A stretch of DNA of 64,000 bases, taken from contig MCFH01000048.1 in the NCBI GenBank assembly GCA_002104945.1, forward strand, positions 310,001 to 374,000. Reading direction: 5' to 3'. This document shows, one piece after another, positions 1 to 64,000 of the stretch; the first letter of the stretch is position 1; each line of letters begins with the position of its first letter. A program made the position numbers and the translations under genes. This stretch comes from Piromyces finnis finn. Taxonomy: Eukaryota; Fungi; Neocallimastigomycota. A model generated the notes under the pieces. That model ran no database searches. It had not been told where the DNA came from and worked only from the letters and a program-made list of their open reading frames with translations.

Positions 1-1238
1 CTTTACGAACCATCTAGAATTACAAATAGAGTCGAATAAAGTTAAAGCTTCTTGCATACGATTGACAGTTTCATCTTCAACTAATACTTGATCGTATTCA
101 CTAATAGCAACCATAAATACAATAGCTGTAACGTTTTCGAAACAGTGAATCCACTTCTTACGTTCTGATCTTTGACCTCCAACATCAAACATACGGTAAG
201 TTAAATCCTTAATATGGAAAGTGGTTTCAGTAATACCAGTAGTCTTAACACGAGATCTAAGAACATCTTGATCAGTTGGAACGTAGTTTGGATCTCTAAT
301 TCTATCAAGGGATTCAAAGTAGTATTTAGCAGAATCATTAAGTTGATATTCTCTTGAACGTTCATAACAAGCTTGAACACCAGCATCAACCCATAATTCT
401 TTTACAGCATCAGCGACTCTTGGTGGGAAAACTTCATCTTCAATTTGGTTTGGTAAATCCAATATAATTGCCATGTTTTCATTATTATTTGGGTATTGTA
501 AAGAAATTCCCATATTTTGCATAGCTTCTAAAATAACTCTCATTGATTGTACAGTGTTTGAGAAAATAATTTCTCTGAATGCTATTTTTTCTTCTTCACT
601 ATAACCATTATCGTGAATAAGCTTCATTTGCTTTAAGATAGTACTCTTACCAGATTCACCAGCACCTAGTATATGTTTTATATTATTTTAGTTTTTTTTT
701 ATTACTATTATTTTAATAATTTAATAATTCATATTTTTATTTAATAGTGTATTTTTATAGCCGTTGTATTAATAATATCGCTTTTTTTTTCAATACTTTT
801 TAGTATATTTATTCTTATTTATTATATTATATGCTTTTAATAATTTTTTAACCTTTATTGGAAAATAATTATATTTTCCATATTTTTTTGAGCTACATTG
901 GTTTACTGTAAAAAAAACTACAGTATTTTTAGTATTATTCATTTTTTATTTCAATACCATCAAAGTTTATTATATTTTATTATATATTATTATATATTCT
1001 TTTTATATTCTTTATTCGACCTTTATTTTATCTTCGGAAAATTTTTTATCTTTTTTACCATTAAAAATTCTATTTTTTCTAAAAAGCATTTATTATAATT
1101 ATTAAAAATATAATTACCTAAAAGAAGCATTTTAACTTCACTTCTCATTCTCATCTTTTCTTGGTTAAGTTGGTTATCGATTTCATTGTTTCTCATTTTT
1201 CCCTCTTTATCTTCGGGACTACTCATACAACAACCCAT
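1..1238 (-). CDS. Heterotrimeric G-protein alpha subunit, fungal class I (Gi-like). Exon 1 1238-1118, intron 1117-666, exon 2 665 to <1 (3' end outside window)
   Basis: Manual translation across a GT-AG intron gives MGCCMS...[14 protein letters not shown] (P-loop), RVKTTGI (G2), [20 protein letters not shown] (G3/switch II). N-terminal MGC fits myristoylation/palmitoylation. Confidence 0.96.
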
Positions 1239-4200
1239 CTTGATATATTTCTATTTATCTTTTTTTTATTATTATTGAAAAAATTGAAATAAAATGTATA
1301 TTAATATTTATAATAAAAATATTTATTTATTAATATGTATATATATTGTGAATTTTTTTTATTATTTATAGAGAGAAAAATACTTTCTAAAAAATATTCA
1401 TTTGTGAAATTATTTTATAATATTTTATCCATATTTATTATTATTATTTTTAATTTTTAATTTTTTTTATTTGCTATTTTACTTCCTATTGTTTTATTTT
1501 TTTTTGTTTTATTTACTATAATAATAATAATATTATTAATAATTAAATATCCTCTTTCGTACTACACTTTATTTGCTATAATTTTATTTTCTTGGAAAAA
1601 TATTGATGTTTTTTAAACTTTTGCTTTTTTTTTTTAATTGTTATGTTAATATTTTTTATGTCATATTTCTATATATCTATTTTTCGTTTTATTATTTTTA
1701 TTATTGAAATAAAAAATAAATATATTTACTTTAAAAAAAAAAAAACTATATAATATAAGGAGTTTTTGAGATTTTAATAGTAAGATTATTTAATTATTCC
1801 TCGTGTATCTTTTTTTTTGAACTTATTTCTATATAACTTCTTTTATTTTTTTTATTGTTTTATATAGAATAAAAGAAAAATATTTTTTCTTTAAAAAAAA
1901 TATTGAAAAAAATCAAAAAAAAAAAAATAATTTAAAAACTAAAAAAATAAAAATGTTAAAAAATAATCTTACTTTTAAAAATATCCTATTCTTACTAAAG
2001 TATTTTCAATAATATTATTTATTTTATAAATATCAAAACACTATTTTTTATTTTTTTAATCTATTTTCTATTCATATATAAATATATAATAAAATTTTAT
2101 GTAAGACGTATTTAATACATAGTATAAAAATTTTTTTAGAAAACTTAATATATTGGAATACTATTCGTTAATATTATTAATATATATTGTAATATATTAA
2201 TTATTGAGTATAATATTTTTATTTATATTTAGATGTTATTTTAAAATAGAAAAAAATTTTTAAATACAAACTTTAAATATTTATTTGCTTTTAAATAGGT
2301 TATTTTTAGTAAATAGTCTACTTTATGATACTTTTTTTAAAAAAAACTATAAAGTATTTGGTATTCTATTTATATATTCTTATAATACTAAAGTTTTTTT
2401 ATCATATCTATACTTTTTATTTTCCTTTTTTGTATTTTTTTATATGTATAAAGTTTATTAACGTGACTATATTAACAAATATCCCTTTTATTAATAAACT
2501 TGTTTAATAATTATTTTTTAAAGATATTGTTTTAGGTTGCTATTTATTTTACTTTTTATTATATTTTTAGAATACTATTTCTCTCCACACAATATTATTT
2601 TATTTATTTTATTCTTAAAAATAATAAAGTATATTTATACCTTTATATTTCTTTAAATTAATTAAATTAGTTTTATTTTATTTAAGTAGTTTATATATAT
2701 TATATTATCAATAGGCTAGTGTATACCTATAAAATTAATAAATAATAAAAATATTTAATTTTATTAGTTAAATCAAAGATAAATTATGTTTTCCTTTATT
2801 ATTTATTTTATCTAAAAACTATATATATCAAACAAATAAATAATCTAACTATTATTTTATTTTTCATTATGGCTATTATTATTTCTATCTTTTAAATCCA
2901 AATAAATAGATTATTTATTTATTTTTATATTACTATATTCTATTTTGTTTACAAAGTTTTTAACTATATAAATAAAAGAAAATAAATAAATACAATTTAA
3001 TTTCTATTGATGGTTATTAAAACAATTATTTGTTTTGAATTTTTGTTTTGTTTTTAGATTTTTATTACTCTATTCTATGAATTTGTAGTTTTTAAAAATA
3101 TGATTTTATTTATTTCAAATAAATACAAATCTATTTATTTTTTCTATTTTTTTATAAAGGTGTTTTTTTTCTTTTCTTATTATTAGTAAATTACACTTTT
3201 ATATTTTTTTTATGTAGCAATGATTTTAATATATGATAATTATTAAAATCAAAAAGCAGATCTATAAAAAAAAAAATAGTAATTATTTTCTAAATAAGAA
3301 TAAAAAAAATTTTTTTTTTATTTTTATTCTGGTTTATATTTACAATAATTTTTTTCTATATATATATTAATTTTTTCTGAATTCTCTTTTTTTTATTACC
3401 TTTTTTTTTTTTATTAAAATTATACAATTTTATACAATTAAAAAAAAAAAAAAAGGTTTAATATCATTTGATATTTATTTATTTTCATAGTTATTTATTT
3501 AGTTTCAATTTATTTATTCATTTATTTAACACTAATATTATTTAAATCTTTATACATTCATTGATATTTTATTTAAAAATTTATTTAACTAATTAATTAT
3601 ATATTCATTAATTTTAATAGTAAAATTTATTTAAATAGTAGTTTATTCATTTAAAAGTGACCTTGTTTTCCAATATTAAAATTGAATGAATAATAAAAAA
3701 AAACAATGTTACTTTGTAAATATAATAATATAATTTAATTTATTATTAATTTATTCTAAATTAAATTTGTTATTATTTTTTGCTATTATATAGATGTATC
3801 ATCAAATTAAATTATTTATTACTTATTAAGCTTTGATAATATATTTTATTTTATATTAAATTATAAATCAATAAATTGTATTATACATAAATCAATAGAA
3901 TAAAATAATATTAGTATTAAAATTTAATAAATTTGTTTATTAATAATTTGTATATATTGTATATTATAAAAATATATTGATAATATATCTATTACATATA
4001 TTATGAATTATAATAATATTTTATAGCAATAATGATTAATATTATTATAAATTATATTTATGATATTATTTATAACTTAATATATCAATTTATATCATAT
4101 ATCATATATTAAATATATTATAAATTCAATAGATAAAACTCATAAAGTCTATAGTAATATAAAATTTAATATATTATCATGAAAAATTTAAATGATAAAG

Positions 4201-4667
4201 ATTTTATAATATATTAAAAATATATTCCTTATTATTTAATAATATTCTAATGAAATCATGATCTCACTTAACAATATTTTGGCCTAAAAATCTAGGTAAG
4301 ATGAAAGAAAGAGGCCACTGTAATTATGGAAAGGTGATGCTGATGAATCCTACCAGCCAACCAAAAGGTACAACTAAATCAACCTTTCTATTCGATATAA
4401 CAACTAATTTATTTAATCTACCTACTTTATTATTAATTTTATCTATAATATTATATATGTTATTTGTAAAAAGAGAAGAGTTGATAAATAGAATAAAAGT
4501 ATCTTTTTTTTCTAATTGTTTTTAGAGGAATTAATTAATAAAAGGAAATGAAAATATCATGATAAAAAATATTCTTTACTGGTAAAAAGAATATAAAGAA
4601 TATTTTCATTTCCTTTTATCTATCAATAAAACCACTTTTTTTTACTGATAAAATGGATATAAAACAA

Positions 4668-4753
4668 AATTGTAATTGAGGTTCTTTTCATTGATGGAAA
4701 ACAAAAAGTGAATTGTAATTGAGGTTCTTTTCATTGATGGAAAACAAAGAGTG
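4668..4753. repeat. 43-bp tandem duplication (2 copies)
   Basis: aattgtaattgaggttcttttcattgatggaaaacaaa(a/g)agtg occurs twice head-to-tail, with 1 mismatch. Confidence 0.9.
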
Positions 4754-6777
4754 AAATGTTGTTATGTTGTATACTCATGCTGTTATACAATTTAAACAAT
4801 ATCATTAAATATATACATTACAATATATTATTCATTATATTTACCAATGCTTTATTTACTACGCAAACAAATAAACAAACCAAACAATAAATTATTATGA
4901 TTATGCCCTAATAAGCAACACTTTAATTAACGTCATAACATTTAACCTATCTATATTTTTTTTGTTGTGGTGTTTAGACTCTTTTTCATTCATTTTTTCC
5001 CTATTTTTATTTTTATTCCACATTAATAAAAGAGATGTTTTAAACTTTAAATGTATACAAATTTAATTTATAACCAACCATTTTCAACCTTAATTATTAA
5101 CATTTTTAACCAAAATTTGTCCTAAACCATAAATTTTTATAACACAAAATTTTACTAGATTAAAAAAAAAAAATTAATTTTACTAGTTGTACACACACAA
5201 GACTTGAAACAAGAAAAATACTAAAAAAAACAAAAAAAAAGAAAACAAAAAAAAACTTTTTTCTTTTTATAATAAATAAAGTTTATAAAAAAAGAATTTA
5301 TTTTTAATAAATAAGAAATATATTATAAATATATTTTAAATAAATGATATCAATATATTTCTATTCTTTTTTTTTAATTTAGGAAAGATTCTATTCTTTT
5401 TTATTTCTATGGAATTTAATTTTAGCCTATAAAAAATTTAATTAATTTTTATTAAATTATTTAGTTTTATATATGATTAAACCATGATTTTCTATATTAA
5501 ATTAAATTTTTTATTAATTTTAAAAAACTGCCGCATTCAATTTTGCATTTAATTTTTATGCTTGTCATACCTTATCATATTAAATTTTGTGTTAAGCAGT
5601 TTCAAAATGGGGAATTTTAATTGAATAAATTTATATTCATTTATAAATGGATAATATATTTAGTAATGTAATACTTCATTTTTTTAAAACTTTATTATTA
5701 ATTATTTCGAGGAAATTTATTTAAAATTTAATATTAATCAACTCATAAATATATTAATATATAATAAATATTATTTATAAGATTAAAATTATGATATGAC
5801 TGTTTAATAGTTATAATACTATTATTATTAATAACATAATAATATCATATAATATAATAATATACTAATATTATTGTTGCTTATTAAATAATACACCTTA
5901 TAATAATAGGATTAATATAATTTATCATAATTTAATTTATTCTTCATTTAGTAATAATAACCTGAAATAATGAAAACATTCCCACCTGAATTATGGCAAA
6001 ATCCTACTAGTTAATAAGAAATAAAAGTACGACAAGTATTACTGCTACGACTGACAACTGTTAGTAATTAATAATAATTAATACTAAATAGAAATAATAC
6101 CATAAATAAATATAACTAAAAAGGCATACTAAGTAATAGTAAAAAATAAAAATAATGAGTAAAGATAATTTTTAATTCTTTAAGTAAAAATACTACTATT
6201 AATAACTATTTGTTCTTTTCATTTCATTATTACGCCGTTAACTTTGGCGGCACTTTTTTTAGTACGTATTTCAAATAGTTGTTGTTGATTAATTTTAATC
6301 AAACTTTACATTTATTTATAAATTATAAAATATTAAAAAAAAATATTATAAATATTATTATTAAAATGAAAGAGTGCCATTAGCATGGATGCTGATAATT
6401 TTAAGAATAAATTCTATTCTATTCATTATTTGTAAAAGAAAAACAAAAGCATTACATAACATTATATGATGTGTAATGCTTTTATAATACTAATATGATA
6501 ATAATAATAAGAAAAGAGCATAAAATGAAAAAAATAAAAAATATTTTGTACTATATAACTTTTATTGTATACATTACATTACATTAATATACATTATATT
6601 AATTTTTAGATTAAAAATAATCACATGAAAAATCTTAAAAACTTTAAATGAGTTTTTTTTTTTGTTTTTAGGAAAGAATAAATATTATATTTTCATATAT
6701 AGAAAAAAATAATATCAACAAAAAAGAATAGTAATAATCAAAGTAATATTCATACTAATAACCATAGAGTTAAAGTA

Positions 6778-6900
6778 ATAGTAATAGTCATTGAGTTATT
6801 GTTATCGTAATGTAATGTAATGCAATAGTAATAGTCATTGAGTTATTGTTATCGTAATGTAATGTAATAGTAATAGTCATTAAGTTATTGTTATCGCAAT
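6778..6900. repeat. Imperfect tandem repeat, about 3 copies of roughly 40-45 bp
   Basis: atagtaatagtcatt(g/a)agttattgttatcg recurs three times, separated by variable (taatg)n. Confidence 0.8.
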
Positions 6901-8107
6901 AATATTTTTCCTTTTTTTTTTTTGGATGAAAATGTAATAATACTTTAGTAAAAAAAGTTTAAAAGTAACAACTAATTTTGTTAATTACATTATTATTCTG
7001 TTAAATAGTTGTTATAATAGTAATTAATATGCAATAAACATGATTATAAAACAAAGCTTTTATATAAGCTTTCATCTTCTAAAATTAAAAAAAAAGAATA
7101 TTTATTTAATTATTTATTCATCTATCTAATTATTTAATTATTTATTTATCTATCTATTTATTTATTCATTTAATTCTAATTACATTAATTTCTAAATTAA
7201 TGTATACAATATTTTTAAATCTTTGTTTACATTAATTTAGAAATATTGAAAAAGTGTATCATCTACATTACATTATAACATGTTACATTGTTACATTGAT
7301 GTAGAAGTATAATAAAAAAAAAGTTTATAATAATGACTATTTTTAAAATAAATAGAAATAATATTGTATATGGTGGTATTTCTTTATTATTTAACAATAT
7401 AATATATGATTATTAAAAATGTTCCATATTTATTAAACTATAAATTGAAATGTAATAACATTACATATTTTGTTTTATCTTGTTTCTATTTTATGATTCG
7501 TAATGTTTTACTTTATTTTTATACCTAATTTCATTTATGTTAATTATATCAATGATAACAATAGTTTTCTATTTTTAATCAATTTTCATACTGTGTACTA
7601 TCATAGGAAAAAATGCCATAAAATGTAACCCAGAAATACCTATAAATGAAAAGGATAATGAATAATGAAAAAAAAAAAAAAAGGAACAAAGTGGTATAAG
7701 ATTTTTTGATAAGATATTATTAATTTTTACAAAAAATTTTTTTATTCGTAATTGTATGAATTATAGACCGACTTTATGAATAATAATTATGGTAATTATA
7801 ATAATTATTATATATTCTGTAAATATAACATTATATAACATTATATCATAAATATCTATTTATTTTTTTTTTAAAGAATTAAAATTTTTAAAGTTTGTAT
7901 AAGCAATTCTTTTCTTTTTATATTACAGAGTATAACAATTAATAGTGATTAAATAAAATGACAACGATTTTTTTTTTCTCAAAAGCAAATTATATTTAAA
8001 TAGCTTTTATTATTATATCACATTTTTATTTAATTTTTTTTAAAAAAAAAAAAAAAACATAATAGCACAAGATACTAATTAATAGGAATAAGAATTTTAA
8101 TCAATGT

Positions 8108-8347
<240 letters not shown>

Positions 8348-9469
8348 AAAGAATGCTTTTGATTTTGGTATGTAGTTTAAAAAATTGCTGAACATCTTTT
8401 AATAATAAATAAACTTTTGTATTCTAATAAAGTATAAAAAATAAAGATAAATACTTTATATTGCCTTTTAAAAAAAATATTCTATATATAATTTTATATA
8501 TGACAATATAAAGTTTAAATATTGTTGAAAGAGATTAATAATTCTAATTATATATAAAATTAAAGTATTTATTATACTTTTTTAACTAGGAATAAGGAAA
8601 TTAGAATAGAAATAATGAATGGAAAATTTCTAATTTTAAAGTATATAGAAATTTTTTTTTAATATTTAGTTAGCTTTATATATATATATTTTTAACTAGG
8701 TTAAGGAAATTAGATTTGTATTTGTTTTTTTTTTTAATAATATTATTAAAATGATAAAATAATAAAATCTTATTCCTGAGATTTTGATATAGTGTTTATG
8801 TATAGAAAAATCACAGATATATATATTTTTTTAAATGATTTATTTATACTAAAATATGCCGATTAGGTATAATAACATACTAGTATATAAGCATAGATAA
8901 TATCATTGTAATTTATATATATATTCACAATTTCAAACAAATGATTTACTGTCATATTAATCCTATTATATAGAAATATAAATAAAAACCTTGACTTTTT
9001 TAAATTATTTTTTATATATTAAAAAAGAAAAACAACATTTTTTTTCTTGTATTTTATATATATAATGAAACATAGTTAGGTGGAGGTTTTCAAAATCCCA
9101 TTAATTATTCACAAGTTAATATTTTTGTAATAAATCTTAATCATCCAATAAAATTTAATGTTTTTTTTTTTTTTTTAAATTTATTTACTGCTTTATTTTA
9201 AAATTTTTTATTATTAAAAAAATAAACAATTGAAGTTATAAATAATGATGTAATAATCTATTTAAAAATAAAAATAAAATTAAAATAAGGAATAAGTAAA
9301 CAAGAAATTAAAATTATTAATTTTAAAAGAAAATAATAAAAATAATAAAATAATCCAAGGATTAAACCTTAAAAAATATTAACTACAATTGAAAAAAAAA
9401 AGTAATTTTTAATAATATTATTAAAAAAGCAGAACAATAAAAACAAAATACTACCATCAATATTCTATC

Positions 9470-11262
9470 ATGTCATCTATAATATTTTACTGTCTATTAA
9501 TTGGAATGTTTTTCCATACTGGAATGGTCTGGGGAGATACTTTTATAGAAACCTTTTCCACAAATCGTATTCAAAATTATCTTACAGAAAAAGAAGAGGA
9601 TTATCGTCATCAACCTTTACCAGACTTTATAAAAAATCTCCAGTTACCAAATCAATGGTAAAAATATCTTTATGTTAATTATTATTAAAATAATTTATAT
9701 AAATGAATTATAATTACGTGTATAATGTTATATATATATTGTATATTAAATAAGCAATTACATTTTCTATTATTAATTTTAAAATGAATCCATTAATATT
9801 TTTTATATTCATTTTTAAAATGAATTGAAATCTAATGAAAAAATTGATATTTAAATTATTGATAATGATAATTTTATCATTTTATATTTTAAATTATATA
9901 TATATATATATATTATTTATTTTGATATATATTTTTGTGGTTTATATTACAATTATAATTTTCTATTACTTATTTATATATTTCTTTTTTTCTTTTTTTT
10001 TTCTTTTTTCTTTTTCTTTTTTTTCTTTTTTTTTATTTTCTCCTTCTTTTCTTCTTCTTCTTCTTTTTTTTTTCCCTATGAAAAAAAAAAAGTTATTTGT
10101 TCAATGCTGGAGAATTTAAATATCATAATGTTACGTCTACTTATGCAAAGCAAACTATTATCAAACAAAAAGATGATGGAAAAGAAAACATAGAAGAGGT
10201 GCCAATGTCGCCACGTTTATTCCCTACTAAACCACAATCAACACCTGTCCATATCAATCTCTATATTGTTCCTCACCTTAAAACCAATACTTTTCATGAT
10301 TTGAGGCTCTCCTACTCTTCTAGTGTAAATGTTATTTTTTTATATTTTTTGTTTTTCTTTTATTTTTTTATTCTTATTCTTTAAATGGTATGATTTTAAA
10401 GTTTATCATATCCATGAATTAATTTCATATTATCCAGTTTTATATTTTATATTATTACCTATTTTTTTTTTTTTTTTTTTTTCCTTCTTAATTTTATCTA
10501 TCTATATCTATTAACGTTATATCTTTTATTATTTTTTATTTTTTTTGTATTTATGAATAATACTTTTTTTTAAAAAAAATTATATCTTTTCTTATGATAC
10601 TAATTCTTAATGACTTTTTTGATAATGAAAAAAAAAAAAGACACCTGCTCAATTTAGTATGGAAGTATTTAATATTCCAAAATTCGAATTTTATTTTCCA
10701 GATTATCTAAATAAGTGTTGTGAAGATTGTCAAAATGTAAGTCTATGAAAGAGGGATGAAGAGAATGAAAATAGAATTAAATTCATAATTAATATCAATA
10801 TATACCTTTTTTTTTTCCTACCAATTGTAAATATGAATTATTATAGAAAAGTTTATGATATATAATTATTAATATTACCTTTATTATATTTATTTTTTAT
10901 AAAAAAAAAAAAAAAAGTTGGATAAGAAGGATACTTTAATTATTATGATTAAAGCAAATTATGATGGTGTGACTACTACTGAACTTCCATCCACCGGTTT
11001 AGTTATTCCATATAATATAGGTAAGTTGACTCTTTAAAATCTATCTATTTTAATTTTTTCTTTTTTCCTGGTTATTTAATTTTATTTATTTTTATAATAT
11101 TTTATCATCATTTCCTTTATAGTATTTGAACCTTATCTTTTCTATTTTATTCCACGTAATATTATCCCTTTAATTGGATTTATAATCGTTCTTTCCTTAG
11201 TATTAATTTATGGTATTATTCCAAGTACTTTCCAACATATTCGTCATATTAAACAAGAATAA
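9470..11262 (+). CDS. Signal peptide + C-terminal TM protein, Pga1-like (possible GPI-mannosyltransferase II accessory subunit). Exons 9470-9657, 10093-10324, 10641-10736, 10918-11020, 11123-11262
   Basis: All four introns are GT-AG and the phases (2,0,0,1) join into one open frame. It has a hydrophobic N-terminus, the motif LRLSYSSS/TPAQF (resembling the E-x-R-x-x-W/Y-x-A-x-x-P-x-x-F motif I recall for this fungal family) and a C-terminal FEPYLFYFIPRNIIPLIGFIIVLSLVLIYGII TM segment. Gene model is solid; the family name is tentative. Confidence 0.75.
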
Positions 11263-11859
11263 ATTTTTCTTTTTTTTTTTTTTTTAGAAAAAGATTGATG
11301 ATGAAAAACACTTTTAAAGAAAAAAACAAACAAAAAAAAAAAAAATACAACTTATATGCCTATATAGACATATTGAATCATGTTATTTAACATATTAAAT
11401 ATATAAAATAAATAAATAAATAATGAAAAAAAAAAAAAAAAGTAATAGAATGATAAAAAATTATAATAAAAATAAAATAAAGAGTAATGCAATATTAGCA
11501 ATATAATTTTTTTTTTTTTATTTTTTATTTTATTTTATATAAATTATAGTGATATTGTTGTTGTTAGTATTGTCATGGTTTAAAAAGGGCATAGATGATT
11601 TTTTTTTATTGAAATTAATAAATTAATAAATAAATTAATGATAATAAAAAAAAAAAAAAAAAAGTATATATATATATATATATTTTATGGTGGTTGTAAT
11701 ATTAAAAAAATTAAAAAATTAAAATAAAATATAGGATAATTTTATTATTATTATTATTATTATTATTTTTTTTTTTTTTATTTTTTATATTATTTTTATA
11801 TAACAATCATTTATTCTTAGGTTTGAAAAAAAAAAAAAAAAAAACTAAATAAAAACTAA

Positions 11860-14800
11860 TTAAATAACTGTGTAACGACCTGTAGCTTCTGAACTGGTAC
11901 CCCTAGATTCTGCTTCAATACAAGATAAGGTGGCTTCTGTGAGAATACGTTTAATTTCTGTTTTTGCTTTATCAACAATAAGTTGAGTTTCACCTTCAAT
12001 AAAGAGATAAAGTTTACGTTCATTAGGTCCTGGTGTTTTACCACTTGGGAAGAAAGTACCTCTAGTTGTAATGGCAGCACCTGTTAATTCTGTAATCATT
12101 GTAATTTGTTCCTAAAAAAAGTTTGAATGAAAAAAAAAAAAAAAAAAAAAGAATTAAAAATTTGTTTTTTTTTTTAATGATTAAAAATATTATATATATA
12201 ATATATGATAAAATATATTATAATTATTTTTATCATTATTATAATTAATCATTACTTTATTGGTAACTCTCCATCTTGCTTTTTGTGGATAATCATTAAT
12301 TTCAATTTCAAAAGCGTATAAAGAGGAATTTTCACTGGCATTTGGATCTGTTGTTGGCTTAACGGCAGTAGATTCAATCTTAATTTCTGGGGTAGCACCT
12401 TCCATAGATTTTTTAGCTTTTACGCTAGCACCAATTTTGGCATTAACCAAAGCAGCAATTTCTTGTACTGCTTTAATCTTATCTGCTTCAATTCCCTTAC
12501 CTGGAATTTTATTTTCTGTACTTGCTGGATTAGTAGTTGAAGTTGTTGTAGTTGAAGTTTGGGTCTTGGTAGTAGAAGAAATATCTGTAATCTTTGAATC
12601 AATACTTTCCTTTAATTTTTCTTCTTCTTCATCTGTATTATCTTCATCTTCTTCATCTAATTCAGCACCGTGGATCTATTTTATTATTATTTATTATTTA
12701 TTATTTATTATTATTATTATTATTATTGTCGTTTATGTATAATTATGATAGGTAATATATATATATATATATAAAAGAATTTTTACCTTTCTTTGAAGTT
12801 TCTTTGAATTTTCTCTTTCTTTATCGAGACGTTCTAAACCTTTACCACCAAATCCAGAACTAGAATATTGAGCATCACCAGCTTTAACTTTATTAATAAA
12901 TTCATCTGCTAATTTTTGTAATTCTGGTGGAATATCGGTATGACTCATTTTTAATGCGCTTACAATATCATTAGCATATTTATCTTGTTGAGGAGTAACA
13001 AAAGTGTAGGCAGTACCCTTATTACCGGCTCTACCGGTTCTACCTACACGATGAACATAATCTTCCAAGTGATTAGGACACTCATAATTAATGACTAGAT
13101 TTAAATCTTTGACATCTAAACCACGAGCAGCTACAGATGTTGCAATTAAAATATTTGTTACTCCTGATTTAAAATCTGAAATAGTTGAATCTCTATCGGC
13201 TTGATCCTTACCACCATGAAGGGATTGGCATGGATAGCCAAAACGAATCAATTCTCTTAATAAATTATCAGCAGCTTCTTGACGATCAACAAAAACGAGA
13301 GTTCGAGGATTCAAGTCTTGCTTGTAGTAAAGACCCAAAATTTCTAACAATCTTCTAAACTTAGTTTCCTCCTCTCGTACTTCAACATGTTGTTCAACAT
13401 CTTCACATACAACACTCTTACCACCTACTGTAATTTCTAATGGTTTAGTTAAAATTTTTCTAGCTAAGGCATCAATTTGACGAGGGAAGGTGGCTGAGAA
13501 AAGTAAGGTTTGTCGATCTGGTCTAATATTATTTACAATTTTCATGACTTGAGGTTCAAATCCCATATCAAACATACGATCGGCTTCATCCAAAACCAAA
13601 TAGGTAACACGTCTTAAATTCGTGACACGACCACTATTAGCACATAACAAATCTATCATACGACCTGGGGTACATACAATAATTTCTGCACCTTTTTTCA
13701 ATTCCGCAATTTGATCTTTAATTGGTGAACCACCATAAGCACAGGTAACATTTAATCCAAGAATACGAGTGAAATGTCTACATTCTTTGTAAATTTGAAC
13801 AGCTAATTCACGAGTTGGTGTCATAATCAATGCAATTGGTCCTTCCTGTGGTTCAAGTGGTCTTTGATCTTTAATAGCTCTAAACATTGGTAATAAGAAT
13901 GCAATAGTCTAATCATATTTTAAAATAGAGCATAATAGTCATAAAAAAATATAAATATTAATATTTTTAAAATATAATTATTATAAATTAATTTGAAAAC
14001 AAGTAGACAAAAAAAAAAAAAAAACTTTATTCCTATTATAATCAAATTAAAGGATTACAATATAAATAAACTACCGAAATGATAATAATAAAAAAAAATT
14101 ACTCTTGAAAATCTTTTTTTTTTTTTCTTACCTTTCCACTTCCTGTTTTGGCAACACTAATAACATCACGACCAGACATAACTGCAGGAATGGCTTGGCA
14201 TTGAATTGGACTTGGTTGTTGATACTTTAATACACGTTTAATAACTTCTAAACAACCTGTAGGAAGACCAAACTGAGTCCATTTTCTTACAGGTTTTGGA
14301 CAATTACGACCTTGGACCTTAATGTTATCTAATTCTTTACGAACTTGTTCTACTTCTACTTGTTTCATATTAGCTAATTCTGGAGGTTCAATATAAAAGT
14401 TTTTACGGAAAGGCTCATATTGAATAGTAGAGTGATCTACTGCAATTAAATCTTTACGTTTAGCTAACTTTTTGGCAGCTAAGGCTAGAATATCTTCTTC
14501 ATCTTCTTCTTCAGTAGTATAATCGTTATCATCTTGATCAATTGGAAATTCAGTACTACCGCTTTCTGTATTCTTTAAAGAAAGTTCATCTTGTTTTTTA
14601 ATTTCTTCTACTTCTTTGTGAACATTTTTCATGAAAGCATCAAGTGCATCTATTTCATCACTTCCTTCCTCATTAGGTTTATCAATATCCATAGCTGAAT
14701 TGGTATCATTCAAATCTGGTTTTGAATCTTTATTTATTATATTTTCATCATCAACATCATCTAATAGTTTTATTTTTTTAACTTTGGGTTTAGCATTTGT

Positions 14801-16217
14801 ATCTATTTTATCACTGTCCATTAAATTAAAACGTTTTAATGCATTAGGGCGTTTTAAACTGACTTTAGGTTTCAATACAAAACTACTACTTTTTTTTACT
14901 GAGTTTAATTTCATACTAGAATTGAAACCAAATTTAGTGGTGGTTGATGCTTTTGATAATGAAATAGACATAGTTGGCTTGGCTATTGGTGTAGTTGGTT
15001 TTAAGTTAATAGATAATGAAGATAATGAAGATTTTTGGGTATCATTTTTTAGTGGTTGGGAATTGTCTTCATTATTGATGGTTTTTGTTTCTTCTACAGC
15101 ATTTTTCTGTTCTTCTAATTTTTTCTGTTGTTCTAATTCATTCTTTTGTTTTATTTTTTTCCATTGTTCCATTCTTTCTCTTCTTTGTCTTAGAATATCA
15201 TTAATTGGTTTCTATTATTATAAAATAATATTAAAAAAAAAATAAAGTTAAATAATATATAAATATTTAATAATTTTTGTTTTCCTAAAATTTTTATAAT
15301 TGAATGGTATTTTTTTTTAATTTCTTTTTTTCTATCAATAAAATAAAATAAATAATCTTTACTTGATCTATACAATTATATTCTTTTATTTCATTATATG
15401 TTATTATATATATATGTTTTTTTTTAAAAAAAAAAAAGAAAGAAAAAAAATAATAATGATTTAACATACGATGAATAAAATTTAGATTAATTATTTGAAA
15501 TAAATTAAATATTATATTATAAAATGAATAATTCGATAAAAAATATATATATTTAACTTTATAATTAATTTGGTAATGATGAATTAAATTAGAAATATTT
15601 AAAAAAACAATAATAACCTTTTCATCTTTTTTGGTTTCAGTTGTGGTAGTTGTAGTTAGTTGCATTGTTTCTGTTTCATTTTGTTTTTGTAATGAAGAAA
15701 TTGATGGAGATTGTATCTTTTCTGTTTTTTCTAAATTGTCATTCACAACTGTTTCTGATATTGGTTTTGTTTCAGTAATTGGTATTGATGAATTAACTAC
15801 ATCTTTTTTTTCTTCTTCTATAGTAGATGTTTCTGTTGGTTGTTGTTTTATTTCTGGTAATACTTCTACTTTTGATGAAGTTTCTGTTGAAATCTCAGAT
15901 TGTGTTATAATTCCGGACATTGCATCAGATTCTTCAGCTTTATTAATTTTTTCTTGAGAAGATTTATGATGGTGTCTACTACTATGACGGTGCTTTTCTC
16001 TTTTTTCATCATATCTACTATTATATCTGTCGTCATCTCTATATCTTTCTTCATCTTTGTATCTATCATATTCTCTATATTTGTCTTCATCTCTATACCT
16101 ACTTTCATCTCTATATCTTTCTCTACTTTCACTATAATCATGGTATCGACTAGAATGGTGACTTGAATGCTTTCTATGCCTTTCTCTTTCTCTTTCTCTA
16201 CTACTATGTCTTCCCAT
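11860..16217 (-). CDS. PRP5: Pre-mRNA-processing DEAD-box RNA helicase Prp5/DDX46, about 1157 aa. Exons 16217-15618, 15211-14132, 13908-12787, 12675-12256, 12111-11860
   Basis: RS/RD-rich N-terminus, [11 protein letters not shown] motif PSPIQ, motif I AKTGSGK/T split by an intron, [27 protein letters not shown], and C-terminal [16 protein letters not shown]...ITTRG. All introns are phase 0 GT-AG. Confidence 0.95.
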
Positions 16218-18399
16218 TTTTTTTTTTTTTAATATTTATTTTAAGTATTTTAAATATTATTTTTTTACAAAAGGTATTCAAATTAAAAATTTATCAAAAA
16301 TTTTTTTTAAAAAAAAAATTTAATATATATATATTAATATATAAGAAAAAAAATTTTGAGAATTTTCAATAGAGTTTTAAATTAATAAATTAATGGATTA
16401 TACATTGGTAAATAAAATAATGCTGCTACTACTATTACAACTACAACAACGACTAATACTACTAATAACAAATAATAAAATAATATATATAAGTTTTTTT
16501 TAAAATAAAAAATATAGATATATAGATATACATTAAGTTTGGAAAAAATATTTTTTATGATATACTTTTACAAAATAATGAGTTACCAACACAAACTTAC
16601 ACCGAACTTCTTTATCAATCAATATTAAAAATTCTGGATAAATATAATTAAAATACAAAACTCATTTATATTTCTATATAGTATGTATTCAATAATATTA
16701 TTAGTTTTATTTTTAATTTTTATTTTAAATATATATTAAGAGAAAAATGTATAAAATTCCATTCTTAAATAAATGGAAAACATGGACAACAAAAGAGGAA
16801 ATATAATTAAAATTCCCATTTTTTGAAAATTTCCTGGCTAAAAGTCTGGTAGAGGTCGGATTTTTTCTGGCAAAAAAGTCTGGCTAAAATCGCCAACAAT
16901 CTAAGATAATTACTATTATTTATTAAAAACATTTTTCATTTAAATAATAAATTCATTATTTCTGTTGCTAAACTTATTTATATATAACTAAATATTATTT
17001 ATTTAAAATATAAATATATCAACAAGATTAATAAAAAAAAACACGAAATAATACCAACTATATTCAATACAAAACTGATACTAATAGTTCAAATAATTAT
17101 ATTTTAAAGCAATTTTATAAAGGTCAATGTATAATATTAAATTTTTAATTTCAAAAAATTGTAACTTTAATTAAAAATAAATAAATATAAGATTGAATGC
17201 ATCTTCTAAGTTTTAGTAGTCTTGGGAAAAAGCTTCATTTTGATCAAACTACGAACTTTTTGTATAGTAATATTTTGTACATTATAATCATCATCGTCAT
17301 AACATTGGATTAAAAAAATAGTATAAATAAATTTATTATGAACTCTAAAAATTTTATGTATATTATTTCCAAATAAAATTTGAAACTATACTTCTTCATA
17401 CATTTGTAATTTATTAATAGACCATATATGATTAATATGCCTTTTTTTTTATTATGCATATTAATTCTAATTCATTTAATAATATATTTACTTTTTATTT
17501 TGTAAGAAATTATCATTTTAATGTAATTATTTATAATATATAATATTTTCTTTATTTTATATGAAATATTTATATATTAAAATATTATAATATTCAATAT
17601 TATTATTAAAAACTATCATTAAATGTTTCACAATAAACCAACAATAAAATTCATTAATTCATTTCAATTTTATTTATAATAAATTTTTTTTTATGTTAAA
17701 TTTAATACCAATTTAAATTAAAAATAAGAGTTTATTATTAAAAATTTAAAAATTTTTATAATTAAATAATACAAGTTTCTTTTTTTTTCTTTTTTCTTCT
17801 TCTTATATAAAGATAATAACAAATAAATTATTATTCAAAATAATTGTAAGAATAATAAATACTATATATTTAAATTATTAATAAAATTATTACATTATAT
17901 TTATCTATCTTTATACTTTTTATTTTTTACTACCATGTTATTGGGGATTATCTTTATTATTCCAATTATACAATGGAAGATATTGAGAAATTAAAAGTGT
18001 TAAGTAAAAATTCATTTACAATTAAACTGATATCTATTCTAAACATATTAATGTGATTAAACATATTAATAATTAAATAATATAAATAAATTTTCTTCTT
18101 TACATTCTTTTTTTTATTCTTGTCAATTATTTGACATATTGATAAATTATATTATATGTATATTATTTTTACAAAAAGAGTTATTTCGTTAAATGAAAAA
18201 TGAAAAATTGAAAAATGCCTATTTAATTCATTTGATGATATACTATATTGATTATAATAGGGAAAAGGCTAAATTGTATAGATTTAATGTTTTCTGTCAT
18301 AAAATGAAAAACTTTTTTTTTACGATTCTTATTCAAAAATAGATGATCTTCATATATTGAAAGATACTATTCTTTATTACTAAAGATAATGATATAGAA

Positions 18400-18725
18400 T
18401 ATAGATTTCATGGTAATTCAACCTATAATATATAAATCATGCATCCCGTAGTAAGGCTGGACATGAAAATGGGTATTGTAAAACAGACATATGTAATTAT
18501 AATAGAGAATGATTTTCCAATAATTGTATTAATAATACATGTATGATTAATGAAAACAATCCTACTGATAATTATAGAACTTATAATCATCTTAATGAAT
18601 ACGGAATTAAATGGTCATTACTTAGAAAAGAAAAATGCCATTCTGATGTAGAATATAGAGGAGATGAAAAATGCTATAATAGCATATGTTCTCTATATGA
18701 TTATCAAAAAAAAAAATTATTATAG
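18400..18725 (+). pseudogene. Degenerate Cys-rich protein gene fragment
   Basis: One frame reads ...GYCKTDICNYNRE*FSNNCINNTCMINENNP...KEKCHSDVEYRGDEKCYNSICS with a TGA where a Cys codon fits the repeat spacing. Upstream fragments (about 17930-18400) are also interrupted. Confidence 0.45.
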
Positions 18726-19697
18726 TGTATATATGACTATATGACAGTTTTATTATATTTATTATTGAACTATTATTAGTAAAATATTATGTATGGTAAT
18801 TTGTAGATAAAAAAGTAAAATAATAAATTTTAATTTAAAGCTATACTACTAAACTCTTAGTAGTATTACTTTAAGAATTTATATGGAAAAACAGGAAAAT
18901 AACAATTAAAGAAATTTATAAAGACAATATTGCATTTTAATTAATATATATAAAAGATTAAAAATATTTAATATTTTTTTTTGAAAAATATATAATTTTC
19001 TGGAAAAATATTAAAAAAATGTATTTAGTAAGATTAACAAAAATAATATATTTAACAACAGTAATAATATATGATATTTGCTGTTTCGTTCTTTGAACAA
19101 TATGAAGGCTTTTCATTTTCTTTATTAATATTAAATTATTTTCTTGTTCTATTTTCTTTTAATTGCAAAATTGGATTTTTTAAAATATTACAATTTTTGT
19201 TATAATAACTCTTTATTTAAGTTATATACTTATAAAGATAAAAATAGTGTATATAGCATGAGTAATCATGTATTAAAATTATATGTATATATAACTTATA
19301 AAATTATAATATTTTGAAAAATCAATTTTGCAAGTAAAATAAAACAATAAAATAATTATTTTTAAAATTCCTTAAGTCCTCAAATTAAACATTTTTTTTA
19401 AATTTTTGATTGAATTCCTATTATATTTATACAAAATATAGGAAATTGATGATAATGTAAAACTTTGTAATCATTTATTATATATTAATAGAAGGATGGA
19501 AAAATAATATAAACTTAGAAAAAGAATATTATTAAATTACAACCTATTACTTATTACTAATTATTATTATATATAAATCCAATTGAAACTAATCTAATTA
19601 TATAATAAAATAATAAAATTAAATTAAAACTAATTTGAGTAAATTCAAAATTTATAAATAGATAATATTATTAAATATTTGAAATTATTTTGAATAT

Positions 19698-22007
19698 TTA
19701 TGACACTACAATTTTGTTATTTGTAATACGGTATACGATGGGATTAGTATCGTAACCGAGAAAGATACCTGGAAGAGAAAATCTAATGAACTTCTTTCGA
19801 AATTGTTTAGGAACGAAAAAGTAAACTTTCCAACCAAAAACCTTAAAGTTATTAAAGTCAACTTTATCCTCATAAAACATTTCGTAGGGATATTTGTTAT
19901 TAATATCTTTAGGGGAATTCTATTATGAATATATTTAACGGTGTTAACAACATCTTCCTAAAATTTATGGTGAGTTTCGCATCTTTGAGCATAGCAGAGG
20001 CGTTATAAATAAGAGTATTGTTTAAACGTTCTGCTCTACCATTTTGTTGTGGATTGTAAGGAATGGTAAATTAGTGAATAATACCATTTTGTTCACAAAA
20101 AGAAGTAAAGTTGTTGTTTGTGAACTCTGTACCATTGTCGGTTTTTATGTATTTAATATATTTATAAAAAATGTTTTTAACTTTGTTATACCAATTAATA
20201 AAAGTAGTATAAACATCACTTTTATTTTTAATGAATAAAACCCATGCGTATTTAGAGTGGTCATCTAGAATAGAAAGGAAGTATTTGTTGCCTTGAATTG
20301 AAGTATCGGAAGAGTTAACAAGATCCATATGAATGAGTTCAAAAGGTTTCTTAGCCTTATGTTTATTTGGAGAATATGACTTATTCTTAAGTTTTGATTG
20401 AGCATATATCTCACATTTATTAGATATTTTTATTTTTGATAATTTATCTTTTAGAAGGTCTATATTGAAATGACCTAATCTTCTGTTCCATAAGTCAAAG
20501 TCGTTGTTTTTAATATTTTTGTCTAAATTATCACAGTAAACATGTTGTTTATTTTTATTATTAAATTTGAAATTAATTATTTTAATATACATGTTTAATC
20601 GTAAAGTATGTAATTTTCCGGAATATTACATATTTTCTTTTTGTTATCTTCTAATATATTAACATATCTAACATTTTTAAATTTATAAAAAATGATTTTA
20701 TAGTTTTGATCAATAAGTTGATCAATAGAAATAAGATTTCTTTTAAATTCAGGAACATAAAGAAAATCATATAAAGTTAATTTTATGTTATTAATATAAC
20801 CTGTGAATGTACCAGTTTTGAGTAAAAACATTCACCATTTGCTACATTTATGTATATATTACAGTCTGATAGGTTGGATAAAATGCTAATATCATTGATT
20901 ATATTGAAAAAAGCACCTGAATCTAATGTCTAACAGATGATTTTGTTTTTATCCATACTAACATCTCGGTTTAAGAATGAATGAGTCGGATTCTAGTCCA
21001 AACTCTGATTCATAATCGCATGAGAAATTTTCTTCTGAACTGGAATTTTGGAAATAATTTCTTATTTGATATTCTTTTTGTTTTTCCAACAGTCCTTAGC
21101 TATGTGGCCAGACCTGTAACAGATATGGCGCTTTTTGTTGGTACGGCTGCCTTTGGTAACATTATTGGTTTCAGTGCTATATCCAACATTTTTATTTTTA
21201 TATTGTTGATTATTTAGTACTTTTAAAAATTGTAATCTTAGGACGGTGATTTCCATATGCTTCTTGCATTTATCCCAGTTATTTTGGCATATGATTATAC
21301 TAGAAAATATAATCACATCTGTAGGCAATAATTTATAGAAAAAATTAAATTTTTTATCATTTGATTTGGGTTCATTTAACCCAAGTTTGCTAAACATATT
21401 TTTCATGTTGGAAATGTTCATGTAAATGTCATCACTTGGCCTGAATTTGATTTTAATTCATTAAGGAGGAAAGTTTGTTTTTCATGGTCGCCCTTGTTAT
21501 TCGTGATTTTCAGTAGGTTCCATATTTTGAATGCAATGTTTTTAGAAAAATCACTTTATTATGAACTTCTTTATTTATATTGTGACTGAGAAATAATCTA
21601 GTTCTTGTATCTTCTAAGATCCTATCTTCAGTCACTTCGCTACAGTACATAAGTGGATTTTTCCTCCACTTGTATGTGTTTCTTCAGGTTTTCTTTCGGA
21701 CTTTTCATTTTCTTTAATTTTTCAGAGTTGATGTACTGGTAAAGTTTATTGGTCTTCATAATCATTTTTATATCTTCTGCCCATATCCTGTAGTTTCCAC
21801 CGATAAGCTCTTCTTTGGTATTTATGAAATTTTTAGTGTTCATCTTTAAATTATGTTTTTAATTAAATTTTAAAATTTTAATTTTTTTTGAAATCTTGAA
21901 ATTTCTTTTTAATTAGGTGGTATTATGTTGTATTTAGTATTTACTTATTACTTACAACACTGAGAATCATACTGAAATTCTTAATCTGTTAAATTTATTA
22001 TTTGACA
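19698..22007 (-). mobile_element. Ty1/copia remnant (gag, PR, GAG-pre-integrase, integrase core; frameshifted; no RT) with PBS at 21974-21986 and a 5'LTR stub from 21987
   Basis: gag GGNYRIWAEDIK, degenerate knuckle CYRSGHIAKDC, DSGAF, LWNRRLGH, IHMDL, DNGTEF, FGWKVYF...PGIFLGY. Confidence 0.85.
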
Positions 22008-22009
22008 AA

Positions 22010-22480
22010 TCATTAACTCTTCGATAGTCCACGCACATTCTCCATTTCCCATTGTGCTTCGGGACCAAAACCACTGGAGAAAACCATTCCGAGAAAGATG
22101 ACTCGATTAACTTTATTAATTAATTTGGACAACTCTTCCTTAAGTATATCAGATTTAAACTTTACTAACCTATACGATCTTTGTTTAATTAATTTTACTC
22201 CTGGCTTTAAGTTAATTTTATGAAGAGTCAGTTTCGAAGGAGTTAGTTCTTAAGAAGAAGTAGCAATGATTTCAATATTTTCTTTCAATATTCGAACAAT
22301 TTGTTCTCGATACTTTTCATTAAGAGTCTCAGTAAAGTTTTCATGGTGAATATATTCTGAAGTGGGTAAGCCTTCAATCTTTTTCAAATTACTTTTAAAA
22401 TCTTCATCACCAACTCTTCGTACCATACATACAATCTTTTCCTCTTCATCATAATTATAATTCAACACATTTACCATTTA
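22010..22480 (-). mobile_element. Ty3/gypsy fragment (linker + RT N-terminus) of a lineage distinct from the chromoviruses
   Basis: Minus strand reads HKINLKPG...IKQRSYRL, then [24 protein letters not shown], with stops and frameshifts. Confidence 0.75.
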
Positions 22481-24662
22481 TACTGAATAGTAATTCTCTT
22501 AGTTTACTTTTGGATATTTTTTGTTTATTTATTTTTGAATACTCTTTATTTACTTTTGAATACACTTTGTTTACTCTTAGAAATACTCTTGGACTAATCT
22601 GGATAAATATTGAATTATTGAACTTCACGATTTAAGGAAAAGAAGATGAATCATCAAAGCAACTACGACGACGCCACTCTCAATGATGGATTTGCTGGCG
22701 ACAGTAGTACCTCAAAGGCTTTTTGGCAAAACTTGAACTTATTTTTATGCTTTATCCTGATAGACATAATTGTGATGAAGCTAAAATAGTCTACCTAATT
22801 TCAAGGTTATACGATGATGCCATGAATTGGGTCGCAACAATAATTGATAACCACGACCCATGTTTAGAAGACTACACCGCCTTTACTAAGAGAATGAAAG
22901 CCTTTTATAGAGGTGAGGATATTATTTTCAGCGCAAACCAAAAAACTTAGAACCTTAAAACAAAAACGTATTGGTGAAATTAGAGAATATATTCTCGAGT
23001 TCAACTGATACTCTGGAGAATCGACTATCCCCACATAGGCCATACGCCTGTGAGATACAACTCAAACCAGAATCAAAACTATTTTATAGACTCATCTACC
23101 ATCTACCCTTTAACTGATTTGGAATCCAAAGCCCTTAAAACTTATATTGATGAAAATCTTTCTAAAGGTTTCATACGTAAGTCCAAATCCCCTGCTGGAG
23201 CGCCCGTACCGTTTGTACCGAAGAAAAACAGAGAATTACGTATGTGTGTAGATTATAGACAGCTCAACAACATCACAATACGTGACTCTTACCCTCTTCC
23301 CCTCATCAATGATATGCTGGAACACTTAGGCGAAGCTATGATATTTTCAAAACTTGACTTAAGATCGGCCTATAATTTAGTCAGAATCAAAAAAAGCGAT
23401 GAATACAAGACAGCCTTTACATGTAAATATGGCCATTTTGAGTACTTAGTTATACTTTTCGGGTTAAAGAATGCCCCTGCTGTATTCCAACATTTCATTA
23501 ATGATGTCTTCGAAGATATTCTCGGAATATACGTTTACAGTTATATCGATGATATAATTGTTTTTTCTAAAAGTTATCAAGATCATGTCAATCATCTTAT
23601 TAATGTTCTTAAAAAGTTACGTTCTGCTGGACTCTACGCTAAGTTGGAGAAATGTAAATTTTTTGCCCAGTACATAGACTTCTTAGGACACCAAATCTCT
23701 TTTGATGGAATCTTTATGGACTCCAAGAAAGTTTCCTCTATTTTAGACTGGCCAACTCCAACGAACATTAAAGAAGTTCAGTCTTTTTGGATTTTCCAAT
23801 TACTACAGAAGATTTATCCCAAAATTTGCTCATTTAGCTCATCTTCTTAACTCTCTTCTGAAGAAGAACATCAAGTTCTATTAGTCTAAAGAAGCAGATT
23901 CTGCCCTCGCTACTTTGAAATCTTTATTCGCATCTGCCCAAATCCTTGCATACCCCAATCGTGATCTACCCTTCCTTGTAGAAACAGACGCCAGCAATTT
24001 CGCTATTAGCGCGGTGTTATCACAAAAATCCACTACTGATAGGAAAACACATCCTGCTGCATTTTTCTCAAGATCCCTCACTGCTGCTGAGAGAAATTAC
24101 CCCATTTATGATAAGGAACTTCTCGCGATTGTTGCTTCTTTGGAAAACTGGAGAAATTTGTTAAAAGATACTTCAACTCCGATCATCGTAACCTATTGTT
24201 TCAGAAGAAGCCGGAAAAGATGACTCAAAGACTCGTTCGGTGGTCACTTTTCATTTCTGAATTCAACTTTAAGATTGTTTATCGTTCAAGTGCTTCCAAT
24301 GACAAATCTAACGCCCTTTCAAGAAGACCTGATTACTTTGACTCCACTGTACTTGATAATAAAATCCCTTTTACAGTATTACGCCCAGAGAACTTTTGTG
24401 CTGTTGCCACTCCTATTATTTCTTCATTATCAAGCAAAATCTTTACTGAATGTAAAAATGATAAATTTTATTTGGATATCTGTAACTACCTTGAAAATAA
24501 GAATTTACCTGTTCCACATGCCAATACCAATTTATTCTCTCTCAGTAATAGTTTCCTTCTTTTCAACTTTAAGATATATGTTCCACTTAATACTCGTGTT
24601 GATGTGTTATCCATTTGTCATGACAGCCCTTCGGCTGTAATGAATACTAGAAATAACTAAAT

Positions 24663-24729
24663 TGTCTTAGTGGTTAGTAGCTAAGACTTTGAGTCTGAAT
24701 GACACTAGTTCGAGACCTCATAGATACTA
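24663..24729 (+). promoter_or_regulatory. tRNA-like Pol III A/B-box cassette in U3 of the G1 LTR (also at 30718-30784)
   Basis: A-box-like TGTCTTAGTGG, loop CTTTGAG and B-box GTTCGAGAC at tRNA spacing. The cloverleaf stems are mostly lost. Confidence 0.6.
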
Positions 24730-25940
24730 TTTTAAAAAAATTATAATTTTATTTTATATGAAGATTATTGATTGGTTAAGAATTTTAAGTTGAAAAAATT
24801 TTATAAATTAATTTAAAAAATTTTTAGTATAAATACGAGTGAATTTTCCCAAATATTTTAAAGAATCGAGATTTTATTAATAAATAATTATATTATTAAA
24901 CACTAACTTATTAAGTTAAATTCTATGTGTTTTTAATGATATTTTTATAAATTAATAATTTACAGAATATTTTAAAGTGTTAATATTACTAAGTTATTTA
25001 GTAAATATTATAATTTGTTTTTATTGTTAAAGACACATTTCTTTAAAATAAAATCTCCTTATAATATAAAAGCTTAATACCTTAGTGTTTAAGAAATTGT
25101 TATAGATAAAACTTTTAAGTTTTATTGTTGAAGCTTTTCTTTAAAGAAATATTTTTACTTAAAGTAGTAGAATTAGTACGCTTTAGAAGCGGTATATAAT
25201 TCAAACTATAAAAAGTAAAAGATTAACGGGATCGAGTTTAACCTGTACAATAATTGGGTTGGCAGGCTCTGAGCTATTCTACTTTGAATAAGGAAGTAGG
25301 AGAATCCGAGGTACACCACGTACAAGACGCTGTAATAAGCAAGCTGGCGTGAGATTTATAGTTGTATACTATCTTTTGCTGTTTGATTATAGACCGGAAA
25401 ATAGCCGGAAATGCCTTACTTTAATAAAATAATATTTCTTAATTAATACATTTTAAAATTAAGTTTTCTAATAAAACAATTTCTAATTTTTAATTATAAT
25501 TATTAATTGTTAAGACAATTTATTAAAATTGTAATAATATAAAATAATATTCTTTATAACTCCTTTAGCGTGAGAAGTTAAACTCTTATACATAATACTT
25601 CTACGTTCGGATAAGGTTGATATAGGGAAAGAAAACCTGTAATAATTTTTATTGCTAACAATAAGTTAGACACTAAAAAAAAAATTTTTTACACCGTTCC
25701 TTTCTTTTATTAATTTAATTAATTTAACAATCGACTTTATACGTGTTATCGTGAAGAGCTACGAAGGACTTATTATAAAGAATAAAACAGGTTATATATT
25801 TGATGGTTTAACACTATATAATCTGGTTTATATTATTATTTAATAAAAAGATTTACTCAATTAATAAATATAATTAAATACTTTATTCTATTATTTTTAC
25901 AAATTTATTAAAGCTTATTAAAGAAAACATCATAAGTACT

Positions 25941-28900
25941 ATGGAAGAGAACGAAAACAACCACATGGATAATAATAATATTTTCGAAAACGCAACTCTT
26001 AAGGATGGTTTTGCAGGGGATCGCAGGTATCTGAAGGGTTTCTTAGCTAAGGTGGAGCTAGTGTTTATGCTATATCCTGAACGGTATCAAGACGACGCAA
26101 CCAAAATTCTCTATATAATATCAAGACTTTATGGGGACGCTATGAATTGGGCTGCTACTCTTATAAACAACCATGATCCGTGTCTTAATAACTACCAAGC
26201 TTTTGTTGACAGGTTTAAGGCTTTTTATGGATATAACGATGCTACCTATGTTGCAAATTAAATGCTTAGAACCTTAAAACAACGCCGATTAGGAGGAATT
26301 AGAGGATATATCTTGGAATTTAACCGCTATGCTGATGAATCAAACTGGAATGAACAAGCCAAAATGGATGCATTTATAGCTGGCCTTAATCAACAAGTTG
26401 CAGTTCGTATTTTGGAAATGTTTCCGGGTCCTAGGGATCTTCTTTCATTACAGACTATTGCTTCAAGAATCGATTCAAGATTATCTACACATCATACCTT
26501 TTTCCCTTCTGGTTCAAACAATGACCAAAACCGAAAGAAAAGATCTTTTCATCACTCTTCAAAAATAACAAAGTCCATTACAAACAGGAATAACCATGGC
26601 CCTATCTCAAACGAAGAAAAGGAAAGAAGAAAGAAAGAAAATCTTTGTGTGTATTGTGGTGCTTCAAGTCATAAGCTTAATAATTGTCCAAAAAGAAAGA
26701 ATAAAGATCGTGAAAATCCTTCACTAATATCTATTCCCACACTTATATCCGCTCCTAAAGAAGAATACAAAACTCATAATAAAATGACAACTAAATTTAA
26801 ACTTTCTTATGAACTAAATACGGATATTCTTATTGACTCAGGATCCAAACTTAATTTAATTGATGTAGATTACTGTAACGATAATAACATTCCTTATCAT
26901 GATGACGGTAACCTACCAAATATCGTTGGTATCGGTGGTCGACAATCTCTTTTTGGAATTACATCTCCTTTGAATCTTCGCTACAAAGATCATCTCTGTC
27001 GAACACAATTCTATGTAACTGATCTACCTTATTATCCTTGTATTCTTGGAATAGACTGGCTTAAAGAACACAATCCTTCTATCAATTTCACAAAGAACAA
27101 AATTTCATTTGTATCCGATTACTGTTATAATCGTTGTATAACACTCTCCAATAATGTCCCTGAATTTCCTGAAGAAAGATCTGCTTTTCCTGCAATGGAA
27201 GATCCTTCCTACGAACCTCCGCATGATTCATTCGCTTACCCTATATTTGTCGATAAACAAAACATCCAATCTCAAAACGAAACTAATCGTACTTGTACTA
27301 TTCTCTGTTCGGGTTCTTCAAAAAATATTAACAATTCTGTTTCTAAGAAGTCTTCTGTTAACTTTTCTACTTCGTCTCTCTCAAATCAAGAACCAACTTC
27401 TGTTTTGACTTCTTTTTCTGATTCTAATATTCAATCCAATTCTATTCTCAAATCCGATTCAAACTCTAAATCAGAACCTAATTCTTCTATTATACTTCCG
27501 GATGTTCTCTCTGACTTTGCTGATGTCTTCAATGAATCTAATGCTGAAAAACTTCCTCCACACCGTCCATACGATTGTGAAATAAAACTCAAAGAAAATT
27601 CAAAACTGTTTTATGGACCGATTTATCCTCTAACAGAAACCGAATCAATTGCTTTAGAAGAATATATAAAAGAAAATCTCAAGAAAGGATTTATTAGAAA
27701 ATCAAAATCGCCTGCGGGAGCTCCTATTCTGTTTGTACCTAAGAAAAACGGTCAACTTCGTATGTGTGTTGACTATCGCCAATTAAACTCCATAACTATT
27801 CGTGATTCTTATCCCCTTCCTCTTATACAAGATATGCTTGAACATCTTGGAAAAGGGAAGATTTTCTCAAAATTGGATCTTCGTTCTGCCTATAACTTGG
27901 TCAGGATTAAAAGTGGTGATGAATATAAAACCGCTTTTACTTGCAAGTTAGGTCATTTTGAATACTGTGTGATGCCTTTTGGGTTGAAAAATGCACCTGC
28001 TGTTTTTCAACATTTCATTAATGATGTTCTTGAAGACGTTCTTGGTAAATTCGCTTTCTCTTACATAGATGATATTATTATTTTTTCCTCTGATTATAAA
28101 TCTCATATATCTCATGTCAAAACTGTTTTGAAACTCCTGAGGGATGCTGGGCTCTATGCTAAATTGGAAAAATGCGAGTTCTTTGTTTCTTTTATTGATT
28201 TCCTTGGTCATAGGATTTCTACTGATGGTATTCACATGGACCCAAATAAAGTTTCTTCTATTTTAAACTGGCCTACTCCATCTAATGTTAAAGAGGTTCA
28301 ATCTTTTCTTGGTCTTGCGAACTACTACCGTCGATTTATTCCAAATTTTGCAAAGATCGCTCATCCTTTGCATAAACTTTTGAAGAAAAATGTTAAATTT
28401 GTATGGTCTAAAGAAGCTCAAGATGCTTTCGATTCACTCAAGTCCTTATTTGTTTCTGCACCTGTTCTTATATTTCCTAATCGTGAACTTCCATTCATAG
28501 TCGAAACTGATTCAAGTAACTTTGCCATTGGTGCTATTCTCTCGCAAGTCTCTCCAATTGATAATATGACCCATCCAGTTGCTTTCTTTTCTCGCTCTCT
28601 TACTGGTCCTGAACGTAATTATCCAATATATGATAAAGAGCTCTTAGCTATCGTTACTGCTCTTGAAACATGGCGTCATCTACTTAAAGGCTCTTCTTCT
28701 ACTTTTAAGATTTACTCGGATCATCGAAATTTACTCTATCAAAAGAAACCTGAAAAAATGTCTCAACGTCTTGTTCGCTGGGCTTTGTTTCTCTCTGAAT
28801 TTAACTTTGTTATTATTTATCGTTCTGGTTCTTCTAACGGTAAGCCTGATGCCCTATCTCGTCGTCCTGATTATGCTATCAATTCGAATTCCTCTTCTGA

Positions 28901-30383
28901 TGTTCCTTTTAATGTTCTTCGCCCTGAAAACTTTTGTGCCATTGTGACTTCTGTTTCGTCCATTAGTGATTCTTTTCTTTCCGAATATATAAATGATGAC
29001 TTTTACAATAAAATCTGTGAATATCTTGATTGTAGGAAACCTCCAATACCTCACCCTCAAATTGACAAATTTTCCTTAAGCAATAGTTTTCTCCTTTTTA
29101 CTGACAGAATCTATGTTCCTCCAAATTGTCGTCTTTCAATTCTTAAACTCTGTCACGACTCTCCTTCAGCTGGTCATTTCGGAATAAAGAAAACATCTTC
29201 TCTTATTGCTAGAGACTTCTGGTGGCCTTCTATTTCTTCTGATGTTAAAGACTACGTTCGTTCTTGTGAAGTTTGTTGTCGTTCAAAAACCTTTCGTCAT
29301 AAACCTTATGGTCTTCTGAATCCTCTTGATATTGCTGAGCGTCCTTGGTCATCCATTTCAATGGATTTCATTACAGATTTGCCTTCATCTTCTGGTTTCA
29401 CTTGCATTCTTGTTGTTGTTGATCGTCTTACAAAAATGGTTCATCTCATTCCGTTCAAAAGTATTCCTTCCGCCGCCGAAACAGCCACAGCCTTTATTGA
29501 TAATATTTTCCGTCTTCATGGCCTACCTGAATCTATTGTCTCGGATAGAGGTTCTCAATTTACCTCTAAATTCTTCCAATCCATCTGTTCCTCCCTTGGC
29601 ATTGAACTTAAGTTGTCTACTCCATTTCATCATCAATCAAACGGTCAGACGGAGAGGGTGAACTCCGTTATAGAACAATATTTAAGATGTTTCTCAAATT
29701 ATAAAGGTTCAAATTGGAAAAGTTTTCTTAGTCTTGCAGAATTTAGTTATAACAACGTGGTTCAAGAATCATCCAAATTTTCTCCATTCTTTTTGAATTA
29801 CGGCTTTCATCCAAAATATTCACCAGTTATTCCAGACTTATCTAAAGTCCCAAGAGCAGAAGAGTTTACAAGAGATTTTAAAACTTTAATTAATACCTTA
29901 AAAGAAAATTTAAAATCTGCCATGGAAACCCAGAAGAAGCATGCTGACAAACGTAGAAAAGAAGCTCCGAATTTTAAAGTTGGTGACAAAGTTTGGCTGG
30001 ATAGTTCTTTAATTATCCACAAAGGAAATAAAAAATTTAAGCCAAGAAAACTCGGCCCATACAAAATCTTGGAAAAAATATCAAATGTTACATTTAAATT
30101 AAGTCTCCCAAAATCTATTAAGATTCATCCAGTTATTCATGTATCCAATCTCGAGAAATATGTCGAAGATAAATTTGGAAGATCTCAACCACCACCGCCA
30201 CCTATTACCGTTGACAATGAAGAAGAATACGAAGTTGAAGAAATTCTGGATAAAAGAAGACATTACGGAAAAATACAATACCTGATTAAATGGAAAGGGT
30301 ATTCAATCAATGAAGCTTCGTGGGAGCCTGAAGAAAATCTAAATTGCAAGGGGCTACTTAAAAAATTTAATAGAAAGAAATAA
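25941..30383 (+). CDS. Gag-Pol polyprotein of G1 (gag, CCHC, PR, RT, RNase H, IN, chromodomain), one in-frame TAA at 26259-26261
   Basis: ORFs 25941-26261 and 26262-30383 are in the same frame. Motifs: [27 protein letters not shown] zinc finger, D,D35E (DFI...DRG...E), GPY, chromodomain. Confidence 0.93.
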
Positions 30384-31449
30384 AAAATAGTTAAAAAATT
30401 CAAATTATATTTATTATTAATATTAAAATCACAATTATTATTATTATCAAAACTTATTAATATCATTATCAATATCAATTTTATTATTAAACAATTTATT
30501 AATATCAAATTTATCAATATTTTATTTTTAACTTTAGTAATATTAAAAAAAAAATGTATTTTATTATATTAAATGTATTTTTATAATTAAGAAAATTCAC
30601 TCCTTAGTTTAGTTTATTAAAAAAGAAAAACATATATTTAAATATTAAAATTCTAGATTCGTCTGGTATCCAAATCCTGGAGGAGGACCATGTAACGAAT
30701 GCTAGAAATAACTAAATTGTCTTAGTGGTTAGTAGCTAAGACTTTGAGTCTGAATGACACTAGTTCGAGACCTCATAGATACTATTTTAAAAAAATTATA
30801 ATTTTATTTTATTTTATTTTATTTTTAAATTTTATTTTATATGAAGATTATTGATTGGTTAAGAATTTTAAGTTGAAAAAATTTATAAATTAATTTAAAA
30901 AATTTTTAGTATAAATACGAGTAAATTTTCCCAAATATTTTAAAAAATCGAGATTTTATTAATAAATAATTATATTATTATACACTAACTTATTAAGTTA
31001 AATTCTATGTGTTTTTAATGATATTTTTATAAATTAATAATTTACAGAATATTTTAAAGTGTTAATATTACTAAGTTATTTAGTAAATATTATAATTTGT
31101 TTTTATTGTTAAAGACACATTTCTTTACATCGGCAGGACATTTTGGGATTAAGAAGACTCTTTCCCTTATTCGCAGAGACTTTTGGTGGCCTTCACTTTC
31201 ATCGGATGTCTAGTTGTTTATTCGTTCCTGTGATACCTGTTGCTGTGCTAAAGTCAGCCATCACAAACCCTATGGACTTCTACAGCCTCTTAGTATTGCT
31301 AACAAACCATGGTCCTCCATCACAGTGGATTTTATTACTGATCTACCTTGTTCTAATGGTTTTACTTGCATCATTGTTGTTATTGATCGGCTTACAAAAA
31401 TATCTCATTTTATCCCGTTCAAATCAGTTCCTTCAGCTACGGAAACAGC

Positions 31450-32239
31450 TGTAAAAGTATAAAATTTAAAACAGATTTTATACTTAAAACAAAGCAATTT
31501 TTATAAACACAAAAATAAAATAAATAAAACAATAAATTTTTATTTTAGAAAAATATTTTATTTAAAACTCTTAAAAATATTATTAAATATATAATAGTTA
31601 ATAACTAAAAAATTGAAATAACATTTACATCGATTTAATAAACAAAAATTACATGTATTTATATTTTTTTACATAATTATATTCTAATATATTATTCTAT
31701 TTAAATAAACGTATATTTAATATAAAATAAACAACACTAATATAATTAAATAATAAAATAACAGAATTAAACTAAAACTAATTCATTATACTTTTAATTC
31801 AATTTATTCAATTTGAGTAAACTCAAAATTGAATAAACCCTATGTATTTTCTATAAATTAATTTAATATTATCAATACTATTCTTAATATATTTCCTATT
31901 GAAATATAAACAAATTTATTATTATTAAAACAAAGTTAAAATTATTAAGCTATTCTAAATTTAAATAAAAAAGTATAATCTATTCTAAAATTAAATAAAA
32001 AGTATTTAAAAAAATATTTTAATTATTTAAAATATTTGAAATATTTAAATTTAATTAAAATTCTTTTATTCCTTAAATTTAAATATTTATCTTAATTTAA
32101 TTTTAACGGAATTATTATAAAATAATTTATTATTAAATTATTCCATAAAATTTATTCAAAAATTTTATAATTCAATTTATTATTTAATAATTAATAATTA
32201 ATTATTAAATAATCTAAAGATATATATTATATCTTTAGA
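31450..32239. mobile_element. Solo LTR (TGTAAAAG...CTTTAGA) in the G0 integrase, TSD ACAGC
   Basis: acagc at 31445-31449 and 32240-32244. The IN reading frame resumes across it. Homologous to 58721-59308. Confidence 0.85.
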
Positions 32240-33362
32240 ACAGCAGACGCTTTTATAAACAATATTTTCAGGATTCATGGCCTCCCTTTAGAAATTTTAT
32301 CCGATAGAGGTACACAATTTACCTCTAAGTTTTGGAATGCTGTTTGCCATGCATTCAATGTTTCTTTGGTATTTTCTTCGCCGTTTCACCATCAAACAAA
32401 CGGCCAGACGAAGAGAGTAAACTCCGTTGTCGAACAATATCTTAGATGCTATTCAAATATCAAAGGTAACAACTGGTCGAAGTTTCTTAGTTTAGCAGAA
32501 TTTAGCTACAATAATGTTATCCAAGAATCTGCTAAATCATCTCCTTTCTTCTTAAATTATGGTTTTAATCCTAGACACTCACCAGTTATTTCAGATAACA
32601 TCAATGTTCCTAGGGCTCAAGAATATATTATAGACTTTAACAAAATAATTAATATCTTGAAAGAGAATCTCAAGAAAGCCTCCAAATCTCAAAAGAAATT
32701 TGCTAACAAATATAGAAGCAATCCACCAGAATTTCATCCTAGTGATAAAGTATGGATCGATAATTCCTTAGTGTTAAAAAAAGGACCAAAGAAGCTCAAC
32801 CAAAAAAGCTCGAACCATTTATAATAGAAGAAAAGATCTCGCCTGTTACGCTTAAATTGAAATTACTAAAAAATCTTAGAATACACTCAGTCATTCATGC
32901 TTCAAACCTAGAACCTTACATTGAAGACATGCAATTTAGAAGAAAATAACCTCCCCCTTCTCCTATAGTAATAGATAATCAAGATGAATATGAAGTAGAT
33001 GAAATTCTCGACAAGAGAATTCATTATGGTAAAGTACAATATTTAATTGAATGGAAAGGCTATCCACTTTCAGAAGCCTCATGGGAGCCAGAAACCAACT
33101 TAAAAAACTGTCCTGATTTATTAAAATCCTTCAATGAACATTAATTAATAATAAACTCAATTTTCTATTTATACTAAAAAAAAATACAGAGAGAAGAAAA
33201 TTTTTACTTACGGACATTTGCTTAACTATATAGTAAAATTTTATTTAATTAGTTATTATTTTGTTTCTATTTGTTTTTGTTTTTGTTTTTTGTTTTAACT
33301 CTGTTTTGTTTTTAGTGTTAATAAGATTCGTCTGGTATTCGAATCCTAGAGGAGGGCCATGT

Positions 33363-34082
33363 TGTAAAATATTGTATTAATAAAATAATGTATAATGTAT
33401 TAAATTAATGTGCTGTAAATTTTACAAACATTTATATCACAATACATTAACATAAATTTATGTAAATTTTAATTTTATGATAAGATAAAATTTTTGATGA
33501 TAAAATAGAACTTTAAATTAAATAATTTTTAACCAATAAATATTTTAGATAATAAAAATTTTTTTTATAAACTAAGCCTCAAAATTAGAAATAAATAAAT
33601 TAAATATATGTTTGAAATATAATCAACCATATAGTAAATAAATCAAAACTTTATTTTAAGTTTAGAAAATTCTTTAGTAAATAAATTGAATTTAAATAGT
33701 TTAATACAAATAATGTCTTTTAATAAATGTATAAATGAAAACAATGTAAAATTATAATATTAAAACATGTATATTAGAATTTATTCAATTTGTTTAAAAA
33801 GTATAAATAAAGAAAATTTTTCGACCATTGAAACGATAGTTGGAAAATCGTATAGTATAGTTTATATAGTTTAGTTTAGTTTAGTTTAAAAATAAAATTA
33901 ATATTGATTACCTAGTGAGGGCTCTGGTAAAATAACCTTCACGGTAAAGGAATCAATGGTTGTTCTAGAATAGATTTTTTAATAAAATTATAAATAAAAT
34001 AATATTAAAATTAATTAGTTTAATTGTGTTGATTTAGTTTAGTGTACGTATACAAACCTGAACTAGTATAGTTTATTTTACA
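33363..34082 (+). mobile_element. Solo LTR family B at the PPT/3'LTR junction of G0, TSD CATGT
   Basis: TGTAAAAT...TTTTACA, with catgt at 33358-33362 and 34083-34087. Homologous to the reverse complement of 49859-50676. Confidence 0.88.
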
Positions 34083-35329
34083 CATGTAATAAATTTGCTT
34101 ATGCTACGGTTCAAATAAAATATCACAATAAACTTGAATAGTTATAAAAATAAAATTTATTTAATTTATTTTTTATTTTTCAATTTTTAAAATTTTTCTC
34201 AAAAATCCTCGTACTTTTTCCAACTATTCATCATTTGAAATTTAATGATTTTGGATAGTTAGAAATTTAAACTAATTTCATTCATAATATATAGATCATT
34301 CACTGTAACATATATTAATTTAATCCTTAATATATATTATGAATAATCTCTTAATATTTGAATAGAAAAATTTTTAATTTATAATTAATAAATTTTTAAT
34401 ATATTTTACATTTTTCTTATCATATATTAACTAATCAACTACCATATATAATAAATTTATATTAGTTGATTAATCATGTCCTTATTTAGCTATAAACAAT
34501 AAATTTTATGTCAAGGTATCTTCTGTTATTTGTGTAACAATTACCTTTTCTAGTAATTAAATTATAGCTCATTTTCATTTAATAATTTTAATTTCTGAAT
34601 ATTATATAATAAAGTTAATTAATAAAATAAATCTTTATTAATAATAAAATAGACAATCATTTTAATAACAAGAATTAAGTAAAATTTCATAAGTATAAAA
34701 CATTATAATAAGACTAATATTAAAGGTAATAAAATAACTATATACAAATAATATAATTTTTCAAATAATTTTTGATTAGTAACCTCAAACATAAACAAAC
34801 CAAAAAACCTTTGGATCAAAAAATTCATGAGAATATATAATTAGTATCAGCAATTGTTATTCTCAAATTATAATATTAAATATTTACAATTTAATATGGT
34901 TAAAATATTACTTTTTATTTAAAAGTAATTTATAAGATTAATCTTAGGATCTATCATATGAATCCATATTATTAATATCAATATCAATTATTAATATTTT
35001 AATTTAAAATTATTTTATTTTTATCTTTATTATTAATATCAATATTAATATCAATGTAATTTTATTAATTGTAAGAAAAAGTATTTAAACAAAAAATTAA
35101 AATTATTTTTGAAATTCTTTGTAAGATTATTAATTAATTATTAACTATAATCTATTATAATATAACTTAATAAATATTATTTTAATAAATAAATAATTAA
35201 TAAATAAATTTCATAACTAAATTATATTAAAATTTTTATTTTAAATACAAAAATCCATTTAATTATTTAAATTAGTATTATTCTTTAATAAGTTTTAAAG
35301 AAAAAGTTTAATAATAAAAATGTTTAGTA

Positions 35330-36613
35330 AGGAAAACGGTATATCTAAGATAAACTCACCTCTTATATACATGAATTAAATGGAAAAGCAGACAGAAAGA
35401 ATAAACCAAACTATTCAAAATTCTGCTAAAACACTTTTATATTGGGCTAAATTATCTGAAGACTTTTGGAGTTTTGTTGTAAAATATTATTATTATATTT
35501 ACAACAAAATACCACACCAAGGAAACAATAATTTAATTCCTGACGAAGTATTTACAAACGAGGAAGCCGATCTAAAATACCTAAAGGTATTTGGATGTAT
35601 ATGTTACTTTAAGGACTATTCTCTTAATAAGTCAAAATTCGCGCCAAACTCGAAGGAAGGAATATTTCTTGGGTTCAGTGAAGTAAATCACTCATATATC
35701 GTCATGGAGATATGTGGTGATAAACTTAAAATCCACTATTCTAGGGAAATAGAATACTGTGAAGATAAGCCGGCACAATACACTTATAAAAATAAAAATA
35801 TAAACGATCCGTATTTCTCTTTCAACGATTCATATAATATCAACAATTACGACAATAAGGTCCCCTCAGATTCATCGAAGAACAATAACACAGAAGGTGT
35901 AAAAGAGAAAGTTGTTGAACAACAAGAACAACAACACTACGGATACAAATTCAAATATAAATAAAGAAAACAATAATACAGAAAGGACTACTTCCAAGAA
36001 AAAGGTGAATATCCACTTTAAAAATAATGAAGAAGTAAAAGTAGAAGAAGAAAAAGAAGTAGAAGTAAAAGAAGAAGAAATAGTTGAAGAAGAAGATAAT
36101 AACAACAATATGGACGAGGACCCAGTTTATGAAAATACTAAATATAACGATACAAAAGAAGGTAAAACTAAAAGGAAAGAGAAAGAAACTAATAAAAGGA
36201 ATAATATAAATTTCAAAATTGAAGAAAATTCAAAAAGTAATTTAAACAGTAAATTAAAAAACGACACTCAAAACAAAAAATAATAATTTAAATTCAAAAT
36301 TTAATAAAAATAAATTTACTAATGACATTTTAAAAGTTTTAGAAGAAATTGCAAATGACAATTGCAATTTCGAAAAGAAAAATTATAAAATTTCAAATAA
36401 TATTAACGAAAATAACAAATACCAATATCCTGAAAATCTTGGTCCTGATAACGTTCGCTCTGGAATAAATCTTCCTGATAAAAACAAAAATAATATTATT
36501 GAAAATCCTGATTATTTTAATAATTCTTCAAAGGAAAGTTTCACCACTGAAAATATTTCTAATACCAAAAATACTGGTGAAAATACTACTGAAAATCCAA
36601 ATATTAATCATTG
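35330..36613 (+). mobile_element. Copia integrase C-terminal/linker fragment; inverted near-identical copy of 46997-48280
   Basis: ORFs 35380-35964 and 35912-36283 match 47646-48230 and 47327-47698 except one residue (Y/C). Motif VFGCICY...EGIFLGF. Confidence 0.9.
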
Positions 36614-37489
36614 TGTAACGAATCTTTAATGATAGGTAATGAAATTAATAAATATAAAATTATTATTATACCTGATTTTTAAGTTAACCCTAAAAGTAAC
36701 TTAAAATAAGTTATAGTTTAATTAAGTACTTTACCAAAATTCTAAAATGAAATTAATCCTAAACACTGCATATATTTTGATTATTGAAAGAAAATAATAA
36801 ACTTTAATTAATCGAGATCAAAATATATAACTTTTGTTAAATTAATTGTTAAATGTTTAATAACTTCGTTAGTAAATTACACTTTAAAAGTAAACAAATA
36901 TAATAATTCATGTTATAAAATAATATAATTAAACACCTTTATTAAAACATTAAAAATAATTATTACTTTAATTAATTGTAAAATAAACAACTTTTTATAT
37001 TCTTTAACTTTTAATTATTTCTTTTATTGTTATTTCTAATTACTTTTATTACTTTTATTGTAAATAGTTATTAATTTTATTGTTTTAATGTAAATAGTTT
37101 AAATTCAAAAGAAAATATAAATACATGTAAATATTCTTATTTTAATCATTATTATTATTATTAATAAAGAAATATTATATAGTTAGATTAATATTTTTGT
37201 AATTTTAATAATCACTTTTATACTTAAATAAATAAAATTTTAAATATTTAAATATTAGAAAAACGAGTGTTTCTAATAAAACAATTTAGTGTTTTTAATA
37301 AAACAATTTTATTAATTTTTATAAAAACAATTTTAAATTTTAATTCATAACTTATATAGTTATAATTAAAGATATAATATAATAATCACTTTTTGAAGTA
37401 AAATTCGAAATTAAGATTATTATCAAATTATATCAATAAATGTAAGAAATAATAATTATTTCAATCTAAATAATTAATATTTCTTATTA

Positions 37490-37673
37490 GTTTAATAATT
37501 TATTTATTTATTTAGTTAAATAATATTTTATACACTTAATTTATTTATTTAATTTATTTAGTTAAATAATATTTTATACACTTAATTTATTTATTTAATT
37601 TATTTAGTTAAATAATATTTTATGCACTTAATTTATTTATTTAATTTATTTAGTTAAATAATATTTTATACAT
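37490..37673. repeat. 46-bp tandem repeat, about 4 copies, inside the insertion in the G2 5'LTR
   Basis: The landmark t(a/g)ca recurs at 37531, 37577, 37623 and 37669. Confidence 0.85.
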
Positions 37674-38308
37674 TTGATTTTTAAATAATATTTATATATA
37701 AGAATCCTGTAATTTAATTGTGTATTACTAATTAATTTACATATTATATCTAAACACGGATTTACTTTAGGAAATCGGTATTTTAAGGTTTTCCCGATTA
37801 TTATAATTGGTTTTACTTAAAATTTACATGATGACTAATATGATTAGAATATTGGTCGAAAACTTGTTTAGGTTTTTCTTCTAGTCTTTTCCTAAACATT
37901 TAATTTGTTAAGATTAGAACCCATTTATTTAACCTTAATTTCTAATAAAAATATAAATAAGACACTCTTGAAATTCTTTAGAAATTCAAGAGTTATTATT
38001 ATAAGAAAAATTAAGTATAATAAATAACAAATAATTCTATTTTAATAAAAAACATATTATTAAAACATAATTTTAATACATCTCACTCTTATCCTCCTTC
38101 CCATTTGTGTTTTTGTTGTTTATTATAAATCCTTATAATAAACTCGCTAAGTTCTAATCTTAATTCTATATTTAATTTTTTATTATTTTTTTCTTTCTAT
38201 ATACATATAATTTAATATTAAATTTTAATATTGAGTTATCAATAAGTAATTATATTGTACTATTTATTATATACATTACAATATAATTACTACAATAAAA
38301 TAGTTAAA

Positions 38309-38382
38309 TAGCTATATTGATTCAATAGTCAAAACCAGAATTATCAATTTGAACATTCTGGGTTCGACTCAACCTGATACCA
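38309..38382 (+). promoter_or_regulatory. tRNA-like Pol III A/B-box cassette in U3 of the G2 LTR (also 43800-43873)
   Basis: TAGCTATATTG(G/A) ... GGTTCGACTC ... CTGATACCA. Confidence 0.6.
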
Positions 38383-38843
38383 ATTTTATAAATAATTTTT
38401 ATTATTACAAAATATAAATACATTAATGTAGCAATTATTGTAGTTCTAGAATTTTTATCAATTAATTTAAAGAACTTAAGAATTTTCTAAAAAATTAAAA
38501 AAAAATTAATTATTCTATTTTTCTCTTTTTATATAATGAAATTAATTCTTAGAAATTCTAAAAATTTTTATAAAAAGTATAAATACGAGTGAATTTTTCA
38601 TCAAAAAATTTTTCTTCGTGTTTTTATTAATTAGAAATAAGTAATTTAAAATATTACAAATACTAATTAATAAATAAAATTAATTTTCAGATTTTTATTA
38701 ATAAAAAATTATTTTCTAAAAAAACAAATTACTTATTTTAGTGTATGCCTATTGTGGTAAAATTTAGTTTTTATTGATAAACTAATAATATTATTATTTA
38801 TCTAATAAAAACATTACAATAAAAACACCTTTCAAAATAACGC

Positions 38844-39279
38844 TGTAACGCATAAAGGTATTGTACCTTTTCACCAAAATTGTATTTTGGGGATCCCTGA
38901 GCTGGCTTCGCCGTCAGGTTGTTGGACGCTGACCTACTTGTCATGTGTTCGACTCCGGGTTCTCTATATTATGGATTAAATATAGCATTCGCTATATTTA
39001 ATCCATAATATTTGTCTATTTCTATTTCTTCTTTTTTATTTAAATAATTGAAGTTACCAATCAATATAAATAATGTTTATTCATAATTATTAAATAAGAA
39101 TATTTATAAATAGTAAATATAAATAATTTATAAAATTCATGTAAATTAGTCTTTAGAATTAGTATTAAGGTTAATTTGTATTAATAATATTAAATAATCA
39201 AATTATTAATAAAATATACTATTAATACAAAAAATAGTTAATTAGTATTGTGTTAACCCGAGTCTCTCGCGTTGTTACA
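38844..39279. mobile_element. Solo LTR (TGTAAC...GTTACA) in the G2 5' leader, TSD AACGC
   Basis: aacgc at 38839-38843 and 39280-39284. Perfect 6-bp terminal inverted repeat. Confidence 0.9.
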
Positions 39280-39301
39280 AACGCAATACCTATACACTAA
39301 A

Positions 39302-39396
39302 TACTACCCTCTTAGAATTCTACCCTCTTAGAACTATACTCTCTTGGAACTCTACCCTCTTAGAATTCTACCCTCTTAGAATACTACCCTCTAGGA
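39302..39396 (+). repeat. Short tandem repeat (about 6 x 14-18 bp, ctaccctcttagaa core) in the G2 leader
   Basis: Directly visible just upstream of the gag ATG. Confidence 0.85.
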
Positions 39397-42300
39397 AATA
39401 ATTTATCTTAGTAAAAAATGGAAGAAGAAAATATAAATAATGCTACCTTCAAAGATGGTTTTGCTGGAGACCGTCGTTACTTCAAAGGGTTTTTAGCAAA
39501 AACCGAGTTACTATTCATGATTTATCCTGAAAAATTCGAAGATGATAATAACAAAATTTTATATATTATATCTCGACTTTATGGAACTGCTATGAATTGG
39601 GCTGCTACCCTGATGAATAACCACGATCCCTGCCTAAATGACTACGAAGCGTTTGTCGGAAGGTTAAAAGCTATGTATGGAAATCATGACGCTACCTTTG
39701 TTGCTAATCAAAATTTAAGAACTATAAAGCAACGCAGACTGGGGGATATTAGAAACTATATTTTGGAATTTAATAGCTATGCTGACGAGTCTTCATGGGA
39801 CGAAGAAGCAAAAATGGACTCTTTTTTAGCAGGCCTAAATGAACAAATAGCTACTAGGATCTTGGAAATGTTCCCTGGACCTCGATCTCTCGTTGCCATG
39901 CAAACAATTGCATCAAGAATAGATTGCCGCCTCTCAACCCATAAACAATTTTTCCATAATCAAGGCCGGAATAATATGAATTCTAACAATGTCAACAGGA
40001 AATCTATGTTCAATAGAAAATCTTTCGATACAAGTAAGCCTCGTGGACCTTTATCTAAAGAAGAAAAAGATAGAAGAAGAGCCGAAAATCTATGTCTCTA
40101 CTGTGGATCAGACGAACATCTTTTAGACAAATGCCCACTTAAGAATAGGAATAAAGCCCCCTCAAGTAGTACACATATAACCAACCCTGAACCAACTTTT
40201 ACCCCAAGACCAAGGATTTCAGATATAGCTAATGTCAATTTACCTATTTACCAATTCGATATGTTAGTATCAAACATTTCTACCAAAGCGAAAATGCTGG
40301 ATTCAGGTTCTCAGTTAAATTTAATTGATATAGTCTTCGTCAAGGAAAAGAATATTCCCTACTTCAAAGAAACCAACCTTCCCAAAGTGTCTGGAATTGG
40401 AGGAAATCAACCAATACTAGGAAAAACACTTCCAATCTCGATCGGTTATGAAAACCATAAATGTTCTGTGGAATTTTACGTCGTGGATCTCCCCTCATAT
40501 TGCGCTATTCTTGGAACAGAATGGTTGAGTATTCACAACCCAACTATTAATTTTTCCACAAAAGAATTAACCTTTAATTCTAAACATTGTATCTCAAGTT
40601 GCTTAATTATCCCAAGCACATTTACTGCTTTTGCCACTCCAGAGAAATCAAATTTGAAGGAAAGCATTGAACCAAAAACTGATAATAAAATTCAAGAGTT
40701 ATTACCAGCTAAACTTCTTCCATTTAAGGATGTTTTTGATGAAGGATCTACCAATAAGTTGCCGCCTCATAGGCCATACGATTGCGAAATCAAATTGCAA
40801 TCAGACTCCAAGCTATTTTACGGGCCAATTTATCCGTTAACTGAGAAAGAGTAAAATGCACTTAAGGATTACATTGAAGAAAACCTCTCTAAGGGATTCA
40901 TCAGGAAATCAAAATCTCCAGCTGGAGCGCCGGTACTTTTCGTACCAAAGAAGAGCGGAGAATTAAGAATGTGTGTAGACTACCGCCGCCTAAATGATAT
41001 TACAATTCGGGACTCTTACCCGCTCCCTTTAATAAATGATATGTTAGAACATCTAGGAAAGAGTAAAATATTTTCAAAACTCGATCTCCGATCTGCCTAT
41101 AATCTTATAAGAATAAAGGAAGGAGACGAGTATAAAACAGCTTTCACATGTAAGTTCGGACATTTCGAGTATTTAGTAATGCCTTTTGGGTTGAAAAACG
41201 CCCCAGCCGTTTTCCAACATTTTATCAACGATGTCCTTGAAGATATTTTAGGAAAATTTGTATACAGCTATATTGATGACATTATAGTTTTCTCCAATGA
41301 CGCCTCTGCTCATCTTAAGCACTTATCAGAAGTTTTAAAAAGACTTCGAGAAGCCGGCCTATTTGCAAAACTAGAAAAATGTGAGTTTTTCAGTCCCTTC
41401 CTTGACTTTCTTGGTCACCGAATATCAGCCGATGGAATACTTATGGATCCGAAGAAAATCTCTACTATTTTAGAATGGCCTATTCCAACCAATGTTAAGG
41501 AGTTACAACAATTCTTGGGTTTGGCTAATTATTACCGCCGATTTATTTCAGGTTACGCGAAGATTGTCCATCCCCTTAATAATCTCTTAAGAAAAAATGT
41601 AAAATTTAAAGTATCCGGTGAAGCCTTAGTCTCGTTTAACACAATAAAAGCAAAATTCACCTCCGCACCTATTTTGGCTTACCCTAATAGAGACCTTCCT
41701 TTTATGGTAGAAACCGATAGTAGTAATTTCGCGATTGGGGCCATACTTTCTCAGACATCACCAACTGATAATATTACTATTGCAGTAGCTTTCTATTCAA
41801 GATCTCTAACACCTGCTGAACGTAATTATTCCATTTATGATAAAGAACTCTTGGCCATCGTGGACTCACTCGAGCACTGGAGACACTTTTTGAAATGAAC
41901 GGAAACCCCATTTAAAATTTTCTCTGACCATCGCAATTTACTTTACCAGAAGAAACCAGAGAAAATGACACAAAGACTTGTTCATTGGTCTTTGTTTTTA
42001 TCAGAATTTAATTTTAAAATAGTCTATCGTCCAGGATATTCTAATGGAAAAGCCGATACTTTATCTCGTCGTTCAGATTATGTTACTTCTAATAATTCTT
42101 CTTCCTCTGATACACCATTTTCAGTTCTTAGACCTGAAAACTTTTGTGCTATTATCACTACGGTTTCCTCCTTAAATGAACAAATTTTATCAGGATACAA
42201 AAATGATGAATTTTATAATGGAATTTGTAATCAACTTAGCTCACCCATAATGAAAAACAAATCATCTAAGGTTAAAGGTAAGAATTTCTCAATTAACAAT

Positions 42301-44076
42301 AGTTTTTTACTTTTTAAAAATAGGATTTATGTTCCTCCTGCCTGTCGACCATCTGTACTGAATATTTGCATGATTCTCCTTCCGCTGGACACTTCGGCAT
42401 CAAGAAAACTATTTCTTTGATCTATCGTGACTTTTGGTGGCCCTCCATGATTACTGATATTAAGGACTATATCCGATCTTGCGATACTTGTTCCCGATCC
42501 AAAGATTTTAGACATAAACCTTACGGCTTCCTTAACCCTCTTAATCTTCCATCAGTCCCCTGGGTATCTCTTTCTATGGATTTTATAACCGATCTTCCTT
42601 TGTCTAATGGATTTACTTGTATACTGGTTGTTCTCGATCGCTTCACCAAAATGGGTCATTTTATTGCTTTCCCAAACGTTCCTTCCGCCGTTGATACCGC
42701 TTCCGCTTTTATGAAACATGTATTTAAACTTCATGGTTTACCAAATGAAATTTTTTCTGATAAAGTTGCCCAATTCACCTCTAAATTCTGGATAGCTATT
42801 TGCAATACTCTCGATATAACTATGAAGTTAGCTTCCCCTTTTCACCACCAAACCAATGGTTTAACGGAGAGGGTGAACTCCGTTATGGAGCAATATTTAA
42901 GATGCTATACTAACTATAAAGGTAATGATTGGAATGATTACTTATATTTAGCCGAATTCAGTTATAATAATGCTACTCAGGAATCTTTGAAACATTCCCC
43001 CTTTTATTCAAATTATGGTTATAATCCTAGGTTCTCACCAGCTATACAAAGTAATACCGATGTACCAAGAGCAAGTGAGTTTACTAAGGATCTTTCCGAA
43101 TTAGTTAAAGAACTTCAAAAGAACTTAGAACATGCAACTGAAAAACAAGAAAAATTTGCAAATAGGTACAGAACGGAAGCTCCAGAATTTAAGAAAAATG
43201 TCAAAGTTTGGATCAATAGCTCACTAATTATTCATGATGGAAATAAGAAACTGAAACCAAGAAGACTTGGACCCTACAAAGTAGTAGAAAAGATATCTAA
43301 AGTGTCGTATAAAATTGATCTCCCTCCAAGTATTAGGATCCATCCTATTATTCATGTAGTCGAGCTTGAACCGTACTATGCAGATAAGTTTGGAAGAAAC
43401 AAGAAACCTCCACCACCAATAATAATTGATAACGAAGAGCAATACGAAGTTGAAAAAATTCTTGACAAAAGGAAACACTACGGTAAGATCCAGTACCTTA
43501 TCCAATGGAAAGGGTATCCACTTTCAGAAGCCTCATGGGAGCCAGAAGAAAACCTAAATTGTCCAGAATTACTTAAAGAATTTACTAAATTAAATTAAAA
43601 AATATATATATATATATATATATATAACTTTCATGTATTTATTATAATAATGTAAAAGAAAATTCACTCATTTAAAAAGTTATAGTAATTAATTGAAATT
43701 AAATAATTTAAATAAACTTTAATTGGAAATTTGTAAAAGATTCGTCTGGAATCCGAATCATAGAGGAGGACCATGTAACGAATCTATAAAATAGTTAAAT
43801 AGCTATATTGGTTCAATAGTCAAAACCAGAATTATCAATTTGAACATTCTGGGTTCGACTCAACCTGATACCAATTTTATAAATAATTTTTATTATTACA
43901 AAATATAAATACATTAATGTAGCAATTATTGTAGTTCTAGAATTTTTATCAATTAATTTAAAGAACTTAAGAATTTTCTAAAAAATTAAAAAAAAATTAA
44001 TTATTCTATTTTTCTATTTTTATATAATGAAATTAATTCTTAGAAATTCTAAAAATTTTTATAAAAAGTATAAATA

Positions 44077-44691
44077 TGTAAAGATATCAAACGCCTCAAC
44101 TTGATATCTTTAATGTAACTTAAGCCATAAGTATTATTGTTTAAGTTACACAAATTATTCAGAAAAAGAAAATGAGACATAATTTATTTATTAATAATTA
44201 AAGTTTAAAACAAAATAAATTATTAATTTATTTTTAATGTTTAACAAGTAAATTAAAATTCTCAATTTAAATCCCTAGTTTTAGTATTGTTTTTTCATAG
44301 AAATAGATAAATAATATATAAATAATAAATGATTAATATATCAATAATACATGGGCACATATTCAAATTGAATAGTACTTAATTTGAATTGCCAATTGTA
44401 TTTTACTAAAAAAATAGTTATAGTTTAAATATTTATTAATAATTAAGATTTTAGTGTAGATTTTAAATAATAATATATAAGAAATAAATAGTTATAATAT
44501 AATATAAATGTATTTAGGAAAAATATAAATAGAAGATATTTTTCATCATTTTATCGATGTAATTGTTATTAATAAAATTTCTATTATAATAAAAGATATT
44601 TTTAATAAAACAATTTTTTATTTTATTTTAAATTTAGTGTTATTGTAATAGAATAGATATCCTAATCTATTCTTTCCGTGTCAGCATTACA
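44077..44691. mobile_element. Solo LTR (TGTAA...TTACA) inserted in the TATA box of the G2 3'LTR, TSD AAATA
   Basis: aaata at 44072-44076 and 44692-44696. Removing it restores agtataaatacgag, as seen at 38576-38589. Confidence 0.88.
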
Positions 44692-44929
44692 AAATACGAG
44701 TGAATTTTTCATCAAAAAATTTTTCTTCGTGTTTTTATTAATTAGAAATAAGTAATTTAAAATATTACAAATACTAATTAATAAATAAAATTAATTTTCA
44801 GATTTTTATTAATAAAAAATTATTTTCTAAAAAAACAAATTACTTATTTTAGTGTATACCTATTGTGGTAAAATTTAGTTTTTATTGATAAACTAATAAT
44901 ATTATTTATCTAATAAAAACATTACACAT

Positions 44930-47900
44930 TGTGAAAATTTTTATTAAATAAGTTTATTAATAAGGTTGACAAAGAGAAAAAGTTACAATGTAAACATTAC
45001 AGTTATATAATGAGATGTAAGATCATGTGACCATATAAAATAAAATAAATAAAAATAACTATCTCTACAACACGTAGACATTACATTTACAACACTTTTA
45101 ATACATGTTTATGTTTTTATAAATTAGTCATGTGTGTTTATAAATATATGATATAAATAAATAAATAAATAAAATTATGTGTCCATAAATGTTCACACTC
45201 TCCCTCAAATTAGATTTTCTTTAAGAATATCTTATTTGTATATTCAAACATTCTTGGACCAGGTAGATCTTTAGTTAAAGGGTCAGCTAGCATTTCTTTA
45301 GTGTTTATATATTCGATTTTTATATTGTTCTTTTCTATTCTGTCTATGATGAAATGATAGTGTATATTTATGTGTTTTAGCTTATTATTTGTTTCACCGT
45401 TTTCTATTATCTTCTTGCTTTCCTTGTTGTCGGTGAACAAAGTTATATTTTTATTGTAGTTAAAAATTTCATCTACCATATTTTTGATCCATAAGATTTT
45501 CTTCGTATTCATTGACGTACTGATGTACTTAGCCTTAGCGGTAGATGTAGCCACACAAGTTTGTTTCTTGGATAACCAGCATATTGGACTGTTTCCAATT
45601 AGAATTATCCTTCCAGAGGTAGATTTAAAGTCTTCTGCGCCTCCAATCTAGTACATTTTGACAATTATATTAATGCACTTATTGCACTTTTATATTTGGT
45701 TTTATCAAATGGGTTACTATTTGAGGTGCTCTTGTCAATTGTTGTACATGGCGTATTTCTTCTACGTACGTTTTCCATATGGAATCTTTGTAACACATTA
45801 TTAATGTAATTCTCTTGAGAAATAATGTATTTGGATCATTTCTTCTCAATTTTTATTCCTAGAATATAGTTAATGAGACTGCTATTTGATATTTTAAATT
45901 TATTTTTACTTTTGCATATTACTTTCTCTATTGTTTTTGTTTTTCCAACTATAACCATGTCGTCAACATATAAACCAATTATACATTTTACGTATTTATT
46001 TTCTTTTAATGTATAAATACATAGTTCGGATTTTAATGGTTTAAAGTTATTATTTCTCAGGAATTTATCTATTGTTTTATTCCATTGTCTTCCTGATTGT
46101 TTTAAACCATAGAGAGCTTTATTCAGCTTCCAGTATCCTCCCCAAATTTTCTATCTCCAAGCGGAATTGTGGTGTAAATATCCGTATCTAATGGAGCATT
46201 GAGTTAGGCAGCTTTAATATCAAGCTGATATATATCCCACTTATATTTTGCAGCAATAGTAATAATAAATTTTAGACTGTCAATATTTAAGGTTGGAGAA
46301 TAGGTTAAGTCAAAATCGATGCCTTGTTTTTGACGGAAACCTCTAGCTACAAGTCTAGCTTTAAAACGTACAATTTTATTATTGCTGTCCCTTTTAACAG
46401 CAAAAACCCATTTGGTAGATATAATATTTTTGTTTTTTGGGATATTTTTAACCAGGGACATAATTTTATTAGAATATAAATTATTCAATTCATCTTGAAT
46501 AGCTGCTTTCCAATATTTTGAATTCGTACAAGACATAGCTTCTTTGAACGTAGTGGGAGCATCAGTAAATACGGTAGCTATATATTTATTTTTGTGCTTC
46601 TTAGGAGTACCGGAATTATTAAGAGAGGTAGGACTGCAAGGCCTTTTTCTTTCAGGATGGGAGGAATCATCAGATTTATCGGCCATGATATCATCCATGA
46701 TATCATTTTCATCTTCCAAGTTTGGATCATGATCATCCATAGATTTATTGTCGTCCGGGATATAAGAATGAGAGTCACGTGTAATATTAGGAAAATCAGA
46801 AATTTTTGAATTTAAATTTATGTTATCATTAATATCCATAGTATCTGAGTTGGTAGAATTATCCTGTGTAACATTAGAATTTATGCTAGAATTATAACGT
46901 GGATTATTTGATTTATCATCCAATAGAATGTTTTAATTTTTATTTTGAATTTTTGAGTCAATTTTTGAAAAATTTTTATTAGTAAAAATTTTTTCACAAT
47001 GATTAATATTTGGATTTTCAGTAGTATTTTCACCAGTATTTTTGGTATTAGAAATATTTTCAGTGGTGAAACTTTCCTTTGAAGAATTATTAAAATAATC
47101 AGGATTTTCAATAATATTATTTTTGTTTTTATCAGGAAGATTTATTCCAGAGCGAACGTTATCAGGACCAAGATTTTCAGGATATTGGTATTTGTTATTT
47201 TCGTTAATATTATTTGAAATTTTATAATTTTTCTTTTCGAAATTGCAATTGTCATTTGCAATTTCTTCTAAAACTTTTAAAATGTCATTAGTAAATTTAT
47301 TTTTATTAAATTTTGAATTTAAATTATTATTTTTTGTTTTGAGTGTCGTTTTTTAATTTACTGTTTAAATTACTTTTTGAATTTTCTTCAATTTTGAAAT
47401 TTATATTATTCCTTTTATTAGTTTCTTTCTCTTTCCTTTTAGTTTTACCTTCTTTTGTATCGTTATATTTAGTATTTTCATAAACTGGGTCCTCGTCCAT
47501 ATTGTTGTTATTATCTTCTTCTTCAACTATTTCTTCTTCTTTTACTTCTACTTCTTTTTCTTCTTCTACTTTTACTTCTTCATTATTTTTAAAGTGGATA
47601 TTCACCTTTTTCTTGGAAGTAGTCCTTTCTGTATTATTGTTTTCTTTATTTATATTTGAATTTGTATCCGTAGTGTTGTTGTTCTTGTTGTTCAACAACT
47701 TTCTCTTTTACACCTTCTGTGTTATTGTTCTTCGATGAATCTGAGGGGACCTTATTGTCGTAATTGTTGATATTATATGAATCGTTGAAAGAGAAATACG
47801 GATCGTTTATATTTTTATTTTTATAAGTGTATTGTGCCGGCTTATCTTCACAGTATTCTATTTCCCTAGAATAGTGGATTTTAAGTTTATCACCACATAT

Positions 47901-48674
47901 CTCCATGACGATATATGAGTGATTTACTTCACTGAACCCAAGAAATATTCCTTCCTTCGAGTTTGGCGCGAATTTTGACTTATTAAGAGAATAGTCCTTA
48001 AAGTAACATATACATCCAAATACCTTTAGGTATTTTAGATCGGCTTCCTCGTTTGTAAATACTTCGTCAGGAATTAAATTATTGTTTCCTTGGTGTGGTA
48101 TTTTGTTGTAAATATAACAATAATATTTTACAACAAAACTCCAAAAGTCTTCAGATAATTTAGCCCAATATAAAAGTGTTTTAGCAGAATTTTGAATAGT
48201 TTGGTTTATTCTTTCTGTCTGCTTTTCCATTTAATTCATGTATATAAGAGGTGAGTTTATCTTAGATATACCGTTTTCCTGACAATACTTTATAACTTTA
48301 CTACTGTTATTATTTTGAAATTTTTAAACACACAAAAATTTTTGCTTTAAATTTTCTTAAGAAATTTTTTTATTATTGATTAGAGTTTGAGACTCTTAAT
48401 CTGTGATATAAATTTAATTAATAAATAATTTTAATAATAAGATTAACAAAGAGAAAAAGTTACATTGTAAATATTACAGTTATATAATGATATGTGAAGT
48501 CATGTGACTATATAAAATAAAATAAAAATAAATATAAAATAACTTTCTCTACAACCCGTTAGACATTATGTTTACAACACTTTTAATACATGTTTATGTT
48601 TTTATAAATTAGTCACGTGTGTTTATAAATATATGATATAGATAAATAAAATTATGTGTCCATAAATGTTCACA
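44930..48674 (-). mobile_element. Internally deleted Ty1/copia element. 5'LTR 48674-48402, PBS 48401-48381, IN C-terminal half, RT, RNase H (degenerate), PPT 45207-45198, 3'LTR 45197-44930
   Basis: TGTGA...TCACA LTRs of about 270 bp (visibly diverged). KWVFAVK...KARLVARGF, QLDIKAA, LCIYVDDM, ATSTAKAKY, TDNK, MLADPLTK. Only about 120 bp separate the PBS from the IN core. Confidence 0.9.
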
Positions 48675-49858
48675 ATTACATTCTGATAAATAATTAAATT
48701 TATAAATTATAAATTATAATAATAATAATAATATGTCATAAATACTAGTGAAATCTGCAATTTCAAGATCACTTGAAATTGTAAAATTACTTATAAAATT
48801 TCAAAATCAATAATATTCTATTTTCAAATAAATTATAAAATTATATTAAGAAATATTTAAAAATTTAGAAAAGGTTAAGATATGACCTTAACCTTTAATA
48901 TTTTTTATAATGAATAACTTTAACCCTTATCGTTATAACTTAATAACGAAAAAACAATCGTAACTCGACAACGAATGACGATTTTGGATAAATATGTTTT
49001 GGGAAATACGCTTGAGATAAACAACATATCTTAAAATCAGGTCAATATCTCTGCTGGTTCACGAGATATTCCAATTTAAAGATATTTTGTTAGTAATGAT
49101 TAATTGTTTATTCAGAGAATGATCACCCCTGATGTATCAAACATAAATCATTCACTCAAAAATAAAAAGAAATTATTTTAATCACAATATATAATTTAAT
49201 TATTCGCTTATAAAACAATTAAGATTATTTTAATAAAACATTTATTAAATTATAAGTTTAGTAATATTAATATTAATATTAAAACACAGATAGTTAAAAA
49301 TTAAAATAATTAACTTGTATAAAATTATTAAATTAAAAATTCTAAATGTAAACTTTTTGTTTATTTAATTGTTTAATTCTTTTTGAATTAAATAGTTTAT
49401 ATTTGTTTATAATTATACTTTAAAGTAATAATTTTATATAAATAGTAATAGAAAATGCTTTTTTTAAAACTGTTCCTAATAATCCGTCAAAATTGGATAT
49501 ATTATATTAAATTTAATAAATGGTTACTAATTATCCAAGAGAGAAAAATTAGATATTTATTTTAATAAAACAATATTTTTTATATAACTTCTATGACACA
49601 TACAATATGTATTAATTCTTAATTATTTAATAATACGAGAGTTATTTAAATAATATTATAATTTTATAATTAAACATAATAAACTTTACATTTTTAAAAA
49701 ACAAATACTTGCAAATGAACAAGTATAAAAATCATTTATTTTATTTTTAATTTTCTTATTTTTATTTATTAAATTTTAGATACAAGTATTATCACTTTCT
49801 ATAGTAAAATATAGAATTAAAATAATATTCTATACGTATCAATTCATTACATGGTCCT

Positions 49859-50676
49859 TGTAAAACATTCTAAACTAAAGTTCAGGTTTGTATACACAAT
49901 ACTAAACTAACACAATTAAACTAATTATTTTTAATAATAGTTCTATTTATAATTTTATTTATAATTTTATTTAAAAAAAAACTATCCTGAAAAAAAACAA
50001 CCGTTGATTACTTTACCGTGAATGTTATTTCACAAGAGCCCTCACTAGGTAATCAATACAAATTTTTATTATTTAAAAACTAATTATAAACTAACGTTAA
50101 TTTATCTATACTAAATTAACCTATACGATTTTCCAACTATCGTTTCAATAGTTGAAAAATTTACTTTATGCTTTTTAAATAAATTGAATAAATCCTAATA
50201 TACATGTTTTAATATTATAATTTTACATTGTTTACGTTAATACATTTATTAAAAGAAATTATTTGTATTAAACTATTTAAATTCAATTTATTTACTAAAG
50301 AATTTTCAAAACTTAAAATAAAGTTTTGATTTATTTACTATATGGTTGATTATATTTCAAACATATATTAAATTTATTTATTTCTAATTTTGAGGCTTAG
50401 TTTATAAAAAAAATTCTTTATTATATAAATTATTTATTGGTTAAAAATTATTTAATTTAAAATTTTATTTTATCATCAAAAACTTTATCTTATCATAAAA
50501 ATTAAATTTTTCATAAATTTATGTTAATATATTATAATACATTATCATAAATTTAGATTTCATGTTAATGTATTGTGATATAAATTTTGTATAAATTTAC
50601 GGTACATTAATTCAATACATTATACATTATTTTAATACGTATTAAATACATTATTCTATTAATACAATAATTTACA
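49859..50676 (-). mobile_element. Solo LTR family B inserted in the PPT of G3, TSD AGGAC/AAGAC
   Basis: Plus-strand flanks gtcct (49854-49858) and gtctt (50677-50681). Removal restores cctggaggaggacca-tgtaa, as in G1. Confidence 0.82.
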
Positions 50677-53396
50677 GTCTTCCTCCAGGATTCGGATACC
50701 AGACGAATCTTTGAATTCATTTTATGTTTTATTAAAACAATTATAAAGCTATATAATTACTATATAATTAAACTATACTAATTGAATTATAATAAAATAA
50801 TTATTTTCATTATACATTTAATATTAAATACATGCTTAAAGTAAATTTAAAATTTTAGAAAATTTAAAGAATTTTTTTTTAAAAATAAAATTAAAAATAA
50901 AGTTTCCGTTGAAATTGTTTCTTTTTGTTGAATTCCTTAAGTAGTTTTGGATAATTCAAATTTGTTTCTGGCTCCCAAGATGCTTCAGATATTGGGTATC
51001 CTTTCCATTTAATTAGGTATTAGACTTTACCATTTTATCCTCTTATCCAATATCTCTTCAACTTCGAATTTTTCATTATTATCCACAATAACTGGCGGAG
51101 GTGGCAGTTGCTTTCTATTGAACTTGTCTTCATGGTAGGGTTCCAATTCTGAAACGTGGATGACTGGATGAATACGAATTTCCTATGGTGACTCCAATTT
51201 GAAAGAAACTGGAGAAATTATTTCAATTATTTTGTACGGACCAAGTTTTCTAGGTTTTAGCTTCTTATTACCAGCTGTTAATCCAGACCTTATCATTTAC
51301 CTTGAGTTCAGGAGCTTTACTTCTATGTTTGTTTGCAAATTTTTATTGTTGATTAATATATTTCTTTAAGTTATCTTTAAGAGTTTTAATTATTTCTTTG
51401 AAATTTCTTGTGAATTCATCCGCAATTGATACATCGGTACGACTTGGTAAAATTGGAGAATGTTTCGGATTGTAGACACAGTTAGCAAAAAATGTAAAGT
51501 TTTTATAGATTTTTGAACGGCATTATTGTAACTGAATTCGGCAAGATGTAAGAATTTGTACCAGTTAGAACCTTTATAATTTGAGTAACACCTTAAGTAT
51601 TGCTCTACAACGGAGTTTATCCTCTCCGTCAGCCCGTTTGTTTAGTGATGGTAGAATAAAGAAATTTTTGGGTTTATATCGAAAGATTTACAAATAGAAT
51701 TCCAGAATTTAGAGGTATATTGAGTACCTCTATCAGAAAGAATTTCATTTTGTAATCCGTGGAGCTGAAAAGCGTTGATCATGAAAGAATTAGCAGTATC
51801 GGAGGCATAAGGGATGTTCTCAAAAGGAATGAATTGACAGCATAATTTAGTTAATCTATTAGTAACTACAAGAATGCAAGTATACTTTTGAGAGGGTGGG
51901 AGATCCATAATAAAGTCCATAGATAAGGAAGACCAAGGACTTTCAGCAATCTCCAAAGGGGAGAGAAATCTATAAGATATGTGTCGAGAGTCCTTTGATC
52001 GGCAGCATATTTCGCAAGACCTAACATATTCTTTAATATCAACGGAGAGAAAAGGCCACCAAAAGTCACGAACAATAAGGGAAGTAGTTTTCTTTACTCC
52101 GAAGTGTCCAGAGGAGGGTTAGTCGTAACAAATTTTAAGAACTTCCAAACGACAATCTTGGGGGACATAGATCCTATTATTGAATAATAACACAACATCT
52201 TGAATTTTGAAGTTTTCGATTTGCGAATGAGGAACTGGTGAAATTTAAGTTTCTAAATATTTGCATACTTCAAAGTAGAATTTATCATCTTTGCTATTTG
52301 AAATGATTTTATCCATAAGGGTGGTTATTATTCAGAACCATGGCACAAAAGTTTTTGGGTCTAAGGACAAAATTTTGAATGTCATTGTAATCCTTAAAAT
52401 TTTCTAAGTAATCTGGTTTTCTAGATAAAGCGTCAGGTTTACCATTAGCAGAACCTGACCGATAAATGATAGTAAAGTTAAACTCGGCAAGGAACATAGA
52501 CCAACAAACTAATCTTTGAGTCATTTTTTCGGGTTTCTTCTGGTAGAGTAAATTTCTATGATCCGAGAAAATTTTGAAAGGCTGAGCAATTCCTTTGAGT
52601 AGTTGACGCCAAGTTTCTAGAGCGGATACAATTGTTAAAAGTTCTTTATCGTAAATCGGATAGTTCCTTTCAGAAGAACTAAACGATCTAGAAAAAAATG
52701 CCACTGGATGAACCAACTTTTCTTTTGGATTCGTTTGTGAAAGGATTGCTCCTATAGCGAAATTACTTGCATCCGTTTTAACCTTGAAAGGTATGTCACG
52801 ATTCGGGTATGCAAGAACAGGAGAGGAAGCAAATTTGGTTTTGATTAAGTTAAAAGAATTCTCACACTGATGAGAGAAGCAGAATTTAACATTCATTTTA
52901 AGTAATACATTAAGTGGTTGTGCGAGATCAGCAAAACCGGCAGGCAATGAATCTTCTATAATAATTAGCTAATCCAAGAAACGCTTGAACCTCTTTAACG
53001 CTTCTAGGAGTTGGATATTTCAGGATAGATGCAATTTTCTTTGGATCCATCAAAATTCCTTCAGACTATATACGATGACCTAAAAAATCGATAAATGGGA
53101 CAAAGAACTCACATTTTTCAAGTTTTGCATAAAGTCCCGCTTTTCTGAGTCTTTTGAGTATTTCTTTGACTTGCATTACATGAGTTTTAAAATTTTCCGA
53201 GAAAATAATAAAGTCATCAATATAACTGAAGACAAAATATTCCTAAGATTCCATCAAGCACGTCATTAATGAAATGTTGAAATACTGCAGGCGCGTTCTT
53301 CAAACCAAACGTCATTACAGTATATTCACAATGTCCATATTAGCAAGTAAAAGCAGTTTTGAATTCATCACCTTCTTTGATCCTCACATGATTATA
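50677..53396 (-). mobile_element. Degenerate chromovirus G3 (RT C-half, RNase H, IN, chromodomain), 5'-truncated. Its 3'LTR starts at 49851 and runs leftward
   Basis: [42 protein letters not shown]...[17 protein letters not shown]. Same pre-PPT motif as G0-G2. Confidence 0.88.
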
Positions 53397-55500
53397 AGGA
53401 ACCAGAAAACATGCGCCATATTAGGTGGTGCATCACTAATTATGTTAAGAATTAGAATATTATATGAACCAGGAAAGAAAAACTGTCTTACTGATGCTTA
53501 TCAAGAATACCTACTACCTTAAAAGAACATGGAAATAACTCAGCTAATAAAGAAAAACTTATATCAAGAAAACACAAAAATTCTCAAACCGCCACAAAAA
53601 GATCAAAATAATTTAGAAAGTCAAAATTATAATAAATTATCTATTAATCAAAAAAATCAAATAATTTTGAAGAATTCAAAAATTTCATCAATTAAAAAAT
53701 TAATTGGAAAATGGTAGTATATATAGATAATTTGAAATTTTCAGGAAATTCAAAAAAATTTTCAATTCAGAACAAATCCCATATATCAAAATTTAATCAT
53801 AATATATGTAATCATAAATTCTCTTATTAAAAATAAATCAAAATATATTGAAGAAATTTTTAATTAAATTGATTCAATTCAAAAATGATATAAGAAAATA
53901 CTATTCTAATATATTGGTCCATGTAGTATCAGTATATTACAATATAATAGAGAAAATCAAAATATGAGTGAAAAACATAAAATTGAAGATTTATGTCAAT
54001 ATAGAAATCAATTGAACCAAACCTTGAACAAAATATTATAATATATAGATAATATATTAGGAAATAAGAGTAATGAATATAATTTAATCAATTATAGAAT
54101 ATATTCTATTAATAACAATAGTAGTAACAATAATGAGAAAGATAAAGAAGAAAGAGATATAGCTTAATTTATGAAAGAATTCCTTGAGGATCATACAGTA
54201 ACTTTAGATAATGAAAGATACATTAAAGATGAAGGAAATTTAAGAAAGATAATTTAATTTAATTTGAAAAGCACATGCAATTGGTCACGAAGGCTTTGGC
54301 AAAACTTATGAACCTTTTAATGTCTACTGTCATTACTTTCCAATAAAAGGATTTCCTTAATCTCTCATAACTAACTGTACTACCTATCAATTAAATAAAA
54401 TTGAAACTCCCAATCCCACAGAAAATATGTTACTCCTGTACAAGCTCCATTTACTCATCTAAGTTTAGATATAATAGACCCTTTACCTGCTACAAGTCAA
54501 GGCAGCCAGTACATTATGGTAGTAGTTGACTATTTTAACAAGTGGATAGAAGAAGAACCGCAGTCCTCTATAACGTCCAAAGATGTGGTATACTTCCTAT
54601 CAAAAATTTTCGCAAGATTTGGTACTCCTACCATTATAACTACTGATAATGGAGTACAATTTAACTCTGACTTTATAAATTTCTTTCTAGATTTGTATAG
54701 CGTATACATTAAATTCACCGTAACGTATCATTCGGAATCTAATGGTTTAACAGAAAATCGCAATAGAGAAATAGGAAAACTATTAAGATTACTTGCCTCT
54801 AAAGAAAAAGAATGGGACAAAGTTCTTCCTTTTGCCCTATTGGCTTTAAGAACGTCTAAAAATACAGTTACCAAATATTCAAGCTTTGAATTGGTCTATG
54901 GTACTAGACAAAGAAATATATATGGCTGCTGTAAAATCATTATTACAAACCAATAAGAAAGAAGAAATCATACAATATGTAGAAAATCAATTTACTAAGC
55001 ATCAAGAAATATTTAAAATATTAGAACAATCAATGGGAAAATAAATGGAATGAACAGGTAAATAACAGGTGCGCAGATTTGAAACATTTTCTCCAAGAAA
55101 GAACGAATATGAATAGATAGTTGTCAGAATTAAGAGAAAAAATAGAATCGAATGGAAACATAGCAAGTATATAGAAAAAATGGATGAGTTAAAAAGGAAA
55201 TTGGACAAAACCAACCAAAGAATCAACGATATAAGATACGATTTAAATACTAAAACTAAACGACTTGAATTAACTAAAAAGGTTTGTGAAATCGAAAATA
55301 AAATGAAAGAACAAAATCATCTAGAAGATTCGATAATAAGTCTACAAAAATAAATATACAAACTAAATAAAAGGATGAAGAATTTGATAGAAGAAAATGA
55401 GTTAAAAGAAGAATTTCCAGAAGCATTTGACGTCATCCTAACCAATGAAAAGAAACGAAAATTATCAAAATTTTCTATTGAAATCGATTAAATTGGTAAT
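53390..55500 (+). mobile_element. Degenerate Ty3/gypsy of a second lineage (RNase H end, long spacer, integrase core)
   Basis: RILYEPGKKNCLTDA, DIIDPLP...YIMVVVDYFNKW, ARFGTP...TDNGVQF...ESNGLTE...WDKVLPFALLALRT. Confidence 0.75.
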
Positions 55501-55831
55501 TTAAAGTACTAATATACTATATAAAGTTTAATTTAAAAATAATTAATTACTAATTTTAATATAAAAAAGGATTAAAAGTACAAAATTTTATTTGTCAATT
55601 TTTATTTTATGCGTCTTGTTTTTCTTTTATTCTTGTGTTTTATTGTAAAATAATAATATGTTTTAAATGTATTATTTTACAACGTCACCGACAGGTTCGT
55701 GAGGATTAGCAGCTGAAGGAGTAACAGGAGTAGACAACTCATTAACTCTTTGAGTAGCTCTACTGATGAGTTTTGATTTCAATGAGTTAATTGTCTTTCC
55801 TGGAATCGTTAACTTCTAAGATAGCCATTTT

Positions 55832-55934
55832 ACCCATAATAACTTGAGTTAGAGTTTTCCAAGAGATTTAAATGATCCTTAATACCCATAATAACTTGAG
55901 TTAGAGTTTTCCAAGAGATTTAAATGATCCTTAA
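55832..55934. repeat. 52-bp tandem duplication within a decayed minus-strand coiled-coil-like ORF (about 55690-56193)
   Basis: acccataataacttgagttagagttttccaagagatttaaatgatccttaa occurs twice. Confidence 0.85.
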
Positions 55935-57949
55935 GACTTTCACTTTCTCTTCTGAAAGCTTGAATATCAATCTTTAATTGGTTGATATTCCTAGTTAATG
56001 TAGCAGTTAAAGACTCAATGAGAGCCTTTGAGATCTTCATTAGTAGTTTGCTTCTGAGTAGGATTACTCACTCATAGAAGCATTAGCTTATCCGAAATGA
56101 TTAGGAATTATTGATATTCTTGTAGAAATATTTCCTGGGGAGCGTTCTCTTTTGGTTGTTTGTAGGCAGTTGAAGAATTCTTTTGTATCCATTTTAATAG
56201 GTGTAAGTGGAGATTTTTCTATTAAATTTTAATTATTATATTTAGTTATTAACAATTACTAACTAATTGGTGCTCATCGCACTTAGTAATGTGTGAGAAG
56301 CACATTAGTTATATTAATTAATATAATACGCTTTCCTATTGAAGGCGTAAAGCTAACAATATTTATATAAAGAAAATTAAATAATATTTTTATTTTAGCA
56401 ATAACTTAATATCAGCATATATTAAGTTATTAAAAATATTAAAATTTTTAAAATTTTAGGTTTCATAGGAGTTTATAAATTTTATTAACTTTAAGTTAAT
56501 AACGCTAAATTTCACAATTTTTTTCAATTTTTGTTCCTTTTATACATGAACAATTTTAATTATTACATTTTTAATTTTAATTGTTTATTGTTTAATTATA
56601 AAATATTTAATTTTATAAATTGATAATTAATATAATTATTGTAAATAGTTAACTTCTTTCATAGTAATGATGGTAGGCCAGTTTTTAAATAGGCTTAAAT
56701 CTAACTTTTCTAAAATCGCAAAACTATTATTGAAAGATATTAATATTCGACTTTACCTACTTTATCGTGAAAAGCTAAAGAAACTCTTTGGTATTATAGT
56801 TAAAATTTTCTTAAAAATTTAATTTTAATAAAACATTTTTCGTTCTTTTAATTCGTTCCCTTAAAAAAAACTTTTTACTCTGCATTGTTTAATTTAATGT
56901 TGATAATTGAAATATATAGATAATTGAAATATTTTTTCTTATCAATTTTGAGTTGAAAAAATTATATTTCAACAATAGACTGATGAAACAAATAATATAA
57001 AAATTAAGGAAAATTTTGTCAATTATAAAGCAACTACAAAAAGAAATATAACAGAAATACAAATGTTATAAACAAGAAAACTCTTGTATTCCATTATAAA
57101 ATCCAAAATTATTATTAAAAGCATTTATTATAGTAAATAATAAAAATATAATTAAATAGACTTTAATTTAAAGTTTCCTCATTTAATTATTATAAAAATA
57201 ATAATTATAAGATTAACAATAGTTAATACTAATAGAATTAAGAATTATTATTTATATAAATATTATTTAATAAAATATTAAATGTGAATATATAATATAT
57301 CAATAAAATTGTTATTTATAATAAAATATATCTTATAAAATAATAAAAATAAACAATAGACTTTTATAATTAATATTTATAATAAATTAAATATAATAAA
57401 CACAATAACTATGATGTTAATAATATTAATAATAATAACTCCACTAATAATACTAATTTCGAAAATCAAAATCTCCAATATCCACAATATCCACAATATC
57501 AATATTATCAAAATCAAAATGATTTAAATTATTTCCTTTTGTACAACAATCAATTTAATTATTTACCTCCAAATTATTATAATACATTTAATTATCAAAA
57601 TAATTTAACTCCAACTACAAAACAAAATTTTTCTTATAACACTTTAAATTTACAAAATGGCAACATTAAAAATAATCTCAAAATCTAAATTTTAACAATT
57701 TTCACAATTTTCAAAATTCTCACAATTTAAATAATAATAATGATTATATTAATTCATGTTATAATATTAATTACTCTAATCTACATTATATTCCAAGTAG
57801 ATAATTCTAATATAAATATTAATAATTTAAATAATAAAAATTGATGACATTATAAATTATAAAAAGGAAGATATGCTTTCTTTTTAAATTTACATTTGAA
57901 TTATTTATATCATTTGTAACAAAGAACAATTAACAAACAGTAATAAGAA

Positions 57950-59321
57950 ATTCAAAGTAATGAACAATTTTTTTATCCCAGAACCAAGTAATTATGCAGA
58001 TATAGAAAGTAGAGAAGATAAAGAAGAATGACTCGAAGCCATCAGTAATGAATTAAATGAAAATATCAACCGCAAAATGTGAGTATTATATTGATATAGA
58101 TACACAATGTTGTATCTATATTAACCGCAAAAAGTGAGTATTATAGCTTAAGTGAATTTGCTTTAAAGCGTATGTGATTAAAGAATTTTTTAATAGAAAT
58201 AGGAATTAAAATTGAAAATATGTTAATAAACGTAGACAATAAAGCAGCAATTTACAATAGTGAAAATGAAACTATAAATCCTAAGTCAAGACACATTGAT
58301 TTAAGATATCACAAAATGAGAGAACTTGTTAAATAAAATAAAATTAAATTAAAATATATAAAGTCAGAATCCAATTTGGCTGACGGTTTAACTAAATACC
58401 TAAATGGACCTTTAATGAATAAATTTAAAAATTCCTTACTTAAGAAGCTTAGCGTAATTCAACTTTAGGGGAGTGTTAGAAATAATGTTTAATTATAGTT
58501 TACACAAAATATATTTATATTTATATTTATTTATATAATAAAATAATTAATATTTAAATATTAGTAAACATATTATGGCGCAATATAAAAAATGTATATA
58601 TGAATGTAAATGTAATTAATATACATTATAAAAGAGTCCATTAATAAATAAAATTAACCATAAATATTAACAAATAACAATTATATCGATATTGTTTTAT
58701 AAAAATTATATGTATTTATATGTAAAAGTATAAAGACAAAACTGATTTTATACTTAATAATAATTAATAAAAATTTAATGTTTAATTTTTATTAATAGAT
58801 TAAAAACTAATAAAAAAATAATTAAAATAATAATTACATTGATTTAACAAACAAAAACTGCATACATTTTTTATAATTATATTATTGTATTTAAATAAAC
58901 ATATATTTAAAATAAAATAAACAAAATTATTCTATAATAAAATAATAAAACTAAAATTGAATTAAAAGTATAATGAATTAGTTTTAGTTTAGTTTTATTA
59001 TTTTATTATAGAATAATTTTGTTTATTTTAATTCATTATACTTTTAATTCAATTTAAGTAAACTCAAAATTGAATAAAACCCATAAATTAGTTTTTAAAA
59101 TAGATTTTTTTACATTACAATAGGAAATATAGTTTAATAATTTTTATTAAGCCATTCTAAATTTAAATAAAAAGTGTTTAAAACATTTGAAGTATTTAAA
59201 TTTAATTAAAATACTTTTATTCCTTAAATTTAAATATTAATTTTAATTTAACGGAATTATAGATAATTTATTAAATTATTCCATAAAATTTATTCTAAAA
59301 ACTTTAGATTATGTCTTAACA
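57950..59321 (+). mobile_element. Ty1/copia 3' remnant (RT start, RNase H end, PPT 58467-58473, 3'LTR 58474-59321 interrupted by a solo LTR)
   Basis: IPEPSNYADI, VDNKAAI...KSRHIDLRYH...NLADGLTK, aggggag then TGTTA...TAACA. Confidence 0.75.
58721..59308. mobile_element. Solo LTR (TGTAAAAG...CTTTAGA), same family as 31450-32239
   Basis: Long collinear similarity by eye. Flanks ttata/ttatg (4 of 5 match). Confidence 0.75.
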
Positions 59322-61089
59322 GTATCGAATAAATAGTTTATAAATTATTTAAATTTTCTTAATATTTTATCTATTTAGAAATTATAGCATATTAAATATA
59401 AATAAATATTATTAAAATAAAATAAATAAATTATAATACTGTATTAATATAGCAAATTGATATATAAATATATAAATATTGTGTAATATTTGAAAAAATA
59501 TATTAGGAGTGTATAGAATTCATATACAGAGTTTTAGTATAAAATTAACTAGTATCTGTTAGAAACAATAGCTGTTACTGAAGTATTTGTAAAATTAGGA
59601 CGGATATGAATAGCACGCTTATTTGGGGGAAGGGATTGTTAGTATGATAAAAAGCACGCAATACATGACTCTCAAGTTGAATACTTTAATAAACTTTGGC
59701 GAATATAGTCACCGAAGGCTATAGGTTTGCCGTGAAGGTAAAGCAACATAAAAATATATAGATTTAAATTATTTTGAGGTCTAGTATATCATCACCTCTA
59801 ATTAGTTCAGTATTTTCAAGTCTTCAATAATCAATCTAATATTAGATATTTAAAATAACAAAAAAAAGAATATTAAAGAGGCACGTAGAAGAAAAGTTAG
59901 TGAAGATAAAGATGAAGATATGGAAAAAAATCCAAATGAAGAAATAGAAAGTGTAGAAAATGAAGAAGAACAAAATAATACAAATGAAATACCTTTATAA
60001 TAAGTTACTGATACAAAAGAGCATACTCAACATATTGAAATTAATGATTCTAATAATTCTACTAATGAAGAAATAATATAAAAATTAAGGAAAATTTTTT
60101 CAAATATAAAGCAACTACAAAAAGAAATATAACAGAAATACAAATGTTATAAACAAGAGAACTCTTGTATTCCACTATAAAATCCAAAATTATTATTAAA
60201 AGCATTTATTATAGTAAATAACAGTTAAACTATAATAAAAAATAAAAATAGTAATTTATAAAAATATAATTAAATAGACTTTAATTTAAAATTTTCTTAA
60301 AAATTTAATTTTAATAAAACATTTTTCCTTCTTTTAATTCGTTCCTTAAAAAAAATTTTTTTACTCTGAATTGTTTAATTTAATGTTGATAATTGAAATA
60401 TTTTTTCTTATCAATTTTGAATTGAACAAATTATATTTCAACAATAGACAAGTCTTATTGATTTATCAACAGGGACATATTAAAAGTAATAGTAAGAACT
60501 TATGATCTAGGTTCCCTCACGCATTAAGTTCTTAGGAACCTAGATCATATGAATAAAGCGACAGAAATATCTATTATCCGAAGGAAGACACTATATGATA
60601 TTTGATCAGTGATTTAAAAAATGTGATACTTTACATTTTAATTCTGAGGGGTCCTGAGAGGAATCCTCCATTTTTGCTGCCTTACGTATCTTTTCTAAAT
60701 CATCGCTTAAAACCTCCCAATAAGAAAAATCAATATTTGTTTTAAAACAACTTTTTTATAAATTTTTATTTATTTAATAATAATAATATAAATGATATAT
60801 TTGATACCTATATAATTAAGATAATAACATCTTTACAAAGAATTAAAATCAAATTTATATCCTTTGTTAAGATTATTAAATTGTTATTCTTAGCAATTTA
60901 ATAATCTTAACAAAGTATAACATGTAATTTATTAATAATATAATATAAAAATTATAAAAGTGTATTTTATCTTAAACAAACATGTTTAAGATAAAATATA
61001 CATATGATTAATCATTTAAACATTTGATTATAATTAATAATTATTAAAATTATTCAATTAATAATCATCTGAATTTGAAGATATAATAA

Positions 61090-61255
61090 GATTCTTTACT
61101 AATTTATTTTCAAGACATGGTATAACAGAATTATTATTTACAGATATAGATCAAAATTCATATCTGATAAAACAAAAGCTTTTTTAGATTTACATGATGT
61201 ATATATTCATTATATCAGTATATATCATCCAGCCTCAAATGGAAAAGTTGAAAGT
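61090..61255 (+). mobile_element. Small degenerate gypsy integrase-core fragment
   Basis: Mixed frames give TD...SDKTKAFLDLHDVYIHYISIYHPASNGKVE, resembling the IN at 54650-54760. Confidence 0.45.
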
Positions 61256-61750
61256 GGGGCATTCTAATAAAAGATGCATAGAAAAATATAATTATTTAAA
61301 TATTATATGAATAATATCTAATATCTAATCCTTTTATAATTTGTATAACAATTTTTATTGTTAATAATAATAATAATTAAATTATGTTAGTATAAGTTAT
61401 TATAACGTAAATGTTATACGTATATTAGAATAATTAGTTATATAAAAAGATATAAAAATAGTGATAAAGAAAAAGATATTTAGAAAAGGGAGAGCTTTTC
61501 AATTACAAATAATATTTGATATTTTAATTTTAAGTATTAATTTTATTTTATTTTATTTTATTTTATTTTAATTAATTAGTTTTAGTTGAGTTAGTTTTAG
61601 GTTAATACTATATACTTTAAGTGTTTATTATATTTAATTTATTATAAATATTAATTATAAAAGAAAAATATTCTATTGTTTATTTTTATTATTTTATAAG
61701 ATATATTTTATTATAAATAACAATTTTATTGATATATTATATATTCACAT

Positions 61751-64000
61751 TTAATATTTTATCATAGTTATTGTAAGTGTTATTAGAGTCAAGTTCATCA
61801 AGTTCATCAGGTTCGAAAAGAGGTTTTTCTTTTTCAATTTCAATGTTATCATAATTATTCCTCCGATTTCATTATAAGGAGTGAAATTTATAAAATCTGG
61901 AAAGGAAGGGGATGCGGAAGAGTTACCAGGAGTGTCTTCAAAGAACTCAACAGAACGTGAAATAACTATTTTATTATTAGTAAAATCAAAAATCCTAAAA
62001 GCGGAAGAATTATGATCATATCCGAGAAAAATACCTGGTAGGGTAAAGTTAGACAACTTGAAACGAAACTGTTTAGGAACATAAAAGAATACTTGACAAC
62101 CGAAAACTCTGAACCTATTAAAGTCCACATTATCATTAAAAAAAACTTCATAAGGAATTTTGTTGTTAATGCCACTATGGGAGATTCTGTTGTGAATAAA
62201 GTTGGCAGTGTCAATAGCATCTTCCCAAAAGACATGACTGAGCTGAGCGTCTTGTAACATTGCCTTAGCACTAGATATAAGTGTACCATGTAGTCTTTCA
62301 GCTCTTCCATTTTGTTGAGGATTATAAGGAACAGTAAACTCGTTTGTAATCCCGTTATCATTACAAAAGGTATCAAACATTGTGTTAGAAAATTCAGTAC
62401 CATTGTCTATGCGAATAAATTTAATATTAGTATTAAAAATATTTTTGGTTTTCTTATATCGTGTATGAAAGGAATAAAATATATCAGACTTGGATTTGAT
62501 GAAAAGGACCCAACTATATCTTGAAAAATCATCAACAATAGAAATAAAATATTTATTGACATATAATGAAGGATTGTTGACTACGACAGTATCCATATGA
62601 ATTAGTTCAAATGGTTCCTTAGATTTGTTTCCTGCGAAGTGAAAAGGTAAATTCTTGAGTCTAGCATTACTACATTTTTGCACTTTTCTTTGATTTTTAT
62701 TTTATCTAATCTATCCTTTAAATGGTCAATACGAAAATGACCTAAACGTCTATGCCATATATACATATGATCATCATCACTAATAGATATACTATTGCCA
62801 ACTATATTGTTATTATTATTAAAAACGACCTTTTTATCAGAGATCCATATGTTATACGTTTTTGAATCATTAACACAGGCGGAAATAATTTTGTTACCAT
62901 TTTTATTATAAATAATTGCAAAATTTTTATTTTCATTTCTAAGGAAAACGGTCTTATAGTATTGGTTTCATAAACAATTGATAAATATTAAATTTTTCTT
63001 ACAGCCAGGAACATATAGGACATCCTTAAATTTTGTCTTATTATCATAAATATACCCATAATAGTTGCCTTTATGAGTAGAATTGATAGATTTTCCATAT
63101 ACAAAATGTATACTCTTTTTATATCTTGTTATATCGTTTAAACATTTAAGATTTCCTGTCATATGGTAGGTAGTTCCTGAATCTAATATCCTTTGCATAA
63201 TGCTATTTTTTTCTTCTTTATTATTATTTATATTGGCACTTTTATCCTTTGACGAAGTAACATTAATATTATTTGATTCTATATCTACTGACGCGTTATA
63301 ATCTTCAAAGAATATTTCTTCATATTTATCTCGCGTTTTTCGTGTTTATTTTCTTCTTGGATATTAGTTTGTGCATAATTTACTTATTATAATATTTATT
63401 CTGTTTGGTAATTTTTGAATTTTTTCGATAGTGACATTCATTTGAATAATGTCTTCTTTTTCCACAGTTCCAACATTCTATATCAGATTTATTCATTCTT
63501 TCTTTTGGATTAATTTTATTATGATATTTTTTATTTTTAATATTTTTATTATATTTTGTTTCTAGACTTAAACTTGATGGTTCAACAGTGTCTGCCCTAT
63601 TTTTCTTGTCCTGGAGTCTTTTTAACCTTTGAACAGCTTTGATGACATAATCTTTTATTTCTTCCCAGGTTCCTACAACATTAAGTAAATTTATTTTGAT
63701 TACTAAATCTTCTGGTAAAGAGTTATATAAGTAATCAAATTTTTCATTAAAACTTATTTTTTCAGTAATTTCTTCTAACTCATCTAATTTTGTGAACATC
63801 GATATAGCTATTTCATCAGATTCGTGGTATCTCATTTTGTTTAGTTCATTTTTTATTTTATATATTATTTCTTCTTTGTCTGGTTATTCTACATTTTCTA
63901 TTAACAGTAGTGTTGGTAAAATTAATATGTGACTTATATTTATTATTCAGACTATTTATTAATAATTCTCTGGCTCTTCTGTCCTTTTTTATCAACTCCT
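61751..64000 (-). mobile_element. Ty1/copia remnant (gag, CCHC, PR, GAG-pre-IN, IN core). 5' end outside window; RT absent
   Basis: CWNCGKRRHYSNEC, ILDSGTTYHMTG, IWHRRLGH, LIHMDTV, DNGTEF, ERLHGTL, VFGC...PGIFLGY. Confidence 0.88.

Follow-up and report, generated by a model that had tools for sequence, protein, structure and literature searches.

Among long terminal repeat (LTR) retrotransposons, RNA polymerase III (Pol III) promoters have so far been described in elements that are short and non-autonomous and whose own transcription they drive. Helenus elements (TRIMp3), non-autonomous and present in fungi, animals and plants, have tRNA-derived LTR promoters (Kojima 2024, PMC10886601). As characterized in the sections of that article on these promoters, Helenus elements measure 311-1263 bp and carry the tRNA-derived sequence in both LTRs, where conservation is strongest around the A and B boxes; the sequence mostly yields no functional tRNA, is not used as a primer and is proposed to drive the element, while fungal members lean on Copia elements and on tRNA primers. 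The same sections argue that autonomous partners lack this LTR and have to rely on Pol II, and note that "not a few" Repbase LTRs contain tRNA-like pieces, which the author left unanalysed; one supplementary file of the article holds zero anaerobic-fungus genus names. The Cassandra TRIMs, non-autonomous as well, also have an internal Pol III promoter inside their LTRs, which is of the 5S (type 1) kind and gives a transcript shown to run from LTR to LTR, as summarized there (PMC10886601).

Among autonomous LTR elements, the foamy viruses, which are retroviruses, are known to have a Pol III unit with A/B boxes in U3. In the parts of the literature that deal with them, these cassettes give short transcripts distinct from the genome RNA made by Pol II, some of them two-hairpin RNAs, with long miRNA-type stems and demonstrated products (PMC3993851, PMC7693620). 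Self-priming Ty3/gypsy elements of the Tf1/Tj1 type and chromoviruses are characterized by a primer-binding site (PBS) complementary to the 5' segment of their RNA, a 5-bp target site duplication (TSD), TG..CA LTRs and a chromodomain integrase, all of which recur in the element described here; Tj1 targets tRNA genes, and the portions of PMC4600332 on these elements describe no Pol III LTR cassette. In a Culex gypsy copy, a tRNA dimer is reported at the PBS, as a single insertion (PMC3286476). In yeasts, furthermore, tRNA genes and their A/B boxes are described as barriers to heterochromatin, an activity that depends on the boxes (PMC7990762).

Here we describe a tRNA-type cassette in both LTRs of G1, a gag-pol chromovirus in a 64-kb stretch of Piromyces finnis DNA, hereafter the window. 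G1 agrees with the above account of Helenus in its paired, box-centred, non-priming tRNA-like sequence and its fungal host; unlike Helenus, it is a 6.5-kb coding element and not a TRIM, it primes itself, and it has a separate TATA box downstream of the cassette with its own predicted start. From Cassandra it differs in promoter type, autonomy and predicted transcript. It resembles foamy viruses in placing an A/B-box unit in the U3 of an autonomous element and in a predicted short transcript distinct from the genome RNA; unlike them, G1 has short predicted stems of 6-13 bp, tRNA-gene geometry and a place among fungal Ty3/gypsy elements. As in the yeast barriers, the A/B boxes would be the working part and a tRNA product would be dispensable for the proposed role, but those barriers are host loci whereas the G1 unit would be carried and spread by a retrotransposon. 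The original prediction regarded a tRNA-type cassette in an autonomous fungal chromovirus as without known precedent. A survey of the open-access literature, subscription papers and Repbase entries being outside its scope, found no autonomous Ty3/gypsy element with a conserved U3 A/B-box cassette; in a wider sense, the claim is limited by the published tRNA-derived LTR promoters of Helenus and U3 Pol III cassettes of foamy viruses.

Results

G1 was read directly at positions 24636-31129 (+) of the window, about 6.5 kb, between two copies of the TSD TCGGC (24631-24635 and 31130-31134). Its 412-bp 5' LTR (24636..25047, +) ends in TTTAAA; its 3' LTR (30691..31129, +) ends in TTTACA, an ending also present in runs X5-X7 (runs X5-X8 are contigs of presumed RNA and are not informative on starts or levels). 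The gag-pol frame (25941..30383, +) has the order reverse transcriptase-RNase H-integrase and a C-terminal chromodomain, which together with the LTRs, the polypurine tract (PPT; 30679-30690, +) and the 5-bp TSD identifies G1 as a chromovirus (Ty3/gypsy). This copy holds a single in-frame stop, in gag (26259-26261), and close relatives have uninterrupted frames of 1400 aa; the Orpinomyces gene model P0030 is a close pol relative (66% aa). G1 is nested within the integrase of another chromovirus, G3, in a window with a GC content of 11-37%. This low GC and the Orpinomyces relative, the only named one close in pol, point to an anaerobic gut fungus as the likely host. Pieces of a host DEAD-box RNA helicase gene (12733-16235, -) adjoin the retrotransposon stack. 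A 25-nt motif directly upstream of the PPT (30655-30690 in G1; also at 33324, 43738 and 50710 (-)) is nearly invariant in all four chromoviruses of the window and in five metagenome relatives, with the cassette or without it.

The cassette of the 5' LTR opens with the A-box TGTCTTAGTGG (24663..24673, +), which fits TRGYNNARYGG at 10 of 11 positions and aligns with the perfect A-boxes of two metagenome relatives (L005, L008). TTAG follows directly, TTG stands at 24689-24691, and a perfect B-box, GTTCGAGAC (24708..24716, +), lies 34 nt after the A-box; a GATACTA ends the cassette at 24729. The first T4 run, TTTT (24730..24733, +), 13 nt after the B-box, is a putative Pol III terminator, although a weak one in AT-rich DNA. 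The copy in the 3' LTR (30718-30788; A-box 30718-30728, B-box 30763-30771) is letter-identical. Direct reading thus confirmed the box letters, their positions and their repetition in both LTRs, as first reported for this DNA. The two LTRs differ by six substitutions, none in the cassette, which chance alone would give in about one third of cases. With a rule that asks for an A-box with at most one mismatch and a perfect B-box at a spacing of 25-60 nt, dinucleotide shuffles of G1 produced a box pair in 0/600 whole LTRs and 0/3000 stretches of the first 130 nt; the corresponding counts were 2/600 and 0/3000 for the related element G2, and 1/600 and 4/3000 for L005. The rule is loose and also matches three further places in the 64 kb, none of them an LTR cassette, so that a single match is weak; the case for the cassette is carried by conservation across families and not by the lone match.

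Five outside loci were obtained by a metagenome scan whose search pattern, taken from the 3' UTR/PPT side, does not include the cassette. Nine matches were returned, of which five are retrotransposon loci, all with the cassette; the other four (L003, L004, L007, L009) were dropped as chance matches, with a GC content of 0.48-0.51 and no pol match. Counting G1 and G2, which carry it in both LTRs each, the cassette occurs in seven families that are 67-82% identical in pol (aa; L002/L005, 82%). The two boxes are 33-34 nt apart in all seven, which is the geometry of a type 2 Pol III promoter and matches class I tRNA genes without an intron. The A-box is never more than one mismatch from TRGYNNANNGG, and the B-box is perfect in six families and broken in the seventh (L001, GTTAAATAC). 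The cassette lies in U3, at just 20-28 nt from the LTR start, or 45 nt in L001. Identity per column averages 0.92 at the fixed positions of the B-box, 0.77 in the A-box, 0.84 in both and 0.56 in the other columns (permutation p: boxes together 1.8e-4, B-box alone 9e-4, A-box alone 0.06 and not significant). When the five full LTRs are compared, identity reaches 59% in the cassette, with 26% expected from composition, and 36% in the downstream U3, with 37% expected, which puts the latter at background; the comparison of boxes with neighbouring U3, which had been proposed as a check, therefore favours the boxes. In a sister subfamily (contigs of runs X2, X7 and X8), the spacer has changed and the B-box is kept. 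A T4 run follows the B-box by 13-23 nt in 7/7 families and a T5 run by 21-50 nt in 6/6, although T runs are common in this AT-rich DNA. Judged by this conservation, the cassette is a lineage trait kept across seven families, and it is very probably a selected Pol III-type promoter. The central proposal, that the U3 of a gag-pol chromovirus carries a tRNA-type Pol III promoter cassette (type 2), is thus supported at the level of sequence.

The LTRs of G3 and G4, close relatives at 57-67% aa, have no cassette, and this absence together with the broken B-box of L001 indicates that the cassette is dispensable in the clade. In the pol tree, from which L001 was left out as too short and in which L006, whose pol belongs to an unrelated element, served as root, support is 46-53 and does not separate loss of the cassette in G3 and G4 from original absence. 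Protein scans gave 18 further loci; none of the 14 inspected has the cassette, an absence that is weak for L010, which ends short of the LTR, and for the more distant L011-L013 and L015 (49-54% aa), in which only the first 45-75 nt of the LTR are visible. A covariance model matched only the four cassettes of the window and the five training loci, the next scores (15-23 bits) falling at non-equivalent places. Viral and genome contigs gave zero matches when scanned with DNA patterns, as did viral contigs in the initial protein scan. Of note, AT-rich contigs with these chromoviruses (L010-L018) occur in several GTDB rumen prokaryote MAGs, likely as fungal contamination. The LTRs of G3 (33900-33960, +) and G4 (~50000-50060, -) have in common a conserved GC-rich block 3' of the TATA box, and the G4 LTR abuts a PPT remnant (49851-49858, -) followed by an LTR-like start (TGTAATGAAT) without cassette.

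In G1, a Pol II TATA box, TATAAATA (24828..24835, +), is found downstream of the cassette, in the order originally proposed, and it is conserved in all five families with full LTRs. The PBS (25048..25057, +) is of the self-priming type and does not correspond to a tRNA 3' end, so the cassette is not needed as a primer; its partner is a self-primer segment at 24868..24877 (+). As in Tf1-type elements, this 10-nt pairing, with covarying letters and at 38-43 nt after the TATA box, is present in all five testable LTRs. Since the 5' segment of the mRNA is what serves as primer in such self-priming (PMC4600332), the genomic RNA is predicted to start near 24867, that is, ~140 nt 3' of the cassette, ~40 nt after the TATA box and beyond the T4/T5 runs. 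With its predicted start downstream, the element is likely not driven by the cassette; as the cassette cannot easily be the genome promoter, selection would have to keep it for another job.

The identification of the cassette with tRNA-Gln(UUG) did not withstand comparison. The anticodon-equivalent triplet is TTG in G1 only, and TCA, ATT, ATC (three families) and CTC in the other six; in cloverleaf register, 41% of positions are paired, below the level of shuffles, with the anticodon stem paired in 43% of cells. ARAGORN called zero tRNAs in the window and in 17 loci, and Rfam gave no tRNA match on 24500-25500 even at E<=10 and, over the window, nothing at gathering score and only chance matches at E<=10. 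The varying triplet, the chance-level pairing and the lack of a call rule out a tRNA-Gln(UUG) gene. The same data agree with the earlier statement that the D, T and acceptor stems are lost while the boxes stay. Of the "anticodon arm" described with it, the letters are present, but only four of five pairs form and the TAAGA strand pairs better with the A-box.

A fold of two hairpins is predicted in six of the seven families, in which the A-box pairs with the next 25 nt and both boxes are hidden. In G1, predicted hairpin 1 (24664..24687, +; 8 bp) pairs the A-box with GCTAAGAC, and predicted hairpin 2 (24690..24720, +) pairs GAAY (24697-24700) with the GTTC of the B-box; GAAY is conserved at 0.93 though it is not a promoter element. 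In fixed register, the two-hairpin model is 79% paired and four pairs are changed on both sides; its covariation score was equalled by 0/500 shuffles, a count that is not a probability because the model was built on the very sequences it is scored on, which are related. Hairpin 2 has just one pair changed on both sides, to which the sister subfamily adds a compensatory C-G to U-A change, and hairpin 1 shifts register in L002, L005 and L006 (68% paired). G2 prefers another fold, with a probability of 0.00 for either hairpin. As modelled, then, two hairpins fit better than a cloverleaf (79% versus 41% paired), G2 excepted.

G2 (36614..44926, +), 67% identical to G1 in pol (aa), has boundaries and a TSD, CATTG, that are confirmed by an empty-site paralog. 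One cassette of G2 is in the 5' LTR (38318..38387, +), where the B-box is at 38362-38370 and the A-box has changed at one position since the insertion described next; the other is in the 3' LTR (43809..43878, +; A-box 43809-43819, B-box 43853-43861). A TG..CA element of 1665 bp without ORF (36630..38294, no strand assigned) interrupts the 5' LTR behind base 16; it is flanked by a 4-bp TSD with one mismatch and matched to no class. The end of this element lies 23 nt before the A-box, equivalent to 16 nt before the +1 of a tRNA. In the portion of the literature that concerns integration distances, DGLT-A is reported to insert on average 15 bp, and Ty3 ~15 bp, upstream of the mature tRNA (PMC5006619). 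The chance of such a position under uniform insertion is 0.3-1.3%, given two insertions inside G1 and G2, for what is a single event with an imperfect TSD. We infer that the -16 insertion may be an indirect footprint of TFIIIC/TFIIIB assembly. A further insertion, a 615-bp solo LTR with the TSD AAATA, sits at 44077-44691, inside the TATA box of the G2 3' LTR, and its start resembles the LTR starts of L011/L012.

Discussion

Our preferred reading, to which we assign a probability of roughly 0.45, is that the cassette is a docking site for TFIIIC/TFIIIB used mainly as a chromatin barrier for the element's own Pol II promoter. The A-box/B-box pair at the outer edge of U3 would bind TFIIIC and load TFIIIB, which, given the place of the cassette close to the LTR start, would occupy the LTR edge and its flank. 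This barrier, or open-chromatin anchor, would protect the Pol II promoter 110-270 nt downstream, and the gain would be chromatin that stays open locally inside silenced, nested stacks of retrotransposons, such as the one in the window, in which chromodomain elements end up. Pol III would yield a short RNA of about 75-100 nt. The genomic RNA includes the 3' copy of U3, and an intact cloverleaf in it would be a substrate for RNase P and RNase Z. For this reason, hairpins in which the D-loop and T-loop letters are buried would have taken the place of the cloverleaf; they would shield the genomic RNA from both enzymes while the boxes in DNA remain intact. The landing of elements that seek tRNA genes would probably be a side effect. 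A barrier of this kind would show by what means the promoter of an element stays usable after insertion into silenced chromatin, and would offer a portable insulator of 70 bp and a compact Pol III promoter for fungi that are short of genetic parts. It would also imply that a retrotransposon has spread thousands of TFIIIC sites and that nested clusters are shaped by the LTRs of one clade.

More tentatively, the parts may be joined into a wider proposal, which we consider rather unlikely as a whole: in an autonomous retrotransposon lineage that seeks heterochromatin, a domesticated tRNA gene serves as a portable TFIIIC/TFIIIB insulator at the LTR edge, an "anti-tRNA" refold evades the tRNA-processing nucleases, and the site is used by tRNA-gene-targeting elements, so that the LTRs of one clade would set where another integrates.

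The cassette may instead be kept for its product, a two-hairpin Pol III RNA of ~75-100 nt acting as a decoy or small-RNA source versus host RNA silencing. We regard this as unlikely, even though the fold predicted in six families, its compensatory changes, including the one in the sister subfamily, and the T4 run after every B-box are in its favour. The stems, at 6-13 bp, fall below the length of a Dicer substrate; the loops are the promoter boxes themselves, leaving no separately conserved seed; G2 folds otherwise; and T runs are common in AT-rich DNA. The U3 dumbbells of foamy viruses, as described in the parts of those reports on Pol III products, nevertheless provide a precedent (PMC7693620, PMC3993851).

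A mobile landing pad was among the roles first suggested, in the sense that a Pol III-like target would steer tRNA-gene-seeking elements into LTR stacks. The insertion into G2, at the distance known from Ty3 and DGLT-A, is a first hint that the site is used, but three of the four cassettes in the window have no insertion upstream, and the one event breaks the 5' LTR of its carrier, which is a cost. Neither G1 nor G2 landed near a B-box (0/2, no B-box within 200 nt of either insertion site), in which they differ from Tj1, described as targeting tRNA genes (PMC4600332), so that nothing here points to a gain for the clade that carries the cassette. We consider it improbable that the cassette is kept for this role.

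That the cassette is a neutral relic, a tRNA gene or the head of a tRNA-derived SINE captured once in U3 and slowly decaying, is very improbable. Its absence from G3 and G4, its damage in L001, and the missing cloverleaf and ARAGORN/Rfam matches are compatible with decay, but boxes and spacing have held at 67-82% pol identity while the neighbouring U3 fell to background, which largely refutes it. Less credible still is a structure that acts only in genomic RNA or cDNA behind the PPT, in plus-strand priming, packaging or end processing, with its likeness to the boxes left over from a tRNA ancestor. The fixed place, 27-52 nt from the LTR start, and the conserved GAAY-GTTC pairing would suit such a role; against it, the B-box letters outside the stem (equivalents of A58 and C61) are invariant in 7/7 families while the two free box positions vary, and the spacing stays at the tRNA value. 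Finally, synthesis of the genomic RNA by Pol III from the cassette, for which the identical boxes in both LTRs could be cited as in Helenus, is almost certainly not the case, as T4-T5 runs lie 13-50 nt past the B-box, the conserved TATA box and self-primer mark a downstream start, and a 6-kb coding RNA is beyond the range of Pol III as argued in the sections of Kojima's paper on autonomous partners (PMC10886601).

Outside the LTRs, the 5' UTR of G2 has a GC-rich structured stretch (38888-38963; z -2.55) without an Rfam match at gathering score. It contains a second B-box, GTTCGACTCC, at 38947, with a degenerate A-box 45 nt ahead of it, and the words CTGAGCT and GACGCTG recur in the 5' UTR of G1 (~25255-25350). 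This stretch is possibly a packaging signal, a ribozyme or a second tRNA-like unit.
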